Assembly (NCBI RefSeq): GCF_058153355.1
Contig: NZ_CM177019.1
Direction: 5' to 3' (one strand)
Length of the DNA stretch: 64,000 nucleotides
Shown here: piece by piece, positions 1-64,000 of the stretch
Layout: every line of letters starts with the position of its first letter
How positions within the stretch are numbered: position 1 is the stretch's first letter
Position numbers and translations under genes: made by a program
The notes under the pieces: generated by a model
The model's database searches: none
What the model was told of the DNA's origin: nothing
Seen by the model: only the letters and a program-made list of their open reading frames with translations

Positions 1-726
1 ATCAACCAGCCCCTGCATGGATGCCAGCTCGTTACCGAGGTTGTACACGTAGCCGCTCATGGTCTGAATGCCATTGAGCACAAACACTTGTTGGTTTTCC
101 TGCGACAGCACGTTGCGCCCGTTCGGATACTTAATGCAGCAGGTTTCACACTCATCTTTTGGGCGGTCTTCCGAACGCGCGGTAAAGCAGCGGGCGGAGT
201 AGGCCAGCGGCAGATGACCGTAGCTCAAGACTTCCACTTCAAACTGGTTGCGAATGCCCAGCTCATCGCACTGATTAAGCAGATTCACCAGCCAGTCGCG
301 GGAAAGTTCCACCGGCATACACCAGCGCATCATTCCCTGTTTGAGCAATATTTTCAGCGTCACCGCGTTGTAGCAGTTCAGAGCGTGTCCGGCGACGAAC
401 GGCAGTTTGCGCTCAGCGCACATATTCACCACGCCGAGATCGCTGGCTTCAATCAGAAACTCACCGTTCTCAACATAGCGTTTCAGTTCGCCCAGTTCGG
501 AGGATGCCTGCACCAGCGCCAGCGTGGAGAGCACAATCTGCTTGCCACTTCCGGCGAGCGATTTTGCCATCTCCAGCCAGTCGCCAACTTTGGTTGCCCG
601 GCGTTTGCTACAGACCGCTTCACCGAGATAAATCACGTCTGCGCTGCTGGCGGCGGCCTGCTGATAAAAATCTTCCAGCGTCTCTTTTGGCCAGTACCAC
701 AGCACCGGCCCTAAGGAATATTTCAT
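1..726 (-). CDS. ubiV: U32-family protein UbiV (YhbV); N-terminal part only, C-terminus lies beyond window start
   Basis: Minus-strand frame open to window edge; ATG at 726-724 gives MKYSLGPVLWYW..., matching UbiV by recall. The listed + ORF 88-714 is its antisense. Confidence 0.8.
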   Translation of the reverse strand, partial: MKYSLGPVLWYWPKETLEDFYQQAAASSADVIYLGEAVCSKRRATKVGDWLEMAKSLAGSGKQIVLSTLALVQASSELGELKRYVENGEFLIEASDLGVVNMCAERKLPFVAGHALNCYNAVTLKILLKQGMMRWCMPVELSRDWLVNLLNQCDELGIRNQFEVEVLSYGHLPLAYSARCFTARSEDRPKDECETCCIKYPNGRNVLSQENQQVFVLNGIQTMSGYVYNLGNELASMQGLVD

Positions 727-734
727 TACTTTTC

Positions 735-1730
735 TCACTGCCATTTACGGTGATACGCGCCAAGAGTGGTTTGTGTGCCTTCGGACATCGACCCGAGCGT
801 CTCCATCCACGCGCTTTGCGGCACGAAGTTTTGCGGATCGGCCTTACAACGGTCGATAGCCTGACGCCAGACTTTCGCTACCTGGCTGACATACGCAGGG
901 CTACGCTGGCGGCCTTCAATTTTCACCGAAGCGATATTCGCCGCCATTAACTCTGGCAGTAGCTCAAGGGTATTGAGACTGGTTGGTTCTTCCAGCGCAT
1001 GATAGCGCTCGCCGTCCACCAGATAACGCCCTTTACACAGCGTCGGATAACCTGCGTTTTCGCCGTCCTGATAACGGTCGATCAGCACTTCGTTCAGGCG
1101 AGATTCCAGCCCCTGCGGCGTTTGCTGCCAGCGCACGAAACGGGCCGGAGAACATGCCCCCACGGTGTTGGGCGACTCACCTGTCAGATACGACGACAGA
1201 TAGCAACGACCTTCCGACATAATGCACAGACTGCCGAAAGCGAACACTTCCAGTGGTACAGGCGTGACCCGCGCCAGTTGTTTCACCTGATGAATCGACA
1301 ACACGCGCGGCAGCACCACGCGGGCAACGTCAAAATGGCGATGATAAAAGTGAATCGCCTCTTCATTGGTTGCTGAAGCCTGCACTGACACATGACGTTC
1401 AATATGCGGGTATCGCTCGGCGGCGTACTCCAGCATGGCGAGGTCGGCGAGGATCAGCGCGTCGGCACCCAGCTGCGCCGCCATATCCACGGCGCGCTGC
1501 CAACGGGCGTAACCGTCCGGATGCGCAAAAGTGTTAATCGCGATGTGAAGTTTGCGGCGATGTTGATGGACAAAACTCACCGCTTCCTGCAATTTTTTCT
1601 CGGTAAAGTTAAGGCCGGCGAAGTGACGGGCATTGGTATCATCTTTTAGCCCGATATAAACAGCATCTGCGCCGTTTTCGATGGCCGCCTTAAGCGCCGG
1701 GAGATTTCCGGCAGGGCAGAGCAGCTCCAT
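735..1730 (-). CDS. ubiU: U32 peptidase-family protein UbiU (YhbU), O2-independent ubiquinone biosynthesis
   Basis: ORF 735-1757; start set at internal Met (MELLCPAGNLPALKAA...) to match recalled ~331 aa length. Confidence 0.88.
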   Translation of the reverse strand: MELLCPAGNLPALKAAIENGADAVYIGLKDDTNARHFAGLNFTEKKLQEAVSFVHQHRRKLHIAINTFAHPDGYARWQRAVDMAAQLGADALILADLAMLEYAAERYPHIERHVSVQASATNEEAIHFYHRHFDVARVVLPRVLSIHQVKQLARVTPVPLEVFAFGSLCIMSEGRCYLSSYLTGESPNTVGACSPARFVRWQQTPQGLESRLNEVLIDRYQDGENAGYPTLCKGRYLVDGERYHALEEPTSLNTLELLPELMAANIASVKIEGRQRSPAYVSQVAKVWRQAIDRCKADPQNFVPQSAWMETLGSMSEGTQTTLGAYHRKWQ

Positions 1731-1938
1731 AATTTTTCCTGAAGGGTGCGCTATCAAAACGCAAAAATGTTAACGAACTGGGATTTTAGTTAACCTTGCA
1801 GCGACAATTTTTGATTTAAGGCAGTTAAAGTTGTATTGGTGGTAGCAGCAATTTCATATGGAATTGTTGATTTATACCGCTATGTTATTTTTCTGATATG
1901 GCAAAATAGGATGATTGTTGAAACAGGGAGTAAAACTC

Positions 1939-2463
1939 GTGTTGGATAAACTGCGTTCCCGTATTGTGCATTTGGGGCCATCTCTGTTGAGTGTACCGGT
2001 AAAACTGACGCCATTTGCGCTAAAACGCCAGGTTCTTGAGCAGGTCTTAAGCTGGCAATTCCGCCAGGCGCTGGATGATGGCGAGCTGGAGTTTCTTGAA
2101 GGGCGCTGGTTAAGTATTCATGTGCGTGATATTGACCTGCAATGGTTTACCTCGGTGGTGAATGGCAAACTGGTCGTTAGCCAGAACGCGCAAGCTGATG
2201 TGAGTTTTAGTGCCGACGCCAGCGATCTGCTGATGATTGCGGCGCGTAAACAAGATCCGGATACGCTCTTCTTCCAGCGTCGGCTGGTGATTGAAGGCGA
2301 TACGGAGCTGGGGCTGTATGTGAAAAACCTGATGGACGCCATTGAACTGGAGCAAATGCCGAAAGCCTTACGCATGATGCTGCTGCAACTGGCGGATTTT
2401 GTTGAGGCGGGAATGAAAACCGCGCCTGAAACCAAACAGACATCGGTAGGTGAACCATGCTAA
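1939..2463 (+). CDS. ubiT: SCP2-domain lipid carrier UbiT (YhbT)
   Basis: ORF 1915-2463; GTG at 1939 preceded by GGGAG gives 174 aa; divergent from ubiUV. Confidence 0.82.
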   Translation: MLDKLRSRIVHLGPSLLSVPVKLTPFALKRQVLEQVLSWQFRQALDDGELEFLEGRWLSIHVRDIDLQWFTSVVNGKLVVSQNAQADVSFSADASDLLMIAARKQDPDTLFFQRRLVIEGDTELGLYVKNLMDAIELEQMPKALRMMLLQLADFVEAGMKTAPETKQTSVGEPC

Positions 2464-2960
2464 TTCGAGTAGAAATTCCCATTGATGCGCCGGGTATTGA
2501 TGCCCTGCTGCGTCGTTCATTCGAAAGCGATGCGGAAGCGAAGCTGGTTCACGATCTGCGTGAAGATGGCTTTCTGACGCTGGGGCTGGTGGCGACAGAT
2601 GACGAAGGTCAGGTCATTGGCTATGTGGCATTTAGTCCGGTTGATGTGCAGGGCGAAGACCTGCAATGGGTCGGCATGGCACCGCTGGCGGTAGATGAAA
2701 AATACCGTGGACAGGGGCTGGCACGCCAACTGGTCTATGAAGGACTCGATTCGCTTAATGAGTTCGGCTATGCCGCAGTGGTGACGCTGGGCGATCCGGC
2801 GCTGTACAGTCGTTTCGGCTTTGAACTGGCGGCGCATCACGATCTGCGTTGTCGTTGGCCGGGCACTGAAAGCGCCTTCCAGGTACATCGTTTAGCGGAT
2901 GATGCGCTGAACGGCGTAACCGGTCTGGTTGAGTATCACGAACACTTCAATCGCTTTTAA
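2457..2960 (+). CDS. yhbS: GNAT-family N-acetyltransferase YhbS
   Basis: 167 aa ORF overlapping the ubiT stop; acetyltransferase-like sequence. Confidence 0.85.
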
Positions 2961-3249
2961 TCTCCGGGGTTTGCAGGCTGCTCAACAGTTCTGCAAACCC
3001 TGCGCCTTCCGCTACCAGACGCTCTTTTTGCCGTTTGGTCAGTTGCTTGATGCGATATTCCATCCGTAACGCCAGCGAGCGGTCGCCCACTGGCGCGGAA
3101 AACGCCAGCGTCAGTTCTCCTTTCCCGCGCAGTGCTTTCGCCCCTTTTCCGCTTTGGTGCTGCTGATAGCGGCGTTCAACATCCGTAGTGATCCCGGTAT
3201 AAAGCTTATTGTCGGCGGTACGGATCAAGTAAAGAAACCAGGGTGTCAT
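2947..3249 (-). CDS. yhbQ: GIY-YIG domain protein YhbQ
   Basis: ORF 2947-3261; start at [19 protein letters not shown] (GIY-YIG motif), ~100 aa. Confidence 0.85.
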
Positions 3250-3298
3250 CGTCTGCGTCACATGTTAAGGTCAGCCCACAGTATAAAAGAGAACAGCT

Positions 3299-3721
3299 AT
3301 GGAAACACTCACCGCCATCAGCCGTTGGCTGGCAAAACAACATGTTGTCACCTGGTGTGTGCAGCAGGAAGGGGAATTGTGGTGCGCCAATGCCTTTTAT
3401 CTTTTTGATGCACAGAAAGTTGCCTTCTACATTTTGACGGAGGAAAAAACGCGTCACGCGCAGATGAGTGGGCCGCAGGCGGCAGTTGCTGGAACGGTAA
3501 ACGGTCAGCCGAAAACGGTAGCGTTAATTCGCGGCGTGCAGTTTAAAGGTGAGATCCGCAGACTGGAAGGTGAGGAAAGCGACCTCGCACGCAAGGCGTA
3601 TAATCGCCGCTTTCCGGTTGCCAGAATGCTGTCGGCGCCGGTGTGGGAAATCCGGCTCGATGAAATCAAATTCACCGACAACACGCTGGGCTTTGGTAAA
3701 AAAATGATTTGGTTACGTAAC

Positions 3722-3742
<21 letters not shown>
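3299..3742 (+). CDS. yhbP: UPF0306 protein YhbP
   Basis: 147 aa ORF at conserved position between yhbQ and yhbO. Confidence 0.8.
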
Positions 3743-4278
<536 letters not shown>

Positions 4279-4279
4279 T

Positions 4280-4330
<51 letters not shown>

Positions 4331-4357
4331 GGGAGCGCAAGGCAGACAATTCTGTAA

Positions 4358-5003
<646 letters not shown>

Positions 5004-5075
5004 TTATTCCCAAGAATTGATAGTGAGCGTAATATTCACGCGCTCAATTATCATGACTAATTCCTGGGGAATGCT

Positions 5076-6116
5076 ATGACTGGTCAGTCTTCATCTCAGG
5101 CGGCAACGCCCATTCAGTGGTGGAAACCCGCGCTTTTCTTTCTCGTTGTCATTGCCGGACTTTGGTATGTGAAATGGCAACCTTACTACGGTAAAGCCTT
5201 TACTGCCGCCGAAACTCACAGTATCGGTAAATCTATCCTTGCGCAGGCGGATGCTAATCCGTGGCAGGCGGCGTTGGATTACGCGATGGTCTATTTCCTC
5301 GCGGTTTGGAAAGCGGCGGTGCTGGGAGTGATCCTCGGGTCGTTGATTCAGGTGCTGATCCCGCGTGACTGGTTATTGCGTACGCTTGGGCAATCGCGCT
5401 TTCGCGGCACGCTGCTGGGAACGCTGTTTTCGCTGCCGGGCATGATGTGTACCTGCTGTGCGGCTCCGGTCGCGGCGGGAATGCGTCGCCAACAGGTGTC
5501 GATGGGCGGTGCGCTGGCATTCTGGATGGGGAATCCGTTGTTAAACCCGGCGACGCTGGTGTTTATGGGGTTTGTCCTCGGCTGGGGCTTTGCCGCGATT
5601 CGTCTGGTGGCGGGGCTGGTGATGGTGTTGCTGATTGCGACGCTGGTGCAAAAATGGGTGCGTGAAACACCGCAAACACAGGCACCGGTCGAAATTGACA
5701 TGCCGGAAGTGCAGGGCGGATTTTTTAGCCGCTGGGGCAGGGCGCTATGGACGCTTTTCTGGAGTACGATCCCGGTATATATCCTTGCCGTACTGGCGTT
5801 GGGTGCCGCTCGCGTCTGGTTATTCCCCCATGCCGATGGTGCTGTCGATGACAGCCTGATGTGGGTGATTGCGATGGCGGTAGCGGGATGCTTGTTTGTC
5901 ATTCCCACGGCAGCAGAAATTCCGATTGTACAAACGATGATGCTGGCAGGTATGGGAACCGCTCCGGCGCTGGCATTGTTGATGACGCTTCCTGCTGTAA
6001 GTTTGCCGTCGCTGATAATGTTGCGTAAAGCGTTCCCGGCGAAAGCCTTATGGCTGACGGGTGCGATGGTGGCGGTGTCTGGTGTGATTGTCGGCGGGCT
6101 GGCGCTGTTGTTCTGA
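5076..6116 (+). CDS. yraQ: Inner-membrane permease YraQ
   Basis: 346 aa hydrophobic multi-pass protein. Confidence 0.85.
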   Translation: MTGQSSSQAATPIQWWKPALFFLVVIAGLWYVKWQPYYGKAFTAAETHSIGKSILAQADANPWQAALDYAMVYFLAVWKAAVLGVILGSLIQVLIPRDWLLRTLGQSRFRGTLLGTLFSLPGMMCTCCAAPVAAGMRRQQVSMGGALAFWMGNPLLNPATLVFMGFVLGWGFAAIRLVAGLVMVLLIATLVQKWVRETPQTQAPVEIDMPEVQGGFFSRWGRALWTLFWSTIPVYILAVLALGAARVWLFPHADGAVDDSLMWVIAMAVAGCLFVIPTAAEIPIVQTMMLAGMGTAPALALLMTLPAVSLPSLIMLRKAFPAKALWLTGAMVAVSGVIVGGLALLF

Positions 6117-6130
6117 TTTGAGGGAAAACA

Positions 6131-6307
6131 TGTCGGATGCGGCGTAAACGCCTTATCCGACCTACGGTTTGCATCGTTGCAGGCCTGATAAGACGCGGCA
6201 AGCGTCGCATCAGGCAACGGCAGTCGGATGCGGCGCAGGCGCCTTATCTGACCTACGGTTTGTGTCGTGTAGGCCTGATAAGACGCGGCAAGCGTCGCAT
6301 CAGGCAT
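6131..6307. repeat. BIME/REP cluster (several inverted REP units)
   Basis: Repeated gcctgataagacgcg...cgtcgcatcaggc and cggatgcggcg...ccttatccg palindromic units. Confidence 0.85.
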
Positions 6308-6319
6308 TACAAGGTGCTG

Positions 6320-6895
6320 CTATTTAATAAACGTAAACGCTGTGGTTACACGTTTTACGCCGCTCACCCGACTGGCAATATCTGCCGCCGCTTTCGCTTC
6401 ACGTTCAGTCACCAGCCCCATCAGGAACACTTCACCGTTTTCGGTGGTCACTTTCACGTTGGACGATTTCACCAGGTCGCTGGTTAAGAGCTGCGAACGC
6501 ACTTTGGTGGTGATCCACGTATCGTTAGACGCTTCGCCCAGACCAATCGGCTGGCCCTGACGAATCTCGTTATACACTTCGTTGGCACCGTCTACGCCCA
6601 TCGCAATTTGTTTAGCGCGAGCCGAAAGTTCAGCGTTTGGTGACTGCCCAACCAGCAGCACTTTGCCCTGATAGGCCGTTACATTAATGCGAGCTTCTTT
6701 CTTGATTTGTTCGTCTTTCGACAATGCGCTGTTCACGCGCACTTCCAGGGTTCCATCGTCCACCTGGGTGCCGACACTGCGTGGGTCAGTTGCGGCTTTT
6801 GTACCCACAGCCGCGGTGCCCACTACGGCGGCAGCAACGCAACCTTGCAACAGCAGTGCGGAAATAAGGACTGCGATTGGCGATAATGCCTTCAT
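6320..6895 (-). CDS. dolP: BON-domain outer-membrane lipoprotein DolP (YraP)
   Basis: 191 aa with lipoprotein signal (LLQGC) and dual BON-like domains. Confidence 0.9.
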   Translation of the reverse strand: MKALSPIAVLISALLLQGCVAAAVVGTAAVGTKAATDPRSVGTQVDDGTLEVRVNSALSKDEQIKKEARINVTAYQGKVLLVGQSPNAELSARAKQIAMGVDGANEVYNEIRQGQPIGLGEASNDTWITTKVRSQLLTSDLVKSSNVKVTTENGEVFLMGLVTEREAKAAADIASRVSGVKRVTTAFTFIK

Positions 6896-6904
6896 GTATT
6901 CTCC

Positions 6905-7495
6905 TTAAACATCCTGGTGAGGGAAAAGCGTGTTATCGATCAGATCGCACAAGCAATTTACCGTCAGCATATGCATTTCCTGAATGCGAGCACTACGATG
7001 CGAAGGAATGCGGATCTCCACATCCTGTGGCCCTAACAACCCTGCAAGTTCGCCGCCGTCATAACCGGTCAATGCCACAATGGTCATATCACGCGTAACG
7101 GCGGCTTCAACTGCTTTAACAATATCGCGGCTGTTGCCACGGGTGGAAATGGCTAATAACACATCTCCCGCATGACCCAGCGCCCGCACTTGTTTTGCAT
7201 ACACTTCATCATGCAAACGATCGTTGGCAATCGCCGTTAAGACAACATTATCAGTATTTAGTGCAATGGCAGGTAAGCTGGGCCGCTCCGTTTCGAAACG
7301 GTTGATCATGCTGGCAGCAAAATGCTGTGCGTTGGCAGCAGAAGTTCCATTACCACAACAGAGGATTTTGTTGCCATTGAGCAGAGACTGAACCAGCGTC
7401 ATGGCTGCACGGGAGATGGCATCCGGAAGCGCCTCTGCTGCCGCAATTTGAGTTTGAATGCTTTCAGTGAAGCAAGCTTTAATTCGTTCTTGCAC
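6905..7495 (-). CDS. diaA: DnaA initiator-associating protein DiaA (SIS domain)
   Basis: 196 aa SIS-domain protein. Confidence 0.9.
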
Positions 7496-7514
7496 GCTAA
7501 TCCTTAAACCTTAA

Positions 7515-7910
7515 TTATGAGTGGTCATTAAAGGCATCCTTAATCCACTCAACTTCATTCCCGGTGAAGGCTACCACATCGAACCGGCAATCCACAGTAT
7601 CAAAACTCCCATTATGACGCGCGAGCCACAAGCGGGCAGTCTGTAATAATTTGTGTTGTTTGCTGCGGGTCACACTGGCTGCCGCACCACCGTAAAGGGC
7701 TGAGCGGCGGTAACGCACCTCGACAAAAACGGTGGTCCTGCCTTCACGCATTATCAGATCGATCTCGCCGCCACGCTCGTTCACGTTAGCGGCGACAAAC
7801 CGCAGTCCTTTGCTCTCCAGCCAGCGACGCGCTTGTGCTTCCCACGCATCGCCGGTCTGTTTAGTGGTTAACTGGCGGGGACTACCTGACCTTGTTGGTA
7901 CTGTAGCCAT
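7515..7910 (-). CDS. yraN: UPF0102 protein YraN
   Basis: 131 aa ORF; 3' end overlaps lpoA start by ~43 nt. Confidence 0.85.
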
Positions 7911-9904
7911 GATAACTTCCTGTTAATTACGCAATCCGGGTTAGCCGTCAGACTTCCGGTATTACCGTTGATTTCGAAACCCTGAACCTGGCGCATTTGT
8001 GAGAAATGATTTGCCAACGACCAGGCATCAACGCCCATCGCATACATGCGAGCCAGCGAATAATCGTTATTCACCGCACTGAGCGCCTGCTGCATTAATG
8101 GCAGATTACCGCCTGCCAGCATCGGGATTTCGCTATATTGCAAACCTTCCATTTCCAGACGGAAATCCGGACCCGCGGTGCCTTGTGCGCTTCGGGAGCT
8201 GGCGTACAGCGTTGCACCGCTCTGGCTACCGTTACGCATGGCGATCATCGGTTTGATAAAAGCGATTTCGCCCGGCGTTGCCACAATGTACACCGCATCG
8301 ACACGGCCGCCATTATTGGTGAACTGGTCATCGGTTGGCGTGGTTTGCAGCGTTGGATTGTTGGTCGTTATGCCTGAGTCGGTTGTCGCTCTGGGAGTAA
8401 TCGGGCTACCGGTTAAAGCGATACCAGAACCACCGTTAACACCCGCGCGTAATTCGCTGGTGGAACCAAATTTTTGTTGCAAAACGGTGCCGCCACCCAG
8501 TTTCTGCCACTCTTGCGCAAACGCATTGGCTACGCGATCGCCCAATGAACTGCGTGGGATCAGCACCAGCGGCGCTTGTTTACCCTGGTCACGAATATGA
8601 CGCGCTGCATCGCGCGCTTCGTCTTCCGGTGAAAGCGCGAAGTAACAAATATTGACGCGGTTTTCGATATTTTCTGGCTGGTTCAGTGCCAGCACGTTCA
8701 GCGGGGTGTTGCTTTTCAGTAACTCTTCAACGTTATTTTTCAGCAACGGACCGACCACAATACTCGCGCCATCCTGCTGAACCTGGTTGAGGATCTGGCT
8801 AAGCGGTTGTGATGAGGTATCATAAATTTTCAGCTCTGCGGATGGATTCGCGGGGGCGCTTACCGCCGCAGTGCTTGCCGCCGGGGCGCTTACAGGCACT
8901 GGTTGAGCCGCGGTTTCTTCGCCTGTCAGATCGCTAACCGAGGCTTGTGCCGGGCTGGCAACGCCATCCACGGTTTGCGGCTGAGGTTGTTCTGCTACGT
9001 CTGCGGCAGGTGCGGCAGCTACCTGAGCCGCCACTGGCTGAGTGCCGATATTTTTTGCCGCTTCAAAGCCTTGCTGAATAGTGCGACCAAATACCGCTGC
9101 CTGGCCATTCAGTGGCAACAGCAGGGCGATTTTGTTGGTCGATGCGGGTTTAAATGCTTTTACGTTTACCAACTGCGTAGGCAGCATTTTCGCGCCCGGG
9201 TTGTTCGGATAACGTTTCTGCCAGTCGGCGATCCCAGCTTTCATCATGTCGGGATCGTTACGGTTATCAAACCAGATGCGCTGCAGATCAAGCCAGCCTT
9301 GCAGAATATTTTCGTCGGCGTTGATCACCAGCGTATTCGCCTGGTCCTGAGTCATGGAGGAGAGTGCCTGCCATGTAGCATCAATATTCTGTTGCTTTTC
9401 TTTCGCGCCGAGCAGGGGTTCCTGAGCAATTAAGGCGCGCAGTAAATCAATGGAAGGACGCCCCTGGCTGGCATCGATTTTTGCCTGCCAGTAACGCGCT
9501 TGCTGGTTTTGTTCTAAATCTGCAGGTGTGATTTTCGCCAGCAAGTTTTGCGCGCCAGCAAAATCTTTCTGCGCCAGCTTAATTTCTACTGCCAGAAGAG
9601 TTTTCTCGCGACGCTGGTAATCGTTCAGTTCCTGCGGCAGTTGGTTAAACAGCTCCACCGCCTGCCCGGTTTTACCTTCTTTCACCAGTGTACGAATGGC
9701 GAGTAATTGCCAGTTGATCCTGGTATCATCAGCGCTTTGCTGCATCTGCTGAAGATAAAAGGCAGAATCAGCCTGCGCCGTGCCCTGCATATAAGCAGTG
9801 GACTGATCGGGAGTATGGGTGCCACAACCGGCGAAAATCAGGGCTGCCAGAACAACAGGCAGACAACGCGCGGCTTTCAAACGAGAAAATGTTGAGGGTA
9901 CCAT
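7868..9904 (-). CDS. lpoA: Outer-membrane lipoprotein LpoA, activator of PBP1A
   Basis: ORF 7868-9934; start at [10 protein letters not shown], lipobox LIFAGC, TPR-like N-terminus. Confidence 0.9.
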
Positions 9905-9968
9905 AATGTATCCAGTGATATTTTTTTTACGCAATGCTCAATATTAAATCGGCAATACGGACGACACA

Positions 9969-10832
9969 ATGAAACAACACCAATCGGCGGATAATTCTCA
10001 GGGCCAGCTTTACATTGTACCGACGCCAATCGGCAATCTGGCGGATATCACCCAGCGTGCGTTGGAGGTATTACAGGCCGTTGATCTGATTGCCGCCGAG
10101 GATACGCGTCACACCGGTTTATTGCTGCAACATTTTGGGATTAATGCTCGGTTGTTTGCGCTGCACGACCATAACGAACAACAAAAAGCCGAAACGCTGC
10201 TGGCGAAGCTGCAGGAAGGGCAAAACATTGCGCTGGTTTCCGATGCCGGAACGCCGCTAATTAACGATCCTGGCTACCATCTGGTGCGTACCTGCCGTGA
10301 AGCGGGCATTCGCGTGGTGCCGCTACCTGGACCGTGTGCTGCTATCACTGCTTTAAGCGCCGCGGGTTTACCATCCGATCGTTTTTGTTATGAAGGCTTT
10401 TTACCTGCCAAATCAAAAGGCCGTCGTGATGCGCTAAAAGCCATTGAAGCGGAGCCGCGTACGTTGATTTTTTATGAATCCACCCACCGTCTGTTAGATA
10501 GCCTGGAAGATATCGTTGCTGTGCTGGGTGAGTCCCGTTACGTGGTGCTGGCGCGTGAGCTCACCAAAACCTGGGAAACCATTCACGGCGCGCCCGTTGG
10601 CGAGCTGCTGGCGTGGGTCAAAGAAGATGAAAACCGTCGCAAAGGCGAAATGGTGCTGATTGTCGAAGGTCATAAAGCACAGGAAGAAGACTTACCCGCC
10701 GATGCCCTGCGCACGCTGGCGTTGTTACAGGCTGAGCTTCCGCTGAAGAAAGCGGCGGCGCTGGCGGCAGAGATTCACGGCGTGAAAAAAAACGCGCTGT
10801 ATAAGTATGCGCTGGAGCAGCAGGGGGAGTGA
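9969..10832 (+). CDS. rsmI: 16S rRNA 2'-O-methyltransferase RsmI
   Basis: 287 aa tetrapyrrole-methylase-fold protein. Confidence 0.9.
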
Positions 10833-10881
10833 TTACTGGCGTCGCAGCAAGAATAGAGCTGCAACGCCTACACCGGACGAT

Positions 10882-11649
10882 TTAACGACGACACATCTCA
10901 TCAATCATGCATGTGAAATAGTTATGCAGCCATAAAAACGAAGCCGGGATAGCGGTAGAGACTTTAGCCGTGAGAAAACGTTCTGTCGCATCCTGCTTTC
11001 CTTCGCCAGTTATCAGTAGCAAAACTTCGCGGGTATTGAGAATATCCTTCAGGCCTAAGGTGATCCCACGAGTCACGGGGCGACCCGCGGTTTTTAGCAT
11101 CTCATGTTGCTGTGTTCTGGCATCAAGTTGACTGATATGGCAGGCCGGTTGCAGGCTTTCTCCCGGTTCGTTCAGCCCAAGATGACCGTTTTTCCCCAAT
11201 CCGAGAACGCATAAATCCAGACCGCCTTTGCGCGCAATCAGGTTCGTTACCCGTTCGCACTCTGTCTCATTTATCTCTTCGGAGCGAAAGCTGATGAGCT
11301 GGTCTTCACGTAGCCCCAGCGGCTGCACGATATGCTGTTGAAGGAAAGTTTCGCAGGTGCCAGGCATCGTTAATGGCAGATCCACCCATTCGTCGAGCTT
11401 CACGAAGGTGAGCTGGCTGACATCAACCTGCTGCTGGTGGATTTTTTCTACCAGATAATGATACGTCAGTAATGGCGTGGCTCCGGTCGCCAGGCAAATC
11501 ACGGCATCCGGTTTGCTACGGATCACGGCCAATAAATATTCGCTGGCACGTTCACTTAACGCCGTATAGTTTTCAACTTGTTGAAGGGTTTGCACAGGAT
11601 GAAATTCCTTTAGTAAAGAGGCACCACCAGACGCAGTGCCTCGTTCCAT
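10882..11649 (-). CDS. agaI: Galactosamine-6-phosphate deaminase/isomerase AgaI (NagB family)
   Basis: 255 aa NagB-like ORF; ATG overlaps agaD stop. Confidence 0.85.
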   Translation of the reverse strand: MERGTASGGASLLKEFHPVQTLQQVENYTALSERASEYLLAVIRSKPDAVICLATGATPLLTYHYLVEKIHQQQVDVSQLTFVKLDEWVDLPLTMPGTCETFLQQHIVQPLGLREDQLISFRSEEINETECERVTNLIARKGGLDLCVLGLGKNGHLGLNEPGESLQPACHISQLDARTQQHEMLKTAGRPVTRGITLGLKDILNTREVLLLITGEGKQDATERFLTAKVSTAIPASFLWLHNYFTCMIDEMCRR

Positions 11650-12441
11650 TTACAAAATGCCGAATGCGGAACAAACAATAGAGAGCACAAAAGTCACGCC
11701 GATTAACAGCACCGGATGCGCTTTTTTCACCCGCAGGAAGTAATACATCAACAGGGTGTAGGCCATCGGTAAAATGTTCGGGAAGACTTTATCGAAGAAA
11801 TCCTGCTGCAGCGCGACGCTGTGGGTACTGTCGATGGCAAACGATGTCACCACGTTAATATGCACATACGAAGCGATCAGCCCGCCGATTACCGTGATCC
11901 CGAGGATGGTTGCCGAACGAGCAATCATCTGCGAGTTCTCTCGCACTTTATCGATCGCCTTCACGCCGACTGAATAACCGACGTGGGTCCAGCCGACGCG
12001 CAGGAAAAAGATAAGCAGGTAAACGGCGAAAAATAGAATCGGCCCCAGCAAGTTTCCCTGGCTGGCAAATGATGAGCAAATTCCCGCCATAATCGGCAAT
12101 AAGGTAAACCAGAAAATCGCATCGCCAATCCCGGCGATTGGGCCAAACAGTGCCACTTTGAGGCCTTTAATGGTGTCGCGGTTTTCTCCTTTTTCTTCCA
12201 TCGAAATTAATAACCCCATCAGGAATCCGACCAGATTCGGGTGGGTATTAATAAATTCGAGGTTATCTTTCATCGCCGCGCTTAGGCCCGGTTTATCGTC
12301 CTTATAAATCTTTTTCAGGATCGGCAACATCGCCCAGGTAAAACCGCCCGCCTGCATCCTTTCGTAGTTAAAGCTTGCTTGTAGCAGTGACGAACGAAAG
12401 CCCAGACGGGTGATATCTTTTTTACTGATTTCAGATCCCAT
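11650..12441 (-). CDS. agaD: PTS galactosamine EIID AgaD
   Basis: ORF 11650-12588; start at MGSEISKKDITRLGF, mannose-family IID. Confidence 0.88.
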   Translation of the reverse strand: MGSEISKKDITRLGFRSSLLQASFNYERMQAGGFTWAMLPILKKIYKDDKPGLSAAMKDNLEFINTHPNLVGFLMGLLISMEEKGENRDTIKGLKVALFGPIAGIGDAIFWFTLLPIMAGICSSFASQGNLLGPILFFAVYLLIFFLRVGWTHVGYSVGVKAIDKVRENSQMIARSATILGITVIGGLIASYVHINVVTSFAIDSTHSVALQQDFFDKVFPNILPMAYTLLMYYFLRVKKAHPVLLIGVTFVLSIVCSAFGIL

Positions 12442-13234
12442 TGCTGTAGTCCTCTTCTTCATTTTTACTGGCAACGGGCTGCGGTTGCGCTTGCTGCCGG
12501 GATTTCGCATTGAAAAACTCATACACCGCAAAGCCTGCGCCCAGTACGGCAACCGGCAACAGGTTGCTGACCTGGATGTAGCAAACAAACAGGAAACCGG
12601 CGATCAGGTAAGGGATATATTGCGCTTTGAACATTACGCGCAGCAGCAAGCCAAAACCAACGGCAGGCAGAATACCGCCAGCCACTTCAAAGCCGTGGGT
12701 CAGCCAGGCGGGCATCGCTTTCACCAGCGCCTGCATCGCCCCTTGCGCCAGGTAAGTACAGAGGAAAGCAATCACCGCATACGCTGAAGCGACGATGAGC
12801 ATCGTTGTCCAGTTAAGTCGGGAAAACGCTGCCGTATCCGCATCTTTCGCGCATTTATCGGCTTTGGTCATAAATAATGAGAAAGCGGAATAGAAGAACA
12901 GAATGACGTACTGCATTAACAAACTAAACGGCAGGCCAAGACCAATTGCCGTTTTGGCATCAACGCCCGTAGACCATGCAATGACGGTGGTCATCAGACC
13001 CGCCATAATCGGGTTGGGCGGCTGAACACCACCTGCAGGGGTTAATCCGGCGAAAGCCAACTCTGTTAGGCCACCGGTAATTAAGCCAGTCTGAATATCA
13101 CCGAGAATAGCACCTGTAAGGGTACAAACGATTATCGGGCGGAATAAAAATAAGGCTTCCAGCCAAAAATCAATCCCCAGAACGAAAACTAACGCCGCCA
13201 GGGATAATCCCTGAATTAGGGTTATTTCATGCAT
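12431..13234 (-). CDS. agaC: PTS galactosamine EIIC AgaC
   Basis: 267 aa mannose-family IIC; 11 nt overlap with agaD. Confidence 0.9.
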   Translation of the reverse strand: MHEITLIQGLSLAALVFVLGIDFWLEALFLFRPIIVCTLTGAILGDIQTGLITGGLTELAFAGLTPAGGVQPPNPIMAGLMTTVIAWSTGVDAKTAIGLGLPFSLLMQYVILFFYSAFSLFMTKADKCAKDADTAAFSRLNWTTMLIVASAYAVIAFLCTYLAQGAMQALVKAMPAWLTHGFEVAGGILPAVGFGLLLRVMFKAQYIPYLIAGFLFVCYIQVSNLLPVAVLGAGFAVYEFFNAKSRQQAQPQPVASKNEEEDYSNGI

Positions 13235-13273
13235 TTTTATTACCTCAAACCAGTATTAAGGCGATTTTTGAAT

Positions 13274-13750
13274 TTAGTCAGGGATTTGTTCTTTTTGATC
13301 GCCGGGGACGTCCTGAATAAAAATATTCACACCGCGTTGTTTAATAAAGCGTAAGTCCGTGAGATCCTGGTCATCGACATAAACTTTACTGCTGATTTGC
13401 TTTTTCCCTTCCGAGAAATGCATATTGCCGACGTTGACATCTTTCAGGTCAATACCACCTTCTACCAATTTACGTACCGTTTGTGGTGTGCGGCAAATCA
13501 GGAAGATCTTCTGATGCGGTGCAGCTTTGCCGATGACGTTAATGGTTTTTTCGATAGTAAAGAAACGAATGCCAAAGCCGTAGGTTTCCGCGGTAATACC
13601 CATTAATTTCTGTTGAATATCATCGTTAGCGACAACATCATCCACGACTACCAGCAGATTTGCACCGATGGTAGATGTCTAGGTCACACCAACCTGACCG
13701 TGAACCAGACGGTTATCAATACGGGTTAAGAGAATATTTGGACTGCTCAT
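13274..13750 (-). pseudogene. agaB: PTS galactosamine EIIB AgaB interrupted by in-frame TAG at codon 24
   Basis: From ATG at 13750: MSSPNILLTRIDNRLVHGQVGVT-TAG-TSTIGANLLVVVDDVVANDD...; stop codon at 13681-13679; downstream 123-codon frame is intact. Confidence 0.7.
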
Positions 13751-13916
13751 TGTGTAATCCTCACCATAAAGTTGAATAATATAATTTTTTTAAATATATT
13801 ATTGTTGCGATATTTTACTGATGTATTTATTAAGTTTTAGTTATCTCCTTTACCATTAAGGCACTCCCCGATATTAATCGGGAAGTACATTGGGATAAAT
13901 CATAAAAAACTAATGA

Positions 13917-14789
<873 letters not shown>

Positions 14790-15944
14790 TTATGCCTGCC
14801 ACGGATGAATGATTACGCCTTGCACCACGCGGTTAACGGTGCCGCTGGCTGATGGGGTATCCGGCGTATTGCCCATGTGCAGCGACTGCATCAGTGCAAA
14901 CGTCTGGGCGTACATCAGGAAGCAAAATGCCTGCTCAACGTCGATAAAGTGACGTGACGGCGGCAGGATGATATGTGGACCGGCGGTAATAACGTCGTTG
15001 CCTTCCGCGGCGATGGCGATTACGCTCATTGCCTGGTTGTCACGGCGGAGTTCTGCCAGCAGATCAAGATCATACTGACGCGTATAGGGGTGGCTGGAGA
15101 CAAACACCACCACCAGCGTTTCGTCATCGACCAGTGATTTAGGCCCATGACGGAATCCGGTCGGGGAATCATAAAAGGCCGCCAGTTTACCCGCCGTTAG
15201 TTCAAGCACTTTCAGCGCCGACTCGCGTGCTGCACCCTGTAATCCACCACTGCCGAGATAAACGATCCGTTTCCATGGTGCGTAACCAAACACACCTTCG
15301 CTGAAATCGCCCAGTGAGGTCAGGATTGCCTGGCAACGATCCGCTACGTCGCGGAAGGTCTGGCTATTGATTGTCTCAGGTGCGAAAACCGCGAGGCAGC
15401 TGGCCATCATAGTGGTAATGCTACTTGTCATCGCAAAGCCGCGATCGTGCGTTTCTGCGGGCATCAGCAGGGCAAACGCGTTGTCGCTGTTGATCGCGTT
15501 TTGGTAAAGAGCGCCCGCTTCGTTGCAGGTGATCGGCAGGTGATAGCATTCCGGTACAAACTGATTCGCCAGTTCCACGGCGGCGACGCTTTCCGGGCTG
15601 TTGCCAGATCGACCGAAGGAGATCAACAGCAGTGGATGCGCTGGATTCAGGTAGTCCATTGGATTGGTGACCAGATCGGTGGTCGGTACGGCGCTGACGT
15701 TTTTGCCGGTATGGCTGGCAAGCCACGGCGCGATGATGTCACCGATAAATGCCGAGGTTCCGGCTCCGGTCAGGATGATCCGCAGATTCTCTTTGCGCAG
15801 TAACGGTTCAAGGAAGTTATTGAGCGCTGTACGTAACGCGTCGATGTTGGTGAGTGAACGGATCCATGCGCGAGGCTGATGGCGGATCTCTTCTTCAGTC
15901 CATGTGCCGGTGGTGGCGGCCGCTGGGGTGTAATTTTCTGGCAT
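14790..15944 (-). CDS. agaS: SIS-domain sugar isomerase/deaminase AgaS
   Basis: 384 aa tandem-SIS protein. Confidence 0.9.
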   Translation of the reverse strand: MPENYTPAAATTGTWTEEEIRHQPRAWIRSLTNIDALRTALNNFLEPLLRKENLRIILTGAGTSAFIGDIIAPWLASHTGKNVSAVPTTDLVTNPMDYLNPAHPLLLISFGRSGNSPESVAAVELANQFVPECYHLPITCNEAGALYQNAINSDNAFALLMPAETHDRGFAMTSSITTMMASCLAVFAPETINSQTFRDVADRCQAILTSLGDFSEGVFGYAPWKRIVYLGSGGLQGAARESALKVLELTAGKLAAFYDSPTGFRHGPKSLVDDETLVVVFVSSHPYTRQYDLDLLAELRRDNQAMSVIAIAAEGNDVITAGPHIILPPSRHFIDVEQAFCFLMYAQTFALMQSLHMGNTPDTPSASGTVNRVVQGVIIHPWQA

Positions 15945-15989
15945 AACTCAATCCTTAGTCTGATGAACTTGACTTCCGGCATTGCAGGC

Positions 15990-16110
15990 TTTGCTTGCCT
16001 TTCGTTTCATTTCACTTGGTGATTCGTTTCGTTGATTAAAATCTATAGAAAAGAAATCGAAAGTTAAATGGGGAAAAAAGAAATAAAACGAAATTTGTGA
16101 TCGTTGAAAG
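15990..16110 (-). promoter_or_regulatory. agaS promoter region with AgaR operator-like TTTCGTTTCATTTC motifs
   Basis: tttcgtttcatttcac (16003-16018), ttcgtttcgttg, and complement of gaaataaaacgaaa match the recalled AgaR operator consensus. Confidence 0.5.
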
Positions 16111-16294
16111 AAAAGACAAGGGAAGATTAAAGGATTGCGTGATGACGTCGCTATGTGTACCGATTGCTGGAAGCGGCGTACCGTAGAGCGGATAAGACGC
16201 GCCAGCGTCGCATTCGACACCACTGCACAGATTAAAACGAAAGAAAAAGAAAGGCCTTACGGGGGAAGTGAAGGCCCAATAAAGGAGCAAACCA

Positions 16295-17428
16295 TCAAAA
16301 CGAAGCTAATTGACCCTGAATCCAGATTTGTTGCACATGCAGTCCGCTATCCAGCGCAACGACGCTGGCGCGTTTGCCCGGTTTAAGTGATCCCAAAACA
16401 CCATCAACACCCAGCATTCGCGCCGGATGCAGCGACGCCATATGGATGGCTTCCGCTGGCGTTACGCCCGTCAGCTCGACCATATTGCGAACAGCCGCAT
16501 CAACAGACAGCGTACTGCCCGCCAGTCCACCGGACGCGGTACGGACAACGCCGTCGTGCATCTGCACCTCTTCACCACATAACGTATATTGACCATCCGG
16601 CATCCCGGCTGCCTGCATCGCGTCGGTGATCAGCACGATTCTCTCTTTCGCACAGCAACAACACAGCGACATCGCCGCCGGATGTACATGATGCCCATCG
16701 GCTATCAATTCCAGCCAGGCGCGCTTGTCCGTTAAACCCGCGCCAACCATTCCCGGTTCGCGGTGATGTAATCCTGTCATCCCGTTATAGCAATGCACCA
16801 GGCCGTCGGCACCAACATCAAATGCGGCGCGGGTTTGTTGCCAGGTTGCTGCGCTATGTCCCAGCATTACCCGCACGTTCTGCTGTTTAAGATGACGAAT
16901 GGCTTGTAACGCGCCCGTTTTTTCCGGTGCCAGCGCCACCACGCGCAAGGTATGCCGTGAAACAGCAATCAATTGATCCAGCTCGGCAATTTCCAGCTCG
17001 CGAAACAGCTCCGGCGGATGTGCGCCTTTATTCTGCGGCGTGAAGTACGGTCCTTCGAGATAACTCCCCAGCACTTGCGCACCAGGTCCACCGCGCTGGC
17101 AGCGTAGAGCAATACGTTCCAGCGCCGCATGAATGGTATTAAGCGGCGCGGTTACGGTAGTCGGCAACCAACTGCCGACACCTTCCCGTGCCTTGTGCAT
17201 TGCCAGCTTGTCGAGCACATCCGGCGCGTCATCCATAACATCAACGCCCGCACCACCGTGTACATGGGTATCGATATAAGCGGGGCAGAGCAGTTCCGCA
17301 TCGCGTTCAGCCACGCCCACTGGAATCGGTTCGATTGCTGCAATTACACCGTCAGCAATATGCAACTGATGATCATCAAGCCAGCCCTCCTCAGTCAGCA
17401 GCCTTCTGGCGCGCAGAACGTGTGTCAT
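16295..17428 (-). CDS. agaA: N-acetylgalactosamine-6-phosphate deacetylase AgaA (full length)
   Basis: ORF 16295-17449; start at MTHVLRARRLL; NagA-like amidohydrolase. Confidence 0.85.
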   Translation of the reverse strand: MTHVLRARRLLTEEGWLDDHQLHIADGVIAAIEPIPVGVAERDAELLCPAYIDTHVHGGAGVDVMDDAPDVLDKLAMHKAREGVGSWLPTTVTAPLNTIHAALERIALRCQRGGPGAQVLGSYLEGPYFTPQNKGAHPPELFRELEIAELDQLIAVSRHTLRVVALAPEKTGALQAIRHLKQQNVRVMLGHSAATWQQTRAAFDVGADGLVHCYNGMTGLHHREPGMVGAGLTDKRAWLELIADGHHVHPAAMSLCCCCAKERIVLITDAMQAAGMPDGQYTLCGEEVQMHDGVVRTASGGLAGSTLSVDAAVRNMVELTGVTPAEAIHMASLHPARMLGVDGVLGSLKPGKRASVVALDSGLHVQQIWIQGQLASF

Positions 17429-17859
17429 ATTCCTTCCTCGACCGGACATTCTTCATGGCAGCGGCCTAACTCGTCCACCAGACTGGTCAGCCCACGGTGT
17501 CCACACTCCAGCGCCTGTACACGGAATTCTTCACCGCTTAACCCTTCGCGCTCCAGCACCATTTCCAGTAACAGTTGCAAATTGGTGCCGGTGATCACTT
17601 CATAGCCCGGTTTTTGCATCGCCAGCGTTGAAGCCACGCGAAACGGTGTGCCGCCCAGCAAATCTGTCAGAAAAACAATGCCGTCTTCACAATCCAGTTT
17701 GGCAATGGCTTCTTCAAGCTGCGATGTAAGCAGCGCAGTGCTTGAGGTTTCCGGAAAATCAATGGCGATAAACTGCGACTGCTCGCCGAGGATTTGCTTC
17801 ATTGCTTTTTCCATGCCGCTGGCAAATCCGCCATGCCCTGTCAAAATAATACTTAACAT
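17425..17859 (-). CDS. agaF: PTS N-acetylgalactosamine EIIA AgaF
   Basis: 144 aa mannose-family IIA. Confidence 0.85.
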   Translation of the reverse strand: MLSIILTGHGGFASGMEKAMKQILGEQSQFIAIDFPETSSTALLTSQLEEAIAKLDCEDGIVFLTDLLGGTPFRVASTLAMQKPGYEVITGTNLQLLLEMVLEREGLSGEEFRVQALECGHRGLTSLVDELGRCHEECPVEEGI

Positions 17860-17876
17860 CTAATACCTCATTGTAT

Positions 17877-18761
17877 TTAAAGGAAATGACAGAATTTACC
17901 GACGATGCCAAGAACCACGGTAACCGCAATCAGGCGCAGCGGGCTCCAGCCGCGGCGTACCAGCCAGAACATGGTCAGGGTGTAGACCAGCGGTAAGAAG
18001 GCAGGCATCAGTTTGTCGATAACATCAGCCTGTAACTTAACCACTGCGTCGCCAGCGGTGATTTCCAGCGTGGTGCTTAAACGAACATAGGTTGCCACCA
18101 GCGCGCCGATTACCGTCATCCCAACGATTGACGCAGCATGGCCGACTTTTTTGGTATTCGCTTTAATGAGTGGAATCGCCGCCACGCCCATGCGGTAAGC
18201 ATAATGCGCCAGACCAAAACGCAGCCCCAGGTGTACCACGTTGAACAGCACAATAAAGACGACTGCGCCAAGAATAGAGCCTTGCAATGCCAGACTGGCA
18301 CCAATCCCGCCACAAATCGGCAGTAACGTTAGCCAGAACATGGCATCGCCAATCCCGCCGAGCGGCGCACCGACGGCAATTTTGGTGCTCTGAATACTGT
18401 TAACGTCCTGCTTAGAACGCTCCATCGCGAGGATAATGCCAATAACAAACGTCACCAGAAATGGATGGGTATTGAAGAAACCCATATGTCCCTTCATGGC
18501 GGGCGCCAGGTCGCGTTTATTAGTGTGGATCTTTTTCAGAGCAGGCAGCAGACCGTACAACCAGCCGGAAGCCTGCATACGCTCGTAGTTAAAAGAAGCT
18601 TGTAACAGCATGGAACGCCAGGCGACGCGGTTGATATCTTTTTTTGTTAGCTCCGCGCCAATGTTCTGATCTTCGTATACGTTTTCATTGACGCCTGTCA
18701 GTAGTGTCTCTTCATTTTCGCTGACGTTCGGCAGGGTGGTTTGATTAGATGCCATCTTCAA
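17877..18761 (-). CDS. agaE: PTS N-acetylgalactosamine EIID AgaE
   Basis: 294 aa mannose-family IID. Confidence 0.85.
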   Translation of the reverse strand: MKMASNQTTLPNVSENEETLLTGVNENVYEDQNIGAELTKKDINRVAWRSMLLQASFNYERMQASGWLYGLLPALKKIHTNKRDLAPAMKGHMGFFNTHPFLVTFVIGIILAMERSKQDVNSIQSTKIAVGAPLGGIGDAMFWLTLLPICGGIGASLALQGSILGAVVFIVLFNVVHLGLRFGLAHYAYRMGVAAIPLIKANTKKVGHAASIVGMTVIGALVATYVRLSTTLEITAGDAVVKLQADVIDKLMPAFLPLVYTLTMFWLVRRGWSPLRLIAVTVVLGIVGKFCHFL

Positions 18762-19524
18762 ATTCCTCTTTCTGTGCCGCAGGTTGAGTCGGTTCAGGAG
18801 ATTTACGCAGCAGGTCGATCAGCGCCATCGCCAGCGCGGCGGCAGCAATAGCCAGCACCGGTAACTTGAGCCAGGCTGCGGCAACGAAGCCCAGGATGAA
18901 GTAGGGGATATAGACGTTTTTCATCATGATTTTCAGCAGCACGGCAAAACCGATTGCTGGCATGATGCCGCCCGCGACGCCAAGGCCGTCGATTAACCGT
19001 TGCGGCAGGACATCAATGATGGTTTTTGCATGCTCCGCGCCGAAGTAGATAGGCAGGAAAGCGCAGAGAAAATAGAACGTGCCGAGTGCCAGCAATGCCA
19101 GATAGTTCACGCGTTCAATGCCGCGAGTATCGGCGTTCTCCGCCATCCGGTCGCAGCGGGACATCACGCCAGACATCACCGAGAACAGGAAGGTAATCCC
19201 CATCTGTACTGCGACAGCGAAAGGTACGGCGACACCGACCGCGACATCCGGTTTCACGCCAGTAGTAATGGCAAACGCCGTGCCGACGATAGTTCCGATA
19301 ATCACGTTAGGCGGCTGTGCGCCCGCCAGCGGTGCCAGCCCCATCCACACCAGTTCCAGCGTACCGCCGGTTAAAATACCGGTATGCAGATCGCCAAGCA
19401 CCAACCCAACTAACGGGCCGAGGACCACCGGGCGGTGCATATGGGTCAAGCCGTTAAACATATCCAGGCCAGCGATAAAGGCGATAATGCCCAACGCAAA
19501 TGCCTGCAACAGACTGATTTCCAT
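18745..19524 (-). CDS. agaW: PTS N-acetylgalactosamine EIIC AgaW (full length)
   Basis: 259 aa mannose-family IIC, not truncated. Confidence 0.85.
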   Translation of the reverse strand: MEISLLQAFALGIIAFIAGLDMFNGLTHMHRPVVLGPLVGLVLGDLHTGILTGGTLELVWMGLAPLAGAQPPNVIIGTIVGTAFAITTGVKPDVAVGVAVPFAVAVQMGITFLFSVMSGVMSRCDRMAENADTRGIERVNYLALLALGTFYFLCAFLPIYFGAEHAKTIIDVLPQRLIDGLGVAGGIMPAIGFAVLLKIMMKNVYIPYFILGFVAAAWLKLPVLAIAAAALAMALIDLLRKSPEPTQPAAQKEEFEDGI

Positions 19525-19534
19525 AATGAATCCC

Positions 19535-20008
19535 TCAAAGTAATTTAAAGAGGTCCACAGCAGGTTCTGTCGGAACGCCCTGAACGAAGCATTCCACCCC
19601 AGCGGCTTTCAGGTCGTTAAATGCCGCGATATCGCTCGCATCCACAGAAACCGTTTTGGCAATTTGCTGCTTGCCATTGGCATAGTGCATGTTGCCAACG
19701 TTAATGCGACTCACCGGGACACCACCTTTAACCAGCGTCAGGAAATCGGCAGGTGTTTTACAAACCAGCAGGATTTTCTGCCGATCGGCGGCGCGGTGGA
19801 TGTTGTCGATCACTTTTTGCAGCGTCCAGAAACGTACGGCGATCCCTTCTGCCAGTACCATTTCCATCAGGTTTTGTTGTACCGGATCTTCGGCAACCTC
19901 ATCATTGGCTACCAGCACCAGATTTGCCCCCGCAAATCCGACCCACTGAACGCCGACCTGACCGTGAATCAAACGCTCATCAATCCGGCTTAAAACAATA
20001 TTTGGCAT
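19535..20008 (-). CDS. agaV: PTS N-acetylgalactosamine EIIB AgaV
   Basis: ORF 19535-20044; start at MPNIVLSRIDERLIHGQVGV. Confidence 0.85.
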   Translation of the reverse strand: MPNIVLSRIDERLIHGQVGVQWVGFAGANLVLVANDEVAEDPVQQNLMEMVLAEGIAVRFWTLQKVIDNIHRAADRQKILLVCKTPADFLTLVKGGVPVSRINVGNMHYANGKQQIAKTVSVDASDIAAFNDLKAAGVECFVQGVPTEPAVDLFKLL

Positions 20009-20030
20009 AGCGTGTTCCTCTTTGTTTTGC

Positions 20031-21311
20031 TTATTGGCCTTCACAGGCTGTGTGGTACTGCGCCAGGATGTCCTGAATATGGTTGATAATGAGTTCCCGT
20101 GGTGTTGGCTGCAGCTCGCCGGAGCGAACTTTCACGTACTGCAGCGGCAAATACTGGCTGATGAGCGGTAGCGGAATTGGTGCATCCGCCAGATTACGAA
20201 CCAGATGAGCGAAAGCGTCATCAATCTGGCTGTCCGGCCAGTAATAGCGCACGCGATCCGAGTAGCTATAACCACGCGCCAGACGACGCGCGTTGCCGTC
20301 ACCGTGGTAGTGGCTTTGCCAGTATTCCGGGCGGTCGAGCATCACGTTTTCCAGCACCTGACGCAGACCGGAACAGGCTTTCGCTGGCACCAGTTCTTCT
20401 TCAATCGCCGCCAGAGAGAACAGAGCTTCACGCAGGGCGAAGGTCAGCGCCGGACCAACTTTCAGAATGGCAAAGTGGTCAATCACCAGCTGGCGCAGCG
20501 ATTGCGGCGTTTGGTAATCGGTAGAGTGCGCTTCGAAAATCAGCGTTTCGTAGTTTTCGACCATCTGGCTTAAGGCGGTCGCTTTAGCTGGCTGATAATC
20601 AATAACGTTGGTGTGATCGAATTCGACGCCGGGTTGTACCACCAGAGCAATGATGCGTGGCCAGATGGCATTCAGACCTTGCTTTTCAAAGGCGTGACGA
20701 TGGGCTTCCAGCGTGGCGCGGGCGGCATCCGGCGTGGTGACCGCCAGCTCGCTTAAGGTTTCATGCGCGCCGCCAGGTACCGGCACTTCGGTACCAATGA
20801 CATAGACCAGATCGGCTTCGCCAAAGTGTTCACGACAGGTTTCTTCCGCGACTTTAGCCAGTCGGGCGGCGCGTTCAGCCACGATGTCATCGGTTAAGGG
20901 AACCGGATCGTCCTGACAGGACATGCTGCAATCAAGGTGAATTTTTTTGAATCCTGCCGCCACGTAGCTTTTAATCAAATCATCGGCATTGGCCATCGCC
21001 TGAGCTGCAGGCAGGTTTTGCCAGCGGTTTGGCCCCAGATGATCACCACCCAAAATCAACGCATCCTGTGGGAAATTCAATGAGTCGGCGAGCTGACAAA
21101 CAAAGCCGCGAAAATCGGCGGGTGTCATTCCGGTATAACCGCCGAACTGGTCCACCTGATTGGATGTCGCTTCAATCAGTAACGGTGTTTGGTTTGCACT
21201 GGCGTAGCGGATTGCAGCTTCCAGCACCAGCGGGTGTGCGGAACAAACGGCATAAATCCCATTTGTTTTGCCCTTTTTGTGCTGCCTCACCATTTCTGTC
21301 AGATGTTTCAC
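20031..21311 (-). CDS. kbaZ: Tagatose-bisphosphate aldolase subunit KbaZ
   Basis: ORF 20031-21377; probable GTG start giving [15 protein letters not shown]..., ~426 aa. Confidence 0.85.
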
Positions 21312-21559
21312 TTTCCTCTCCAGTTCAGATTGCTGCGATATTAATCTTTCGTTTTGTTTCAGTTGATACTGCGTCATGGTGAGATAAAAATAAAACGAAA
21401 GATAATAGTTTTCTGATCTGATTCACAAAAGAAACATAATGAAAGTCTCTAAAACGAGAGTAGCTTGCGGCTGGGGGCAATGTGGGCTTGCATTTGCTTA
21501 ATAGAAAGGCGTTAATAGGCAAAACGAAATGAAACGAAAGTTTTACGAAAGGACTTACT
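21312..21559. promoter_or_regulatory. Divergent kbaZ / agaR promoter region with AgaR operator-like repeats
   Basis: Complements of aaaataaaacgaaag and gcaaaacgaaatgaaacgaaag give TTTCGTTTYATTTY-type motifs. Confidence 0.6.
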
Positions 21560-22369
21560 ATGAGTAATACCGACGCTTCAGGCGAGAAGCGAGTGACAGG
21601 CACCAGCGAGCGACGAGAACAAATCATTCAGCGCCTGCGACAGCAAGGGAGTGTGCAGGTTAACGATCTGTCGGCATTGTATGGCGTATCTACTGTGACG
21701 ATCCGCAACGATCTGGCGTTTCTGGAAAAGCAGGGGATCGCTGTGCGGGCCTATGGCGGCGCGTTGATCTGCGATAGCACGACGCCGTCAGTCGAGCCAT
21801 CAGTGGAAGATAAAAGCGCGCTGAACACTGCGATGAAATGCAGCGTTGCGAAAGCTGCCGTTGAGTTGATTCAGCCAGGTCATCGGGTGATCCTCGATTC
21901 CGGGACCACCACGTTTGAGATTGCTCGTCTGATGCGCAAGCACACTGACGTAATTGCGATGACCAATGGTATGAACGTAGCCAATGCACTGCTGGAAGCA
22001 GAAGGCGTTGAACTTCTTATGACCGGCGGGCATCTGCGGCGTCAGTCGCAATCTTTTTACGGCGATCAGGCTGAACAATCGCTGCAAAATTACCACTTCG
22101 ATATGCTGTTTCTTGGTGTAGATGCGATCGATCTGGAGCGCGGTGTCAGCACGCATAATGAAGATGAAGCCCGTTTAAACCGTCGGATGTGCGAAGTTGC
22201 GGAACGGATCATCGTGGTCACCGATTCCAGTAAGTTCAACCGTTCCAGTTTACATAAGATCATTGATACTCAACGTATCGACATGATCATTGTTGATGAA
22301 GGCATTCCTGCGGATAGTCTGGAAGGACTGCGAAAGGCTGGGGTTGAAGTGATTCTGGTCGGGGAGTGA
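21560..22369 (+). CDS. agaR: DeoR-family repressor AgaR
   Basis: 269 aa, N-terminal HTH plus DeoR C-terminal sugar-binding domain. Confidence 0.9.
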
Positions 22370-22901
22370 GAAATGGTGCCCGTAGCTCAACACGGATGTG
22401 TTCGGCGGGCATTGTTCACTGTCCTTTTACAGCCTGTTTTCTGCTCAAATTAGAAGCTTCAGCAAAGGTAATGCAAATGCATTATTAACAGCAGAAAGCG
22501 CCAGAACCAACGAAAAAAGAGAGCATGTTTCCCATTTTGCGAGGCGCTTTCCAAATCACCCGCTCAGTCCCCTCGCGTTGCAGTGCTAAAAGCACTATTT
22601 TGCAAATTTGTGACCTTCTTCACTCTCCCAAAAGGCGGTGATCTCACGGTGGGGATCCACTTTCTGCTTTCGCTTTTCTGCCGTTAGCACTCGCTATTTC
22701 GGCATCTCTTCTTTTCACTTTTTCAGTTTGTCATTTTCATTTGCGGTCAACCGAAAGTTCTGGAGTCGATTTTTCCAGGTTTCAACGCCGTTGTCGCGTT
22801 CACAAATTCACTTCTTTTCTTCTGATGTAATGCATTCAAAAGAAAATGAAAGCTGCAAAATGCAAGAATGCAACTAAATACTTTTTCAGGGAGCGATAAA
22901 C

Positions 22902-23672
22902 ATGCTAGATAGCCTAAGACGCCGCGAACAAATCATTGATTTGTTATGTGCCCAGGGAAGCGTACGCGTTGAGCCGCTCAGCATCCATTTTGGTGTCTCA
23001 TCGGTCACGATCCGCAATGACTTACGGTATCTGGAGCAAAAAGGTTGCGTCATGCGTTCCTATGGCGGTGCCGTGTTGAATCAACACTTTGCGCTCGACA
23101 GACCCTTGCAGGATAAAGATCGCCTTAATCGTGATGTTAAAGTGCGAATTGCCGAAAAAGCGGCCAGTTTTGTCAAAGATGGCGATACATTAATTATCGA
23201 TTCTGGTTCAACGACCACGCTAATTCCCGCTTCGCTCAAAGGGCGTCGGGATTTAGTCGTCATGACGAATGCCTTGAATATCGCCTGGGAAATGGCCAGT
23301 TTTGAACGGGTGGATGTTATGATCCTTGGTGGAAATGTTCGCCAGAGCGTCTACTCCCTGTATGGGCCTTCGGCAGAACAACAACTCCGGCAGTATCGCT
23401 TTGATAAGCTGTTTCTGGGCGTGGACGGCTTTTGCCTTGAAGCAGGGATTACCACGCCACATCCGGGTGAGGCACATCTGAACCAGGTGATGTGCCAGGT
23501 TGCGCAGGAAATTACTGTTGTCGCGGACTCCAGTAAATTTGGCCGCAAAAGCTTCTGTATGATCGGTGAAGTGAGCGAGATAGATCGACTGATTACCGAT
23601 AGCGGTATTCCGGAGAATTACAAAGCAGCATTAACGCAAATGGGTGTGGAAGTTGTGATTGCTGATGAGTGA
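22902..23672 (+). CDS. DeoR-family transcriptional regulator, AgaR paralogue (accessory)
   Basis: 256 aa; N-terminus RREQIIDLLCAQGSVRVEPLSIHFGVSSVTIRNDLRYLEQKG parallels AgaR; good RBS (GGGAG). Confidence 0.85.
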   Translation: MLDSLRRREQIIDLLCAQGSVRVEPLSIHFGVSSVTIRNDLRYLEQKGCVMRSYGGAVLNQHFALDRPLQDKDRLNRDVKVRIAEKAASFVKDGDTLIIDSGSTTTLIPASLKGRRDLVVMTNALNIAWEMASFERVDVMILGGNVRQSVYSLYGPSAEQQLRQYRFDKLFLGVDGFCLEAGITTPHPGEAHLNQVMCQVAQEITVVADSSKFGRKSFCMIGEVSEIDRLITDSGIPENYKAALTQMGVEVVIADE

Positions 23673-23676
23673 GAAA

Positions 23677-23708
23677 ATGTGGCTGGAGATAAACGTCGCC
23701 AGCCACAT
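23677..23708. terminator. Hairpin between convergent DeoR regulator and ROK kinase genes
   Basis: tgtggctgg...ccagccaca inverted repeat. Confidence 0.4.
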
Positions 23709-23716
23709 TACGTTAT

Positions 23717-24628
23717 TCAGGTTGCATGTTCGATTTGCAGCAACGCCGCGCCTCGTACACCGCTCGTTGCTCCGTGAATGGCAGAAAATACGCGCGCAGG
23801 TTCCAGTCCAGGAAGAAGATAACGCGTCATAGCTTTCGGCAATAACGTGTAAATTTCTTTGAAGTTAGACACACCGCCGCCAAGAACAAATGCATCTACG
23901 TCGAGAATATGCTGCAACTGTGCCAGCGTACAACCAACCATATCTATCCAGGCGCTAATGGTGGTGATGGCACTGGGAACGCCACGTTGATGATTTTCTA
24001 ACAATGTCTCCATAGTGATTTGCTCATCGCTGAAATGCTTATGTAACCAGAGCAAGCCAGGACCGGACTGGTAGCGTTCCAGGCACCCTTGCAAACCGCA
24101 GCCGCATTGTAATTCAGGCAGGTTATAGCGCCGCGTAAATGTCGCCGGGAGCGGTAAATGGCCAAACTCGCAGGCCATACGGTTACGGCCACGGTACAAC
24201 TGGCCATCAATAACTAATCCCCCGCCCATACCCGTGCCGATAATCGCGCCAAAGATCCGACTATATTGACGAGCTTGATCGGTATGCGCTTCTGATAGGG
24301 CGAAGCAGCAGCAGTCATTATCCATTATTACCGGGCGGTTAAGGCGATTTGCCAGATCGGTTAACACCTGGCGTCCGGTCAGGCAGGGAACGTTAGAAGA
24401 CAACAGTTTACCGGTGTGCCGATCCATAACGCCGGGCATCCCGATACCTATTTTGCCTTGCGTACCCGTGGCCCAGTCAGCGGTATCAATCAGAGACACA
24501 AATGTGGATAGAAAAAGCGCGTAATCCTGAACAGGCGTAGCTACCCGCTTGCGCCAGCAAATTTGTAAATCCTGATCAAAGGCGACTATCTCTGTTTTGG
24601 TTCCACCAATATCAACACCGTAAAACAT
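23717..24628 (-). CDS. ROK-family sugar kinase, NagK-like
   Basis: 303 aa; DIGGTK N-terminus and CGCG..C zinc motif as in N-acetylglucosamine kinase. Confidence 0.85.
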   Translation of the reverse strand: MFYGVDIGGTKTEIVAFDQDLQICWRKRVATPVQDYALFLSTFVSLIDTADWATGTQGKIGIGMPGVMDRHTGKLLSSNVPCLTGRQVLTDLANRLNRPVIMDNDCCCFALSEAHTDQARQYSRIFGAIIGTGMGGGLVIDGQLYRGRNRMACEFGHLPLPATFTRRYNLPELQCGCGLQGCLERYQSGPGLLWLHKHFSDEQITMETLLENHQRGVPSAITTISAWIDMVGCTLAQLQHILDVDAFVLGGGVSNFKEIYTLLPKAMTRYLLPGLEPARVFSAIHGATSGVRGAALLQIEHAT

Positions 24629-24646
24629 CGCTCATCTCCTTTGGTT

Positions 24647-25903
24647 TCACAGCACAACCAGGGTATTTTCCTTGCGAGCGCGTTCGGCGGCAAAGACCAT
24701 TAAATGACTTTCGAGCGATTCATCTGGTCCTGAAAGGATCATCGCTCGATCGTCAGCCATCACGGCATGGATAAAGCTGTCCATCAGATAGTAATCACCA
24801 CCACCGTGCCCTCCCATTTGGGTGTGAGTGCCTGCGTTTTTCTCTTCAACGGTGTAAATAGTTTCCTGGTCGGTGAGAAAATCAAAACACCGAATGGTGT
24901 TGCCATCGCCTTCCAGATAACCTTTCGAACCGAAAACTCGGGTTTTGCGATCCTCCATTTTCGTAAAGGCTGTCATTGTAAAAGTGACGCTCTGCTGATG
25001 CGCAAACTGCATGTTTACCACTTGATGATCAACAACATCGTTATCGCAGCAATAAACACAGCGACCATAGGGGCCGTCACGCAGGGCCTGACGAATATTC
25101 TCTTCAGTAGGATTTGGTGTTAACACGTGGCGAAAGTGAAACGTACATTTATGGGCTTCGCCAGCATAAATTTTGCATGCGGACCACGGGCAGGTCGCTT
25201 CTGCCTGGCAATCGAGACAGCGTTCGGCTGCGCCTTCAGGTTGGTTTTGTTTTACAAAATGGTTGAGCCCGCCAAATGAGCTAACGGTTTTACAGTTGTC
25301 TCCCATGATGTAGCGGATCCAGTCCAGATCGTGGCAGGACTTTTGTAACAACATAAATGATGATTCAGCCTCGTTGCGCCAGTTACCACGCACAAAAGAG
25401 TGTGCCTGGTGCCAGTAACCGACGGGTTCGAGATGCTGCATACTGATAATGTCGCCAATGATGCCGCTATCGAGTAAGAATTTGAGTTTTTGTGTATATC
25501 GGGTGTAACGAAGAACGTGTGCGACGGCTAATAAGACATTATTGCGTTTGACGGCATCAATGATAATGCGGCAATCGTGCTCTGTTGGCGCGAGCGGTTT
25601 TTCCAACAGAATGTGGTAACCGAGATCGGCAAAAGCGACGGCCGGATCTCTATGCATATTGTCTTGCGTACAAATAAGTACAGCATCAGCCATTTTTGGC
25701 CGAGCAGCAGCCTCTTTCCAGTTGCTAAAAATATTATCTGTCGGGATCGTATGCCGGGACACAACTTGCTCGCGGTAAGCCTCTCTAGGTTCAGCAACAC
25801 CTACCACTTGCATTCTGTCCGGATGCTCAAGGGCATAGCGGGAATATATTTCTCCACGTGCGCCTGCACCTATTACTAAAACAGTGACTTTATTTTTACT
25901 CAT
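24647..25903 (-). CDS. Gfo/Idh/MocA-family NAD(P)-dependent oxidoreductase with Cys-rich insert
   Basis: 418 aa; Rossmann N-terminus (VLVIGAGARG), EKP motif, Cys cluster CLDCQAEATCPWSACK...CVYCC. Confidence 0.8.
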   Translation of the reverse strand: MSKNKVTVLVIGAGARGEIYSRYALEHPDRMQVVGVAEPREAYREQVVSRHTIPTDNIFSNWKEAAARPKMADAVLICTQDNMHRDPAVAFADLGYHILLEKPLAPTEHDCRIIIDAVKRNNVLLAVAHVLRYTRYTQKLKFLLDSGIIGDIISMQHLEPVGYWHQAHSFVRGNWRNEAESSFMLLQKSCHDLDWIRYIMGDNCKTVSSFGGLNHFVKQNQPEGAAERCLDCQAEATCPWSACKIYAGEAHKCTFHFRHVLTPNPTEENIRQALRDGPYGRCVYCCDNDVVDHQVVNMQFAHQQSVTFTMTAFTKMEDRKTRVFGSKGYLEGDGNTIRCFDFLTDQETIYTVEEKNAGTHTQMGGHGGGDYYLMDSFIHAVMADDRAMILSGPDESLESHLMVFAAERARKENTLVVL

Positions 25904-25945
25904 ATAAAGAAATACCTTTCTGATAAATTCATCTTAATTGCTACG

Positions 25946-26704
25946 TTATAAATTACGAAAACTAACAAGATGAAATCCGTGTTTTTCAATCGCATATTTG
26001 AGTGACGGTGTAGTCAGAACCGTAAGTTCTTCCAGCCGTTGATAGCAGTAACTGCTCGACATTAAGTGGTTATCTACGAATCCAGGGTGACACATAATTT
26101 CCAGCGATTTTTCATCACGTTTTATGGCGCTATCGAGGAGTGATAAAAAAAAGTCTTCTGAAATATTATTATCGTAGAAATTACTGCTGAATCCCTCACT
26201 ACTTTTGGCATCCAGCGAATCGATTTTTTTCTCTCGCAGAACAGAATGGTCTATACGTAATGGTAAATTTTTCTCACGCGCGAACCGCGCGACAACGGGA
26301 TAAACCTGCGGGATCATATGAACGCTGTGATGGCTGTCTAAATGGGTGGGCTCCCGTTTAAATACATCAATAAAACGTTGATATTGAGAACTCAGTTCCT
26401 GTTCAATTTCACCCGTGTTTAATTGCCCTTGCTCCGCGACATCCCAGATCCATTTACCTAATTGGCCTGCGCGTACCAGCGAAGGCATATCCGTTAAGGC
26501 GGCGCCATAGCTCAAAACAAAATGTAACCCGACGCCGAGCTGTGGGGTTTCGGCACTTAAAGAGGCAGCATGATCAATTGCCGGAGCATTCATCATCGCA
26601 GTTGTTGAGCGAACGACACCATTTCGTACTGCCTCGATAATTCCATAATTAATACCTTTACTTAGTCCAAAGTCATCCGCATTCACAATTAATAAGCGTT
26701 GCAT
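25946..26704 (-). CDS. YdjC-family carbohydrate deacetylase (ChbG-like)
   Basis: 252 aa; NADDFG and HLDSHHxVH motifs. Confidence 0.85.
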   Translation of the reverse strand: MQRLLIVNADDFGLSKGINYGIIEAVRNGVVRSTTAMMNAPAIDHAASLSAETPQLGVGLHFVLSYGAALTDMPSLVRAGQLGKWIWDVAEQGQLNTGEIEQELSSQYQRFIDVFKREPTHLDSHHSVHMIPQVYPVVARFAREKNLPLRIDHSVLREKKIDSLDAKSSEGFSSNFYDNNISEDFFLSLLDSAIKRDEKSLEIMCHPGFVDNHLMSSSYCYQRLEELTVLTTPSLKYAIEKHGFHLVSFRNL

Positions 26705-26716
26705 AAGGCGTCCTTG

Positions 26717-28069
26717 TTATTGATGAGATTGGGTAAGTTCAGCAATGGTGCTGGAAAATTGAGGCAGATGTTTTTTATGGGCAATGATCAGTTCACGTAC
26801 TAATTTTTCAGCGTCGTTATCCGAGGTCATTAGCGGGTTAAGGCACAGAGCCAGCAGCGTATCGTTATAGTTACCACTTATTGCCGCCCGGGCTGCCGCA
26901 ATCTCAAAACATTTGATTGAATGAATGAGCCCCAGTACATTTTCGTCAAAATGAGTGAGACGCGGGTGGGGGGTAACACCGTTATTCCCCAGAATGCAGG
27001 TCATTTCAACGGTCCAGTCTTCAGGGATATTTTTTACACTGCCCTTGTGTGGAATATTAACGTAGTGTTCTGTTTGCGTGTCATTATAAATTGCATTAAT
27101 AACGGCACAGGCTGCATCTGAATAATACGCACCACCACGCAGATCCAGTTCTTCAGGTTTTGTATTTAGTTCTGGGTTCTTATACAGCTCAAATAATTTT
27201 CTCTCTAATGCCTGCACGACTTGTGCACGAACGCCATTTTTATAAAATTCCCCCATCTCAATAGCGAGCATTTCTTTATGTTTAAAATAGTAACGTAAGT
27301 AAGCACAGGGCAGGAGATTAAGTGCCCGAATTAAATTAGGATTGAAGGTTAAACTGTCAATATTTTTGACGGTACTTCCTTCAAGCAAACCTTCAACGAC
27401 GCCATCGAGCAATTCAGCAAAACGTGATTGTCCATTGACCCATACGTCTTTAAGAAAGACCATATGATTTAAGCCAAATATGTCTATTGAAAGATCATCG
27501 TCCGCGCCAAGTTTTAGGGCATTGCGAACGAAGCTCTTCATCCCAATAGGGACATTACAGACACCGATAAACCGTTTAAATTGGGTATGGCGGTACACGG
27601 CTTCAGTAACCATCCCGGCAGGATTGGTAAAATTAATAATCCAGGCATCAGGGCAAAGTTCCTCAACATCTTTGATAATATCAAAAACTACTGGAATGGT
27701 TCGTAACCCGTTGAATAAACCGCCCGCGCCATTGGTTTCTTGCCCGAGATATCCCTGACTTAGTGGAATCAACTCATCCATTTCCCGAGCTTTTAATTGC
27801 CCGACCCGAAATTGTGTGGTGACAAAGTGCGCGCCCTGTAATGCAGCGCGACGGTCAAGTGTTTTCACTATTTTTAACGGAATGCCAGCTTTTATCACCA
27901 TCCGCTGACAAAGGTCGAAAATAATGTCCAGCTTTTCTTTGCCTTCTTCAATATCAACTAACCATAATTCACTGACCGGTAATTCATCGTAGCGTTTTAT
28001 GAATCCTTCAAGGAGTTCTGGTGTATAGCTACTGCCACCGCCAATAGTAACGATTTTTAAGTTTTTCAT
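26717..28069 (-). CDS. Glycoside hydrolase family 4 6-phospho-beta-glucosidase (ChbF-like)
   Basis: 450 aa; strong similarity to ChbF by recall (IGGGSSYTPELLEGFIKRY, NFTNPAGMVTEA). Confidence 0.9.
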   Translation of the reverse strand: MKNLKIVTIGGGSSYTPELLEGFIKRYDELPVSELWLVDIEEGKEKLDIIFDLCQRMVIKAGIPLKIVKTLDRRAALQGAHFVTTQFRVGQLKAREMDELIPLSQGYLGQETNGAGGLFNGLRTIPVVFDIIKDVEELCPDAWIINFTNPAGMVTEAVYRHTQFKRFIGVCNVPIGMKSFVRNALKLGADDDLSIDIFGLNHMVFLKDVWVNGQSRFAELLDGVVEGLLEGSTVKNIDSLTFNPNLIRALNLLPCAYLRYYFKHKEMLAIEMGEFYKNGVRAQVVQALERKLFELYKNPELNTKPEELDLRGGAYYSDAACAVINAIYNDTQTEHYVNIPHKGSVKNIPEDWTVEMTCILGNNGVTPHPRLTHFDENVLGLIHSIKCFEIAAARAAISGNYNDTLLALCLNPLMTSDNDAEKLVRELIIAHKKHLPQFSSTIAELTQSHQ

Positions 28070-28145
28070 GTTACTTCCATACTCAATATTAAATTGACTT
28101 GTGATGCCATGGTTTATCTAAACGCTGGCATGATGAAGCGTGCTA

Positions 28146-29506
28146 TTAAAACTTTAATGCATTGGCAATGTCTTCTTCGCTTTCTTGTTTAATTATTTCA
28201 ACTTGTGCTTTGTTTGAGATAATGACAAAGGGAAGATAAACCATTGTGGCAACACCTAAGTTAAAGAGCGCCAGGAGTAATCCAGCAATGCTTCCATTCG
28301 AGCTAAAGAACGCATTGAGTCCAGGAGGCATGGTCCAGGGGGCAATATTTGTTGATGGCGGAATAATACCCATGTTATAGGCGATTAAGGTAATCCCGGC
28401 GAGAATGGGTTGAATCATCACAAACGGGATTAACATAATGGGGTTCATAATGATCGGCAAACCAAATAAAATAGGTTCGTTGATATTAAAGATACCAGAA
28501 GGTAACGCTAATTTAGCAACCTGACGATAATCTTCCCGGCGTGACGCAATGAAAATGGCGAAAATGAGTCCCAGCGTTGCCCCTGTTCCACCGAGGAACA
28601 CGTAAGCGTCAAGCATTGGCCCGGTCCAGAAATGGAAGGTTTTTCCTGCTTCCAGTGCCGCTTGTACTGAACCATATTGTGTATAGGTGGCGATATTCTC
28701 CAGTCCCCACGGACCCAACGTGCTGCTTTGCAACGCGGTTAATACTAAGCCGCCGTGGATACCAAAGAACCATAACAGGGAATTAAAGACAACGAATGTC
28801 CAGCCAACAATACCGCTCATTGACGTTAATGGCGTAGCCAGTGAGGTGATAATGACCTGATGGAAATTGGTGCCATATATCGACAATATCCCAGACAAAC
28901 TACCCATAATTAACAGGATGATAAACCCGGGCACCATTGCTGAGAATGAGCGTGATACTGCGGCCGGAACACTCGCGGGCAACCGAATCACCCAGTTGCG
29001 GCGGATAATAAAAGCGAAAATTTCCGCTACAACTAATCCAATGATCATACCAGACAGAATATTGGCGCCGCCTAACCAGTTTGCACCAATGACATTAGCG
29101 GTTTCTCCTGCCTTGAAGGGGGTGACAGTCATAAACGCTGCGACAGAGAGTAAGCCAACGGATAACGAATCAACTTTCCGTTCTTCGGCCAACCCCATCC
29201 CAATAAAAAAGGGGGTCATGAGTGACATAATGCCCAGCGTGCCATGATAAGCACTGTCACCGACGACGGTGAAGGCGCTTAAGGTTTTTATGGTCGATGG
29301 TTCCAGTCGGACGCCTAATGAATAAAAAAGGAGCCTTCGCCAAAATCTAAAAAAACGCTATTAATGAGGACAAATAACGTACCGGCTAACGTTAATGGCA
29401 TCATACGGATAAAACCGTTTTTTATTGCATTGACGTGAGGTTGTTTCCCTAATTTAACTGCAAAAGGAAGAATGAGTTTTTCAAGTAACGCCATCACTCC
29501 GGGCAT
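28146..29506 (-). pseudogene. PTS lactose/cellobiose-family EIIC (ChbC-like) split by a frameshift
   Basis: N-terminal 63 aa (29506-29315, ...[12 protein letters not shown]) and C-terminal 360 aa (from 29228) are in different frames; the second frame reads FYSLGVRLE... upstream to the junction. Confidence 0.75.
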
Positions 29507-29575
29507 AAAAATATCCTTATATACCGATTAATGTATCACTGCGACTTTGGTTTTATTAATATCCTGTTGCTATGG

Positions 29576-29893
29576 TTACTTTTGCTCTTTTTTTATTATG
29601 GCGATAGCTGATTTTAGAACACCTAAGCCATCAATTTTTCCATATAACATTGAATCAATAACTTCCACTGGCTTTCCTGGTAATAAGCTTTGGATCTCTG
29701 ATTGCATGTAAGCAATTTGAGGTCCCAATAATATAACATCGGCTTCCGGCCCTTTCTCTGCGGCAACAGATTCGGAGAATGCTTCGATAATTACTGGCAC
29801 ATCATATTTTATCGCCTGCACTTTCATTTTTGACACCAGCAGTGATGTTGACATTCCCGCTGAACAAAATAAGTATATTTTTTTCTTTTCCAT
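29576..29893 (-). CDS. PTS lactose/cellobiose-family EIIB (ChbB-like)
   Basis: ORF 29576-30109; start at [20 protein letters not shown] (phospho-Cys motif), ~105 aa. Confidence 0.85.
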
Positions 29894-30278
29894 AGGGACT
29901 CCAGATATATTACGTAATAATATATTTGTCATGCCATGAATGGCATATGAGGCGACTTTAATTAAAAAGGCACGGATGTTTATATTGATTTCCTGAATGT
30001 CGTCTTTTGGTATTAATCTCAAAAATTTCAGGAGCCATTGAATAATCTGGTTTATAGGATTGAATGTCAAGAGAGTGAAATTGTGGGCGTGTTGTAATAA
30101 AAATAGCACGGCTTTCGGTAGGTTTCTTTTTTAGCGGAATGAAAAGTACAGGCAAAATGGTAATTGAATAAATTAACGTTTTTTCAATAGATTACGTTTT
30201 TTCCTGCCTACAGGAATGAAAAAAACAACAATCTAAAAATACTTTAGATATGTGAGAGTTATCACTTACTTTTCGTGG

Positions 30279-30311
30279 GGAAAACGGGGAAACACAGTCT
30301 CCCCGTTTTCC
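30279..30311 (-). terminator. Stem-loop immediately downstream of garD
   Basis: ggaaaacgggga / tccccgttttcc perfect 12 bp inverted repeat. Confidence 0.4.
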
Positions 30312-30326
30312 GTTCATGCAAGGCCG

Positions 30327-31898
30327 TCAAGTCACCGGTGCCGGGTTAAACACCGCCAGTTGGTTATGCAGCCCCCATTGATCCGAGAAGGTTTTCTTCT
30401 TCCCGCTGGCGACGTCGAGAATAAAGTGGAACAGCTTCCAGCCCACTTCTTCTATGGTTTCTTCGCCGGTGGCGATGGTGCCTGCGTTGATATCCATTAA
30501 GTCAAACCAACGGTTTGCCAGTTCGGTGCGGGTTGCCATTTTAATGACGGGTACCGCCATCAGGCCGTACGGCGTACCACGGCCGGTCGTAAACACTTGC
30601 ACGGTGATACCCGAAGCCACCTGTTGCGTGCCACAGACAAAATCGCTGGCTGGCGTCGCGGCGTAAATTAATCCGCGTTTAGTCGGGCGTTGACCGGGCG
30701 ATAGCACTTCAACAATTGCGCTTTTACCCGATTTAGCAATGGAGCCGAGAGCCTTCTCCACTACGTTTGCCAGACCGCCTTTCTTGTTGCCCGGAGAAGG
30801 GTTGGCGCTGCGGTCGGTTTTTCCCATATTGAGATAGTTATCGTACCACTCCATCTCTTCCAGCAGACGCTTGCCGACCTCTTCGTTCACTGCGCGCGGC
30901 GTCAGCAGATGGATCGCGTCACGCACTTCTGTGACTTCTGAAAACATCACCGTTGCGCCGCAGCGCACCAGTAGATCAGACGCATACCCAACCGCCGGGT
31001 TTGCCGTTACGCCAGAAAACGCATCGCTGCCACCGCATTGCATGCCGACAACCAGTTCTGAAGCCGGACAGGTTTCTCGCTGACGTTGATTCAGTTTTTG
31101 TAGATGGCGTTCGGCGACCTGCAAAATATCCTCGACCATGGACTGAAAACCGACATGCTTTTCATCCTGCAAACTGACAATGCTGGCGCTTTCTACTGGA
31201 ATAGCTTGCACATCATCCGTTCCAGTCAGCAGGCGCTCAGGCTGCAACTTTTCACAACCCAGACCAATCACCATTACTTCGCCGCCAAAGTTAGGGTTCA
31301 GCGAAATATTGTGAATGGTACGGATAGGCACAACTGCCGCCGGTGCGTTAATCGCCACGCCACAACCGTACAAATGATTCAGCCCCACCACGCCATCGAC
31401 GTTCGGGTATTTCGGTAGCAGATCGCGTTCAATGATTTTTACTACGTAGTCCACCACGCCTGCCACACAGTGGACGCTGGTGGTGATGCCGAGCAGGTTT
31501 TTGGTGCCCACGCTGCCATCAGCATTGCGATAGCCCTCAAAGGTGTATCCTTCCAGCGGCGGTAAGGGTTCCGGGACTTTGGTTGCCAGTGGCAGCGTGT
31601 GTAACGGCGGCGCTTCCGGTAGTACAACCATTGATTCGTCGATCCAGCTTCCGCGTGGGATTGCGCGCACGGCGTAACCAATCACTTCGCCATAACGAAT
31701 AATTTCACCATTAGCCGGAATGTCCAGCAATGCGACTTTATGCCCCTGGGGAATATGTTCAATTAATTCCAGCCCATCCGGAAAACGCGTTCCTGCTTTC
31801 AGGCCATTATCATTAACAATAATTGCCACATTATCTGTGTCGTGAACTTTTATATAAAACGCAGTTGGCGTTTCTTGTCTGATTTCGATGTTGGCCAT
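30327..31898 (-). CDS. garD: Galactarate dehydratase GarD
   Basis: 523 aa, SAF + D-galactarate dehydratase domains. Confidence 0.9.
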
Positions 31899-32273
31899 TG
31901 TGCAATATTCTCCAGCCAGGGGTTATTAAAATGAGGACCTGGTCTCATTTAAAAAATAAATGACTTCATTGGGTGAAATAAGAATGTCAGGAGTTTAAAC
32001 GCAGAAATGTGATCAATGTCAATCATTTCAGGGATTGCAGTGCCGCCCGGCAAGGTAAAGCGCAAATCTGTGCTTTAGCGCGCAACCTTATGTGCATATG
32101 CTCAAAATAATATTTAAATAGTAATAATTAAATTAGCATTTGCACAATGATTATTATTCTCTCGCTGCTTATACTAATTCCTGAGTTCATTGTCGTAACG
32201 GCATAAATAAAACTCATAAATAACACCTTCCCCATAATAATAAAAATCAGCATAAGTACCCGAGGTAAATAAA

Positions 32274-33608
32274 ATGATTCTGGACACCGTTGACGTAAAA
32301 AAGAAAGGCGTGCATACCCGCTATTTAATATTACTGATTATTTTTATTGTTACCGCCGTTAACTACGCCGATCGTGCAACGCTGTCTATTGCTGGTACCG
32401 AAGTGGCAAAAGAGTTGCAGTTAAGTGCGGTTTCGATGGGTTACATCTTTTCTGCTTTTGGCTGGGCCTACTTGCTGATGCAAATTCCCGGCGGCTGGCT
32501 GCTTGATAAGTTTGGCTCGAAAAAAGTTTACACCTACAGCCTCTTTTTCTGGTCGCTATTCACCTTCCTGCAAGGCTTTGTTGATATGTTCCCGCTGGCC
32601 TGGGCAGGGATCTCCATGTTCTTTATGCGCTTTATGCTCGGCTTCTCGGAAGCGCCATCATTCCCGGCGAACGCCCGTATTGTCGCCGCCTGGTTCCCGA
32701 CGAAAGAACGTGGTACTGCCTCCGCCATCTTTAACTCGGCGCAATATTTCTCGCTGGCGCTCTTTTCGCCTCTGCTTGGCTGGCTGACTTTCGCCTGGGG
32801 ATGGGAGCACGTCTTTACCGTTATGGGGGTGATTGGTTTTGTGCTGACGGCGCTGTGGATCAAGTTGATTCATAACCCGACAGATCACCCACGTATGTCT
32901 GCGGAAGAGCTGAAGTTTATATCTGAAAATGGCGCGGTGGTCGATATGGACCACAAAAAGCTGGGCAGTGCGGCAGCAAGCGGTCCCAAACTGCATTACA
33001 TCAAGCAATTGCTTTCTAACCGCATGATGCTGGGCGTATTTTTCGGACAATATTTTATCAACACCATCACCTGGTTCTTCCTCACCTGGTTCCCGATTTA
33101 TCTGGTGCAGGAAAAAGGCATGTCGATTCTGAAAGTGGGTCTGGTCGCCTCGATTCCGGCACTGTGTGGTTTTGCGGGCGGCGTGCTCGGTGGTGTCTTC
33201 TCGGATTATCTGATCAAACGCGGTTTGTCCCTGACCCTGGCACGTAAGTTACCGATTGTGCTGGGAATGTTGCTGGCTTCCACCATCATCTTATGTAACT
33301 ACACCAATAACACCACGCTGGTGGTCATGCTGATGGCGCTGGCCTTCTTTGGCAAAGGATTTGGCGCGCTGGGCTGGCCGGTGATTTCTGACACCGCGCC
33401 GAAAGAGATTGTTGGCCTCTGCGGCGGCGTCTTTAACGTCTTTGGAAATGTTGCCTCCATTGTCACTCCACTGGTGATTGGCTACCTGGTAAGTGAACTG
33501 CACTCCTTCAATGCAGCACTGGTTTTCGTGGGATGTTCAGCGCTGATGGCGATGGTCTGCTACCTCTTCGTAGTTGGCGACATTAAACGTATGGAATTGC
33601 AGAAATAA
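32274..33608 (+). CDS. garP: MFS galactarate/glucarate transporter GarP
   Basis: 444 aa, 12-TM MFS; divergent from garD. Confidence 0.9.
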   Translation: MILDTVDVKKKGVHTRYLILLIIFIVTAVNYADRATLSIAGTEVAKELQLSAVSMGYIFSAFGWAYLLMQIPGGWLLDKFGSKKVYTYSLFFWSLFTFLQGFVDMFPLAWAGISMFFMRFMLGFSEAPSFPANARIVAAWFPTKERGTASAIFNSAQYFSLALFSPLLGWLTFAWGWEHVFTVMGVIGFVLTALWIKLIHNPTDHPRMSAEELKFISENGAVVDMDHKKLGSAAASGPKLHYIKQLLSNRMMLGVFFGQYFINTITWFFLTWFPIYLVQEKGMSILKVGLVASIPALCGFAGGVLGGVFSDYLIKRGLSLTLARKLPIVLGMLLASTIILCNYTNNTTLVVMLMALAFFGKGFGALGWPVISDTAPKEIVGLCGGVFNVFGNVASIVTPLVIGYLVSELHSFNAALVFVGCSALMAMVCYLFVVGDIKRMELQK

Positions 33609-33623
33609 GCAAAGGTATAAGCG

Positions 33624-34394
33624 ATGAATAACGATGTTTTCCCGAATAAATTCAAAGCAGCACTGGCTGCGAAACAGGTACAAATTGGTTGCTGGTCAGC
33701 ACTCTCTAACCCGATTAGCACTGAAGTTCTTGGTTTGGCTGGGTTTGACTGGCTGGTGCTGGATGGCGAACATGCGCCAAACGATATCTCCACGTTTATT
33801 CCGCAGTTAATGGCCCTGAAAGGCAGCGCCAGCGCGCCAGTAGTGCGAGTGCCGACCAACGAGCCGGTAATTATAAAGCGTCTTCTGGATATCGGTTTCT
33901 ATAACTTCCTGATTCCTTTTGTAGAAACAAAAGAGGAAGCAGAGCAGGCGGTGGCATCAACCCGTTACCCACCGGAAGGCATTCGCGGCGTCTCCGTTTC
34001 TCACCGCGCCAACATGTTTGGCACCGTGGCGGATTATTTCGCTCAGTCGAACAAGAACATCACCATTCTGGTCCAGATAGAAAGTCAGCAGGGCGTAGAT
34101 AACGTCGATGCCATTGCCGCTACCGAAGGTGTAGACGGTATCTTCGTCGGCCCCAGCGATCTGGCTGCGGCATTAGGCCATCTCGGCAATGCCTCGCACC
34201 CGGATGTACAAAAAGCAATCCAGCATATTTTTAACCGTGCCAGTGCGCACGGCAAACCCAGCGGTATCCTCGCGCCGGTCGAAGCCGATGCGCGTCGTTA
34301 TCTGGAATGGGGCGCGACGTTTGTGGCTGTCGGCAGCGATCTCGGCGTCTTCCGCTCTGCCACTCAGAAACTGGCTGATACCTTTAAAAAATAA
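33624..34394 (+). CDS. garL: 5-keto-4-deoxy-D-glucarate aldolase GarL
   Basis: 256 aa HpcH/HpaI aldolase family. Confidence 0.9.
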
Positions 34395-34429
34395 CCACCA
34401 CCGCAACAAGAGAGATGATTGATATGACT

Positions 34430-35314
34430 ATGAAAGTTGGTTTTATTGGCCTGGGGATTATGGGTAAACCAATGAGTAAAAACCTTCTGAAAGCAGGTTA
34501 CTCGCTGGTGGTTGCTGACCGTAACCCAGAAGCTATTGCTGACGTGATTGCTGCAGGTGCAGAAACAGCTTCTACGGCTAAAGCGATCGCTGAACAGTGC
34601 GACGTCATCATAACCATGCTGCCAAACTCCCCTCATGTGAAAGAGGTGGCGCTGGGTGAGAATGGCATTATTGAAGGCGCGAAGCCAGGTACGGTATTGA
34701 TCGATATGAGTTCTATTGCACCGCTGGCAAGCCGTGAAATAAGCGAAGCGCTGAAAGCGAAAGGCATTGATATGCTGGACGCCCCGGTGAGCGGCGGTGA
34801 ACCGAAAGCCATCGACGGTACGCTGTCAGTGATGGTGGGCGGCGACAAGGCTATTTTCGACAAATACTATGATTTGATGAAAGCGATGGCGGGTTCCGTG
34901 GTGCATACCGGGGAAATCGGTGCAGGTAACGTCACCAAACTGGCAAATCAGGTCATTGTGGCGCTGAATATTGCCGCGATGTCAGAAGCGTTAACGCTGG
35001 CAACCAAAGCGGGCGTTAACCCGGATCTGGTGTATCAGGCAATTCGCGGTGGACTGGCGGGCAGTACCGTGCTGGATGCCAAAGCGCCGATGGTGATGGA
35101 CCGCAACTTCAAGCCGGGCTTCCGTATTGATCTGCATATTAAGGATCTGGCAAATGCGCTGGATACTTCCCACGGCGTCGGCGCGCAACTGCCGCTCACA
35201 GCTGCGGTTATGGAGATGATGCAGGCACTGCGTGCCGATGGTTTAGGAACGGCGGATCATAGCGCCCTGGCGTGCTACTACGAAAAACTGGCGAAAGTCG
35301 AAGTTACTCGCTAA
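34430..35314 (+). CDS. garR: Tartronate semialdehyde reductase GarR
   Basis: ORF 34415-35314; start at MKVGFIGLGIMG. Confidence 0.88.
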   Translation: MKVGFIGLGIMGKPMSKNLLKAGYSLVVADRNPEAIADVIAAGAETASTAKAIAEQCDVIITMLPNSPHVKEVALGENGIIEGAKPGTVLIDMSSIAPLASREISEALKAKGIDMLDAPVSGGEPKAIDGTLSVMVGGDKAIFDKYYDLMKAMAGSVVHTGEIGAGNVTKLANQVIVALNIAAMSEALTLATKAGVNPDLVYQAIRGGLAGSTVLDAKAPMVMDRNFKPGFRIDLHIKDLANALDTSHGVGAQLPLTAAVMEMMQALRADGLGTADHSALACYYEKLAKVEVTR

Positions 35315-35410
35315 TGACGTCGTGCCCGGATGGCGTATTGCAATCCGGGCCTGGAATCCAGGCCGAATAAGAGAAACGCCCTCCGGCGTCATGTGGTAAC
35401 AGGCATAGGT

Positions 35411-36556
35411 ATGAAAATCGTAATCGCCCCAGACTCTTATAAAGAAAGTTTATCTGCCAGCGAGGTTGCGCAGGCGATAGAAAAAGGATTTCGGGAAATT
35501 TTTCCTGATGCACAGTATGTTTCCGTTCCGGTTGCCGACGGTGGTGAAGGAACGGTGGAAGCCATGATTGCAGCCACCCAGGGGGCTGAACGTCACGCCT
35601 GGGTTACAGGGCCGCTGGGCGAGAAAGTGAATGCCAGTTGGGGGATCTCCGGCGATGGCAAAACCGCGTTTATCGAAATGGCGGCGGCCAGTGGGCTGGA
35701 ACTGGTACCTGCGGAAAAACGCGATCCACTTGTGACCACTTCACGCGGTACTGGCGAGTTAATCCTGCAGGCGCTGGAGAGCGGCGCGACAAACATTATT
35801 ATCGGCATTGGCGGCAGCGCCACCAACGACGGCGGCGCAGGCATGGTGCAGGCGCTGGGGGCGAAATTATGCGATGCCAACGGCAATGAAATTGGTTTTG
35901 GCGGCGGTAGCCTTAATACTCTGAATGATATTGATATTTCCGGCCTCGATCCGCGCTTAAAAGATTGTGCTATTCGCGTCGCTTGTGATGTCACCAATCC
36001 GCTGGTGGGCGATAACGGCGCATCGCGCATCTTTGGCCCACAAAAGGGAGCCAGTGAAGCGATGATTGTCGAGCTGGACAATAACCTCTCTCACTATGCC
36101 GATGTCATTAAAAAAGCGCTGCATGTTGATGTGAAAGATGTCCCCGGCGCAGGAGCTGCGGGCGGTATGGGCGCGGCGCTGATGGCGTTTCTTGGTGCGG
36201 AACTGAAAAGTGGTATTGAAATCGTCACGACGGCGCTGAATCTGGAGGAACATATTCACGATTGTACGCTGGTGATCACCGGTGAAGGGCGTATTGACAG
36301 CCAGAGTATACACGGCAAGGTTCCGATTGGCGTCGCAAACGTGGCGAAAAAGTACCATAAACCGGTGATTGGCATTGCGGGTAGCCTGACCAATGATGTT
36401 GGCGTTGTACATCAGCATGGCATTGATGCGGTCTTCAGCGTATTGACCAGTATTGGTACGTTGGACGAAGCATTCCGCGGGGCTTATGACAATATTTACC
36501 GTGCTTCACGTAATATCGCCGCGACACTGGCGATTGGAATGCGCAACGCGGGGTGA
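35411..36556 (+). CDS. garK: Glycerate 2-kinase GarK
   Basis: ORF 35330-36556; start at MKIVIAPDSYKESL. Confidence 0.88.
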   Translation: MKIVIAPDSYKESLSASEVAQAIEKGFREIFPDAQYVSVPVADGGEGTVEAMIAATQGAERHAWVTGPLGEKVNASWGISGDGKTAFIEMAAASGLELVPAEKRDPLVTTSRGTGELILQALESGATNIIIGIGGSATNDGGAGMVQALGAKLCDANGNEIGFGGGSLNTLNDIDISGLDPRLKDCAIRVACDVTNPLVGDNGASRIFGPQKGASEAMIVELDNNLSHYADVIKKALHVDVKDVPGAGAAGGMGAALMAFLGAELKSGIEIVTTALNLEEHIHDCTLVITGEGRIDSQSIHGKVPIGVANVAKKYHKPVIGIAGSLTNDVGVVHQHGIDAVFSVLTSIGTLDEAFRGAYDNIYRASRNIAATLAIGMRNAG

Positions 36557-36588
36557 CAAGGGCGCGCAAACCCTCTATACTGCGCGCC

Positions 36589-36965
<377 letters not shown>

Positions 36966-36974
36966 ATTTTAACG

Positions 36975-37010
36975 AAAACCCGCCAGCGTAAACTGGCGGG
37001 TTTTTGCTTT
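36975..37010 (+). terminator. Rho-independent terminator of rnpB
   Basis: cccgccagcgtaaactggcggg hairpin followed by TTTTTGCTTTT. Confidence 0.85.
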
Positions 37011-37029
37011 TGAGAAGGGTGGTCGGAAA

Positions 37030-37125
37030 GATGAACGTCTTATCTGGCCTACAAAACAACGAAAATTCAATATATTGCACAGAGGCAATGTAGGCCTGAT
37101 AAGCGTAGCGCCTCAGGCAATTTTG
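37030..37125. repeat. REP elements
   Basis: cttatctggcctac ... gtaggcctgataagcg palindromic units. Confidence 0.75.
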
Positions 37126-37237
37126 TGTTTATCATCAGTCTCGGATCTGCTTCGGCAAGCTTTTACTTTTGGTGCAGACGGAAAGATGAACGAATATCTA
37201 AGCTATTAATAATAGACTTTGCAAGAAATCATTACAT

Positions 37238-38407
37238 TTATATTTCATTTAAAAGATCGTAATCATACGTATATTCTTTGCTAATAAAACGACACTCGTT
37301 GAAGCTAAATTCATCGTCTGAAAAGGAATTGTCAACAGAATCTCTCTCTTCCTCCAGGCTATTATCTGAAAGCAAGTCGTTTGAGTTAGTATAATCCAGG
37401 TTGTAATCGACAGTATAATTAATTTCTGGATCGGTTTGGTAATCATTTTTTTTGACGCAATCATATTCTTCAATAATTTTGTCGATATAATCATATGCTT
37501 TTTCTAATGAGAAGTTTTTCATCTCTGGTAATTTAACTTTGCTCAAATAATTATTAATTTTTGAGGGGTTTTTATATATGCTTTTTGTTAATTCTTTTTC
37601 TAATTTGTCTGTTATATTTGCTGTTGGTATGGATTTTATAATCGCATATCTCATGATTTTTAATTGATCTTCGGTTAAATCTCCAAGCTCATTTAAACAA
37701 CTTTCGACAAAGTTGATTTTTTCTCTGGAATAATCATCGCTGATACTTGTTAACGCTGGGGTGATTTTTAATAAAGAATTCCATGAGATAGTACCATTGT
37801 GTGTCGAACGCATAAAATTTATATTGTACATATTGGTTTTAGTAAACTTTGTTGCAAACAATGTAAAGGGATCTAAAGTCGCGTAAGCCATATGTTTATT
37901 TGAAAAATCATAACCAGTTAAATCGACGTTATGCAAGTCCAGATAGGATAAATCTATTACGTCGCCTGCTCCAGAGCTAAAGATTACATTTAGTCTTCTG
38001 ATTTCATTATGAATTTCCTTTAATGAACAATTTATGTTCATGATGTCTGTTGAAATTTTTTTGTTATTTAACGGTTCACAAATTATAAGTTCGCAAGTAT
38101 TGTCTGATCGTTGCGTTATTTGGGCATTATAACCTAAAAAGTCTATGCGAAGAGACGAGTCATTATAAAGTATTACATTTTTTAAGTATGCTAATTCTTG
38201 TTGAAAATCACCATCGATAATACATGTCCCACCAGGTTGCAACGCGCTGATTAACGTGACCATTTGTTTAGAAGTCTGTATTAGTTTTACTACACCTGGT
38301 GCTAGTGCTTTGAGGTCATTTATTATGGGGTTTTCAGGAAGGTCATTCATTTTTATACATACTAAATTATTACCTAAGTCATTACCTATTGATGAAACCG
38401 GGAACAT
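37238..38407 (-). CDS. yhaC: Uncharacterized protein YhaC (AT-rich; repeat-containing)
   Basis: 389 aa, N/D/Y-rich acidic C-terminus; low-GC gene. Confidence 0.75.
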   Translation of the reverse strand: MFPVSSIGNDLGNNLVCIKMNDLPENPIINDLKALAPGVVKLIQTSKQMVTLISALQPGGTCIIDGDFQQELAYLKNVILYNDSSLRIDFLGYNAQITQRSDNTCELIICEPLNNKKISTDIMNINCSLKEIHNEIRRLNVIFSSGAGDVIDLSYLDLHNVDLTGYDFSNKHMAYATLDPFTLFATKFTKTNMYNINFMRSTHNGTISWNSLLKITPALTSISDDYSREKINFVESCLNELGDLTEDQLKIMRYAIIKSIPTANITDKLEKELTKSIYKNPSKINNYLSKVKLPEMKNFSLEKAYDYIDKIIEEYDCVKKNDYQTDPEINYTVDYNLDYTNSNDLLSDNSLEEERDSVDNSFSDDEFSFNECRFISKEYTYDYDLLNEI

Positions 38408-38428
38408 TATTTTATCCTTTTTAAATAA

Positions 38429-38998
38429 TCAATGAGAATCATGATTAAAATGATCTGGTGAAAAAAAGAGAATTTGCCAACAATCTGAAACATTGTCAGT
38501 TTTATTAAAATGATTAAATTCCGTTAAGATAACTTCTTTTTGCGTGAACTTTGCGCAAAACTTAAAAATTGTCTCCTTGATACACTCCAGATCTTTTCTA
38601 TTGATGGCTGAACAAGTACATTTTTCGCCAAAAGGTGAAAATGTGCCTACATCTAAAGTTTGTATTATATAATCATCATTTACTCCTGTAGAAATATCTA
38701 TGATGAATGGACTTCTATTTTCCGGTTGGATTCGGATCATTACAGAAGAAACATCACCTTTATAGACATTCAATGCAGTAATCGCAGATAATATTCTCCG
38801 CAATTCATTGCTTATGCTGTAAATTTCATTAACGTCATTTGTCGATATAATCTCGGCAAATTTTATTTTTACCTTCCAATAATCAATGTTTCTATTATAA
38901 GTGTTAACAGTTTCGTACATTGGTGGTATCGAAGGGGGTAAAAAATGTGAAACCGAATAACCTTTCATTGATGCCTGCCTTGTCATCATGACAAACAA
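38429..38998 (-). CDS. yhaB: Uncharacterized protein YhaB
   Basis: 189 aa ORF directly downstream of yhaC, AT-rich; start uncertain. Confidence 0.65.
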   Translation of the reverse strand: MFVMMTRQASMKGYSVSHFLPPSIPPMYETVNTYNRNIDYWKVKIKFAEIISTNDVNEIYSISNELRRILSAITALNVYKGDVSSVMIRIQPENRSPFIIDISTGVNDDYIIQTLDVGTFSPFGEKCTCSAINRKDLECIKETIFKFCAKFTQKEVILTEFNHFNKTDNVSDCWQILFFSPDHFNHDSH

Positions 38999-39206
38999 TA
39001 ATCAATGCTTATTTTCCTTGCACGGTTCGCTCACAACTATCAAAAAACGCTCAATTACCCGGCATTACAGTCAACGAAGCAAAATTCTGTGGTCTACAAC
39101 GATGTAAAGCACAACGAAAATCCTCCTTGTTCTCTTATTCTGATCGTATAGCGATGAACATCAATTATTCGTTTTGTGATCATCAACACAAAATGCTATT
39201 TAGTAA

Positions 39207-39581
39207 CTATGGTGACAGTAGAAACGAGGGGAAACGATTGCATTCACAAAATGACGTCCTGTAAGAAGGGTGAAAGTTGATGTTAATCAATTGTTCGAGA
39301 TGATCAATATCTGTATTCGAAATTTTAAAACATTGATAAAATAAATGTTTGCCCTCCAACAAATAGCGAGAAAAAATGTGACGTGCCGCATTATTTATCG
39401 CTGAAAATGATTTATTTATAATAAAATTTGATAACTTGCTCATAAAATTTAACTCAAAATTTGCCTGGTAATTATCCGCTAATTGCTTGAAATATGGTCG
39501 CAGCTGCTTTTTTTTATTAACCACATAACGAATGATGTTATCGCCATAAAATATGGTTATCCCTGTCATTTTTTTTGACAA
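39207..39581 (-). CDS. tdcR: Putative tdc operon regulator TdcR (start uncertain)
   Basis: AT-rich ORF divergent from tdcA, position as recalled for tdcR. Confidence 0.5.
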   Translation of the reverse strand: MSKKMTGITIFYGDNIIRYVVNKKKQLRPYFKQLADNYQANFELNFMSKLSNFIINKSFSAINNAARHIFSRYLLEGKHLFYQCFKISNTDIDHLEQLININFHPSYRTSFCECNRFPSFLLSP

Positions 39582-39757
39582 AAATCAGGGTTTATGCTGA
39601 TTTATATACTTTAACTTATTGATATATAAGAATATTTAATTGATACAGTGATGTCCAAAAAAGTATTGAAAGTTAATTTGTGAGTGGTCGCACATATCCT
39701 GTTCATTTCATTTTGATACACTTCATGCCGCCAATGAGGTTATTAACGTAGGTAGTT

Positions 39758-40696
39758 ATGAGCACTATTCTTCTTCCGAAAACGCAGCATCTGGTAGTCT
39801 TTCAGGAAGTCATTAGAAGTGGCTCTATCGGCTCGGCTGCAAAAGAATTAGGGTTAACTCAACCCGCCGTCAGTAAAATCATTAACGATATTGAAGACTA
39901 TTTTGGTGTGGAATTAGTGGTGCGGAAAAATACCGGTGTAACATTAACACCTGCCGGTCAATTGTTACTTTCCCGTTCCGAATCCATTACCCGTGAAATG
40001 AAAAATATGGTTAATGAGATAAGCGGTATGTCTTCTGAGGCGGTGGTGGAAGTCTCATTCGGTTTTCCTTCATTGATTGGTTTTACTTTTATGTCCGGGA
40101 TGATCAACAAGTTCAAAGAGGTGTTCCCGAAAGCGCAGGTTTCTATGTATGAAGCGCAACTGTCTTCGTTCTTACCGGCAATCCGTGACGGTCGCCTGGA
40201 TTTTGCGATTGGTACGTTAAGCGCAGAAATGAAGCTTCAGGATTTACATGTTGAGCCGCTGTTCGAGTCCGAGTTTGTGTTGGTAGCCAGTAAGTCCCGA
40301 ACATGCACCGGCACCACCACGCTGGAGTCGTTGAAGAACGAACAGTGGGTGTTGCCACAAACCAATATGGGGTACTACAGCGAGCTGCTCACCACGTTAC
40401 AAAGAAATGGCATCAGTATTGAAAACATCGTTAAAACCGACTCAGTCGTGACAATTTATAATCTTGTTCTCAATGCTGATTTCTTAACTGTAATTCCTTG
40501 TGATATGACTTCACCTTTTGGTTCTAATCAATTTATTACTATTCCGGTTGAAGAAACATTACCTGTGGCACAATATGCCGCGGTATGGTCGAAAAATTAT
40601 CGTATTAAAAAAGCAGCATCGGTTTTGGTGGAATTAGCCAAAGAGTATTCATCTTATAATGGGTGTAGACGAAGGCAATTAATTGAAGTTGGTTAG
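39758..40696 (+). CDS. tdcA: LysR-family activator TdcA
   Basis: 312 aa LysR-type regulator. Confidence 0.9.
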   Translation: MSTILLPKTQHLVVFQEVIRSGSIGSAAKELGLTQPAVSKIINDIEDYFGVELVVRKNTGVTLTPAGQLLLSRSESITREMKNMVNEISGMSSEAVVEVSFGFPSLIGFTFMSGMINKFKEVFPKAQVSMYEAQLSSFLPAIRDGRLDFAIGTLSAEMKLQDLHVEPLFESEFVLVASKSRTCTGTTTLESLKNEQWVLPQTNMGYYSELLTTLQRNGISIENIVKTDSVVTIYNLVLNADFLTVIPCDMTSPFGSNQFITIPVEETLPVAQYAAVWSKNYRIKKAASVLVELAKEYSSYNGCRRRQLIEVG

Positions 40697-40794
40697 TTAT
40701 TTGTTTTTATTTAAACATAAATAATCCACCTGTCTGTTTTGCAGGTGTCGGTTACGGTTACCTACATATTTAATTCAGGCTAAGAGGTTTTATA

Positions 40795-41784
40795 ATGCAT
40801 ATTACATACGATCTCCCGGTTGCTATTGATGACATCATTGAAGCAAAACAACGACTGGCTGGGCGAATTTATAAAACAGGCATGCCTCGCTCCAACTATT
40901 TTAGTGAACGTTGCAAAGGTGAAATATTCCTCAAATTCGAAAACATGCAGCGTACCGGTTCATTTAAAATTCGTGGCGCATTTAATAAATTAAGTTCACT
41001 GACCGATGCGGAAAAACGTAAAGGTGTAGTGGCCTGCTCTGCGGGCAACCATGCGCAAGGGGTTTCGCTCTCCTGCGCGATGCTGGGTATCGACGGTAAA
41101 GTGGTGATGCCAAAAGGCGCGCCGAAATCCAAAGTAGCGGCAACGTGCGACTACTCCGCTGAAGTTGTTTTGCATGGTGATAACTTCAACGACACTATCG
41201 CTAAAGTGAGCGAAATTGTCGAAATGGAAGGCCGTATTTTTATCCCACCTTATGATGATCCGAAAGTGATTGCCGGTCAGGGAACGATTGGTCTGGAAAT
41301 TATGGAAGATCTCTATGATGTCGATAACGTGATTGTGCCAATTGGCGGTGGCGGTTTAATTGCTGGTATTGCGGTAGCGATTAAATCAATTAACCCGACT
41401 ATTCGTGTTATTGGTGTACAGTCAGAAAACGTTCACGGCATGGCGGCTTCTTTCCACTCCGGAGAAATAACCACGCACCGAACTACCGGCACCCTGGCGG
41501 ATGGTTGTGATGTCGCCCGCCCGGGTAATTTAACTTACGAAATCGTTCGTGAATTAGTCGATGACATCGTGCTGGTCAGCGAAGACGAAATCAGAAACAG
41601 TATGATTGCCTTAATTCAGCGCAATAAAGTCGTCACCGAAGGCGCAGGCGCTCTGGCATGTGCTGCATTATTAAGCGGTAAATTAGACCAATATATTCAA
41701 AACAGAAAAACCGTCAGTATTATTTCCGGCGGCAATATCGATCTTTCTCGCGTCTCTCAAATCACCGGTTTCGTTGACGCTTAA
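40795..41784 (+). CDS. tdcB: Catabolic threonine dehydratase TdcB
   Basis: 329 aa PLP enzyme (SFKIRGA). Confidence 0.92.
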
Positions 41785-41802
41785 TTAATTCGTTGAGGAT
41801 AG

Positions 41803-43137
<1,335 letters not shown>

Positions 43138-43162
43138 TCCGTAACTCAGGATGAGAAAAGAG

Positions 43163-44371
43163 ATGAATGAATTTCCGGTTGTTTTGGTTATTAACTGTGG
43201 TTCGTCTTCGATTAAGTTTTCCGTGCTCGATGCCAGCGACTGTGAAGTATTAATGTCAGGTATTGCCGACGGTATTAACTCGGAAAATGCATTCTTATCC
43301 GTAAATGGGGGAGAGCCAGCACCGCTGGCTCACCACAGCTACGAAGGTGCATTGAAGGCAATTGCATTTGAACTGGAAAAACGGAATTTAAATGACAGCG
43401 TGGCCTTAATTGGCCACCGCATCGCTCACGGCGGCAGTATTTTTACCGAGTCCGCCATTATTACCGATGAAGTCATTGATAATATCCGTCGCGTTTCTCC
43501 ACTGGCACCCCTGCATAATTACGCCAATTTAAGTGGTATTGAATCGGCGCAGCAATTATTCCCGGGCGTAACTCAGGTGGCGGTATTTGATACCAGTTTC
43601 CACCAGACGATGGCTCCGGAAGCTTATTTATACGGCCTGCCGTGGAAATATTATGAAGAGTTAGGTGTACGCCGTTATGGTTTCCACGGCACGTCGCACC
43701 GCTACGTTTCCCAGCGCGCGCATTCTTTGCTGAATCTGGCGGAAGATGACTCCGGCCTGGTCGTGGCGCATCTTGGCAATGGCGCGTCAATCTGCGCAGT
43801 TAGCAACGGTCAGAGTGTTGACACCTCAATGGGAATGACGCCGCTGGAAGGTTTGATGATGGGTACCCGCAGTGGCGATGTCGACTTTGGGGCGATGTCT
43901 TGGGTCGCCAGTCAAACCAACCAGAGCCTGAGTGACCTGGAACGCGTAGTGAATAAAGAGTCGGGATTATTAGGTATTTCCGGTCTTTCTTCGGATTTAC
44001 GTGTTCTGGAAAAAGCGTGGCATGAAGGACACGAACGCGCGCAACTGGCAATTAAAACCTTTGTTCACCGAATTGCCCGTCATATTGCCGGACACGCAGC
44101 CTCATTACGTCGCCTGGATGGAATTATATTCACCGGCGGAATAGGAGAGAACTCAAGTTTAATTCGTCGTTTGGTCATGGAGCATTTGGCTGTATTAGGC
44201 GTAGAGATTGATACAGAAATGAATAACCGCTCTAACTCCTTTGGTGAGCGAATTGTTTCTAGTGAAAATGCGCGTGTCATTTGCGCCGTTATTCCGACTA
44301 ACGAAGAAAAAATGATTGCTTTGGATGCCATTCATTTAGGCAAAGTTAACGCGCCCGCAGAATTTGCATAA
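43163..44371 (+). CDS. tdcD: Propionate/acetate kinase TdcD
   Basis: ORF 43151-44371; start at [21 protein letters not shown]. Confidence 0.9.
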
Positions 44372-44404
44372 TTTAGTTGAAGTATTGTAGAGAGATTATT
44401 TTTC

Positions 44405-46699
44405 ATGAAGGTAGATATTGATACCAGCGATAAGCTGTACGCCGACGCATGGCTTGGCTTTAAAGGTACGGACTGGAAAAACGAAATTAATGTCCGCGAT
44501 TTTATTCAACATAACTATACACCGTATGAAGGCGATGAATCTTTTCTCGCCGAAGCAACGCCAGCCACCACGGAATTGTGGGAAAAAGTAATGGAAGGCA
44601 TCCGTATCGAAAACGCGACTCACGCGCCATTGGATTTCGATACTAATATTGCCACCACCATTACCGCTCATGATGCGGGATATATTAACCAGCCGCTGGA
44701 AAAAATTGTTGGCCTGCAAACGGATGCACCATTAAAGCGCGCGCTGCATCCGTTCGGCGGTATTAATATGATTAAAAGTTCATTCCACGCATATGGCCGT
44801 GAAATGGACAGTGAATTTGAGTACATCTTTACCGATCTGCGTAAAACCCATAATCAGGGCGTATTTGATGCGTACTCACCGGATATGCTGCGCTGCCGTA
44901 AATCGGGTGTACTGACTGGTTTGCCAGACGGTTATGGTCGTGGGCGTATTATCGGTGACTACCGCCGCGTGGCGCTTTACGGCATCAGTTATCTGGTACG
45001 TGAACGCGAACTGCAATTTGCCGATCTCCAGTCTCGTCTGGAAAAAGGCGAAGATCTCGAAGCCACTATCCGTCTGCGTGAGGAGCTGGCGGAACATCGT
45101 CGTGCGCTGTTGCAGATTCAGGAAATGGCGGCGAAATACGGTTTTGATATCTCCCGTCCGGCGCAGAATGCGCAGGAAGCGGTGCAGTGGCTCTACTTCG
45201 CTTACCTGGCGGCAGTGAAATCGCAAAATGGCGGCGCGATGTCGCTGGGTCGCACGGCATCGTTCCTCGATATCTACATTGAGCGCGACTTTAAAGCTGG
45301 CGTGCTCAATGAGCAGCAGGCACAAGAACTGATCGACCACTTCATTATGAAGATCCGTATGGTGCGCTTCCTGCGTACGCCGGAATTTGATTCGCTGTTC
45401 TCTGGCGACCCGATCTGGGCGACGGAAGTGATCGGTGGGATGGGGCTGGACGGTCGTACGCTGGTGACCAAAAACTCTTTCCGTTATCTGCACACCCTGC
45501 ACACTATGGGGCCAGCACCGGAACCAAACCTGACCATTCTGTGGTCGGAAGAATTACCGATCGCCTTCAAAAAATATGCCGCGCAGGTGTCTATCGTCAC
45601 CTCTTCCTTGCAGTATGAAAACGACGATCTGATGCGTACTGACTTCAACAGCGACGATTACGCGATTGCCTGCTGCGTTAGCCCGATGGTGATTGGTAAG
45701 CAAATGCAGTTCTTTGGTGCACGCGCTAACCTGGCGAAAACGCTGCTCTACGCAATTAACGGCGGGGTGGACGAGAAGCTGAAGATTCAGGTCGGCCCAA
45801 AAACAGCACCGCTGATGGACGACGTGTTGGACTACGACAAAGTGATGGACAGCCTCGACCACTTTATGGACTGGCTGGCGGTGCAGTACATCAGCGCGCT
45901 GAACATCATCCACTACATGCACGACAAGTACAGCTACGAAGCCTCGCTGATGGCGCTGCATGATCGTGATGTCTATCGCACTATGGCGTGTGGCATCGCG
46001 GGCCTGTCAGTGGCGACGGACTCCCTGTCTGCCATCAAATATGCCCGCGTGAAACCAATCCGTGACGAAAACGGCCTGGCGGTGGATTTCGAAATCGACG
46101 GTGAATATCCGCAGTACGGCAACAATGATGAGCGTGTAGACAGTATTGCCTGCGACCTCGTTGAACGTTTTATGAAGAAAATTAAAGCGCTGCCGACCTA
46201 TCGCAACGCCGTCCCTACCCAGTCGATTCTGACTATCACTTCTAACGTGGTGTACGGGCAGAAAACCGGTAACACGCCGGACGGTCGTCGCGCCGGAACA
46301 CCGTTCGCACCGGGCGCTAACCCGATGCACGGTCGTGACCGTAAAGGTGCCGTGGCCTCGCTGACGTCGGTGGCGAAGCTGCCGTTCACTTACGCCAAAG
46401 ACGGTATCTCGTACACCTTCTCAATTGTCCCGGCGGCGTTGGGCAAAGAAGATCCAGTACGTAAAACCAACCTTGTCGGCCTGCTGGATGGGTATTTCCA
46501 CCACGAAGCGGATGTCGAAGGCGGTCAACACCTCAACGTCAACGTAATGAATCGGGAAATGCTGCTGGATGCCATCGAACACCCGGAAAAATATCCTAAC
46601 CTGACAATCCGTGTCTCTGGCTACGCCGTGCGCTTCAACGCACTGACCCGTGAACAGCAACAAGATGTTATTTCACGTACTTTTACCCAGGCGCTCTGA
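44405..46699 (+). CDS. tdcE: 2-ketobutyrate/pyruvate formate-lyase TdcE
   Basis: 764 aa glycyl-radical enzyme (RVSGYAV). Confidence 0.92.
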
Positions 46700-46712
46700 C
46701 GCCGGAGGATGT

Positions 46713-47102
46713 ATGAAAAAGATTATCGAAACGCAACGTGCCCCAGGCGCAATCGGCCCTTATGTTCAGGGTGTTGATTTAGGCAGCATGGTCTTCACCT
46801 CCGGGCAAATTCCGGTTTGCCCGCAGACAGGTGAGATCCCGGCTGATGTGCAAGATCAGGCGCGTTTAAGCCTCGAAAACGTCAAAGCGATCGTGGTTGC
46901 TGCCGGGCTGAGCGTGGGTGATATCATCAAGATGACCGTGTTCATCACCGATCTGAATGATTTTGCCACCATCAATGAAGTCTATAAGCAGTTCTTCGAT
47001 GAGCATCAGGCGACCTACCCGACCCGGAGCTGTGTGCAGGTCGCGCGTTTGCCGAAAGATGTGAAGCTGGAAATTGAAGCCATCGCAGTACGTAGTGCGT
47101 AA
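46713..47102 (+). CDS. tdcF: RidA-family enamine/imine deaminase TdcF
   Basis: ORF 46650-47102; start at MKKIIETQRAPGAIGPY. Confidence 0.9.
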   Translation: MKKIIETQRAPGAIGPYVQGVDLGSMVFTSGQIPVCPQTGEIPADVQDQARLSLENVKAIVVAAGLSVGDIIKMTVFITDLNDFATINEVYKQFFDEHQATYPTRSCVQVARLPKDVKLEIEAIAVRSA

Positions 47103-47180
47103 AGCCTAAAGCCTCGTGAGCGGGACGGTCGCAAGGTCGTTCCGCTCCACTTCACTGAACGGCAATCCGAGGGTGTGGAT

Positions 47181-57837: not shown

Positions 57838-58206
57838 TTAGTAGTCGCGCGCTTCCAGCTTTTTCAGCTCTTCCTGCGCTTCTGCCAGTTTCCGTTCGCG
57901 TTTGGCAATCTTATCGACATCGCCTTTTTGCTTCGCCTCGGCTAAATCTTGCTGGCGTTCCGCCACCTCATCTTTCTGCTTTGCGATTTTCTTCTGATGA
58001 TCGGCACGCAGCTGGCTATCTGAACAGTTGGCCCGGACTTCACTCAGGGCTTTATTCAGACCGTCAATATGATTCTGGTTTTGGTGTTTTTCGGCATAGC
58101 TGATCTCCTTAAGGATATTTTGCTCCTTTTCCTGACACAGGGTAGTGGCATAACTACCGGTACTAAGAGCAAAAAGAGAAACAGCTAAAGCGATGCGGTA
58201 TTTCAT
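57838..58206 (-). CDS. yqjC: DUF1090 periplasmic protein YqjC
   Basis: ORF 57838-58221; start at MKYRIALAVSLFALS (signal peptide). Confidence 0.85.
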   Translation of the reverse strand: MKYRIALAVSLFALSTGSYATTLCQEKEQNILKEISYAEKHQNQNHIDGLNKALSEVRANCSDSQLRADHQKKIAKQKDEVAERQQDLAEAKQKGDVDKIAKRERKLAEAQEELKKLEARDY

Positions 58207-58352
58207 TCTTGAACCTTCCATTGTGATTCGGACCTATTACAAAGGAACGATTGTCCAGACAACGAAGCGGTAGTGTTAACCACCGCCTCATTAATCATAG
58301 ACAGTTACGGTGAAATCACCAAAGTGAGTGATCTGTTTCGGATAACAGGAAG

Positions 58353-58736
58353 TTATCCGAAGCGATGAGAGTTATCCCGCAATCGGGTTAGCCACTGCAT
58401 AGCCTGACTATTATTGTCCTGCTGCGCAATGATGTAGCCATGGGGCAATGTTCTGTCGAGAACCGCTTTTGCTGCGGCACTCTGGTCACTGGAGTCAAAC
58501 GTAATTAACAGAGTGTCGTTTTTAGGGGTGATGCTTTTGAAAGGAATGCCGTGAGCGTCAAGGTGATGCCAGATTGAAAAACCGTCTGGCATCGTTGTGC
58601 CTTGATGAACGGCACGAATCGCCAGCGTAGACTCTTGCTGGCGAACCGCGGACCAGGCCAGCAACAGCGTGCCGACCAGAAGTAAAACAGCGCCGGACCA
58701 GGTTAGCTGGCGAAGCGACATGCGAGGTATTTGCAT
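58353..58736 (-). CDS. mzrA: Modulator of EnvZ/OmpR, MzrA (YqjB)
   Basis: 127 aa with N-terminal TM segment. Confidence 0.88.
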   Translation of the reverse strand: MQIPRMSLRQLTWSGAVLLLVGTLLLAWSAVRQQESTLAIRAVHQGTTMPDGFSIWHHLDAHGIPFKSITPKNDTLLITFDSSDQSAAAKAVLDRTLPHGYIIAQQDNNSQAMQWLTRLRDNSHRFG

Positions 58737-58739
58737 CCC

Positions 58740-59402
58740 TTACCCCCGATTTCCATATTTCTTTTTCCATAACACGACCAGAGAACCTGCCAGGCCAAAC
58801 ACCAGCAGCACCACCGGGAGCAGCATCAGGCATGACATCAGCTGGTCCTCGTACTTTAAAAATACCGGCGTTTTGCCGAGCATGTAACCCAGAGTTGTCA
58901 GGATTAATACCCACAGCAGACCGCTCATCCAGTTGAAGAACTGAAAGCGCGCGTTATTCAGCCCTGATAACCCGGCAATCGTCGGCAGCAGTGTTCTGAC
59001 AAACGCAATAAAGCGACCAATTAACAGCGCCGATAAACCGTGTTTATGAAAAAGATGGTGTGCGCGTTGATGATAATGCGCGGGTAAATGAGATAGCCAG
59101 TTTTGTACGGTGCGGGTATTGCCCAGCCATCGCCCCTGAATATAGCTGACCCAGCAGCCGAGGCTGGCGGCAACGGTCAGTAGCAGAATCGTTTGCGGAT
59201 AGCCCATCGCGCCTTTCGCAATCAATACGCCGACCAACACCAGTAAACTGTCGCCCGGTAAAAAGGCCGCCGGAAGCAAGCCGTTTTCAAGGAACAAAAT
59301 TACAAATAAAACAAAATAGAGCATGCCAATCATCGACGGATTGGCCAGGGTTTCAAAATCCTGCGCCCACAGGGCTTGCAGCAATTGGGTCAAAAGTTCC
59401 AT
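58740..59402 (-). CDS. yqjA: DedA-family inner-membrane protein YqjA
   Basis: 220 aa DedA/SNARE-associated family. Confidence 0.9.
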
Positions 59403-59746
59403 TCATTATTCCTGGTGAATCGGTTAACGCCACGCTGGTTTTAAAAGATGCACTACCGCAATGTTATTGCTTTTTTGGTATGTTCTGCGGGTTTGATACA
59501 TCAACACAGCCTGAACTATTCCCTGTTAAATCGTGAGATAAGAAAGCATTCAAAAGCATAAATTCAAATTGAATCTAATTGTAACAAAGGTCAACGTTGT
59601 TCGTTATCAAAATTACATGTCCGTGGTGTCTGATTTTGCTGAATGCAGGGGAGGGTGGCGAGAGGATTTACACAGGCTGACACTTTATACTTTTCGCTTA
59701 CCGACGAGGCAAACAGGCGCGTCGTTGCGCCTGCCGAATGGGGATT

Positions 59747-60523
59747 TCATTTGCTGCCGCTTGTGGCCGTATCAAGATGCACAACGGGATTTTCGGCGAA
59801 CAGATAGCGGTCGGCATTGAACTCGAAATCGTCGCTGGTTTCGTTAAATAACATGATCTTGGTGTTTTCCAGGTGCTGCCACATTGCCAGCTTAGCAGCA
59901 TGGGGATCCTTGCGAATTAACGCTTTGAGGATCTGATCGTGGTCATCGCACCAGTTATCGACAGTACGGGCATCAATATGCTCGTGCAGTTTTTTCCAGT
60001 ATGGGTTATGGCCACGTTGGGTCCACATTTTTTCAACGATGGCTGCCAGGGCGGAGTTCTGCGTCGCCAGGGCAACCTGAATATGGAACTGTAAATCCCA
60101 TTCGGAATCACGGAAGCATTGTTCGCCGCGCGCCTGCTCCTGGATGGCCATCAGTTTCATGATGTCCTGTTTAGTTACCTGGGTCGCTGCGAACTCGGCA
60201 ATATTACTTTCGATGAGCTGACGTGCCTGAAGCAGCTCAAACGGACCGTAATTGGCGAATTCCATATTAGTGTCAGCCGACTGCTGATGGCGCGGCTGGT
60301 TGGAAACCACATGAATACCCGAGCCTTTACGCACCTCTACATAGCCTTCAACTTCAAGCATGATGATGGCTTCACGAACCACGGTGCGACTGACGTTTTT
60401 TTCATCGGCAATAAAGCGTTCAGCAGGCAGTTTATCACCCACCAGATAGACGCCCTGTTCGATGCGCTCTTTCAGATCAGCGGCAAGTTGTTGATACAAA
60501 CGGCGTGGTTCAGTGATTTCCAT
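59747..60523 (-). CDS. exuR: GntR-family hexuronate regulon repressor ExuR
   Basis: 258 aa, GntR HTH + FCD domain. Confidence 0.9.
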
Positions 60524-60816
60524 ATGCGTCTCCCGGAGTGGAATGCGGACAAAGTTATCATACCACTTTATTCAAGGGTATGCCACGGTAGTTTTATTAC
60601 TCGCATCTATCTAAAATTAATATATATATGTATTTTTTATCTTTATATATTCCTAAATTTCAGCAGGTGATATTGCTGTGGTCTATATTTTTCAGTAAGT
60701 TAACCATTCTTTCAGAAAATACAATTTATATTGTCAATAGATTATTGCTTTGACATTTACCCTCTCAATCAATCTAATGTGCGCATTCGGTAACTTTCGT
60801 AAAAGAAAATATCATT

Positions 60817-61527
60817 GTGAAATGCATAAGAGTTCTATTTGTTCTGGTTTGTATTATTTTATTTTGGTCAATGCCAGGACAAGCAAATATGACGGTCTAT
60901 CCTATGTCTGTATCTATAAACAGTCAGGGAGAAGGAAGTGTTCGTGTAATATCGAAAACGGATGAAGTACAATATATAAAGGCAACAGTATTTCGTATCG
61001 ATAATCCATCAACACCACAAGAAAAAGAAATAGAAGTAACTTCAGGCGATGCAAACCAACTAGTGGTGATACCGCCCAAATTTGCTTTGCCTGGCGGTAG
61101 TAGCAAAACCGTACGTTTTGTGGCAATGGAACCTGAGCAAAAAGAAAAAAACTATCGGGTTAAATTTGCAGCTGTACCCAGCATTGATGATGCAACAGCT
61201 AATAAAAAAGATCTCTCCATGCAATTAACGGTTAACTTAATTTGGGGGATTGTTGTCAGCGTGCCACCTCAGCAGCCTGTGGCAAAGTTAGATATAAATG
61301 CCGATAAAAAGTTAATCAATAATGGCAATCAACGTCTTAAGATATTAACCATTGACTATTGTAAAAAAAGTGGCTCTGCGGAATGCAGAACACAGACCGT
61401 AAATAAAAACATTTTCCCTGGTCAGGAAAGAAGTTTAGAAGGCATATCTGGCTACGATAAAATCGTTGTCAAATATAATAACTGGATCACCAAGGATAAT
61501 GGCGAGTTTGAACTGGCGGTTCATTAA
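60817..61527 (+). CDS. Periplasmic fimbrial assembly chaperone, CS1/CFA-I (class 5) type, putative
   Basis: 236 aa, GTG start, signal peptide, low-GC; first gene of chaperone / major subunit / usher order. Confidence 0.6.
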   Translation: MKCIRVLFVLVCIILFWSMPGQANMTVYPMSVSINSQGEGSVRVISKTDEVQYIKATVFRIDNPSTPQEKEIEVTSGDANQLVVIPPKFALPGGSSKTVRFVAMEPEQKEKNYRVKFAAVPSIDDATANKKDLSMQLTVNLIWGIVVSVPPQQPVAKLDINADKKLINNGNQRLKILTIDYCKKSGSAECRTQTVNKNIFPGQERSLEGISGYDKIVVKYNNWITKDNGEFELAVH

Positions 61528-61556
61528 TTATCATTGTAATAAACAAAGGAATAGTA

Positions 61557-62057
61557 ATGAAAAAGGTATTCGCAAAATCCCTTCTGGTAGCGGCAATGTT
61601 TTCCGTTGCAGGTTCTGCATTAGCAGTACAAAAAGATATCACTGTTACTGCCAACGTTGATGCTGCTCTGGATATGACTCAGACAGATAACAGCGCACTG
61701 CCGAAAGCAGTTGAAATGCAATATCTGCCGGGGCAGGGCCTGCAATCTTACCAGTTAATGACCAAAATCTGGTCAAATGACACGACCAAAGACGTGAAAA
61801 TGCAGTTAGTTTCTCCTGCACAACTGGTTCAAAGCCTGGACGCTACTAAAGTTGTTCCGCTGACTGTTACCTGGGGCGGTGAAGAGATTAAAGCTGATGC
61901 GGCAACCACTTTTACTGCAACAAAAATCTTTGCTTCCGATGCGTTAACTAACGGTTCGCTGGCTAAACCACTGATGTTTGCTCAAGCCACCAAAGGTGTT
62001 CTGGAAACAGGTATTTACAGTGGCGTAGTCAGCATTTATCTGTCCCAGGATATCTAA
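61557..62057 (+). CDS. Class 5 (CFA/I-CS1-like) fimbrial major subunit
   Basis: 166 aa; signal peptide then AVQKDITVTANVDAALDMTQTDNSALP, resembling the CooA/CfaB N-terminus by recall; C-terminal GIYSGVVSIYLSQ. Confidence 0.7.
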   Translation: MKKVFAKSLLVAAMFSVAGSALAVQKDITVTANVDAALDMTQTDNSALPKAVEMQYLPGQGLQSYQLMTKIWSNDTTKDVKMQLVSPAQLVQSLDATKVVPLTVTWGGEEIKADAATTFTATKIFASDALTNGSLAKPLMFAQATKGVLETGIYSGVVSIYLSQDI

Positions 62058-62147
62058 TCCTAATAACAGAATTAACATGTAATAAAGGGAGGAAATTCCT
62101 CCCTTCTTTTAACTATTTTAGTATTTATTATGGATTACAGGACTGCC

Positions 62148-64000
62148 ATGGATAAAAAACTACTGGCTCTTTTGATCCTGGCGAGTATCAGCCCGGCAAA
62201 GGCAACATTAACAAAAATCCCCGCTGGTTTCGAGATTATTGCTCAAGGACAGCAGGAGTATATCGAGGTTTATTTTGCAGGGAAAAGTCTCGGTAAATAC
62301 TATGCAATGGTTAATCTTGATACCATAACATTTCTGGACTCATCGAGTTTATACAGTAAACTGGAATTGAACACCGACGATCAAAAAATCGCACGTACAG
62401 TGAAAGAAAAACTATCGCAACCGTTAGCTCGCCATGGTGAACTGGCTTGTGGCTTTGTACGTACTGATTCAGGCTGTGGTTTTCTTAATACTGAGACGGT
62501 AGAAATAATCTTCAATGATGAGGAAAGTTCAGCAACGCTCTTTCTCAATCCGCAATGGAGTTCTGCGTTTGATACGAAATCATTGTATTTAAATCCTGAC
62601 AAAAATACGGTTAACGCGTTTATACATCAGCAAGATATTAATGTGCTGGTACAGGACGATTACCAATCGTTGTCAATTCAAGGTAATGGTGCGCAGGGAA
62701 TAACAGAAAATAGTTATATTGGCGCCCACTGGAATTTCAACGGTTATGATGGTGATGATATCAGTGACAGTAATGCTGATGTCAGCGATCTCTATTATCG
62801 CTACGATTTTTTACGTCGTTATTATGTGCAGGCGGGGCGGATGGACAACCGCACATTATTTAATGCACAAGGTGGTAACTTTACGTTTAACTTTCTGCCA
62901 CTCGGTGCAATCGACGGAATGCGTATCGGGTCGACGCTCAGTTATTTAAACCAGACGCAAAGCCAGCAGGGAACCCCGGTAATGGTTTTGCTTTCGCGCA
63001 ATTCACGTGTTGATGCTTATCGTAATGAACAACTTTTGGGGTCGTTTTACCTCAATAGCGGTTCGCAATTTATTGATACCAATTCCTTTCCGCCAGGCAG
63101 TTACAGCGTGGCGTTAAAAGTCTATGAAAATAACCAACTCACCCGCACTGAGCTCGTGCCATTTACCAAAACCGGCGGTCTGACAGACGGAAATGCCCAG
63201 TGGTTTTTACAGGCGGGGAAAACCACATCTCAAGCTTCTGATGATGAAAGTTCGGCTTATCAGCTGGGTGTGCGCCTGCCATTACATCCGCAATATGAGC
63301 TCTATGCAGGGCTGGCGAATGCAGATGATGTTAGTGCCTTCGAGTTAGGCAATAACTGGACAGCAGATTTAGGCGTGGCAGGGAATCTACTCATCAACGC
63401 CAGCGTGTTCCGTAACGATGATGGTGGCAAAGGTGATATGCAACAGGCTAACTGGAGTCAATCGGGATGGCCGACATTGGGCTTTTATCGTACCAACTCT
63501 GATGGTGATGTTTGTACAACCGACAACCGAGAAAGCTACAACGCCTTAAGCTGTTATGAAAGCATCTCCGCGACGATTTCACAGAATCTTGTAGGCTGGA
63601 ACATGATGCTGGGTTATACCCGTACGCAAAATAACACGAATGACAATCTGCGTTGGGACAAACAGCAGAGCTTTGAAAATAACTATCTTCGCCAGACGAC
63701 GGCGCAAAGTATTTCCGAAACTTTACAACTCAGTGCTTCCCGCGCTTTCGTGATGCGTGACTGGATTTTGAGTACTACTGTTGGTGTTTTCCATCGTAAT
63801 GACAATGGGGATGATAACGACGATAACGGCTTGTACTTATCGTTTTCGTTATCTGATACGCCAACGATGGATAGCAATAACAACAGCTATTTAACCAATG
63901 TTTCTACTGACTATCGTTATAGCGATCAGGATGGCGATCAAACGTCATGGCAGTTATCTCATACCTTTTATAACGACTCATTCAGCCATAAAGAGCTTGG
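62148..64000 (+). CDS. Fimbrial outer-membrane usher (class 5-like), N-terminal ~617 codons; continues past window end
   Basis: Long open frame from ATG 62148 to window edge (MDKKLLALLILASISPAKA signal), N/D/Y/G-rich beta-barrel-like sequence. Confidence 0.65.
   Translation, partial: MDKKLLALLILASISPAKATLTKIPAGFEIIAQGQQEYIEVYFAGKSLGKYYAMVNLDTITFLDSSSLYSKLELNTDDQKIARTVKEKLSQPLARHGELACGFVRTDSGCGFLNTETVEIIFNDEESSATLFLNPQWSSAFDTKSLYLNPDKNTVNAFIHQQDINVLVQDDYQSLSIQGNGAQGITENSYIGAHWNFNGYDGDDISDSNADVSDLYYRYDFLRRYYVQAGRMDNRTLFNAQGGNFTFNFLPLGAIDGMRIGSTLSYLNQTQSQQGTPVMVLLSRNSRVDAYRNEQLLGSFYLNSGSQFIDTNSFPPGSYSVALKVYENNQLTRTELVPFTKTGGLTDGNAQWFLQAGKTTSQASDDESSAYQLGVRLPLHPQYELYAGLANADDVSAFELGNNWTADLGVAGNLLINASVFRNDDGGKGDMQQANWSQSGWPTLGFYRTNSDGDVCTTDNRESYNALSCYESISATISQNLVGWNMMLGYTRTQNNTNDNLRWDKQQSFENNYLRQTTAQSISETLQLSASRAFVMRDWILSTTVGVFHRNDNGDDNDDNGLYLSFSLSDTPTMDSNNNSYLTNVSTDYRYSDQDGDQTSWQLSHTFYNDSFSHKEL

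Follow-up and report, generated by a model that had tools for sequence, protein, structure and literature searches.

Architecture and conservation of the Fnr-controlled divergent region between ubiT and ubiUV in Escherichia coli

Layout and conservation of the ubiU-ubiT spacer

The DNA analyzed here (the window) is a single stretch of 64,000 nucleotides from E. coli, and this report deals with the spacer that separates ubiU from ubiT near its left end. The genes and translation signals of the locus are listed below by window position.

1-726, minus strand: 5′ part of ubiV, which follows ubiU in the ubiUV operon as its second gene and is truncated where the window begins (NCBIfam quinone_UbiV, 327.1 bits against a cutoff of 275; RefSeq annotation of identical loci)
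735-1730, minus strand: ubiU coding sequence, 331 aa, ATG at 1730 (NCBIfam quinone_UbiU, 559.8 bits over 1-331; open reading frame list; E. coli annotation)
1731-1938, unstranded: ubiU-ubiT divergent control region, 208 bp, 34.6% GC
1737-1740, minus strand: ubiU Shine-Dalgarno sequence, AGGA within TCAGGAAAAATT-ATG (read from the sequence; block 1731-1742 near-invariant in 80 species)
1926-1930, plus strand: ubiT Shine-Dalgarno sequence, GGGAG (read from the sequence; near-invariant)
1939-2463, plus strand: ubiT coding sequence, 174 aa, GTG start (open reading frame list; RefSeq annotation; NCBIfam UbiT, 153.6 bits)
2457-2960, plus strand: yhbS/hqbA, overlapping the ubiT stop and cotranscribed with ubiT (open reading frame list; PMC10710024)

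UbiU and UbiV, both of the U32 family, and UbiT, an SCP2 protein, all exceed the curated NCBIfam equivalog cutoffs, and by its flanking genes the locus is the UbiT/UbiU/UbiV locus for O2-independent ubiquinone synthesis. An earlier note on this DNA, made from the letters alone, had described an AT-rich spacer of about 200 bp as the divergent control region of ubiT and ubiU-ubiV in this pathway. NCBIfam and RefSeq annotation agree with that description; the spacer measures exactly 208 bp, its GC content compares with 49.2% for the window, and the coordinates and motif strings that the note quoted are exact. The hqbA gene lies in the same operon as ubiT and is anaerobically coinduced with it (PMC10710024).

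Through this region, E. coli controls the timing of its O2-independent ubiquinone synthesis. The earlier note's view of it as conserved backbone rather than novelty is borne out, as, of 5426 complete E. coli genomes, 5424 contain the stretch from 1400 to 2300, annotated there as ubiU/ubiT. The only bases at which the spacer departs from that of a K-12-like strain are 1746 and 1800, both outside the Fnr sites. One genome per species was then scanned across the family, which yielded 80 Enterobacteriaceae loci with UbiU proteins 93 to 100% identical. In all 79 species with enough upstream DNA to be assessed, ubiT is divergent from ubiU and 205 to 259 bp away. Mean identity to the window base over the spacer alignment of the 80 species was 75%, and the conservation is arranged in discrete near-invariant blocks.

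Fnr sites F1 and F2 and their promoters

The regulatory features of the spacer on which the analysis turns are the following.

1811-1824, unstranded: Fnr site F1, TTGATTTAAGGCAG, centre 1817.5, activates ubiUVp (published mutagenesis, ChIP, matrix, conservation)
1867-1880, unstranded: Fnr site F2, TTGATTTATACCGC, centre 1873.5, activates ubiTp2 (published mutagenesis, conservation, geometry)
1774-1776, minus strand: approximate ubiUVp start (1774/1775 from the published F1 distance; 1776 from the −10 geometry)
1783-1788, minus strand: ubiUVp −10 hexamer TAAAAT, assigned by position, 99% conserved
1834-1853, plus strand: ubiTp1 core, with a candidate −10 TATTGG at 1834-1839 and the published start at about 1847; GTATTG invariant
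1899-1907, plus strand: ubiTp2 extended −10, TGgCAAAAT; TGGCAAAAT, TGGCACAAT, or TGGCAGAAT in 79 of 80 species (TGGCA[A/C/G]AAT)
1914, plus strand: approximate ubiTp2 start (published F2 distance; A1914 about 90% conserved)

The region is an already known FNR-controlled switch with two Fnr sites and three promoters, and because this switch has been dissected before, finding it again adds nothing new. According to the text of Arias-Cartin et al. 2023 (mBio, PMC10470549), F1 and F2 are exactly the two Fnr 14-mers that were defined and mutated in that study; the motifs of the earlier note (ttgatttaaggc from 1811 and ttgatttataccg from 1867), which it had suggested comparing with published ubiTUV promoter mapping, correspond letter for letter to these sites. 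Start sites in that text were taken from the Thomason 2015 dRNA-seq data, with F1 lying 36 nt upstream of the ubiUVp start and F2 lying 33 nt upstream of the ubiTp2 start and 19 nt downstream of the ubiTp1 start. Green fluorescent protein (GFP) fusions were assayed there in an fnr mutant with and without pBAD-fnr, and chromosomal site mutants were assayed by western blot. As the text reports, anaerobic UbiV needs F1, anaerobic induction of UbiT needs F2, the two sites are independent of each other, and ubiTp1 is Fnr-independent; O2-independent ubiquinone is further described as important for nitrate respiration, anaerobic pyrimidine synthesis, and gut colonization (PMC10470549). Anaerobic induction, on which the earlier note had made its reading depend, is documented, with yhbUV induced under O2 limitation in three genera, namely, E. 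coli, Dickeya, and Pectobacterium. The sequences of F1 and F2, the mutational need for them, the FNR dependence of ubiUVp and ubiTp2, and FNR occupancy in vivo have been shown by others.

Coordinates given on the older K-12 record were converted to NC_000913.3 with an offset of 1,977 bp, taken from the lengths of the two records. FNR ChIP located F1 in 2006/2007 and in 2013. The ChIP-chip study of Grainger 2007 gives yhbT/yhbU with the motif TTTAACTGCCTTAAATCAAAAATT, which is the reverse complement of window positions 1806 to 1829, and the ChIP-seq study of Myers 2013 counts yhbUV as an operon activated directly by FNR and gives its peak as 3,299,421. After conversion (ubiU ATG at 3,301,485 in NC_000913.3), this peak falls on window position 1817, the centre of F1, although ChIP cannot resolve sites 56 bp apart. 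A footprint or gel shift on F2 alone was not found in the available parts of the published accounts.

Other proteins have ChIP-exo sites at this locus in Gao 2021. The strongest YbcM site (3299238-3299252, signal-to-noise 470) lies between the operons according to that study, but the same 1,977-bp offset moves it to about 1986-2000 in the window, at codons 16 to 21 of ubiT, just inside the gene and outside the spacer. A weak YciT site (signal-to-noise 4.12) converts to about 1845-1874, over the left half of F2. The YciT site list also holds the FNR targets dmsA, yjjI, and ybiY, which suggests that YciT and FNR sites overlap.

Each of the two sites departs from TTGAT-N4-ATCAA at three positions, all of them in a degenerate right half, the left half being perfect; the right half of F1 retains the C and A, and that of F2 is mismatched at three of five positions. 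They are oriented alike, 56 bp apart, and have in common the 13-mer AATTnTTGATTTA (1806-1818 and 1862-1874), a coincidence seen in 2.3% of shuffles. Matches to the consensus with up to three mismatches number 354 in the window (294 expected) and 2 in the spacer (1.84 expected), a count that 56% of dinucleotide shuffles reach. A stricter pattern, in which a perfect TTGAT half is joined by the key C of the opposite half, was counted three times in the spacer versus 0.12 expected, and 0 of 2000 shuffles reach this number. The third sequence with a perfect half, GGGTGCGCTATCAA (1744-1757), is not conserved; its ATCAA makes up the loop of a hairpin in the ubiUV leader described below, and the match is probably due to chance.

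The matrix scan proposed in the earlier note was carried out with an FNR matrix made from 30 motifs published by Grainger et al., the ubiT/ubiU locus being left out. F1 scored 13.96 bits, which ranks 2 of 63,983 window positions and exceeds the training-site median of 12.05, while F2 scored only 2.81 bits and ranks 541 of 63,983. Sequence alone singles out F1, not F2; F2 is not predictable in this way and is established by conservation, geometry, and published mutagenesis. Where the note had read the TTGAT sequences as possible half-sites for an anaerobic regulator such as FNR, the regulator was correct, as the published F1 and F2 show, but the sequences belong to full 14-bp sites and are not isolated halves.

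The best FNR matrix score in the window, 18.6 bits, belongs to a perfect palindrome, TTGATGTTAATCAA, at 39277-39290 in the tdcR/tdcA region. Among the FNR motifs of Grainger 2007, the one given for "yhaB" has a core that differs from this palindrome by one base. The surrounding tdcR-tdcA stretch (38700-39900, about 34% GC) is a rare allele: of 5426 complete E. coli genomes, only 18 match it at 99% or more, and 5373 match it at 80 to 90%.

Both TTGAT halves are invariant in the 80 Enterobacteriaceae species. In F1, conservation reaches 99.7% over the ten specified bases versus 83% at the N4 positions, and the specified bases of F2 are 90% conserved versus the spacer mean of 75%. Within F2, the figures are 100% for TTGAT and about 100% for CCGC; other genera have G in place of A1876, so that the site there mostly reads TTGATTTACGCCGC, and the right half in most genera is GCCGC, one base further from consensus than that of E. 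coli. The distance between F1 and F2 is 56 bp in Escherichia versus 65 to 67 bp elsewhere, a difference of 9 to 11 bp.

Spacing to the promoters is fixed. The centre of F1 lies 32.0 bp from the centre of TAAAAT in 77 of 80 species, which implies a position of −41.5, and the centre of F2 lies 31.0 bp from that of CAAAAT, again in 77 of 80; the three species with other spacings look like string-search artefacts. Published starts place F1 at about −42.5 to −43.5 (about −43.5, not the canonical −41.5, from the published ubiUVp start) and F2 at about −40.5, and starts derived from the −10 hexamers agree with them within 1 to 2 bp. The ubiUVp promoter with F1 accordingly has both the FNR-site sequence and the approximate −41.5 position of a class II promoter, and ubiTp2 with F2 has the position. 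To the published picture, the present data add the site scores, the conservation of both sites throughout the family, and the constant 32 and 31 bp to conserved −10 hexamers, a family-wide footprint from which the weak F2 and the spacing of both sites are seen to be strongly constrained.

A sigma-70 consensus scan of the spacer found no good −35/−10 pair at any published promoter, as is expected of activator-dependent promoters. The sole match, TTGATA-17-AATTAT on the minus strand from 1757 to 1729 (0.7 expected), fits no published promoter and was set aside. The TTGATT of F1 sits 17 bp upstream of TATTGG (1834-1839) and, judging from this position, could double as the −35 element of ubiTp1; F2 is located at about +26 of the P1 transcript. 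With F1 as a P1 −35 element and F2 at that point of the transcript, FNR occupancy might therefore move ubiT transcription from P1 to P2. The unchanged UbiT level reported in the text for the published F1 mutant speaks neither for nor against such a shift.

The strain E. coli EEC_W5 (NZ_CM130020.1) carries an IS1 in the spacer at window positions 1849-1856, with an 8-bp target duplication (CAATTTCA). The insertion parts F1 and ubiTp1 from F2, ubiTp2, and ubiT and is a natural promoter-splitting variant.

We hold with great confidence that the spacer is a bidirectional O2-responsive region in which FNR at F1 and F2 drives ubiUVp and ubiTp2, respectively, and ubiTp1 is FNR-independent. Under anoxia, dimeric [4Fe-4S]-FNR binds the two 14-bp sites. 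F1, about 41.5 to 43.5 bp upstream of the leftward ubiUV start and overlapping the −35 region, would serve class II activation, so that production of UbiU and UbiV is confined to low O2; the rightward ubiTp2 starts about 40.5 bp downstream of F2, which would support class II activation of ubiT-yhbS. From its start between the sites, ubiTp1 provides basal aerobic UbiT without FNR. In the presence of O2, FNR loses its cluster and its binding, ubiUV falls silent, and ubiT declines to the P1 level. In this scheme, we infer the class II contact mechanism and the direct binding of FNR to the weak F2.

The low score of F2 (2.81 bits versus 13.96), its degenerate right half that varies between genera, a ChIP peak centred on F1, and the weak YciT site over its left half would all suit an arrangement in which F1 is the sole true FNR operator and F2 is a half-site that needs another factor or receives FNR recruited cooperatively from F1. 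We consider this unlikely, as a fusion with ubiTp2 only is strongly activated by pBAD-fnr, and mutation of F1 leaves ubiT expression unaffected while mutation of F2 abolishes anaerobic induction, according to the text of PMC10470549; in addition, F2 has an invariant TTGAT, an invariant CCGC, and an unvarying distance of 31 bp to the −10. It is scarcely conceivable that the TTGAT motifs are chance occurrences in AT-rich intergenic DNA with no regulatory role. Loose matches are indeed abundant throughout the window and as frequent in the spacer as expected, but the motifs are invariant in 80 species while their flanks drift, their distances to the −10 hexamers are fixed, and no shuffle reproduced the count of perfect halves with the key C. 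Published mutagenesis and ChIP also contradict chance, and the mutant phenotypes already refute it.

An ArcA box consists of TGTTA-type direct repeats with an 11-bp (or 22-bp) centre spacing. The earlier note had offered ArcA as an alternative regulator, but no TGTTA direct repeats 11 or 22 bp apart are present in the spacer. Conserved GTTAA-containing motifs at 1769, 1789, and 1824 could be taken to favor ArcA or some other anaerobic regulator, rather than FNR, as the main controller; they are, however, 20 and 35 bp apart and do not make an ArcA box, and dependence on fnr has been demonstrated in the text of PMC10470549, the main text of which does not mention ArcA. A literature search found no paper tying ArcA to yhbU or yhbT, and a check of the spacer by eye for IHF and NarL motifs gave no convincing match. 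Control by ArcA or another such regulator is very improbable, and FNR acting at both F1 and F2 is the reading retained here.

Candidate features beyond the Fnr sites

Three further features of the spacer are listed below.

1747-1763, minus strand: stem-loop in the leader of the ubiUV mRNA, with the E. coli sequence UGCGUU-UUGAU-AGCGCA (folding, cross-species pairing)
1769-1794, unstranded: GTTAAC-N14-GTTAAC dyad (hexamers 1769-1774 and 1789-1794) around the ubiUV −10 and start, near-invariant in Enterobacteriaceae
1835-1852, plus strand: broken PdhR-type palindrome, ATTGGT-GGT-AGC-AGCAAT, with the right half displaced by 3 bp and three mismatches

No published description of any of them was found in the literature as far as it was available, and they are potentially new, chiefly the PdhR-type palindrome that Escherichia seems to have lost.

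In about 70 of 75 non-Escherichia Enterobacteriaceae species, a palindrome of the form ATTGRY-N3-RYCAAT overlaps the ubiTp1 region at a fixed position between F1 and F2, centred 24.5 bp rightward of the centre of F1 (spacers L005-L079). The version ATTGGT-N3-ACCAAT is perfect in 12 species and present with one mismatch in 27, exemplified by GTATTGGTAACACCAATAAT in L044 and L010, and it occurs nowhere else in the 464 kb of these loci. By its letters, the palindrome of the other Enterobacteriaceae fits the PdhR box AATTGGTnnnACCAATT (PMC7660256). All five Escherichia sequences read ATTGGT-GGT-AGC-AGCAAT, a palindrome apparently broken by a 3-bp duplication of AGC. Taking a PdhR operator as a 15- to 17-bp palindrome, (A)ATTGGTnnnACCAAT(T), the best that the window spacer offers is ATTGGTGGTAGCAGC, with three mismatches, and no such operator is present there.

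The inner GT/AC positions of the palindrome vary by transitions and the outer ATTG/CAAT is fixed, and hence the cognate protein may not be PdhR. We found no paper linking PdhR to ubiT or yhbT; yhb genes are absent from the K-12 PdhR gSELEX paper (PMC7660256), as judged from its main text and tables, and from the LldR gSELEX paper, as judged from its main text, and the 2024 EHEC/Citrobacter PdhR paper is one without ChIP data. We tentatively raise the possibility, which we regard as rather doubtful, that the region has further layers beyond the Fnr sites, comprising a putative PdhR-type (FadR-subfamily GntR) operator over ubiTp1 that was lost in Escherichia and a role for the leader stem-loop. 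If this were true, the "constitutive" ubiTp1 of E. coli would reflect a lineage-specific loss of metabolite-responsive (perhaps pyruvate-responsive) repression of UbiT. A real operator would tie the supply of UbiT to central carbon status in Salmonella, Klebsiella, Citrobacter, and Enterobacter, and E. coli would be the exception, not the model.

The leader stem-loop was examined by folding and by cross-species pairing. A 24-nt leader segment of E. coli folds with −6.4 kcal/mol (z of −3.49, P of 0.01), and 64 distinct leaders, whose stem sequences are very different, have a median z of −2.19, with 61% at a P value of ≤0.05; the 62-nt fold that takes in the ubiU leader and start region is not significant (z of +0.82). 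RNAalifold, run on a MAFFT alignment, missed the hairpin because stems of unequal length lie out of register, and it was replaced by per-species shuffles and a hand-written structure. In alignment A1, the hand-written 8-pair helix was 73.3% paired versus 35 to 54% in slid controls and carried 42 double-sided changes versus 13 to 26 in those controls, a level reached by 0 of 500 shuffles, in what is a weaker, partly fitted test, as two of the sequences had served to define the helix. The stem-loop is kept by compensatory changes across the Enterobacteriaceae and is missing in Pseudocitrobacter (L027, L034, and L052) and in L024 and L049. No U-run follows the stem-loop, and it is therefore not a terminator; as a guess, it may tune the stability or translation of ubiUV mRNA. 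A search of Rfam 15 at permissive thresholds gave no match above the gathering score, and a match to CRISPR-DR22 (21.9 bits versus a gathering score of 50, E value of 0.055) was dismissed as chance.

The GTTAAC hexamers, 20 bp apart, matched no known regulator motif. The dyad that they form is absent from the distant loci L083 and L085 (see below).

Distant loci and known systems

An ordinary search for UbiT homologues gave close relatives only, and more distant loci were recovered through 50%-identity UbiT representatives.

L083, UbiT 65% identical: F1 identical; F2-like TTGATTTAAGCCGG; TGGCATAAT
L085, UbiT 52% identical: TTGATGTAAGGCAG; TTGATCCCGGCACG 31 bp from TGGCAGAAT
L089, UbiT 45% identical: 139-bp spacer (L089:2362-2500) with a single FNR-like site, TTGATTCAGTGCAG
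L088 and L091, UbiT 49% and 46% identical, respectively: ubiT not divergent from ubiU; FNR-like site absent

F1 is kept in L083, L085, and L089, and the extended −10 of ubiTp2 is kept in L083 and L085, the two loci in which the two-site architecture persists. In L089, the single site is centred at an equal distance of 32 bp from two −10 hexamers, TATAAT toward ubiU and TAATAT toward ubiT, and one symmetric class II site could serve both promoters. A single shared site of this kind is the likely ancestral form of the switch, as far as the compared spacers indicate, and its duplication may have given rise to the enterobacterial form, which has two sites and a 13-mer direct repeat.

Pseudomonas aeruginosa has the same three genes for O2-independent ubiquinone synthesis, which there form a predicted single ubiUVT operon downstream of molybdopterin genes rather than a divergent pair (bioRxiv 10.1101/2020.03.22.002311). 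Control of that operon by Anr was considered and not adopted, as the text of the preprint holds no regulator data. The E. coli promoters resemble class II FNR promoters in having a 14-bp TTGAT-N4-ATCAA-type site over the −35 region, 31 to 32 bp from the −10, and no good −35. Unlike typical class II FNR promoters, F1 and F2 each have one perfect half, F2 is missed by the matrix scan, and a third promoter, independent of FNR, lies between two such promoters that point away from each other. Arias-Cartin et al. 2023 studied the locus in K-12; the window is from a different strain of E. coli, with a best match of 99.9% to strain 2013C-4282. The locus is the same, and its 14-mers are identical in sequence, order, and distances to F1 and F2 as given in the text for K-12 (PMC10470549), with nothing of substance differing between the two.

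Follow-up and report, generated by a model that had tools for sequence, protein, structure and literature searches.

A common, old rsmI-agaI junction lacking yraHIJK in an Escherichia coli-like genome

The DNA stretch analysed here (64,000 nucleotides of contig NZ_CM177019.1, hereafter the window) comes from an E. coli-like genome that carries a common and old yra-negative junction between rsmI and agaI, two genes that are separated in K-12 by the fimbrial operon yraHIJK. We assign a probability of roughly 0.88 to the reading that the site where rsmI and agaI converge has long been polymorphic for the presence or absence of yra, and that the window carries its yra-negative allele. The absence of yra is an ordinary strain-to-strain difference, and the allele is well populated rather than specific to this strain. 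The features of the junction and of its immediate surroundings are as follows.

7868..9904, minus strand: lpoA, a core gene divergent from rsmI (tblastn with K-12 LpoA, 98% identity over 678 aa; orthologous annotation in strain EC42405)
9969..10832, plus strand: rsmI, 16S rRNA C1402 2'-O-methyltransferase, 287 aa (NCBIfam NF011570 equivalog, 629 bits)
10827..10924, 98 bp: haplotype-specific segment defined by BLAST against K-12, which takes in the final codon of rsmI, the spacer and ~14 diverged codons at the end of agaI
10833..10881, 49 bp: convergent intergenic spacer, the "empty" filling where K-12 has yraHIJK
10838..10868: stem-loop in the spacer identified by RNA folding, with an 11-bp stem (arms 10838-10848 and 10858-10868) and a 9-nt loop
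10882..11649, minus strand: agaI, galactosamine-6-phosphate isomerase family, 255 aa (NCBIfam NF007291, 471 bits)
11650..15944, minus strand: the rest of the agaS-kbaY-agaBCD-agaI operon, which ends at the junction (NCBIfam, tblastn and EC42405 annotation)

Both rsmI and agaI gave NCBIfam equivalog matches above the cut-off, and the two orthologs converge directly. The first-pass annotation, made from the sequence alone, had placed rsmI (plus strand) and agaI (minus strand) about 49 bp apart; the distance between the two stops, as measured, is exactly 49 bp (10833..10881). Beyond agaI, the minus strand carries agaD, agaC, agaB, kbaY and agaS, as revealed by the ORF listing, family scans and tblastn. 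The same annotation had reported that yraHIJK is missing between rsmI and agaI, and the ORF listing and tblastn both agree. Searches with the K-12 YraH, YraI, YraJ and YraK proteins (tblastn, E ≤ 1e-3) detected no homologs in the whole 64-kb window, so that the rsmI-agaI site holds neither a chaperone nor an usher nor a fimbrial subunit gene. A repeat search of the spacer found no repeats beyond a single hairpin, an Rfam scan of the spacer returned no match other than a chance snoRNA hit at E 0.77, and a scan for consensus promoters and terminators identified none in the junction.

The annotation of K-12 MG1655 gives the order agaI-yraH-yraI-yraJ-yraK-rsmI and puts the stops of agaI and rsmI 5,449 bp apart, which bears out the K-12 order on which the initial observation relied. 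The K-12 Yra locus, a gamma1 chaperone-usher fimbrial locus, shares its chromosomal site and flanking genes with the window. The two sequences are 94-98% identical up to 6 bp before the rsmI stop and again from 43 bp inside agaI. BLAST alignments with K-12 break off at 10826 and start again at 10925; the segment between these breakpoints spans 98 bp in the window and 5,483 bp in K-12, the 5.4-kb operon and an AT-rich regulatory region being absent from the former. The GC content of the K-12 yra DNA is 0.43-0.48 and falls to 0.27-0.29 upstream of yraH, compared with 0.50-0.57 in the flanks.

The two alleles also differ in the ends of the flanking coding regions. RsmI is one residue longer in the window (...EQQGE, as opposed to ...EQQG in K-12), and AgaI is four residues longer and has a different C-terminal tail (...WLHNYFTCMIDEMCRR in the window, ...WLHSNFICLINT in K-12). 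Although the body of agaI is 98% identical to that of K-12, approximately 40-50% of positions differ in the agaI tail. The AgaI tails of the window and K-12 are nevertheless recognisably homologous to each other and to those of other genera, and the tail found in the window is typical of yra-negative genomes. When the 98-bp segment was compared with the 5.5-kb K-12 segment and both of its edges, no significant match was obtained, only 14-bp chance matches and a non-significant one located after the hairpin.

The frequency of the junction was determined in 5,426 complete E. coli genomes. A 171-bp junction query, with carriers defined as genomes in which at least 80% of it was covered in one piece, proved colinear in 1,821 of them, including Nissle 1917, and a 1.8-kb query across the junction was held within one place in 1,835. 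The K-12-type yra segment was found in 3,523 genomes and was covered by at least 80% in 3,264. Over the 171-bp junction, yra-negative E. coli genomes are 90.6-98.2% identical to the window, while K-12-type yra shows 97.9-100% identity among its carriers. In some of these carriers yra is itself interrupted: an IS1203 copy lies inside yra in O157:H7, and IS1 does so in some strains.

An alignment showed that the window junction is colinear with six other yra-negative junctions. The spacer measures 49 bp also in 2017-02-2CC, EC42405, ST131, ATCC 25922, the divergent lineage labelled E. coli E69, and E. albertii. B2 strains (ST131, Nissle 1917 and ATCC 25922) and E. albertii share with the window the 49-bp spacer, the hairpin and the ...EMCRR AgaI tail in a colinear arrangement, and these junctions differ from that of the window by point differences only. 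The window groups with 2013C-4282, 2017-02-2CC and EC42405, not with B2, and its closest relatives share the empty junction. Sequence identity is 98-98.7% to the best matches (EC42405, 2017-02-2CC and a few others) and ~96-98% to typical E. coli, which indicates that the window represents a sparsely sampled lineage.

Sliding identity profiles around the junction are mosaic on the lpoA-rsmI side and show a sharp boundary on the agaI side, with no clean gradient for dating. Within 8800-10826 (the 5' part of lpoA and rsmI), the identity per 100 bp ranges from 0.88 to 1.00 even with respect to the closest genomes, and the best match among genomes for 9900-11700 reaches only 97.9%. On the agaI side, identity to K-12 stays at 98-100% as far as 10925.

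The junction was then followed beyond E. coli. An RsmI scan using one genome per species yielded 80 loci, onto which the K-12 proteins were mapped; none of the RsmI loci retrieved was identified as coming from E. fergusonii, E. marmotae or E. ruysiae. E. albertii and E69 each give one unbroken alignment to the window across the junction (90.7% and 93.2% identity, respectively), and both have the ...EMCRR AgaI tail and the same hairpin. Because the 49-bp junction is common to these two lineages, the empty allele must be older than E. coli. In E. whittamii, K-12-type yra sits between the same breakpoints, which coincide with those observed against K-12, and the encoded proteins are 83-90% identical. 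The distribution of the alleles across Escherichia species indicates that both are older than the species carrying them.

Outside Escherichia, direct convergence of rsmI and agaI was observed in Citrobacter youngae, C. werkmanii and Citrobacter FP75, in Phytobacter, Trabulsiella and an Enterobacter, and in a MAG, with spacers of 51-141 bp. In Klebsiella spallanzanii and K. oxytoca, Citrobacter sp. MGH106 and Superficieibacter, rsmI has a yra-like operon next to it on its downstream side, in the same orientation, and gatR-gatD-gatC, not aga genes, come after the operon.

The core of the spacer is the hairpin. Folding gave a centroid of -17.4 kcal/mol on the plus strand (z -2.2) and a minimum of -23.4 kcal/mol on the minus strand (z -3.7); the structure folds especially well on the agaI strand. 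In alignments it proved homologous to the hairpin of the rsmI terminator in K-12 and E. whittamii, as well as to the hairpin in the rsmI-agaI spacers of C. youngae and C. werkmanii. In the alignment comprising both haplotypes and Citrobacter, 88.6% of cells pair and four pairs exhibit compensatory change, whereas only 20-49% of cells pair in controls slid by 1-3 columns. In E69, the same hairpin carries an A-U pair in place of a G-C pair. As the hairpin is homologous in both haplotypes, the real heterology starts after it and ends in the last agaI codons.

Of the hallmarks of an intrinsic terminator, the window hairpin has the G+C-rich stem-loop, as evidenced by the 11-bp stem and its covariation, but lacks a U-tract directly 3' of the stem on either strand; the stem is followed by TACACCGG on the plus strand and by AGTAATCA on the minus strand, and a terminator scan returned 0 sites in 10600..11100. 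In contrast, the homologous K-12 hairpin is followed by CTTCTTTT, which provides a T-tract, and is called as a terminator. Since the window hairpin has no T-tract, a role in termination can only be presumed for it; the stem-loop is probably a 3'-end hairpin common to the rsmI and aga transcripts.

The site can also be filled in other ways. In E. coli ECNB21-M121 (locus L086, 8150-9000), an 851-bp cassette of GC 0.41 encoding a RelE/ParE-family toxin and an HTH antitoxin takes the place of the 49-bp spacer, running from a single base beyond the rsmI stop codon as far as the stop of agaI. The gap of ~14 genomes between the counts obtained with the 1.8-kb and 171-bp queries fits a few small insertions of this kind. 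The same strain carries ISKpn26 in agaD. In Escherichia sp. MOD1-EC7003 (locus L016, 1699-6711), rsmI and agaI flank a second yra-like chaperone-usher operon that is deeply divergent. The proteins it encodes share 53-65% identity with K-12 Yra; the usher is 58% identical to that of K-12 and 65-67% identical to the ushers of Klebsiella and Superficieibacter. In a divergent genome labelled E. coli, SCPM-O-B-8794 (locus L005, 10865-17547), which has 94% identity to the window, the homology runs precisely to the rsmI stop and no further. There, rsmI is followed by a 523-aa ORF on the minus strand and then by ORFs of 444, 256, 299 and 408 aa, which by size and order look like garD and garPLRK, and mapping of the K-12 proteins found neither aga nor yra genes in the locus. 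No integrase, tRNA, IS end or duplication is marked at the boundaries of these alternative fillings.

These observations tentatively suggest that the gap between the rsmI and agaI stops is a cassette-like recombination hotspot kept polymorphic across Escherichia, a reading on which opinion could reasonably divide. At least four fillings would be involved (the hairpin only, K-12-type yra, a second yra-like lineage and the 851-bp toxin-antitoxin cassette), all bounded at both stop codons, with the empty and the K-12-type alleles each predating their carrier species.

The direction of the change is less easily read. We lean slightly towards the empty site having come first in Escherichia. This leaning derives from the AT-rich character of yra DNA relative to the flanks, from the AgaI endings and from the comparison of diversities reported above, in which the empty junction varies more within E. 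coli than does K-12-type yra among the genomes carrying it. As to the AgaI endings, in the empty allele the tail has been conserved between E. albertii and E. coli, while the three yra-bearing Escherichia lineages each have a different ending after CL[IF][DN], beside DNA of GC 0.25-0.27. Outgroups are mixed, featuring empty junctions, yra followed by gat, or other fillings, and do not decide polarity.

An ancient deletion is possible, though we consider it the less probable course. According to this explanation, the Escherichia ancestor had the order rsmI-yra-agaI, and a single old loss, accompanied by remodelling of the agaI end, produced an allele that has since segregated across species. 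The yra-like operons found at the same position and in the same orientation by rsmI in Klebsiella, Citrobacter and Superficieibacter, four other genera or species in all, speak for it; at this depth, a filled ancestor with several losses is equally parsimonious. The rsmI hairpin kept in both alleles, and a weak 9/10 match between ACCGGACGAT, located after the window hairpin, and ACCGCACGAT, at the 3' end of K-12 yraK, point the same way. However, shuffling showed that the latter match is not significant (p 0.09-0.2), and it is weaker in other empty junctions than in the window. Moreover, the AgaI tail is conserved in the empty allele, whereas the tails of yra-bearing lineages differ and read into low-GC DNA like clipped gene ends, and rsmI-agaI adjacency is widespread outside Escherichia.

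It is very improbable that yra was an island borne by an IS, a transposon or an integrase, the excision of which left an empty attachment site. The site does behave as a hotspot with several alternative fillings, as a mobile element might predict, but neither an integrase nor a transposase or tRNA is annotated in or beside the K-12 yra segment. The annotation lists only yraH, yraI, yraJ and yraK in the variable segment, in which no att site was found either. A repeat search and the comparison with K-12 revealed no terminal inverted repeats, direct repeats or target-site duplication at the boundaries, and the IS1 and IS1203 copies are secondary insertions inside yra. In addition, the boundaries fall at stop codons in three alleles, which fits allelic replacement by homologous recombination rather than integration of the site-specific kind. 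The remark in the first-pass annotation that the junction holds no IS remnant is supported by the same repeat search and by the comparison with the K-12 edges; the comparison it had proposed, of the junction with genomes carrying and lacking yra, disclosed neither a target-site duplication nor a deletion scar.

Still less credible is the idea that this strain, or the lineage immediately around it, recently lost a K-12-type yraHIJK by clean deletion, an idea for which only the bare absence of the operon relative to K-12 can be adduced. The junction is homologous and of equal length in E. albertii, E69 and B2 strains and is common to 1,821 genomes, the 98-bp segment cannot be built from the edges of the K-12 segment, and the divergence of the agaI tail contrasts with the near identity of the gene body. 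A recent event is refuted by the colinear E. albertii and E69 junctions and by the occurrence of the allele in about one third of complete E. coli genomes. The site had originally been interpreted as either ancestrally empty or cleanly deleted; of these options, a recent deletion of the K-12 type falls, while an ancestral empty site and a very old deletion both stay, given the yra-like operons next to rsmI in other genera. An assembly artefact that collapsed the region is hardly conceivable, as an identical architecture is present in 1,821 complete genomes and in other species.

Under the favoured reading of a long-standing polymorphism, the aga operon and rsmI end back to back in the yra-negative allele, separated only by a 49-bp spacer, the stem-loop core of which is inherited from the rsmI 3' end and presumably fixes or stabilises the 3' termini of the two transcripts. 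In the alternative allele, the 5.4-kb AT-rich gamma1 yraHIJK operon and a regulatory region of ~400 bp occupy the interval between the hairpin and the agaI stop. The empty allele is inherited vertically and probably spreads by homologous recombination in the conserved genes on either side as well. Recombination in conserved flanks would yield boundaries at gene ends devoid of any mobile-element signature, selection presumably protecting the coding sequences when whole alleles are swapped in this manner.

The variable presence of yra is already known. The yraHIJK cluster, of the gamma1 type, is present in strains W, K-12, B and Crooks (PMC3032704), and yraH, yraJ and yraK are among the genes expressed only in A/B1 urinary isolates (PMC4128348). 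Yra falls outside the core-associated fimbrial types in Wurpel et al. 2013 (PMC3559732), the text of which, figures aside, does not discuss it. Among the clade-specific chaperone-usher loci described there, sfm is absent from B2 and E. fergusonii; yra resembles such loci in its fixed position, its lineage-dependent presence and the occurrence of orthologs at the same locus in other Enterobacteriaceae. In contrast, the trans-species sharing of both yra alleles and the additional fillings emerge from the present comparisons and not from the text of PMC3559732.

For the strain, the consequence is the absence of Yra fimbriae, which are cryptic in K-12; lacking one cryptic fimbrial operon, as about one third of sequenced E. 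coli do, matters little. The K-12 gene order should not be taken as the default. What the comparison adds is an old empty allele common to E. albertii, a covarying rsmI 3' hairpin in both alleles and several alternative cassettes, which make the site a small but clean case, where core genes meet, of presence/absence polymorphism that crosses species boundaries.

Other differences were noted in the neighbourhood. The galactosamine PTS IIB gene agaB (13274..13750) contains an in-frame amber codon, TAG, at 13679-13681 on the minus strand, where EC42405 has TGG. The amber falls at Trp24, and the rest of agaB is 98% identical to K-12 AgaB; the gene is either a pseudogene or the site of a sequencing error, and the codon, if genuine, would predict that the strain has lost its galactosamine-specific PTS. 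The N-acetylgalactosamine half of the region (agaA/nagA, agaF, agaE, agaW, agaV and kbaZ; ~16,300-21,700) appears complete, as in EC42405, and K-12 agaW and agaA are pseudogene remnants. Between agaR and garD (~22,490-30,300) lies a cluster of ~7.5 kb, in which the EC42405 annotation places a second AgaR-like repressor, a ROK protein, a Gfo/Idh/MocA oxidoreductase, chbG, a 6-phospho-beta-glucosidase, chbC and a PTS IIB component. The interval 11700-30000 is covered by at least 80% in only 3 of the 5,426 complete E. coli genomes, most of which stop matching at ~22,488. Finally, a REP/BIME-like 91-bp unit is tandemly repeated (1.9 copies, 90% matches) at 6132-6306, in what the annotation of relatives identifies as the yraQ-dolP intergenic region, the length of which is 114 bp in 2017-02-2CC and 204 bp in EC42405.

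Follow-up and report, generated by a model that had tools for sequence, protein, structure and literature searches.

The window, by which we mean the whole 64-kb stretch of Escherichia coli DNA that was analysed, carries agaB, the gene for the PTS galactosamine-specific IIB protein, as a nonsense pseudogene: it has a premature in-frame amber codon in place of Trp24 that is absent from its full-length orthologues. We regard this W24* allele as a true null that has cost the lineage its IIB-Gam component, that was probably produced at a Dcm methylation hotspot, and that has been tolerated in a dispensable pathway under weak selection. The probability of this reading is estimated at about 85%.

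The full agaB frame of 158 codons occupies positions 13274–13750 on the minus strand. It starts with an ATG at 13750, reads MSSPNILLTRIDNRLVHGQVGVT, encounters TAG at 13681–13679 (codon 24), and then runs on through ...TSTIGANLLVVVDD... up to the normal stop at 13276–13274. Alignment with the agaB genes of K-12 MG1655, MFDS1022581 and R32_14_1F, all three of which have TGG at codon 24, showed that the lesion consists of one G>A substitution at nucleotide 71 of the gene (window position 13680). The original prediction had placed the stop at codon 24, had derived it from TGG by a single G-to-A change, and had named tryptophan as the K-12 residue at this position. Re-reading of the window showed its coordinates and translation to be correct, and the alignment confirmed both the single change and the K-12 residue.

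AgaB is a member of the mannose/sorbose family of IIB proteins (PF03830/NF007288). With codon 24 repaired, it scores 281.3 bits against NCBIfam NF007288 (cutoff 180) and is almost identical to the solved AgaB structure, PDB 3EYE, over residues 1–158 (E=3.3e-102), while the window gene shares 98.5% nucleotide identity with the annotated agaB of MFDS1022581. The genomic context is also that expected of the family, with an agaS-kbaY-agaB-agaC-agaD-agaI operon beside agaZVWEFA and agaR, collinear with MFDS1022581, R32_14_1F, and K-12.

The mutated base falls within a former Dcm site. The ancestral coding strand of agaB reads GTG ACC TGG ACA, in which CCTGG conforms to the Dcm recognition sequence CCWGG, and the references carry ACCTGGA on this strand. 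Viewed on the plus strand, the ancestral CCAGG at 13679–13683 has become CTAGG through replacement of the inner C (13680) by T, as expected of deamination at a Dcm-methylated base. Within CCWGG, it is the second C that Dcm methylates, and the T:G mismatch that results from deamination is repaired by Vsr (PMC4924334). Deamination of 5-methylcytosine underlies the classical amber hotspots of lacI (Coulondre et al., 1978; reviewed in PMC12606429). In agaB, G71 would pair with the inner, methylated C of the opposite strand, and deamination of this 5-methylcytosine to thymine, when missed by Vsr, would yield a coding-strand G>A change and hence TGG>TAG. Dcm is widespread in E. coli. Its activity in the lineage of the window is assumed here, with dcm and vsr lying outside the window.

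Forty-two one-step nonsense changes, 13 of which are transitions, are possible in agaB. Only two of these fall on Dcm deamination positions, namely G71A (W24*) and C382T (Q128*), and Q128* was therefore predicted to be recurrent as well. The second site, a CCAGG at gene nucleotides 381–385 (13366–13370, minus strand), overlaps the CAG codon of Gln128; it is intact in the window and has become TAG in many other E. coli. AgaB products ending at residue 127 were found on three protein backgrounds, represented by 186, 140, and 49 contigs, respectively. When Q128* loci were inspected at the DNA level, 12 out of 12 displayed CAG>TAG within GACCAGGAT, and they comprised seven distinct gene haplotypes.

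Nonsense products at five glutamine codons outside Dcm sites, counted on two backgrounds, served as a control for the hotspot. They were found for Q138* (148 and 38 contigs), Q80* (47 and 6), Q90* (38 and 0), and Q118* (26 and 8), with none for Q146* (0 and 0). Contig counts of this kind are confounded by clonal expansion, and the non-Dcm nonsense products also reach tens to ~190 contigs. Haplotypes were compared in 24 contigs per allele, a small sample that is not tree-based. Q138*, the largest of the non-Dcm controls, displayed one DNA haplotype, in two places, among the 24 contigs of its larger group. In this sample, G71A was present on two haplotypes, C382T on at least seven, and Q138* on one. 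That the most independent origins are seen at the Dcm positions fits a mutational hotspot, as supportive rather than conclusive evidence, and it is most likely that W24* in the window arose at such a hotspot.

Many kinds of agaB null circulate in E. coli. On a common agaB haplotype, which includes that of strain 2013C-3181 (see below), other early lesions were found: a TGG>TGA change at the same codon 24, Q19*, and 1-base frameshifts at nucleotides 46 and 61. Q19*, the TGA form of W24*, Q128*, Q138*, and the frameshifts were verified at the DNA level, and Q80*, Q90*, and Q118* were deduced from truncated products only. Further disruptions were observed in individual genomes. In CP027672.1, kbaY is split into parts of 141 and 142 aa and agaB is frameshifted. 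In GCA_033723935.1, agaB Q128* is accompanied by a shifted 3′-end (an apparent indel after nucleotide 446) and by an agaC called, as in O157, at 256 aa. In GCA_000951935.1, the neighbour of agaB Q128*, kbaY, is interrupted by an IS transposase. Alongside K-12 and O157:H7, the several agaB alleles add to the impression that E. coli can dispense with the Gam branch of the aga regulon and often loses it.

Within the window, the 13 genes of the aga/kba cluster show no lesion other than the agaB amber codon. To survey the intactness of genes, three reference genomes supplied 65 complete annotated CDS that were transferred to the window, and agaV was checked separately against K-12. Uninterrupted genes accounted for 63 of the 66 compared, the exceptions being agaB, a chbC-like IIC gene, and cyuP. 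The cluster consists of the repressor gene agaR on the plus strand (21560–22369), followed on the minus strand by kbaZ-agaV-agaW-agaE-agaF-agaA (16295–21311), which encodes the GalNAc PTS, the shared IIA and the deacetylase, and by agaS-kbaY-agaB-agaC-agaD-agaI. In the latter, agaS and kbaY (13917–15944) are the upstream genes of agaB's operon (PMC3668189), while agaC (IIC-Gam; 12431–13234), agaD (IID-Gam; 11650–12441), and agaI (10882–11649) lie downstream of it. All 12 genes other than agaB are full-length and differ from the references by 0–5 amino acids. The agaC gene, which is located 3′ of the stop and is possibly under polarity, has no internal stops and two amino acid differences, and is preceded by its own GAGG Shine-Dalgarno sequence. 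The claims that the remainder of agaB and the whole cluster are intact, and that agaVWEF is untouched, are thus upheld. Stop aside, six positions separate agaB itself from its nearest relative among complete genomes; five of the differences are synonymous, and the sixth, I96V, agrees with K-12. So few other changes, together with agaC, agaD, and agaI being without lesions, fit a pseudogene that is young as judged by sequence comparison.

The original prediction further described the lesion as a recent point inactivation and not gene decay. This is borne out in part, by the single base change and the intact cluster, but two further transporter genes are frameshifted within the same 64 kb. The word recent is not sustained: the allele is common to every dataset of the lineage that was inspected at the DNA level, and the nearest complete genome with TGG is ~1.5% divergent. 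Decay of the Shigella type, driven by insertion sequences, is ruled out by the lack of any IS element in the 64-kb window and by the 63 of 66 genes that are intact.

The first of the two frameshifted genes, a chbC-like PTS IIC gene (28146–29506, minus strand), has a T7>T6 contraction at ~29324–29329 relative to R32_14_1F, corresponding to gene nucleotide ~178 (codon ~61). The 39,650-nt contig of SRR28786219 with the agaB TAG has a call for its 360-aa restart product as well, and the frameshift is therefore considered real. The second, cyuP (yhaO; 48820–50152, plus strand), encodes a cysteine/serine transporter and contains an additional A at 49645, which converts CTTT-TTC into CTTTATTC and results in two ORFs of 287 and 177 aa. 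The identical cyuP frameshift is found in GCA_015332025.1, where no gene has been called, and in SRR31441161, where the 287-aa ORF is called; relatives that are ~98.9% identical have an intact cyuP.

The fixation of W24* would most simply be explained by mutation pressure combined with weak selection on a dispensable pathway. It could be argued that loss of agaB has instead been positively selected, in view of the many independent agaB nulls, the Gam branch being broken in K-12 and O157:H7 too (PMC3668189), and the fact that all three disrupted genes in the window encode transporter components. We consider adaptive loss unlikely, however. In a genome collection as large as that of E. coli, any dispensable gene should turn up with rare nulls, W24* on the common haplotype occurs in only one or two of 5,426 complete genomes, and recurrence is highest for the alleles at the two Dcm positions, a sign of mutation bias. 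A bolder version, which we regard as decidedly improbable, is that agaB is repeatedly lost adaptively, with the in-frame Dcm sites at W24 and Q128 acting as built-in, high-rate ‘off’ positions, and that lineages shedding AgaB along with further transporters, as with the chbC-like IIC and CyuP in the window, are specialising in a niche in which taking up galactosamine brings no benefit or does harm.

Under the preferred reading of a null allele at a mutational hotspot, the consequences for the protein follow from the position of the stop. Codon 17 (CAC, 13700–13702, minus strand) encodes the histidine of a conserved RLVHGQV motif, for which AgaV and the PDB homologues 8YRI and 3P3V have an aligned counterpart. 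We take this histidine to be the phospho-acceptor of mannose-family IIB proteins, as in the structures of IIB-Man, IIB-Lev, and IIB-Sor. The stub of 23 residues that remains upstream of the amber codon contains His17 and none of the fold. AgaB in the window therefore falls short of a functional IIB: the stop parts His17 from residues 25–158, that is, from the rest of the domain, no uninterrupted polypeptide is encoded, and IIB-Gam is expected to be lost.

The IIA component, AgaF, is shared between the two systems (PMC12118421). Without IIB-Gam, phosphate would not be transferred from AgaF to galactosamine bound by AgaC/AgaD, while GalNAc utilisation would persist via AgaVWEF, AgaF, AgaA, AgaS, and KbaYZ. 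By analogy with O157:H7, in which an agaC amber was shown experimentally to confer a Gam− phenotype with Aga+ retained (PMC3668189), a Gam-negative, GalNAc-positive phenotype is predicted for the lineage. The phenotype might be leaky, as AgaV, which shares 48% identity with AgaB, could partly stand in as the IIB. In addition, the ~445 nt of untranslated mRNA may lower the expression of agaCDI through Rho-dependent polarity. The stop is followed by a modest C-rich, G-poor stretch, and the aga operon is one in which polarity has been described (PMC3668189). An effect on agaCDI is thus plausible, if predicted from sequence.

Gene callers place a restart ORF of 123 aa at a GTG codon (13645) in the same frame (13274–13645, minus strand). 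It covers only positions 34–153 of the 153 positions of NF007288, without His17, and still scores 203.7 bits, which is above the cutoff. The original prediction had named, as grounds for doubting the inactivation, reference alleles that also carry TAG here with a downstream start in use. This is borne out on the surface only: the 123-aa product is annotated elsewhere (e.g., EFW76629.1), but it lacks His17 and nothing indicates its use.

That agaB still works, whether by amber suppression or read-through or by the restart product acting with the 23-residue peptide or with AgaV, is accordingly very improbable. Some GenBank records, like the gene callers, do label the 123-aa product a PTS IIB, its profile score and the 48% identity between AgaV and AgaB lend this some credence, and suppressors have been considered for the agaI amber of O157 (PMC3668189). 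Against this, the restart ORF begins only at profile position 34 and so excludes the phospho-acceptor motif, no strong Shine-Dalgarno sequence precedes its GTG, the identical allele is treated as a pseudogene by PGAP, and the agaC amber of O157 does yield a Gam− phenotype (PMC3668189). The 64-kb window contains no tRNA genes, which excludes an amber suppressor encoded within it. Natural isolates rarely carry amber suppressors, and this too weighs against read-through of the agaB TAG. Programmed recoding or pyrrolysine insertion at the TAG was dismissed, as E. coli is not known to possess such a system.

RefSeq already contains an annotation of the exact W24* allele, for a different strain. A 65-mer of the common TAG haplotype, searched against complete E. 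coli genomes, retrieved 2013C-3181 (NZ_CP027312.1), whose agaB (MJ73_RS22090) is recorded by PGAP as a pseudogene with an ‘internal stop’; the idea that the allele is unique to the lineage of the window was thereby rejected. The corresponding 65-mer of the window haplotype had no exact match around the TAG in complete E. coli genomes. This query carries the SNPs at nucleotides 63 and 78, so that megablast finds no 28-nt word in other haplotypes. Strain 2013C-3181 and the window have in common the TGG>TAG change in codon 24, an aga cluster whose other genes are intact, and the order kbaY-agaB-agaC-agaD-agaI. It differs from the window in its agaB haplotype and background (~96% identity), and in having yraHIJK beside agaI and prlF-yhaV beside agaR. 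A keyword search of the literature on an agaB pseudogene returned irrelevant word-start matches only.

A second variant of the 123-aa product (e.g., EFW76629.1) belongs to the same protein cluster and is found on 65 contigs. Six of its seven inspected loci have G71A (TGG>TAG) on a different agaB haplotype, which departs from that of the window at nucleotides 63, 78, 90, 162, 261, 264, 297, 313, and 391, and at further sites. The differences nearest to G71A are located 8 nt upstream (nucleotide 63) and 7 nt downstream (nucleotide 78). Because these flanking SNPs differ, the two W24* alleles are taken to be independent, and two separate mutations are the parsimonious reading of the sequences, with the number of demonstrated origins standing at two only. 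A single origin with spread by recombination between the window lineage and the group of 2013C-3181 could potentially be suggested by the identical base change, by the propensity of E. coli to recombine, and by the mosaic identity levels of the aga region. With the haplotypes differing at nucleotides 63 and 78 and at ~13 further sites in the gene, however, the imported tract would need to be shorter than 15 bp, which makes this highly improbable.

The base change was also recovered in an independent dataset of the same lineage. Contig 179 of the Logan assembly of SRR28786219 carries the agaB TAG and matches the window with one mismatch in 12,372 nt and two in 13,155 nt, and the exact 123-aa downstream ORF is recorded on two to three Logan contigs. 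A sequencing or assembly error in a gene that is really intact, which might be suspected from a single base in one window and from two 1-bp indels nearby as a possible sign of a noisy assembly, is effectively excluded, because the same TAG is present in the SRR28786219 assembly, which departs from the window at other positions; moreover, the ORF recurs on those two to three contigs, both indels are reproduced (the chbC-like one in SRR28786219, that of cyuP in GCA_015332025.1 and SRR31441161), and a substitution is atypical of homopolymer errors.

The window comes from an E. coli lineage that is rare and divergent and of which only a handful of isolates have been sequenced. From ubiV through the CS1-type fimbrial operon, its gene order is collinear with that of annotated E. 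coli chromosomes. The best identities found among 5,426 complete E. coli genomes were 98.4% for positions 1–20000, 99.3% for 20001–42000, and 98.7% for 42001–64000, and K-12 and most other E. coli strains are ~96% identical. The best-matching strain varies by segment (MFDS1022581, R32_14_1F, or 2017-02-2CC), and this change along the window suggests a mosaic history. The closest relative identified was GCA_015332025.1, with one mismatch in 9.3 kb, and the exact AgaS of the window is known from only five contigs. A string of the window haplotype spanning the TAG had no exact match in 100,044 species-representative genomes or in JGI metagenomes, which shows only that the lineage is rare. The lesions are present in all datasets of the lineage that could be inspected at the DNA level.

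We observed several other features of this region. At 10833–10882, agaI adjoins rsmI, and the yraHIJK fimbrial operon, which K-12 and 2013C-3181 have there, is missing; MFDS1022581 and one metagenome contig likewise lack it. A seven-gene island is located between agaR and garD (~22900–29900), where K-12 and 2013C-3181 have prlF-yhaV. Its genes encode a second AgaR-like repressor, a ROK protein, a Gfo/Idh/MocA oxidoreductase, ChbG, a 6-phospho-beta-glucosidase, the chbC-like IIC, and a IIB, and their homologues carry names from cryptic ‘Escherichia sp.’ strains. Segment 20001–42000, which includes the island, is covered to at least 80% by only three of the 5,426 complete E. coli genomes. A fimbrial chaperone gene (60884–61527) upstream of the CS1-type major subunit shares 81.7% identity, with gaps, with that of 2017-02-2CC; since the flanking genes are ~99% identical, sequence comparison identifies it as a divergent or replaced allele. 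In the syntenic reference, rnpB (RNase P RNA) is found just 3′ of garK, and the equivalent position in the window is ~36590–36965.

In practical terms, agaB in the lineage of the window should be annotated as a pseudogene, and database entries of 123-aa ‘PTS IIB’ proteins from such alleles are artefacts of annotation. The predicted Gam-negative, GalNAc-positive phenotype could serve as a metabolic marker. Both of the amber-capable Dcm sites of agaB have been hit repeatedly in natural E. coli, and they provide a population-level illustration of the 5-methylcytosine hotspot known from lacI. The current understanding of the galactosamine pathway is unchanged, and the practical value of the finding is small.

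Three known systems invite comparison. The Dcm amber hotspots of lacI are alike in that G:C>A:T changes at the inner C of CCWGG generate amber codons and recur independently. They differ from agaB W24* in strand, the methylated C of the latter being on the template strand of a TGG codon and not within a CAG codon. They also represent a laboratory mutation spectrum, whereas the evidence from agaB comes from natural populations, with Dcm activity assumed. The aga cluster of K-12 is likewise an example of natural loss of amino-sugar utilisation in the same cluster (PMC3668189; PMC9628945). Its lesion is unlike that of the window in being a 2.3-kb agaW'-agaA' deletion, by which agaE and agaF are gone and agaW and agaA truncated, resulting in an Aga− Gam− strain; agaBCD of K-12 is termed ‘cryptic’, and its agaB is intact, with TGG.

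The closest parallel in kind is O157:H7, with its agaC Q8* and agaI Q72* mutations (Mukherjee et al., 2008; Hu et al., 2013, PMC3668189), a pattern that we confirmed in an O157:H7 sequence. As in the window, these are single-base ambers in an aga cluster that is otherwise complete, and a component of the galactosamine PTS is inactivated. Unlike in the window, it is the IIC and not the IIB that is hit, the changes are CAG>TAG outside Dcm sites, and the ambers are fixed in a major pathogen lineage with the phenotype shown experimentally. Published work already describes Gam-PTS components of E. coli inactivated by amber mutations, and agaB W24* is an ordinary further case.

Follow-up and report, generated by a model that had tools for sequence, protein, structure and literature searches.

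Repressors of the DeoR/GlpR family act elsewhere through several operators that cooperate by DNA looping, as DeoR does at deo and GlpR at glpD and glpTQ. The closest described system to the locus considered here is the aga/gam regulon of Escherichia coli, whose second promoter, PS, is repressed by AgaR (Ray & Larson 2004, as cited in passages of PMC3668189 and PMC4694137). N-acetylgalactosamine (GalNAc) induces a PS-lacZ fusion ~20-fold and agaS 60- to 500-fold (PMC3668189); the relevant passage of PMC4694137 agrees on the internal PS promoter, citing Ray & Larson 2004. In K-12, binding of AgaR is reported to be released by growth on GalNAc or GalN (Ray & Larson 2004, via passages of PMC3668189 and PMC4694137). 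The existence of PS, the binding of AgaR and the induction by GalNAc have been shown elsewhere, in E. coli K-12, C and O157. Three further papers (PMC8667592, PMC9189660, PMC3946193) mention AgaR or agaS, without giving site sequences or start sites.

A second type of element is also relevant to this locus. REPs, or palindromic units, are defined by an imperfect palindrome of 20-40 nt that is flanked by a GTAG/CTAC tetranucleotide (passages of PMC3333891), and they are the specific insertion targets of IS1397 (PMC1525189).

Throughout, the window is the whole stretch of DNA that was analysed, 64,000 nucleotides in length. According to the ORF boundaries, positions 15945-16294 comprise the 350-bp agaA-agaS spacer, no more and no less. 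An earlier note on this DNA had identified the stretch as this spacer, and the ORF coordinates and NCBIfam assignments (Table 1) agree. The aga genes, and the functional orientation of the signals in the spacer, are on the minus strand of the window. The same note had proposed an AgaR-controlled internal promoter for agaS-kbaY-agaBCDI; this promoter is PS, and the proposal was both correct and already published, since PMC3668189 and PMC4694137 describe it. Motif statistics and cross-genus conservation point the same way. The biology of the spacer is that of the known PS/AgaR system; nothing about it is new. The locus is orthologous to that of the E. coli aga/gam regulon and has the same gene order, its operator and promoter blocks are identical or nearly so to those of K-12, and perfect or one-mismatch matches to the AgaR consensus are found where expected. 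It differs from K-12 in being a rare haplotype with a private G-to-T change in the −35 element and one more copy of TTTCGTT where the start is predicted, and in having a full-length agaA upstream, where K-12 has a truncated agaA'. Taken as a whole, the spacer is very probably the junction of two operons, comprising a terminator, a REP, PS and sites for repression by AgaR.

Table 1. Features of the agaA-agaS region, in window coordinates; distances preceded by a sign are relative to the predicted start of PS.
Feature	Position	Strand	Remarks
agaS ORF	14790-15944	minus	NCBIfam: AgaS family, 631 bits
Shine-Dalgarno AAGGA of agaS	15952-15956	minus	7 nt before the ATG at 15944; read from the sequence
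AgaR operator d, TGCCTTTCGTTTCATTTCACTTGG	15996-16019	plus	0 mismatches to 24-nt consensus; ~+15 to +38, in the agaS leader
Predicted −10 of PS, TAGATT	16040-16045	minus	TAnATT in 62/62 loci, at a fixed distance from operator b
AgaR operator c, TAACTTTCGATTTCTTTTCTATAG	16043-16066	minus	4 mismatches; ~−33 to −10, fills the −35/−10 spacer
Predicted −35 of PS	16063-16068	minus	TTTAAC here; TTGAAC in other E. coli
AgaR operator b, CAAATTTCGTTTTATTTCTTTTTT	16074-16097	minus	1 mismatch to 24-nt consensus; ~−64 to −41, upstream of the −35
Half-REP remnant, ACGCCGCTTCCAGCAATCGG	16160-16179	minus	Right half of a second, inverted REP; from alignment of 7 E. coli haplotypes
REP (palindromic unit)	16183-16221	plus	GTAG at 16183-16186, then the imperfect palindrome AGCGGATAAGACGCGCCAGCGTCGCATTCGACACC
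Distal AgaR-like TTTC repeat, GGCCTTTCTTTTTCTTTCGTTTTA	16233-16256	minus	4 mismatches; ~−223 to −200; candidate auxiliary operator
Terminator-like element	16234-16277	minus	Hairpin and T-tract directly after the agaA stop
agaA ORF	16295-17449	minus	NCBIfam: NagA-type deacetylase
agaR	21560-22369	plus	574 bits to NF007316; 464 bits to NF040755

Of 5426 complete E. coli genomes, 5312 contain the spacer, each in a single copy. The allele in the window is rare; it is matched at an identity of at least 98.6% in only 18 of these 5312 genomes, and at 80-95% in the rest. For agaS, an identity of at least 99% is seen in 4 E. coli genomes, and one of 90-95% in 3702. The closest strain by spacer sequence is 2020CK-00188, where kbaY is followed by malX and malY-like genes instead of agaBCDI. 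In an alignment of seven divergent E. coli haplotypes, both ends of the spacer (the first ~130 nt after agaA and the last ~190 nt before agaS) are near-invariant, and the middle varies; the operator and promoter blocks are invariant in all seven, unlike the REP region. These comparisons also bear on the three ORFs of 83-91 aa that a mechanical ORF list places in the spacer (15948-16223 and 16036-16290 on the minus strand, 16135-16386 on the plus strand), any of which might be taken to encode a small protein. Such a product is hardly credible: haplotypes such as E. coli W and SCU-122 differ by single-base indels, other genera lack the corresponding region or have different sequence in its place, each of the three ORFs runs through the variable REP region or through sequence flanking it, and the RefSeq annotations contain no gene in the spacer.

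For scoring AgaR sites, the sequence WRMMTTTCRTTTYRTTTYNYTTKK was used, which we take to be the 24-nt consensus of Ray & Larson 2004; this assumption gains indirect support from the fact that its two perfect matches fall in the two aga regions where they are expected. Allowing up to 4 mismatches, there are four matches in the spacer, with 0, 1, 4 and 4 mismatches, where at least three repeat motifs had been noted earlier. The kbaZ-agaR region has five more, one of them perfect, and the remaining ~63 kb of the 64-kb window has no such match. In terms of the shorter motif TTTCGTTTYATTTC, the spacer has two exact copies, at 16000-16013 (plus strand) and 16080-16093 (minus strand), and degenerate copies in operator c and in the distal repeat. 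The 14-mer core TTTCRTTTYRTTTY, with at most 1 mismatch, occurs 10 times in the window against 0.95 times expected from dinucleotide-preserving shuffles, none of 100 of which reaches 10; 7 of the 10 core matches are in the two aga regulatory regions (2 in the spacer, 5 in kbaZ-agaR). It could be argued that TTTC motifs are merely what T-rich, low-complexity intergenic DNA without specific function looks like, and the spacer is indeed A+T-richer than the window (42.6% versus 49.2% GC). Yet this excess over shuffles, the confinement of the consensus matches to the two aga promoter regions, the occurrence of identical motifs at fixed spacing in distant genera, and the published binding of AgaR (passages of PMC3668189 and PMC4694137) leave this explanation with next to no probability.

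Like the characterised AgaR operators, the sites in the spacer are located at the promoter of an aga operon, directly upstream of agaS, and an agaR gene is in the neighbourhood. The core of operator b is identical in 17 of 17 aligned genera, although part of this agreement is by construction, because the set of loci was picked with a degenerate form of the core. Operator c coincides with the sequence between the predicted hexamers, TTTCGATTTCTTTTCTA, which is conserved in the cross-genus alignment, and operator d is inverted relative to b and c. The layout of the three is the classic arrangement for occlusion of a promoter, and AgaR probably acts by this mechanism here. AgaR sites reportedly lie upstream of the transcription start sites, and operator d fits this description poorly, since it is predicted to lie downstream of the start. 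The predicted start itself is covered by a haplotype-specific stretch (16020-16036) that reads AACGAAACGAAT here and AACGAAAGACAT in K-12 and most E. coli; the variant form adds an extra TTTCGTT half-repeat on the plus strand.

The arrangement of operators b and d can be followed well beyond E. coli. One genome per species was scanned for an inverted operator pair of the form TTTCRTTTYRTTTY-N50-80-RAAAYRAAAYGAAA; this returned 79 stretches, of which ~62 are directly upstream of an agaS homologue in Enterobacterales, with agaA upstream in most cases. The genera include Citrobacter, Enterobacter, Klebsiella, Raoultella, Kluyvera, Yersinia, Buttiauxella and Trabulsiella, and the pair also precedes agaS in Salmonella arizonae and diarizonae. 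Because these ~62 loci were found by the motif pair itself, they demonstrate the breadth of the architecture, not its frequency or rate of absence. In nearly all of them, operators b and d are 65-67 nt apart; as gaps of 50-80 nt were allowed, this tightness is an observation and not an effect of selection. The interval between the agaA stop codon and operator b varies more: it spans 95-96 nt in Enterobacter and Lelliottia and 201 nt in Escherichia, and Citrobacter, Klebsiella, Kluyvera, Salmonella and Yersinia are intermediate (~142-155 nt). It is the REP region that accounts for the additional DNA of Escherichia.

Besides the TTTC repeats, the blocks conserved in the cross-genus alignment are ATTGAAC and CTATAGATTTT, together with CTAAGGA ahead of agaS, which is kept between genera. 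The first two blocks bear on where the hexamers of PS were placed. Of 62 Enterobacterales loci, 59 have a hexamer beginning with TTG at a distance of 17 nt upstream of TAnATT, and in 37 of these it is TTGAAC. On this sequence basis, PS is predicted to start near 16033, with a leader of ~89 nt. A generic sigma-70 scan with a 9-of-12 threshold detected no promoter in the spacer. In other E. coli, TTGAAC-17-TAGATT agrees with the consensus at 8 of 12 positions; in the window, TTTAAC-17-TAGATT agrees at only 7 of 12, because of the private TTTAAC. Neither the responsible G-to-T change at 16066 nor a T-to-C change at 16072 is seen in the four closest E. coli genomes or in any aligned genus. The TTTAAC form may reflect a sequencing error or, if genuine, a mutation that lowers promoter activity. 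The conserved GATCACA ahead of operator b was considered as a possible CRP site and rejected, as by eye its left half-site is poor; published reports of CRP dependence concern, to our knowledge, only the agaZ promoter. The Cappable-seq supplements (PMC4782308), searched with the coordinates of either version, list no start site near agaS; these lists may be incomplete, or the gene may not be expressed in the conditions represented there.

On the other side of the spacer, a stem-loop (16277-16252, minus strand) with the arms GGGCCUUCAC...GUAAGGCCU is found 17 nt past the agaA stop codon, and it is followed by the T-rich tract UUUCUUUUUCUUUCGUUUU (16252-16234, minus strand). The hairpin folds at −10.2 kcal/mol (z −2.84), and none of 200 shuffles folds as well. 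A hairpin with a T-tract follows agaA in all genera compared, and it occupies the same place in 47 distinct Enterobacterales sequences. The sequences of the stem differ by genus, for example GGTTTGTGGC/GCCACAAACC in Yersinia and GGTCTGCCA/TGGCAGATC in Buttiauxella. Across 24 sequences, 90.8% of the hairpin cells are paired, against 75.9% in shuffles (none of 500 reaches the observed value) and 31-60% in slid controls. Double-sided changes number 19 cells in the same set, against 5.6 in shuffles (again, none of 500 reaches 19), and they affect 4 of the 5 stem pairs. The element is likely to be a structured RNA and, most simply, the intrinsic terminator of kbaZ-agaVWEFA, as judged from covariation and folding; a terminator at this point fits the published two-operon organisation. 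Like known Rho-independent terminators, it combines a G+C-rich hairpin, showing stem covariation, with a U-rich tract close behind the stop codon; unlike them, its U-tract is broken by conserved C residues that form TTTC repeats. A terminator scan with a loop limit of 8 nt missed this hairpin, probably because the loop closed by its uninterrupted outer stem exceeds that size. The same scan proposed a hairpin in the leader (15984-15998, plus strand) that was rejected, being haplotype-specific and at chance level (2 found, 1.0 expected).

Between this hairpin and the promoter is the REP. The earlier note had mentioned a REP-like palindrome, and gcggataagacgcgccagcgtcgcattcgac at 16188-16218 (plus strand) is indeed a true REP; read along the aga sense strand, it is an iREP with CTAC at its end, and its subtype may be z2-like. 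Its inner stem, GACGC/GCGTC, is intact, and its outer stem is degenerate, with 2 mismatches. In the window, the element folds no better than shuffled sequence (z −0.74). At E ≤1, the 41-nt region 16184-16224 matches E. coli genomes at 133,693 places altogether (median 23 per genome), and both the window and K-12 have partial copies of the REP in other intergenic stretches. A search against Rfam gave nothing beyond a sub-threshold match to the REP-derived naRNA4 (20.8 bits versus a gathering score of 59.5). In keeping with other E. coli REPs and BIMEs, the element combines GTAG/CTAC with an imperfect palindrome, has tens of related copies per genome, is extragenic (between a stop codon and a promoter), and its orthologous copy is a target of IS1397. 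This orthologous copy, located between the agaA terminator and PS in strain L1PEag1, has IS1397 in its loop, with TAA on either side of the insertion.

Several further REP-like sequences were seen in the window. Clusters with partial matches to the spacer REP are located at 6150-6300, 51515-51592 and 55929-56120; that at ~6150-6300 resembles a multi-unit BIME. In addition, the REP core at 16197-16210 has an identical 14-nt counterpart, CGACGCTGGCGCGT, ~150 nt away at 16360-16373 (plus strand), inside agaA at the 3' end of its coding sequence. This counterpart is also present in K-12 and 2020CK-00188, and it may be due to chance (E 0.014).

The state of the REP region differs between strains. 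In K-12, O157 and the SCU-122 haplotype, a second, inverted REP is intact, so that the two form a BIME; the K-12 pair folds at −42.1 kcal/mol (z −4.85). In contrast to the inverted pair of K-12 and O157, the window has a single unit, which is degenerate, and a half-remnant; E. coli W and GTEN_23 likewise have one REP and a half-remnant. An inverted partner of the kind that makes a BIME is represented in the window by the half-remnant only; BIMEs are a frequent, not an obligatory, context of REPs. Among the Enterobacterales genera compared, a REP within the agaA-agaS spacer is limited to Escherichia. In the RefSeq feature table of K-12, the 63 kb of NC_000913.3 from 3277000 to 3340000 are without any REP repeat_region entry; because this holds for the whole region, the absence of an annotated REP at agaA-agaS is uninformative. 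The REP in the spacer is a real, lineage-specific, decaying repeat.

The earlier note had further assigned to the REP the role of an upstream terminator or insulator, and this part is not supported. If the REP itself were the functional boundary between the agaA transcript and the agaS promoter, its position between two operons would make sense, as would the very stable hairpin of the inverted pair in K-12; REPs and BIMEs have also been reported as terminators, mRNA stabilisers and topological insulators (passages of PMC3333891). However, all Enterobacterales spacers that were compared retain the separate hairpin and T-tract, and only those of Escherichia contain a REP. Within E. coli, moreover, the REP is polymorphic, one strain has IS1397 inside it, and the version in the window is single, has a mismatched outer stem and folds no better than chance. 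It is improbable that the REP is the element that separates the two transcripts, and the conserved hairpin after agaA is the preferred candidate; the REP may make a small contribution to RNA stability or to supercoil insulation.

The distal AgaR-like repeat overlaps the T-tract of the terminator, which reads TTTC-TTTTC-CTTTC. The corresponding sequence, TTTCNTTTYNTTTY, scores 13-14 out of 14 in all 47 distinct loci, with conserved C positions. The distances from this repeat to operator b fall into tight classes of 47, 97-103 (mode 101-102, in very different genera) and 159 bp, which differ by 55 and 57 bp. The T-rich tail of the terminator might thus have a second function, that of a distal operator for AgaR which cooperates by looping with the promoter-proximal ones; a REP would be tolerated in between because its insertion kept the spacing workable. 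Conserved C positions in 47 of 47 loci would be needless for a plain U-tract, and the distance classes are tight although the intervening sequence is poorly conserved. Furthermore, the helical repeat of DNA in vivo is near 11.2 bp, and at this value differences of 55 and 57 bp amount to about five helical turns. On the other hand, the distal site departs from the 24-nt consensus at 4 positions, both core spacer positions having Y where R is expected, and T-richness is to be expected beside a terminator. If a turn is taken as 10.5 bp, the three classes are out of phase (resultant length 0.25 over the distinct distances), and three classes that are shared by descent make for weak statistics. Looping from the terminator tail to the promoter-proximal operators is therefore a minority reading, if one with somewhat better prospects than a terminating REP. 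Its fullest form, in which the stretch 16233-16256 would serve as a U-tract in RNA and as a looping AgaR operator in DNA, with the Escherichia REP/BIME insertion and the 47, ~102 and 159 bp classes of other genera tolerated because each step shifts the operators by about five turns, is doubtful and to be placed at the lower end of that range. Looping by AgaR has not been found demonstrated in the literature. By analogy with multi-operator repression by DeoR and GlpR, the locus would share tandem and inverted operators around and downstream of the promoter and, possibly, a distant auxiliary site; it differs from those systems in its repeat unit, which for AgaR is of the TTTC pentamer type.

The window harbours a second member of the AgaR family, located outside the spacer. 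An island of ~7.7 kb (22640-30109) is found between agaR and garD, where K-12 has yhaV-prlF. It opens with a gene for a repressor of the AgaR family (22902-23672, plus strand; 365 bits to NF040755 versus a cutoff of 260) that has 44% identity to AgaR and a nearly identical recognition helix, and a TTTC/GAAA-rich region (22640-22890) is located ahead of this gene. On the minus strand, the island contains genes for a ROK kinase, a Gfo/Idh/MocA oxidoreductase, a ChbG-like deacetylase, a GH4-like glycosidase, a chitobiose-type PTS IIC component and a IIB component; the IIC ORF matches positions 94-452 of its profile only and may be N-terminally truncated. Cross-talk with the AgaR operators is conceivable.

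The two-operon reading of the spacer can be formulated as follows. On the minus strand, the spacer would be the junction of two operons and consist of four parts. First, the conserved hairpin and its T-rich tail most likely end the kbaZ-agaVWEFA transcript. Second comes the Escherichia-specific REP/BIME, present here as a degenerate REP and a remnant, which would be a selfish or architectural insertion that the conserved design does not need. Third, PS, a predicted sigma-70 promoter with a 17-nt spacer between its hexamers, would drive agaS-kbaY-agaBCDI. Fourth, the DeoR-family repressor AgaR would bind the TTTC-repeat operators b, c and d around PS and, when bound, would occlude or trap RNA polymerase, a repression that is relieved when the cells grow on GalNAc or GalN.

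The significance of these findings is small, since the locus is a textbook-style junction of two catabolic operons whose promoter and repressor were characterised in 2004. The gain is a corrected anatomy: the signals are on the minus strand, the conserved hairpin is the likely terminator, and the REP is a decaying, lineage-specific insertion. For those who study the use of GalNAc by E. coli, two points may be of interest, namely the tail of the terminator as a possible auxiliary site for AgaR, and the private change in the −35 element, which may weaken expression of agaS-kbaY-agaBCDI in this strain.

Follow-up and report, generated by a model that had tools for sequence, protein, structure and literature searches.

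An undeleted agaW-agaE-agaF-agaA segment in a strain that probably belongs to Escherichia cryptic clade I

Described aga/gam loci and the present cluster

The aga/gam cluster of Escherichia coli C comprises 13 genes and supports growth on both N-acetylgalactosamine (GalNAc) and galactosamine, according to Brinkkötter et al. 2000 as reported by Hu et al. 2013 (PMC3668189). E. coli O157:H7 grows on GalNAc but not on galactosamine and carries amber codons at codon 8 of agaC and codon 72 of agaI, while K-12, with a 2.3 kb deletion, grows on neither amino sugar (PMC3668189). On the account that Hu et al. give of the 2000 study, the K-12 deletion and the intact arrangement of E. coli C and O157 have been known since that time. 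For the pathway roles and for the phenotypes of K-12 and O157, we follow Hu et al. 2013 (PMC3668189). In the proposed pathway, AgaV (EIIB), AgaW (EIIC), AgaE (EIID) and AgaF (EIIA) would together form a mannose-family PTS permease that imports GalNAc as GalNAc-6-phosphate. AgaA would deacetylate this product to GalN-6-phosphate, which AgaS would deaminate and isomerise to tagatose-6-phosphate; a further phosphorylation would then yield the substrate cleaved by KbaY/KbaZ. AgaR would repress the operons through operators upstream of kbaZ, agaS and agaR. We infer these biochemical roles, and the prediction that the strain would use GalNAc but not galactosamine for growth, from the published genetics of E. 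coli C and O157:H7.

The stretch of DNA analysed here, referred to as the window, spans 64,000 nucleotides of contig NZ_CM177019.1. It was aligned with O157:H7, N96, EC42405 and K-12, and E. coli C was compared by description. As in E. coli C, the cluster holds 13 genes in the order agaR, kbaZ-agaV-agaW-agaE-agaF-agaA, agaS-kbaY-agaB-agaC-agaD-agaI, with agaWEFA undeleted and both agaC and agaI open. Unlike E. coli C, the window has an amber codon at codon 24 of agaB and the substitution R85P in AgaE, and its DNA is about 95-96% identical to that of mainstream E. coli. The likeness to O157:H7 lies in an intact agaWEFA, collinear over 3,230 bp without indels and with an AgaE that differs by 2 residues, and in a galactosamine branch that one amber codon disables, so that the two are predicted to share a phenotype. 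The position of that codon differs, however, and the nucleotide identity of the four genes is 93.7-97.3%. With K-12 the window shares collinear kbaZ, agaV, agaS, kbaY, agaBCDI and agaR at 94-99% identity, whereas prlF-yhaV and the yraHIJK operon, which flank the cluster in K-12, are missing.

A closer match is the clade I strain EC42405 (NZ_CP043414.1), which aligns collinearly with at least positions 1-37000 of the window, is 98.3% identical over 1-25000, and shares the aga cluster, the missing yraHIJK and a 7.8-kb island adjoining agaR. A rare ChbC-like PTS IIC gene near the cluster is frameshifted in the window and unbroken in EC42405. The two also part at AgaE residue 85, which is Arg in EC42405, and at codon 24 of agaB, where comparison of the translations gives the wild-type Trp in EC42405.

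Integrity of the four genes and of their surroundings

Positions 16295-19524 are tiled on the minus strand by agaA, agaF, agaE and agaW, and neither the open reading frame listing nor the translation contains an internal stop. The GalNAc-6-phosphate deacetylase gene agaA (16295-17428, NagA family) is intact and encodes 377 aa from the annotated ATG; an in-frame ATG upstream, at 17449, would extend the frame to 384 aa, and the interval is annotated identically in RefSeq strains. It is followed, in coordinate order, by intact agaF (17425-17859, 144 aa), for the PTS EIIA common to the GalNAc and GalN transporters, and by agaE (17877-18755, 292 aa), for the EIID for GalNAc, which is open and for which a mechanical reading from a TTG at 18761 gives 294 aa. 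The EIIC for GalNAc is encoded by intact agaW (18745-19524, 259 aa). Two antisense frames within the segment, at 17129-17605 and 19118-19543 on the plus strand, are regarded as by-products of the coding strand.

Searches against NCBIfam profiles matched AgaW end to end (NF040757, 410.8 bits, cut-off 300), AgaE over positions 1-292 of 292 (NF040760, 614.5 bits, cut-off 500) and AgaF over 1-144 of 144 (NF040761, 218.1 bits, cut-off 130); all three equivalog models of the mannose-family PTS permease thus scored above their curated cut-offs. AgaE is, moreover, homologous to solved ManZ chains (E = 7.9e-52). AgaF has His9 and keeps Gly91, a residue invariant in 63 of 63 homologues, whose replacement by Ser is the known GalNAc-negative mutation of the spinach-outbreak O157:H7 (PMC3668189). 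AgaA matches TIGR00221 nagA over profile positions 4-379 of 380 (287.3 bits, cut-off 225.65), aligns over its full length with solved NagA structures and, against 7nut_A, retains DTHVHGG, LEGP, LGHS, HCYNGM, HHREPG, ADGHH and TDA. By family it would be an N-acetylhexosamine-6-phosphate deacetylase of the NagA/AgaA type, with a predicted preference for GalNAc-6-phosphate. Between agaV and agaS the four genes form one contiguous, open series in the E. coli C-type arrangement, collinear with annotated RefSeq loci. The reading frames, their translation and the end-to-end profile matches hence bear out the earlier note, which held that agaW (259 aa), agaE, agaF and full-length agaA were all open.

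That note had also described a K-12 deletion of about 2.3 kb that truncates agaW and agaA and removes agaE and agaF, and annotation, BLAST and junction sequence agree with it. Junction alignment shows that K-12 MG1655 lacks 2,305 bp corresponding to window positions of about 16847-19151, the ends sliding by up to 6 bp within a microhomology, and BLAST of the window against the K-12 locus breaks at 16853 and 19149. Both agaF and agaE fall wholly within the missing stretch, which also takes in the N-terminal half of agaA and the C-terminal half of agaW. In NC_000913.3, agaW (b3134) and agaA (b3135) are annotated as pseudogenes with neither agaE nor agaF between them, and the remnants agaW' and agaA' are out-of-frame fragments. 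On the plus strand, the left deletion site (16844-16853) reads GGTTGCTGCG in the window and GGTCGCCGCG in mainstream E. coli (O157), and the right site (19149-19158) reads GGTCGCAGCG; the 6-bp GGTCGC is common to the left and right sites in mainstream E. coli, and the K-12 junction is CCAGGTCGCAGCG. The window does not carry the K-12-type junction, in which agaW' meets agaA' at GGTCGC without agaE or agaF, and all 2,305 bp are present. In the alignment to the two aga regions, K-12 is thus deleted and O157 collinear and intact.

The remaining genes of the GalNAc branch are likewise in place. Upstream on the minus strand lie intact agaV (19535-20008, 157 aa; PTS EIIB for GalNAc; NF008508, 320.5 bits, cut-off 180), with its N-terminal motif RIDERLIHGQV, and kbaZ, also called agaZ (20031-21311, 426 aa), which encodes the non-catalytic tagatose-bisphosphate aldolase subunit (NF012002, 896.9 bits, cut-off 707) and starts with GTG as in K-12. 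The DeoR-family repressor gene agaR (21560-22369, plus strand, 269 aa) is intact (NF007316, 574.4 bits; NF040755 AgaR, 464.4 bits). On the other side, again on the minus strand, stand intact agaS (14790-15944, 384 aa; TIGR02815, 630.9 bits, cut-off 529.2), whose product has been assigned as the GalN-6-phosphate deaminase/isomerase (PMC3668189), and intact kbaY (13917-14777, 286 aa), for tagatose-1,6-bisphosphate aldolase (NF009375, 666.7 bits, cut-off 542).

Candidate AgaR operators, defined by matches to the operator consensus, number five across the window, where chance would give 0.18, and all fall in two control regions. Three (21343-21366, 21425-21448 and 21520-21543) lie in the divergent agaR-kbaZ region (21343-21543), and two (15996-16019 and 16074-16097) lie upstream of agaS (15996-16097). 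The operator consensus is reportedly that of Ray and Larson from 2004; a literature search with the consensus string found no paper. The agaA-agaS intergenic region (15945-16294), which holds the agaS promoter and operator-like sites, is highly polymorphic, and its allele here is rare, with only 18 genomes reaching 95% identity and the others at about 85% or 91%. An Rfam scan of 9000-31000 returned nothing at gathering thresholds. Over 13600-22500, neither a generic sigma-70 promoter scan (4 against 8.1 expected from shuffles) nor a terminator scan (14 against 10.1) revealed any enrichment, and both are uninformative.

Private changes and the predicted phenotype

The cluster falls short of 13 intact genes by agaB alone, the other 12 aga/gam genes being open. 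On the minus strand, agaB (13274-13750; PTS EIIB for galactosamine) is a pseudogene in which TGG has become TAG at codon 24 (W24*, 13679-13681), whereas agaC (12431-13234), agaD (11650-12441) and agaI (10882-11649) are open. The context of the amber codon has no exact 71-mer match in 5,426 genomes, the best matches being one base off. The amber codon leads us to predict that the galactosamine permease is lost and that the strain would not grow on galactosamine.

The prediction for GalNAc is less straightforward. Codon 85 of agaE is CCC (18501-18503), where reference strains have CGC, and among 61 Enterobacterales orthologues the residue is Arg in 59, Lys in two and Pro in none; again no exact 71-mer of this context occurs in the 5,426 E. 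coli genomes. The only other difference of AgaE from the reference is S31N, at a variable residue. AgaA carries a private A205V where 65 of 69 homologues have Ala, and agaA is dispensable because NagA substitutes (PMC3668189). Given a private R85P at a conserved basic site, growth on GalNAc is no more than likely.

It could be argued that R85P inactivates EIID, so that the strain would fail to grow on GalNAc despite its open genes and would, together with the agaB amber codon, represent an early and independent decay of the regulon. This reading gains weight from a change that none of the 5,426 E. coli genomes matches and that hits a residue which is Arg or Lys in each of the 61 orthologues, and also from the private nonsense codon and the frameshift in the neighbouring PTS IIC gene of the same strain. 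A precedent also exists, since the single missense change G91S in AgaF abolishes GalNAc use in O157:H7 (PMC3668189). Nevertheless, conservation of site 85 does not extend to the mannose family at large, Ser being present in the solved ManZ homologue 7vlx_Z, and the remainder of AgaE differs only by the variable-site S31N, so that we consider an inactive transporter unlikely. That the agaB amber codon, AgaE R85P and the ChbC-like PTS frameshift together mark a strain in early independent decay of amino-sugar uptake seems to us, from the sequence, quite unlikely. Were R85P inactivating, a locus intact by its reading frames would still not support growth on GalNAc; the K-12 phenotype would then have been reached a second time, by another mechanism, and a functionally important residue of AgaE would be indicated.

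Lineage, ancestral state and significance

We hold with high confidence that the window carries the undeleted, ancestral form of agaWEFA, passed down vertically in a strain whose probable lineage is Escherichia cryptic clade I. Weighing against this reading are the private AgaE R85P, which could impair the permease, the private AgaA A205V and the rare agaA-agaS intergenic allele. In a clade I comparison covering about 50 kb of the window, identity to EC42405 is 98.3-98.7%; against mainstream E. coli it is about 96.1% over 39001-64000. Published average nucleotide identities for clade I exceed 98.3% within the clade and 95.9% to E. coli proper (PMC10100065). The whole-window pattern matches these values, which argues that the divergence of the segment is that of its genomic background; its identity of about 95.4% to most E. 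coli genomes would follow from the probable clade I lineage.

An identity of about 95% would also be accounted for if the intact segment had been regained from another lineage of Escherichia, through horizontal transfer or recombination. Consistent with such an event, only three of the 5,426 complete E. coli genomes reach at least 99% identity over 16295-19524, and the cluster is a mosaic, with identity to K-12 and O157 falling to about 90% near 16001-16500 and standing mostly at 98-99%, with one bin at about 96%, across agaI-kbaY (11001-14500). Furthermore, N96 carries the window-type aga allele (99%) between different flanks, its rsmI being at 96% and other genes replacing agaBCDI. Against this, the pattern of the segment recurs in the rest of the window (about 96% to most E. 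coli, 98.7% to clade I) and fits the clade I values, and no other Escherichia species comes closer, the nearest being E1V33 at 93-94% in agaS and agaA. We therefore reject a local horizontal origin as the main explanation and regard it as very unlikely; what looks recombined is rather the agaI-kbaY stretch, with its greater likeness to E. coli, and the allele of N96. A closer kinship of the segment to another Escherichia species was likewise rejected, as E1V33, E. whittamii, MOD1-EC7003 and E. albertii are all more distant, with 88-94% in agaA and agaS.

As for the undeleted segment itself, 4,929 of the 5,426 complete E. coli genomes (about 91%) have it with a coverage of at least 80%, and the K-12 junction occurs in 371; the 60 junction carriers listed all have genomes of 4.46-4.79 Mb and are nearly all named K-12 laboratory derivatives. 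The same gene order, kbaZ-agaV-agaW-agaE-agaF-agaA-agaS, with almost the same spacing, is found in E. albertii, Escherichia sp. MOD1-EC7003, Kluyvera and Citrobacter, and likewise in Enterobacter, Klebsiella, Raoultella, Yersinia, Buttiauxella and Morganella. Since the E. coli majority and outgroup genera share this order and spacing, the undeleted form is ancestral and the K-12 state derived. The reverse polarity, with K-12 ancestral and the 2.3 kb an insertion, is refuted by the out-of-frame pseudogene remnants of K-12, the population frequency and the outgroup synteny, and with nothing found in its favour its probability is close to negligible. Relative to O157, the four genes differ at 129 synonymous and 16 non-synonymous codons and agaW at 21 and none, the AgaW protein being identical in the window, O157, N96 and EC42405. 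This synonymous excess, with an unchanged AgaW, makes purifying selection evident. The earlier note's description of an ancestral complete GalNAc pathway thus stands as regards ancestry, by the majority and the outgroups, while completeness applies to gene content only, given AgaE R85P; the neighbouring galactosamine branch is broken by the agaB amber codon.

Taken together, our analysis adds to that note the probable clade I placement, the agaB amber codon and AgaE R85P. As the intact state is the norm, the value of the finding is chiefly practical, for annotation and phenotype prediction: the annotation of this strain should list agaW, agaE, agaF and agaA at full length and agaB as a pseudogene, and the finding helps to assign the window to cryptic clade I. 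It also advises caution in the use of K-12 as a reference at the aga locus.

Four open genes from agaA to agaW

The minus strand of 16295-19524 is tiled by four unbroken genes, as found by ORF listing and translation: agaA (16295-17428, 377 aa, or 384 aa for the mechanical ORF, which reaches an upstream ATG at 17449), agaF (17425-17859, 144 aa), agaE (17877-18755, 292 aa) and agaW (18745-19524, 259 aa). These limits coincide exactly with the agaA stop codon at one end and the agaW start codon at the other. In a profile search against NCBIfam models with curated cut-offs, every model was covered end to end by AgaW (NF040757, 410.8 bits against a cut-off of 300), AgaE (NF040760, 614.5 against 500), AgaF (NF040761, 218.1 against 130) and AgaA (TIGR00221, nagA, 287.3 against 225.65). 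Solved NagA structures can be aligned to AgaA over its full length, with conserved NagA-family stretches kept, and solved ManZ EIID chains can be aligned to AgaE. The same genes lie at the same relative coordinates in the RefSeq-annotated collinear loci of N96, EC42405 and O157:H7 F8092B. The claim of an earlier note, made for these same coordinates, that all four genes are present and open, with agaA at full length and agaW at 259 aa, is thus borne out. Furthermore, codon differences from O157 comprise 129 synonymous and 16 non-synonymous changes and the AgaW protein is unchanged, which indicates that the four genes are under strongly purifying selection.

Genomic background and variable flanks

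The segment is ~95.4% identical to most complete E. coli genomes and at least 99% identical in three. A locally imported aga allele, first suspected from the former value, was rejected because the whole window is similarly divergent from mainstream E. coli (about 96.1% identity, with 1-25000 and 39001-64000 covered); the divergence of the segment is therefore that of its genomic background. Identity to EC42405, which like 2013C-4282 is a cryptic clade I strain, is 98.3% over 1-25000 and 98.7% over 39001-64000. Since these identities fit the published ANI, >98.3% within clade I and >95.9% between clade I and E. coli proper (PMC10100065), the window probably derives from a clade I strain outside the complete-genome set.

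The cluster is a mosaic: for the most part, agaI-kbaY (11001-14500) shows 98-99% identity to K-12 and O157, one bin falling to about 96%, and agaS-agaR (15000-22400) shows 90-97% to both. This pattern suggests that clade I and E. coli proper have recombined here in the past, the breakpoint lying near 15000. The agaA-agaS intergenic region (15945-16294), where the agaS promoter lies together with two AgaR operator-like sites, is hypervariable across E. coli: its allele in the window is matched at 95% identity or better by only 18 genomes, the others falling into a ~91% class (2,812 genomes, 90-95% band) and a ~85% class (2,482, 80-90% band). The window allele is 90.5-91.7% identical to Escherichia sp. 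E1V33 / E. whittamii, as against 84-85% to K-12 / O157. N96 (NZ_CM169999.1) carries the window-type agaS-agaR allele at about 99% identity; downstream of kbaY (locus 1467-6488) its agaBCDI genes are replaced by a remnant IIB pseudogene and, after it, malX-like, MalY/PatB-like, LysR and MBL-fold genes, an arrangement that points to recombination and replacement at the aga locus.

Between agaR and garD, a 7.8-kb island (22489-30300) replaces the prlF-yhaV toxin-antitoxin pair. Its products are a second AgaR-family repressor, a ROK protein, a Gfo/Idh/MocA oxidoreductase, a ChbG-like deacetylase, a 6-phospho-beta-glucosidase and PTS IIC and IIB components, and the island probably serves to utilise an amino-sugar disaccharide. 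Among the 5,426 complete E. coli genomes only three carry it: R32_14_1F and EC42405, which are 99.6-99.7% identical, and GF4-3, which is 92.4% identical. Its ChbC-like PTS IIC gene (about 28147-29507, minus strand) has a 1-bp homopolymer deletion at 29324-29329 (A6, against A7 in EC42405) that puts the sequence out of frame from about codon 61 onward; the gene is a pseudogene unless the homopolymer was misread in sequencing. On the other flank (9969-11649), rsmI (yraL) directly adjoins agaI and the yraHIJK fimbrial operon is absent, as in EC42405; in K-12 and O157, unlike the window, yraHIJK separates the two genes.

Completeness of the GalNAc and galactosamine branches

According to published genetics (PMC3668189), AgaV (EIIB), AgaW (EIIC), AgaE (EIID) and AgaF (EIIA) would import GalNAc as GalNAc-6-P, which AgaA, replaceable by NagA, would deacetylate; AgaS would then deaminate and isomerise GalN-6-P to tagatose-6-P, and KbaY with KbaZ would cleave tagatose-1,6-bisphosphate, under repression by AgaR via operators at the agaR, kbaZ and agaS promoters. 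The window carries intact copies of agaV, kbaZ, agaS, kbaY and agaR, and AgaF keeps Gly91, whose change to Ser abolished GalNAc use in spinach-outbreak O157 (PMC3668189). Five candidate AgaR operators were found by consensus matching, against 0.18 expected by chance, all five in the agaR-kbaZ region or upstream of agaS.

Two substitutions are private to the window. AgaE Arg85 is Pro (CGC to CCC, 18501-18503), and the 71-mer with this codon is absent from the 5,426 complete E. coli genomes. Enterobacterales orthologues keep Arg (59/61) or Lys (2/61) and never Pro (0/61), yet the site is unconserved in the wider mannose family (Ser in ManZ 7vlx); the change may impair the GalNAc transporter, though this seems unlikely. 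AgaA A205V (Ala in 65/69 homologues) carries less weight, since agaA is dispensable. The complete GalNAc pathway that had been claimed therefore stands in gene content, tempered by these substitutions.

Completeness does not extend to the galactosamine branch. The gene agaB (13274-13750), encoding EIIB of the galactosamine permease, has a nonsense codon 24 (TAG at 13679-13681; TGG in EC42405). The surrounding 71-mer has no exact match in any complete E. coli genome, the best matches being one base off, and agaB would be a pseudogene unless the stop is a sequencing error. With the same proviso, a failure of the strain to grow on galactosamine is predicted, by analogy with the O157 amber codon in agaC that abolished such growth (PMC3668189).

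The K-12 deletion and the ancestral state

In MG1655 (NC_000913.3), agaW (b3134) and agaA (b3135) are annotated as neighbouring pseudogenes without agaE or agaF, and BLAST of the window against this locus gives two collinear blocks with breaks at 16853 and 19149. The K-12 junction reads CCAGGTCGCAGCG; undeleted O157 has CCAGGTCGCCGCG at the left site and CCGGTCGCAGCG at the right, and the left site in the window has drifted to GGTTGCTGCG. Comparison of the junction with the O157 sites indicates a deletion of 2,305 bp, joined at a 6-bp GGTCGC microhomology inside a 9-of-10 imperfect repeat and falling at ~16847-19151 on the window. This loss matches the published K-12 "2.3 Kb deletion", which prevents growth on GalNAc or galactosamine (Hu et al. 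2013 citing Brinkkötter et al. 2000, PMC3668189). The deletion that the earlier note had described, truncating agaW and agaA and removing agaE and agaF, is thereby confirmed; in alignments with K-12 and O157, two of the strains it had proposed as a check, K-12 is deleted, O157 undeleted and the window ORFs untruncated.

Of the 5,426 complete E. coli genomes, 4,929 have the segment at a coverage of at least 80%, a count of presence per genome rather than of ORF integrity, and a 201-bp probe spanning the K-12 junction matches over its full length in only 371. The 60 listed junction carriers (4.46-4.79 Mb) are almost all named laboratory derivatives of K-12 (e.g. MG1655, DH5alpha, DH1, C600, J53, NCM3722); an exception outside these 60 is TUM12357, a chicken isolate of 5.03 Mb. 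An AgaA scan of species-representative genomes gave 68 loci, and tblastn with seven window proteins showed the order kbaZ-agaV-agaW-agaE-agaF-agaA-agaS kept, at almost unchanged spacing, in E. albertii, Escherichia sp. MOD1-EC7003, Kluyvera, Citrobacter, Enterobacter, Klebsiella, Raoultella, Yersinia, Buttiauxella and Morganella. Because segment frequency, deletion distribution and outgroup gene order agree, the undeleted segment is ancestral, as had been proposed, and the K-12 state derived. As was already known, the species normally carries the segment intact.

Follow-up and report, generated by a model that had tools for sequence, protein, structure and literature searches.

The closest described relatives of the locus examined here are of four kinds. 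The E. coli chbBCARFG operon encodes EIIB, EIIC, GH4 and YdjC proteins in this order, together with chbA (EIIA) and chbR (AraC activator). The aga regulon, controlled by AgaR, serves GalNAc/GalN catabolism, and the Shewanella GalNAc cluster agaR-agaO-agaZSK-AII-P brings a ROK kinase and the Gfo/Idh/MocA protein 'agaO' together with a DeoR repressor of the AgaR type (PMC2996990, supplement). The third kind is the GH109 NAD+-dependent α-N-acetylgalactosaminidases, such as E. meningosepticum NagA and Akkermansia AmGH109A, with the related families GH188, GH177 and GH179. The fourth is an uncharacterised ABC-transporter locus with gfo, rok and agaR2 genes in Citrobacter werkmanii, Escherichia sp. 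MOD1-EC7003, Serratia, Cedecea and Photobacterium. The E. coli island described below shares features with each of them. Judged from its sequence, it probably supplies the adjoining aga pathway with a sugar that contains GalNAc, but the transporter gene is broken in the strain analysed.

Results

The window, a stretch of 64,000 nucleotides from contig NZ_CM177019.1, contains between agaR (21560-22369, plus strand) and garD (30327-31898, minus strand) a DeoR regulator of the AgaR type and an operon of six minus-strand genes, which encode EIIB, EIIC (frameshifted), GH4, YdjC, Gfo/Idh/MocA and ROK proteins. All genes listed in a preliminary description of this DNA were found at their positions, with the end of the IIB gene corrected to 29893. 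The island is rare, being carried by 3 of 5426 complete E. coli genomes. Its neighbours are kbaZ-agaVWEF-agaA-agaS-kbaY; the segment 16853-19149 is absent from K-12 and fills the K-12 agaW-agaA deletion, and the aga cluster is also complete in the closest relative, R32_14_1F.

The preliminary description placed the island where K-12 has prlF-yhaV and saw no IS, integrase or repeat scar at its junctions. K-12 does carry the pair between agaR and garD, but the island is no replacement for it, since E. coli GF4-3 has both, adjacent to each other. We likewise found no IS, integrase, tRNA or terminal repeat at the island, which is bounded by the prlF promoter on one side and the garD stop codon on the other; a scar does exist, however, namely an 84-bp prlF relic covering the start codon and the promoter (22405-22488; 92.9% identity to K-12 L002 4001-4084). 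The prlF-yhaV deletion joins two GCGGGCAT copies (microhomologies). The toxin-antitoxin pair was lost in this lineage by a separate microhomology deletion that left the relic.

Comparison with other genomes showed a mosaic origin. In Citrobacter werkmanii and the cryptic Escherichia sp. MOD1-EC7003, this locus has the gene order garD-SBP-perm-perm-ATPase-gfo-rok-agaR2-agaR, and the products of the three common genes, gfo, rok and agaR2, are 82-93% identical to those of the island. Homology to MOD1-EC7003 begins exactly at 22489 and stops about 5 bp upstream of the ATG start of gfo; homology to the ABC version then returns in the operon promoter, which has kept its -35, -10, CRP-like and AgaR-type blocks. 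The swapped cassette spans about 25908-30023; only the ABC transporter genes were exchanged for chbB-chbC-chbF-chbG, and the older backbone and promoter were kept. The swap took place in a few E. coli lineages, the cassette being a diverged chbB-chbC-chbF-chbG set without chbA and chbR. The island is not a single imported block of chb paralogues with extras: the ABC version at this locus has the regulator, kinase and Gfo genes and the promoter too. In Serratia, Cedecea, Photobacterium and Vibrio, gfo-rok-agaR2 occurs with agaS, kbaY/kbaZ and an aga PTS.

The regulator gene agaR2 (22902-23672, plus strand) encodes a 256-aa AgaR-type DeoR-family repressor that matches the NCBIfam 'AgaR' equivalog NF040755 (365 bits against a cutoff of 260), with 91-93% identity to the Citrobacter and Escherichia sp. 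orthologues and about 42-45% to E. coli AgaR. The left end of the backbone, comprising the upstream regulatory region of agaR2 (22489-22901, plus strand), has clustered AgaR-type motifs CTTTC/GAAAG and TTTCRTT; the former occurs 6 times in 413 bp, compared with 2.9 per kb across the window. Positions 22709-22898 align with the Citrobacter agaR2-agaR spacer, with the motifs conserved. The convergent agaR2 and rok genes are separated by a hairpin (23676-23709; inverted repeat I19 with 14-nt arms of 93% complementarity and a 6-nt loop), which is likely a bidirectional terminator. The 303-aa ROK-family sugar kinase (23717-24628, minus strand) is NagK-like: its best NCBIfam model was NagK PRK13310 (307 bits, under the cutoff of 380) and its best PDB matches were NagK proteins (E 1e-74). 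In Citrobacter, Serratia and Cedecea, rok follows gfo. We propose that the protein is a GalNAc/HexNAc kinase.

The promoter/operator region of the operon (30024-30326, minus strand) is inherited from the ABC version, as shown by a five-way alignment that included GF4-3, Escherichia sp. and two Citrobacter. On the minus strand it contains a -10 GATTAT (30042-30047), a -35 TTGACA (30065-30070), AGAAACCTACCGAAAG (30112-30127), TTTTCATTCC repeats (30136-30146 and 30213-30225) and a CRP-like AGTGATAACTCTCACA (30251-30266); the garD terminator hairpin lies at 30279-30311. The repeat search of the region gave repeats D1 and I15. The promoter scan score was 10/12, and BLAST aligned 126 nt with the Citrobacter garD-SBP spacer at 72% identity (E 4e-13). 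The ABC-promoter homology stops near 30024, and a 5' leader specific to the PTS version (29894-30023, minus strand) forms the upstream cassette edge; it matched no Rfam family, and neither leader nor promoter showed any similarity to chb promoters. The TTTCRTT and CTTTC motifs, read against what we take to be the AgaR consensus, peak at the agaZ and agaS promoters of the window and recur in both island control regions. The operon promoter has 1 exact CTTTC copy in 433 bp, a low number that counts against the explanation proposed below.

The Gfo/Idh/MocA-fold protein (24647-25903, minus strand; 418 aa, without a signal peptide) had been labelled an oxidoreductase. It has the GGHGG(G/M)D(Y/F) loop that bears the catalytic His in GH109, although this match is short and of marginal significance (E 0.017), and the rest of the C-terminal domain showed no sequence similarity to GH109. 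Its family has an invariant Cys cluster of which the GH109 literature consulted makes no mention. Members are found behind sugar ABC importers across phyla, at times beside GH123, and at many loci the protein is the sole enzyme behind an oligosaccharide ABC importer, a position that normally belongs to a glycosidase. The closest characterised sequence relatives are NanOx/YjhC and the top fold match is GH188, which are redox-neutral bond-cleaving enzymes. Alternatively, the protein may be an ordinary sugar dehydrogenase or epimerase without glycosidase activity, for example a 3- or 4-keto-forming enzyme acting on an unusual aglycone to give GalNAc or GlcNAc, which would then be phosphorylated. 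The lone position behind importers, the loop common to GH109 and the bond-cleaving relatives all argue against this, and we consider it somewhat unlikely. From the loop and the location, we prefer to read the protein as probably a cytoplasmic glycosidase, a candidate GH109-like NAD+-dependent enzyme; the loop is that of the GH109 N-acetylgalactosaminidases.

The four cassette products proved to be ChbB, ChbC, ChbF and ChbG paralogues, as first described, with 76%, 73% (intact EIIC form), 75% and 56% protein identity to the E. coli proteins. The nucleotide alignment with the E. coli chb operon (68.6% identity) falls into two pieces that skip chbA-chbR, and both of these genes are missing. EIIB of the Lac/Chb PTS family (29576-29893, minus strand; 105 aa; NF007796, score 190 bits, cutoff 157) keeps the Cys10 phosphorylation site. 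The gene for EIIC of the same family (28146-29506, minus strand) is a pseudogene here, split into 63 aa and 360 aa (ORFs 29315-29506 and 28146-29228). Alignment with R32_14_1F, EC42405 and GF4-3, which have an intact 453-aa protein, bore out the frameshift reported before as a single-base deletion in a homopolymer (A6 at 29324-29329 against A7). Uptake should therefore be abolished in the window strain. The GH4 protein (26717-28069, minus strand; 450 aa), an NAD+/Mn2+-dependent 6-phospho-β-glycosidase by family, matched the 6-phospho-β-glucosidases 5C3M and 1S6Y in the PDB (E <= 1e-151) and had no relatives above 80% identity outside the island. For the YdjC/ChbG-type carbohydrate deacetylase (25946-26704, minus strand; 252 aa; NF002559, score 350 bits, cutoff 227), the closest non-E. 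coli relatives are 65-67% identical and lie within canonical chbBCARFG operons.

This likeness would also be expected of a redundant second chitobiose/cellobiose system, which would import and cleave (GlcNAc)2 or cellobiose as chb does, with the ROK kinase phosphorylating released GlcNAc like NagK and the Gfo gene and AgaR-type control as baggage from the landing locus. The identities of ChbB/C/F, the ChbG and ChbB equivalog models passed, the PGAP names chbC and chbG, a kinase nearest to NagK, and YdjC and GH4 relatives that all lie within canonical chb operons are consistent with such a system. However, the operon has lost ChbR and the chb promoter and is driven by the promoter of the GalNAc-linked ABC version, the Gfo and ROK genes are under purifying selection (dN/dS 0.08 for ROK), all carriers already have a canonical chb operon, and the ChbG-like protein is only 56% identical to its counterpart. 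We therefore regard redundancy as unlikely.

Another arrangement would make GalNAc itself the glycone, as in GalNAcβ1-4GlcNAc or GalNAcβ1-3/4Gal: the PTS would phosphorylate GalNAc, YdjC would yield GalN-6-P-β-X, GH4 would release GalN-6-P for AgaS, and the kinase would take the aglycone. AgaR-type regulation and the adjacent aga genes fit this, as does a NagK-like kinase for a GlcNAc aglycone; furthermore, in Serratia, Cedecea and one Oscillospiraceae genome the ABC version comes with GH123 β-N-acetylgalactosaminidases, which suggests β-GalNAc-terminated substrates. Nevertheless, EIIC, YdjC and GH4 would all have to switch from a gluco- to a galacto-configured glycone in spite of the 73-75% identity to ChbC/F, and the Gfo protein would be left without a role, so that this arrangement is doubtful.

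All island genes are intact in R32_14_1F, EC42405, GF4-3 and the other contigs examined, and the seven genes are under purifying selection, with dN/dS of 0.015-0.15 between two substantially diverged E. coli variants (0.08 for agaR2). A non-functional remnant without EIIA and ChbR, heading for loss as in ~99.9% of E. coli, would account for the EIIC frameshift, the absent EIIA gene and the few carriers, yet it is very improbable given these values, the intact copies and a frameshift of a single homopolymer base, which may have arisen recently or reflect a sequencing error.

Discussion

We tentatively propose that the island arose by a cassette swap as an accessory extension of the aga (N-acetylgalactosamine) regulon, serving a β-linked GalNAc-containing oligosaccharide. 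Literature searches yielded no substrate for it. A disaccharide that contains N-acetylhexosamine, as first suggested, is still the likeliest substrate class, and the AgaR equivalog, the AgaR-type motifs and the agaS/kbaY/kbaZ linkage elsewhere point to GalNAc in particular. The operon would take up a β-linked HexNAc di- or oligosaccharide containing GalNAc, with GlcNAcβ1-3GalNAc (mucin core 3), GalNAcβ1-4GlcNAc or a GalNAc glycoside extended by β-HexNAc as candidates. We infer the following order of steps. EIIC/EIIB would phosphorylate the non-reducing sugar; the resident ChbA, available because island genomes retain the canonical chb operon, would serve in trans as EIIA. YdjC would then take off one acetyl group, GH4 would free the 6-phospho-amino sugar, the GH109-like enzyme would cut any leftover GalNAc glycoside, and the ROK kinase would form GalNAc-6-P; agaA/agaS/kbaYZ next door would complete catabolism. 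GalNAc-6-P or GalN-6-P may lift AgaR2 repression. Several points count against this proposal. A second glycosidase beside GH4 is required only if the substrate is a glycoside or is larger than a disaccharide, the cassette could still accept chitobiose or cellobiose at its identity to ChbBCF, and chbA is induced by chitobiose, not by GalNAc, and no EIIA is encoded in the island.

Among known systems, the ABC version shares gfo-rok-agaR2, the garD-agaR position and the promoter blocks with the island, with the high identity in Citrobacter and Escherichia sp. given above. Its uptake system is of the CUT1 type (SBP, two permeases and ATPase) and it lacks GH4 and YdjC; some members have GH123. The chbBCARFG operon has the same order of EIIB, EIIC, GH4 and YdjC genes, and the island has kept the IIB Cys as well as the GH4 motifs at the N-terminus and the metal site. 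In contrast to chb, the island lacks EIIA and the AraC activator, its promoter is homologous to an AgaR/CRP-type promoter, it adds Gfo/Idh/MocA and ROK kinase genes downstream, and it adjoins aga, whereas chb lies at osmE-katE. With GH109, the Gfo protein shares the Gfo/Idh/MocA fold, the EKP lysine, the active-site His and the loop with the catalytic His; unlike GH109, the candidate is cytoplasmic, has the extra invariant Cys cluster and, the Rossmann domain and loop aside, shows no significant sequence similarity. With the aga regulon, the island has in common that genes for a ROK kinase and a Gfo/Idh/MocA protein are grouped with an AgaR-type repressor, as in the Shewanella cluster. AgaO is described there as a secreted lipoprotein, whereas the island Gfo protein has no signal peptide, and the island relies for uptake on a PTS of the Lac/Chb type, not on a permease or the mannose-type Aga PTS.

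Gene content of the island between agaR and garD

The gene list of the preliminary description, from agaR to garD, was borne out by ORF listing and family scans. On the plus strand, agaR (21560-22369; ORF listing) is followed by agaR2 (22902-23672), a second DeoR regulator gene whose product scored 365.3 bits against the NCBIfam AgaR equivalog NF040755 (cutoff 260). On the minus strand lie rok, encoding a ROK kinase (23717-24628), gfo, encoding a 418-aa Gfo/Idh/MocA protein (24647-25903; ORF listing and family scan), and the genes for a YdjC deacetylase (25946-26704), a GH4 enzyme (26717-28069; ORF listing and family scan), EIIC in two pieces (28146-29228 and 29315-29506; ORF listing) and EIIB (29576-29893), and then garD (30327-31898; ORF listing). 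The ROK kinase was NagK-like, with NagK as its nearest structure, and failed the curated NagK equivalog model PRK13310 (306.9 bits, under the cutoff of 380). The GH4 product was predicted to be a 6-phospho-β-glycosidase, as it matched the solved 6-phospho-β-glucosidases 5C3M and 1S6Y of the PDB over its full length (E 1e-151 or better). When it was aligned with ChbF, IGGGSSYTPEL, GVCNVP and GLNH were kept, corresponding to the N-terminal GGGS NAD site and the Cys/His metal site.

BLAST aligned the island with the resident chb operon at 68.6% nucleotide identity in two pieces, skipping chbA-chbR. The expected paralogy with ChbB, ChbC, ChbF and ChbG held at 76, 73, 75 and 56% protein identity, respectively, and the NCBIfam equivalog cutoffs for ChbB and ChbG (NF002559; 350.5 bits, cutoff 227) were passed. 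The absence of chbA and chbR was likewise confirmed: the gap between the IIC and GH4 genes is only 77 bp, and no PTS_IIA or AraC ORF was observed. No donor was found for the chb-like cassette, the nearest relatives of YdjC (65-67%) and GH4 (79-80%) being those of canonical chbBCARFG operons of Superficieibacter and Salmonella. In some Salmonella enterica, a second complete operon of the chbBCARFG type (4589-9759 of locus L047) is located between frdD and blc; its ChbG is 67% identical to the island YdjC.

Distribution and junctions of the island

The proposed pangenome check was carried out and showed that the region is rare: the island was detected in 3 of 5426 complete E. coli genomes, namely R32_14_1F from a goat (99.7% identical to the island region), EC42405 of bovine origin (99.6%) and GF4-3 from a guinea fowl (92.4%). 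The exact Gfo protein occurred in 65 assembly-index blocks, and the arrangement was identical in all 24 contigs examined.

The gene order in K-12 is garD-prlF-yhaV-agaR, as the preliminary description held for the prlF-yhaV pair. However, placing the island at the position of that pair was not supported, because GF4-3 carries prlF, a yhaV pseudogene and the island all together. Accordingly, the island is bounded by the prlF promoter on one side and by the garD stop codon on the other, and is no substitute for the toxin-antitoxin pair. In the lineage of the window, prlF-yhaV was deleted between two GCGGGCAT microhomologies, one at the start codon of prlF and one shortly after the end of yhaV. 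The junctions had been described as free of any IS, integrase or direct-repeat scar. Indeed, no integrase, IS element or terminal repeat was found in the island by ORF inspection and repeat search, and the RNA-family scan yielded no tRNA and no Rfam family in the island or its 130-nt leader; the deletion nevertheless left an 84-bp relic of the prlF 5' end at 22405-22488. The sequence at 22520-22548 was considered as a degenerate relic of the K-12 garD terminator and rejected, since the likeness was by eye, local alignment stopped short, and the same sequence belongs to the Escherichia sp. backbone. 

The island shows a mild drop in GC content (36-50%). Identity to K-12 MG1655 is about 94-98% throughout the 64-kb window; the flanks are thus locally ordinary and do not point to a local import tract around the island, and the source strain belongs to a divergent E. 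coli lineage. GF4-3 has K-12-like flanks (about 98.4%).

Several other features of the window were noted. The yraHIJK fimbrial operon, located between agaI and rsmI in K-12, is absent (about 10826-10925), and agaI abuts rsmI as in R32_14_1F. The segment 36000-40000, on the yhaC/yhaB side of rnpB (36589-36965), is only about 87% identical to K-12, far under the window average. A tandem pair of elements of about 160 nt (55837-55997 and 56015-56174), each with an Rfam ES036 (CssrF) match (55887-55927 and 56064-56104), corresponds, at 87-89%, to one element that K-12 has near rnpB. ORFs for a fimbrial-chaperone-like protein (236 aa) and a pilin-like protein (166 aa) adjoin exuR at the K-12 exuT position (60817-62057), possibly representing a further accessory insertion. 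An Rfam naRNA4 match (CssrE, REP-derived nucleoid-associated RNA) lies on the minus strand at 6182-6253.

Exchange of the uptake-and-cleavage cassette under a conserved promoter

In a scan with one genome per species, the closest relatives of the Gfo protein (82-84% identity) were found in Citrobacter werkmanii, two Citrobacter sp. and Escherichia sp. MOD1-EC7003. At the same site, C. werkmanii, Citrobacter sp. Cu233 and Escherichia sp. MOD1-EC7003 carry a version with ABC importer genes, in the order garD, CUT1 solute-binding protein (SBP), two permeases, ATPase, gfo and rok, and then agaR2 on the opposite strand. In both Citrobacter, agaR and kbaZ come next after agaR2; the Escherichia sp. 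contig ends just beyond agaR2. None of the 5426 complete genomes of E. coli has this ABC version.

The island aligned with the Escherichia sp. locus at 80.6% nucleotide identity from exactly 22489 to about 5 bp ahead of the gfo start codon. Homology with the ABC version picks up again in the promoter, ending near 30024, and the garD-EIIB spacer aligned to the garD-SBP spacers of Citrobacter and Escherichia sp. and to no chb promoter. Because homology breaks at these points, a chbB-chbC-chbF-chbG-like segment of about 4.1 kb (roughly 25908-30023) must have replaced the four ABC genes, and the promoter, gfo, rok and agaR2 were retained through the swap. This is a clear case of sugar-operon evolution in which an ABC importer and a PTS with GH4 and deacetylase were traded precisely between a kept promoter and kept downstream enzymes. 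The garD-agaR site has undergone several independent events (toxin-antitoxin loss, operon loss and cassette swap), not a single insertion. The main interest of the island lies in how precisely the transporter cassette was swapped beneath a conserved promoter, and in the uncharacterised GH109-like family described below. Neither the PTS-version operon nor its ABC-type sibling was described with a known substrate in the literature searches.

Operon promoter and probable link to GalNAc catabolism

The conserved blocks that the operon promoter has in common with the Citrobacter and Escherichia sp. spacers were a CRP-like site AGTGATAACTCTCACA (30251-30266), TTTCRTT-type repeats (30213-30225 and 30136-30146), AGAAACCTACCGAAAG (30112-30127) and a TTGACA-17-GATTAT promoter (30070-30042). 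In the promoter and terminator scan, counts were not above those of shuffled sequence, and only the site at 30070-30042 was supported, through its cross-species conservation. No similarity was detected between the operon promoter and the chbB upstream regions of E. coli, Salmonella or Superficieibacter.

The agaR2 product is, judging from its family match, an AgaR-type repressor. Counts of the AgaR-type motifs TTTCRTT and CTTTC/GAAAG peaked at the agaR-kbaZ (agaZ) and agaS promoters of the window and were also enriched upstream of agaR2, where the sequence aligned with its Citrobacter counterpart across these motifs. In the operon promoter, TTTCRTT and GAAACC..CCGAAAG blocks are conserved, but exact CTTTC copies are few. 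The motif evidence for AgaR control is supportive and not proof.

Gene neighborhoods pointed to the same pathway. In Serratia and Cedecea, agaS and kbaY or kbaZ directly follow gfo-rok-agaR2, and in Photobacterium and Vibrio, gfo-rok-agaR2 lies among kbaZ, agaS and the aga PTS. R32_14_1F, the closest relative, has a complete aga cluster. The segment 16853-19149 of the window is without a K-12 counterpart and matches the intact agaW-agaE-agaF-agaA region deleted in K-12; hence, the aga cluster of the window is full length. As listed in the supplement of PMC2996990, an AgaR-controlled GalNAc cluster of Shewanella includes a Gfo/Idh/MocA gene, "agaO", of unknown role.

The Gfo/Idh/MocA protein as a candidate glycosidase

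The Gfo protein has no signal peptide. Its family is highly conserved, with identities of about 60% among members from Proteobacteria, Lentisphaerae, Anaerolineae and other groups, and a profile of the family-specific C-terminal domain matched 1698 clusters at 50% identity (E ≤ 1e-10). The place right after CUT1 ABC permeases is usually that of a glycosidase, and the Gfo protein occupied it in 20 of 32 loci from several phyla. A GH123 β-N-acetylgalactosaminidase homologue stands beside gfo in Serratia, Cedecea and an Oscillospiraceae genome. The Lentisphaerae homologue adjoins RND efflux genes, a context that is uninformative.

The EKP lysine, H191 and a GGHGGGD loop (residues 364-370) were invariant in the family alignment. 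In GH109 N-acetylgalactosaminidases, the catalytic acid/base is located in a conserved GGHGG loop, according to Teze 2020 as cited in PMC10755693. The Gfo protein has such a loop, with the corresponding His, on a Gfo/Idh/MocA fold. When a 48-residue loop profile was compared with all PDB sequences, only AmGH109 (MGGHGGMDF, E 0.017), E. meningosepticum NagA (GAGHGGMDY) and one spurious entry were matched. A longer C-terminal profile weakly matched GH188, with a histidine aligned to H366, and both GH109 entries; the C-terminal domain alone gave no significant match in a sequence search of the PDB. The shared loop and these profile matches led us to regard the Gfo protein, with moderate confidence, as a candidate cytoplasmic GH109-like glycosidase. 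The alternative is a true dehydrogenase, in line with the label "oxidoreductase" in the preliminary description; the GGHGGGD loop and the loci behind ABC permeases argue against that label and for the candidate glycosidase.

Furthermore, Cys229, Cys232, Cys238 and Cys282 (plus Cys286) were invariant across the family, suggesting a metal site within residues 229-286 that is not mentioned in the GH109 and GH188 literature consulted. The protein may belong to CAZy GH109, GH177, GH179, a new family or none; we found no characterised member of the family and no relevant GH177 literature. A widespread family of about 1700 clusters at 50% identity gains a testable candidate function, that of a GH109-like cytoplasmic glycosidase.

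Proposed pathway

On the basis of the protein families, EIIC/EIIB, served by ChbA in trans, would import and phosphorylate a β-linked HexNAc oligosaccharide with GalNAc, and YdjC would mono-deacetylate it. GH4 would then split off a 6-phospho-amino sugar, leaving the GalNAc-containing remainder free. The GH109-like enzyme would free GalNAc from any leftover glycoside, the ROK kinase would form GalNAc-6-P, and agaA, agaS and kbaYZ would complete the catabolism, under transcription control by AgaR2, perhaps AgaR, plus CRP. The smallest departure from chb would be to retain GlcNAc as the glycone, an example being GlcNAcβ1-3GalNAc (mucin core 3); in the main variant, the glycone is GalNAc instead, as in LacdiNAc or GalNAcβ-Gal. 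A redundant chitobiose system would agree with the likeness of the cassette to chb and is less well matched by the promoter, which is that of the GalNAc-linked ABC version.

Given a GalNAc-containing substrate, some livestock- and bird-associated E. coli may exploit host or dietary glycans closed to K-12-like strains. We tentatively propose, as a possibility held with low confidence, that the Gfo protein founds a large GH109-related cytoplasmic NAD+-dependent glycosidase family that frees GalNAc, or sugars of other kinds, from oligosaccharides taken up by ABC importers or PTS, and that the island is a natural swap from ABC to a chb-type PTS with GH4 and deacetylase under an unchanged AgaR/CRP promoter, opening host-mucin GalNAc disaccharides such as core 3 to E. 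coli.

EIIC frameshift and maintenance of the genes

Alignment with the three intact relatives verified the EIIC frameshift noticed earlier: a single base was lost from an A7 run, giving A6 at 29324-29329, and the relatives have the full run. EIIC was 453 aa in every other contig examined that carries the exact Gfo protein. Unless the lost base is a sequencing error in the homopolymer, uptake is expected to be blocked in the window. The EIIA-EIIB-EIIC phosphorelay of the Lac/Chb PTS is incomplete in the window, with EIIB having Cys10, EIIC frameshifted and EIIA absent from the island. The canonical chb operon is kept in all three island-bearing complete genomes; consequently, ChbA could act as the EIIA.

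Between the window/R32_14_1F and GF4-3 alleles, dN/dS was 0.015-0.15 for all seven island genes, indicating that they have been maintained by selection; a decaying relic, which the EIIC break might suggest, is thus disfavored. dS was 0.11-0.62 for the island genes and 0.12-0.16 for the flanking agaR and garD. The higher values belonged to gfo, ydjC and EIIB (0.37-0.62, against 0.11-0.22 for the other island genes and flanks), which indicates a mosaic history and suggests recombination with unsampled alleles inside the island.

Comparison with the chb and aga systems

The island has homologues of ChbB, ChbC, ChbF and ChbG in the order of the chb operon (chbBCARFG). In the chb operon, however, chbC and chbF are separated by genes for an EIIA (ChbA) and an AraC-type activator (ChbR), neither of which is encoded in the island. 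The chb operon also has a chb-type promoter before chbB, whereas the promoter of the island operon is homologous to that before the Citrobacter SBP gene. Taken together, the island resembles chb in uptake and first cleavage and differs from it in EIIA, ChbR and promoter, and it is located with aga and probably regulated like it.

Follow-up and report, generated by a model that had tools for sequence, protein, structure and literature searches.

The question raised by the locus described here is what controls a second gene for a DeoR-type regulator that lies next to agaR, and whether the DNA upstream of it belongs to the operator family of the aga genes. In the DNA analyzed (a stretch of 64,000 nucleotides of contig NZ_CM177019.1, RefSeq assembly GCF_058153355.1, referred to below as the window), the aga cluster is found on the minus strand, with kbaZ at 20031-21377. 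The agaR gene occupies 21560-22369 (+) and is followed on the same strand by the second regulator gene, the product of which is given the working name REG. On the 3′ side of REG, the minus strand encodes a ROK kinase, a Gfo/Idh/MocA oxidoreductase, a ChbG-like deacetylase, a GH4 6-phospho-glycosidase, PTS IIC and PTS IIB, and garD comes next. The PTS IIB and IIC proteins of this set are chb-like, and the ROK kinase is NagK-like. The REG gene stands alone, convergent with this non-aga sugar operon, and has the aga cluster as its neighbor.

REG and this operon form an island, 22489-30326, that sits where a typical E. coli genome has 72 bp. In a first-pass annotation of the sequence, a region of ∼530 bp upstream of REG had been treated as a unit. 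A gap of 532 bp does separate agaR from REG, but it is composite: 22370-22404 is agaR-distal DNA, 22405-22488 is a remnant of the prlF promoter, and only the remaining 413 bp (22489-22901) is island DNA. The yhaV-prlF pair (800 bp), which is carried by strain GF4-3, is missing from the window. The island is rare, as 3 of 5426 complete E. coli genomes matched the REG-upstream segment used as query (coverage ≥80%). Given the apparent frameshift in its PTS IIC gene, where an A-run lies near 29324, the island may be decaying in the source strain. A proposed identity of the Gfo/Idh/MocA protein as a GH109-type α-N-acetylgalactosaminidase, which would have provided a link to GalNAc, was unsupported; sequence matches in the PDB were YjhC and sugar dehydrogenases, and Pfam detected GFO_IDH_MocA domains only. 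An Rfam search of 22300-23000 for structured RNA returned nothing at E ≤1. A 79-aa ORF at 22638-22877 was rejected as coding sequence because many non-triplet indels separate the orthologous regions and only short boxes within them are conserved.

REG belongs to the AgaR family. Pfam located an HTH_DeoR domain at residues 7-61 (5e-17) and a DeoRC domain at residues 76-234 (7e-52), and the NCBIfam AgaR equivalog model NF040755 (cut-off 260) returned 365.3 bits for REG and 393.6 bits for its Photorhabdus orthologue. Identity with the resident AgaR is 44% over 252 residues, and REG scored 271.5 bits against the E. coli-AgaR-specific model PRK09802, below the cut-off of 351. By these comparisons, REG is a paralogue or xenologue of E. 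coli K-12 AgaR and not the same orthologue. In RefSeq, the identical protein is labeled “transcriptional repressor AgaR.” A likeness between the helix-turn-helix regions of the two proteins had been noted in the first-pass annotation and was borne out, since VTIRNDL..LE..G is common to both recognition helices. In an alignment of the two clades, the first half of this helix, VS[T/S]VTIRNDL, is common to AgaR and REG, and fixed clade differences start right after the recognition helix (AF vs RY) and continue into the wing. A PDB search with REG for structures matched solely a DeoR C-terminal domain and no DNA-bound helix-turn-helix. As a second AgaR-type repressor, REG would account for the presence of aga-type boxes (CTTTCG repeats) in its upstream region. 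The boxes and other elements recognized are collected in Table 1.

Table 1. Elements of the REG upstream region, the island operon promoter and the reference AgaR operators, in window coordinates
Element	Position	Strand	Sequence and remarks
Distal CRP-like site	22609-22624		TGTGACCTTCTTCACT; TGTGA-N6-TCACA with 1 mismatch
O3, distal box (predicted operator)	22665-22678	+	TGCTTTCGCTTTTC; core of the first string of the first-pass annotation
O2a	22731-22743	+	TCATTTTCATTTG; tail of the second string of the first-pass annotation; TTTC (22735-22738) conserved
O2b	22750-22758	-	Inverted CGAAAG box (22752-22757); GAAA (22753-22756) invariant in 6 genera
-35-region block	22800-22810	+	TCACAAATTCA; TCACAA.TTC at 22800-22809; CACAA and TTC invariant
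Extended -10 (predicted)	22823-22831	+	TGaTGTAAT; TG (22823-22824) and TGTAAT invariant or nearly so in 6 genera
O1, proximal operator (predicted)	22836-22853	-	TCAAAAGAAAATGAAAGC; minus-strand reading GCTTTCATTTTCTTTTGA
Shine-Dalgarno of REG	22887-22892	+	GGAG, read directly; conserved in the orthologue alignment
REG gene	22902-23672	+	ORF; 256-aa AgaR-family, DeoR-type repressor
Operon promoter (predicted)	30042-30070	-	TTGACA, 17 nt, GATTAT
AgaR-type box pair, upstream of island catabolic operon	30108-30145	-	Operon-strand reading TTTTCATTCCGCTAAAAAAGAAACCTACCGAAAG
CRP-like site, upstream of island operon	30251-30266		1 mismatch; GTGAT...TC.CA conserved
Reference AgaR operators, kbaZ/agaR intergenic	21342-21365, 21382-21405, 21426-21449, 21516-21544
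Reference AgaR operators, upstream of agaS	15995-16018, 16044-16067, 16075-16098, 16224-16257

The relationship between these boxes and the aga operators was assessed with a consensus and with two position-specific matrices. The operator core TTTCRTTTYRTTTY, which we take to be the published AgaR consensus, occurs 10 times in the window at ≤1 mismatch (0.95 expected). Seven of these matches are in the agaS and kbaZ/agaR promoters, in agreement with the clustering of such boxes 5′ of agaS and between kbaZ and agaR described in the first-pass annotation, and one is O1. A matrix trained on 20 aga-promoter sites (the AgaR matrix) scored sites in those promoters at 16.8-31 bits, the weakest falling at 16.8-19.8 bits. 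With the same matrix, O1 scored 15.4 bits, which places it ninth of 127,954 positions and makes it the best site outside the aga promoters. The best score of the REG upstream region was reached by 44 of 2000 dinucleotide shuffles.

In the reciprocal direction, a matrix was built from 51 unique boxes taken from non-Escherichia orthologues only (the REG-trained matrix; consensus GCTTTCGTTTTATTT). Its top six matches in the whole 64 kb are confined to the kbaZ/agaR and agaS promoters and are followed by O3 and then by O1 (14.6 bits), so that the aga operators are rated above the boxes of REG itself. Shuffles of the REG region reached its best score in 45 of 1000 trials and contained ≥3 sites in 20 of 1000; for the aga promoters, the shuffle controls were decisive (0/1000 and 7/1000). 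The modest support obtained for the REG region from the window alone reflects its T/C-rich composition. The hexamer CTTTCG was uninformative when used by itself, being too common in the window (66 occurrences vs 40 expected). The recognition of aga operators by a matrix derived from REG boxes, and of a REG box by a matrix derived from aga operators, supports the view, put forward in the first-pass annotation, that one operator family is shared by the aga genes and the REG region.

The T-rich strings on which that proposal had originally been based fared differently. Both strings are present (22660-22678 and 22711-22744), but their likeness to the E. coli AgaR consensus is poor, there being no match at ≤2 mismatches in either. 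With the AgaR matrix, they score ∼2 bits, less than the 5.6 bits that shuffled copies of the region reach on average as their best. Nevertheless, the first string contains the invariant GCTTTCG of O3 and the second, although largely degenerate, ends in the conserved TTTC box of O2a. The chief AgaR-like box of the region, O1, had not been cited, and it is this box, rather than the strings that were cited, that scores better than shuffled sequence, if modestly.

It was the orthologous loci that provided strong evidence. A scan of species-representative genomes yielded 26 loci with REG relatives of 74-93% identity, in six groups (Escherichia sp., Citrobacter, Enterobacteriaceae RIT691, Hafnia, Edaphovirga and Photorhabdus). 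The REG orthologues of Photorhabdus, Hafnia and Edaphovirga (75-78% identical) head an aga operon with the order agaR-kbaZ-agaS-agaVWEF-kbaY. The orthologue of Photorhabdus luminescens has been named agaR, and a fragment spanning agaR-agaZ was found to act as an insect-induced promoter (PMC2422844). The REG gene of Citrobacter and Escherichia sp. lies right behind agaR together with the ROK and Gfo genes, and an ABC-transporter cassette replaces the PTS/GH4/ChbG genes of the window. Matches to the AgaR consensus or matrix were found upstream of REG in every orthologue. Across the loci other than the window, consensus matches outside the aga promoters are almost confined to the region upstream of REG, and at the Photorhabdus, Hafnia and Edaphovirga loci hardly any other place is matched.

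Alignment of 13 upstream sequences from six genera revealed conservation of short blocks only, the DNA between the blocks being unconserved. The invariant or near-invariant blocks are the distal CRP-like site, O3, O2a, O2b, the -35-region block, TGnTGTAAT and O1. An unbiased count of conserved 6-mers placed CGAAAG/CTTTCG at the top, at 14 times background and in all six genus groups, followed by TGTAAT and the CRP half-sites. The distances between blocks are also preserved. Across genera, the CRP-like site is separated from O3 by 58-59 bp, O2a from O2b by 17-18 bp, and O2b from O1 by 94-96 bp; in every aligned sequence, 25 bp separate the -35-region block from the -10, and the distance from the -10 to O1 is fixed at 13 bp. 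The interval between O3 and O2b takes values of 85, 95-97 or 109-110 bp, which are near whole helical turns. Such preservation of helical spacing suggests that the boxes are bound cooperatively or participate in looping.

The individual boxes differ in how well they are preserved in the window. O1 consists of two GAAAG-type half-sites 10 bp apart and contains TTTCATTTTCTTTT (22838-22851, minus strand), which is the AgaR consensus with one mismatch. Its conserved block, AAAG.A.A..GAAAGC, extends over 22839-22853, and the GAAAG at 22848-22852 is invariant in all 13 sequences from the six genera. O1 starts 5 bp past the conserved TGnTGTAAT and is predicted to cover approximately +1 to +16. O3 is built around the invariant block GCTTTCG (22666-22672), of which TTTCG (22668-22672) is invariant in the six genera. 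The REG-trained matrix gives O3 15.1 bits, the seventh-best score in the window, whereas the E. coli AgaR matrix gives it only 2.1 bits. O2a is degenerate in the window and a poor matrix match, and is 92% complementary to O1. Its Photorhabdus counterpart, TTTCGTTTTGTTTC, is a perfect AgaR consensus that scores up to 24 bits. O2b, taken as a 20-mer in the window, scores only 7.8 bits, a value that O2a does not exceed.

A candidate promoter for REG could be assigned from the same alignment. No canonical promoter was called upstream of REG by a simple σ70 scan, which missed the extended -10 because the accompanying -35 is poor; the element was selected by its conservation across genera. In Hafnia, Photorhabdus and Edaphovirga, the -35-region block is the right half of a TGTAA-N6-TCACA sequence centered at approximately -41.5. 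We infer that this sequence is a full CRP-like site, which would then be degenerate in the window. The distal CRP-like site is one of five matches to TGTGA-N6-TCACA (≤1 mismatch) in 64 kb, and its TGTGA and TCA (within 22609-22622) are invariant in the six genera. Its center lies at approximately -221.5 from the predicted start at 22838, outside the distances of class I and class II activation. A second, CRP-dependent promoter downstream of this site was considered and rejected, as inspection of the interval between the CRP-like site and O3 in eight genomes revealed no -10 spaced as class I or class II activation would require.

A related arrangement is found at the far end of the island. The AgaR-type box pair upstream of the catabolic operon scores 12.3 bits with the AgaR matrix at 30108-30131, and 14.9-15.8 bits with the same matrix in Escherichia sp. 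and the Citrobacter loci. The sequence of its right arm, GAAACCTACCGAAAG, does not vary among the window, Escherichia sp. and three Citrobacter loci. On the window alone, this box is insignificant, being matched by shuffles in 124 of 2000 and 371 of 1000 trials. In Citrobacter and Escherichia sp., the predicted operon promoter is conserved as well, 5′ of their ABC transporter cassette.

The reading that best accommodates these data is that REG, a second AgaR-type repressor, has its promoter and operators in 22600-22901, and we put the probability of this reading at roughly 0.7. In this scheme, REG would bind CTTTCG/GAAAG boxes of the AgaR operator family, and its own gene would be transcribed from the extended -10 with a start near 22838. 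REG is predicted to repress itself via O1, which would cover that start. The O2a/O2b pair and O3 would be auxiliary sites, engaged by cooperative binding or by looping of an oligomeric REG, and the distal CRP-like site may link REG expression to catabolite control. REG would also repress the island catabolic operon through the box pair at 30108-30145, and a sugar-phosphate effector would presumably lift repression.

A tentative alternative, to which we give distinctly less weight, is that the resident AgaR also, or mainly, binds the boxes of the REG region in vivo, so that the island regulator and operon would fall within the Aga regulon; REG might also act at the kbaZ and agaS promoters. Such cross-regulation, which the first-pass annotation had raised, is plausible from the sequences. 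The two clades have the same first half of the recognition helix, and O1 is one mismatch off the AgaR consensus and falls just under the weakest aga sites with the AgaR matrix. Under the REG-derived matrix, the aga operators outscore the boxes of REG. In addition, O1 is closer to the AgaR consensus where both regulators coexist (Escherichia and Citrobacter) than in Photorhabdus and Hafnia. However, the fixed differences that follow the helix and extend into the wing could insulate the two systems, and co-resident paralogues are frequently insulated from one another. Moreover, the REG boxes keep only the CTTTC cores spaced by 10 bp, the middle TTTY repeat that is usual in E. coli AgaR sites often being lost. 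A more elaborate and somewhat more doubtful version is that tandem AgaR and REG constitute, through one operator family, a single cross-wired regulon with mutual binding or competition. Here, an amino-sugar glycoside imported and trimmed by the island proteins would yield a product that feeds the Aga pathway, induction would be coordinated, and the regulatory module would have been reused in front of either PTS/GH4/ChbG or ABC cassettes.

It is improbable that the REG region is a regulatory relic, derived from an aga-operon promoter and decaying beside unrelated genes with little or no function. The degeneracy of O2a and O2b in the window, where Photorhabdus has a perfect consensus at O2a, is in keeping with decay, as are the frameshifted PTS IIC gene, the truncation of REG in Citrobacter sp. 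Res13 and the scarcity of the island among complete E. coli genomes. By contrast, O1 and O3 are intact, as are the -10 and the CRP-like site, and the distances between boxes differ by no more than 1 bp from those of the other genera. REG has a full-length reading frame, 100% identical to that of another strain, and the box on the operon side does not vary between Escherichia and Citrobacter.

Control of the boxes by another sugar regulator, for example of the NagC/Mlc or ChbR type acting on chb-like island genes, is very unlikely. The island does encode chb-like PTS IIB/IIC along with a ChbG-like deacetylase and a ROK kinase of the NagK kind, and homologues of these proteins elsewhere are under NagC/ChbR control, as established for the chb operon. 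Nevertheless, it is the AgaR-type CTTTCG repeat that is conserved, the island encodes no regulator of the NagC/Mlc or ChbR type, and Photorhabdus and Hafnia, which have no chb-like genes there, share the conserved upstream region, which argues against a different regulator. Least probable, and strongly disfavored, is an origin of the T-rich strings as chance low-complexity AT-rich sequence or terminator T-tracts: shuffles do equal the best matrix score in 2-4.5% of trials, the strings reach only ∼2 bits with the AgaR matrix, and O3 lies directly behind a GC-rich hairpin in Citrobacter, as a possible terminator tail, and behind a weak hairpin (22648-22661) in the window, but the box cores do not vary across six genera and stand at fixed distances, with flanks that cannot be aligned, the reciprocal matrix picks out the aga promoters, and O3 is kept in Photorhabdus and Hafnia, which have no co-directional gene upstream that would require a terminator.

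Returning to autoregulation by REG as the preferred reading, a close known system is that of E. coli AgaR, an autoregulated DeoR-family repressor with several TTTC-repeat operators per promoter and CRP sites alongside. This protein and the aga regulon were reportedly described by Ray and Larson in 2004 (Mol Microbiol). REG resembles it in the helix core VTIRNDL, the box core CTTTCG, the presence of several boxes and the CRP-like sites. It differs in being only 44% identical and below the PRK09802 cut-off, and in that its boxes conserve CTTTC cores spaced by 10 bp, whereas the E. coli AgaR sites have three consecutive 5-bp repeats. The adjacent operon is also unlike the E. coli aga genes, consisting of PTS IIB/IIC, GH4 glycosidase, ChbG-like deacetylase, Gfo/Idh/MocA oxidoreductase and ROK kinase genes. 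AgaR, its TTTC-repeat operators and its autoregulation are known, and an AgaR-like annotation of the REG protein exists. The new element is that a conserved, predicted operator and promoter architecture has been assigned to a rare island regulator, together with evidence that two AgaR clades may read one box family.

If the preferred reading is correct, the locus would be a natural test of how co-resident paralogous repressors with near-identical recognition helices share or partition operators, and a regulator and its operators would have been assigned to a rare, uncharacterized sugar island beside the aga cluster. The practical gain would be modest: an annotation of REG as an AgaR-clade paralogue and not as AgaR, a refined half-site model of CTTTCG cores ∼10 bp apart, and a small number of defined sites.

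DeoR and GlpR of E. coli are DeoR-family repressors that act through multiple operators. The REG boxes are comparably dispersed over ∼200 bp at roughly whole-helical-turn spacing, but their sequence differs, and for REG, looping and oligomeric state are predictions. The orthologous regulator and upstream region are found in the agaR-agaZSVCD/plu0838/gatY operon of P. luminescens (PMC2422844), in Hafnia and in Edaphovirga, with boxes, -10 and spacings as in the window. In these organisms, regulator and aga genes are transcribed together, so that the regulator promoter is the operon promoter, whereas REG in the window is alone; their O2a matches the AgaR consensus perfectly and they have a full proximal CRP site, whereas both elements are degenerate in the window. 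The streptococcal regulators AgaR, AgaR1 and AgaR2 are of the GntR/HutC family and bind even palindromes (PMC4694137, PMC5018945); they have the name and a link to the GalNAc pathway in common with REG, but both the proteins and the boxes are unrelated.

In the window, a predicted promoter, operator and CRP region at 30010-30326 (− strand) precedes the PTS IIB-IIC/GH4/ChbG cassette of the island. The same regulatory region precedes an ABC-transporter cassette in Citrobacter and in Escherichia sp. MOD1-EC7003 (L003, L004, L008 and L027), and homology between the window and these loci stops ∼25 bp past the −10 element of the operon. The position of this end point indicates a cassette swap, in which transporter genes would have been exchanged downstream of a conserved regulatory module. 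The core comprising REG (the AgaR-family island regulator gene), ROK and Gfo is a constant part of the window and the compared Citrobacter and Escherichia sp. loci. Within the PTS IIC gene, an A-run at ∼29324 consists of A7 in the window versus A8 in strain R32_14_1F. Given that this one-base deletion frameshifts the gene, the island transporter may be a pseudogene in the window genome; alternatively, A7 could represent a homopolymer sequencing error.

A search for TGTGA-N6-TCACA with ≤1 mismatch returned just five matches in 64 kb; the regulatory regions of aga and the island contain three of them.

Location of the PTS IIC gene and CRP-like sites
Feature	Position	Description
PTS IIC gene	28146-29506	− strand, chbC-like
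CRP-like site, REG side	22609-22624	TGTGA-N6-TCACA match
CRP-like site	30251-30266	TGTGA-N6-TCACA match
CRP-like site	21412-21427	TGTGA-N6-TCACA match

The REG-side site is separated from O3, an AgaR-type box upstream of REG, by a constant 58-59 bp in six genera, and the intervening sequence is unconserved. It lies ∼221 bp from the predicted start, an arrangement that matches no standard CRP activation class. In Hafnia, Photorhabdus and Edaphovirga (L010, L014 and L023), the genera in which REG is the first gene of the aga operon, the −35 region contains a complete CRP-like site (TGTAA-N6-TCACA) centred at ∼−41.5; at the equivalent of 22800-22810 in Escherichia and Citrobacter, just the TCACA half is left.

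The REG orthologue of Citrobacter sp. Res13 (L027 9001-9767) is interrupted by a stop at 111 amino acids, with the remainder matching in another frame. Despite this interruption, its O1 box is a perfect AgaR consensus, TTTCGTTTTGTTTT. The T-rich box CTTTTCACTTTTTCAG at 22709-22725, the first half of a motif singled out in the first-pass annotation, is common only to Escherichia, Citrobacter and RIT691, and reads CCTTTCATTTTTTCG in Res13. Its score in the window is weak, and it may be an additional clade-specific operator. AgaR-matrix matches beyond the aga and island regions, at 63623-63646 and 59298-59321 (− strand; 14.8 and 12.5 bits, respectively), are probably due to chance.

Compared with E. 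coli GF4-3 (L002 11201-12000), the 800-bp yhaV-prlF toxin-antitoxin pair is precisely absent at 22370-22488. The junction shows an overlap of 11 bp (22405-22415), and an 84-bp remnant of the prlF promoter is left. The absence of the gene pair leaves agaR and REG co-directional with no strong terminator found between them, just weak hairpins at 22582-22596 and 22648-22661. Given this arrangement, transcriptional read-through from agaR into REG is conceivable.
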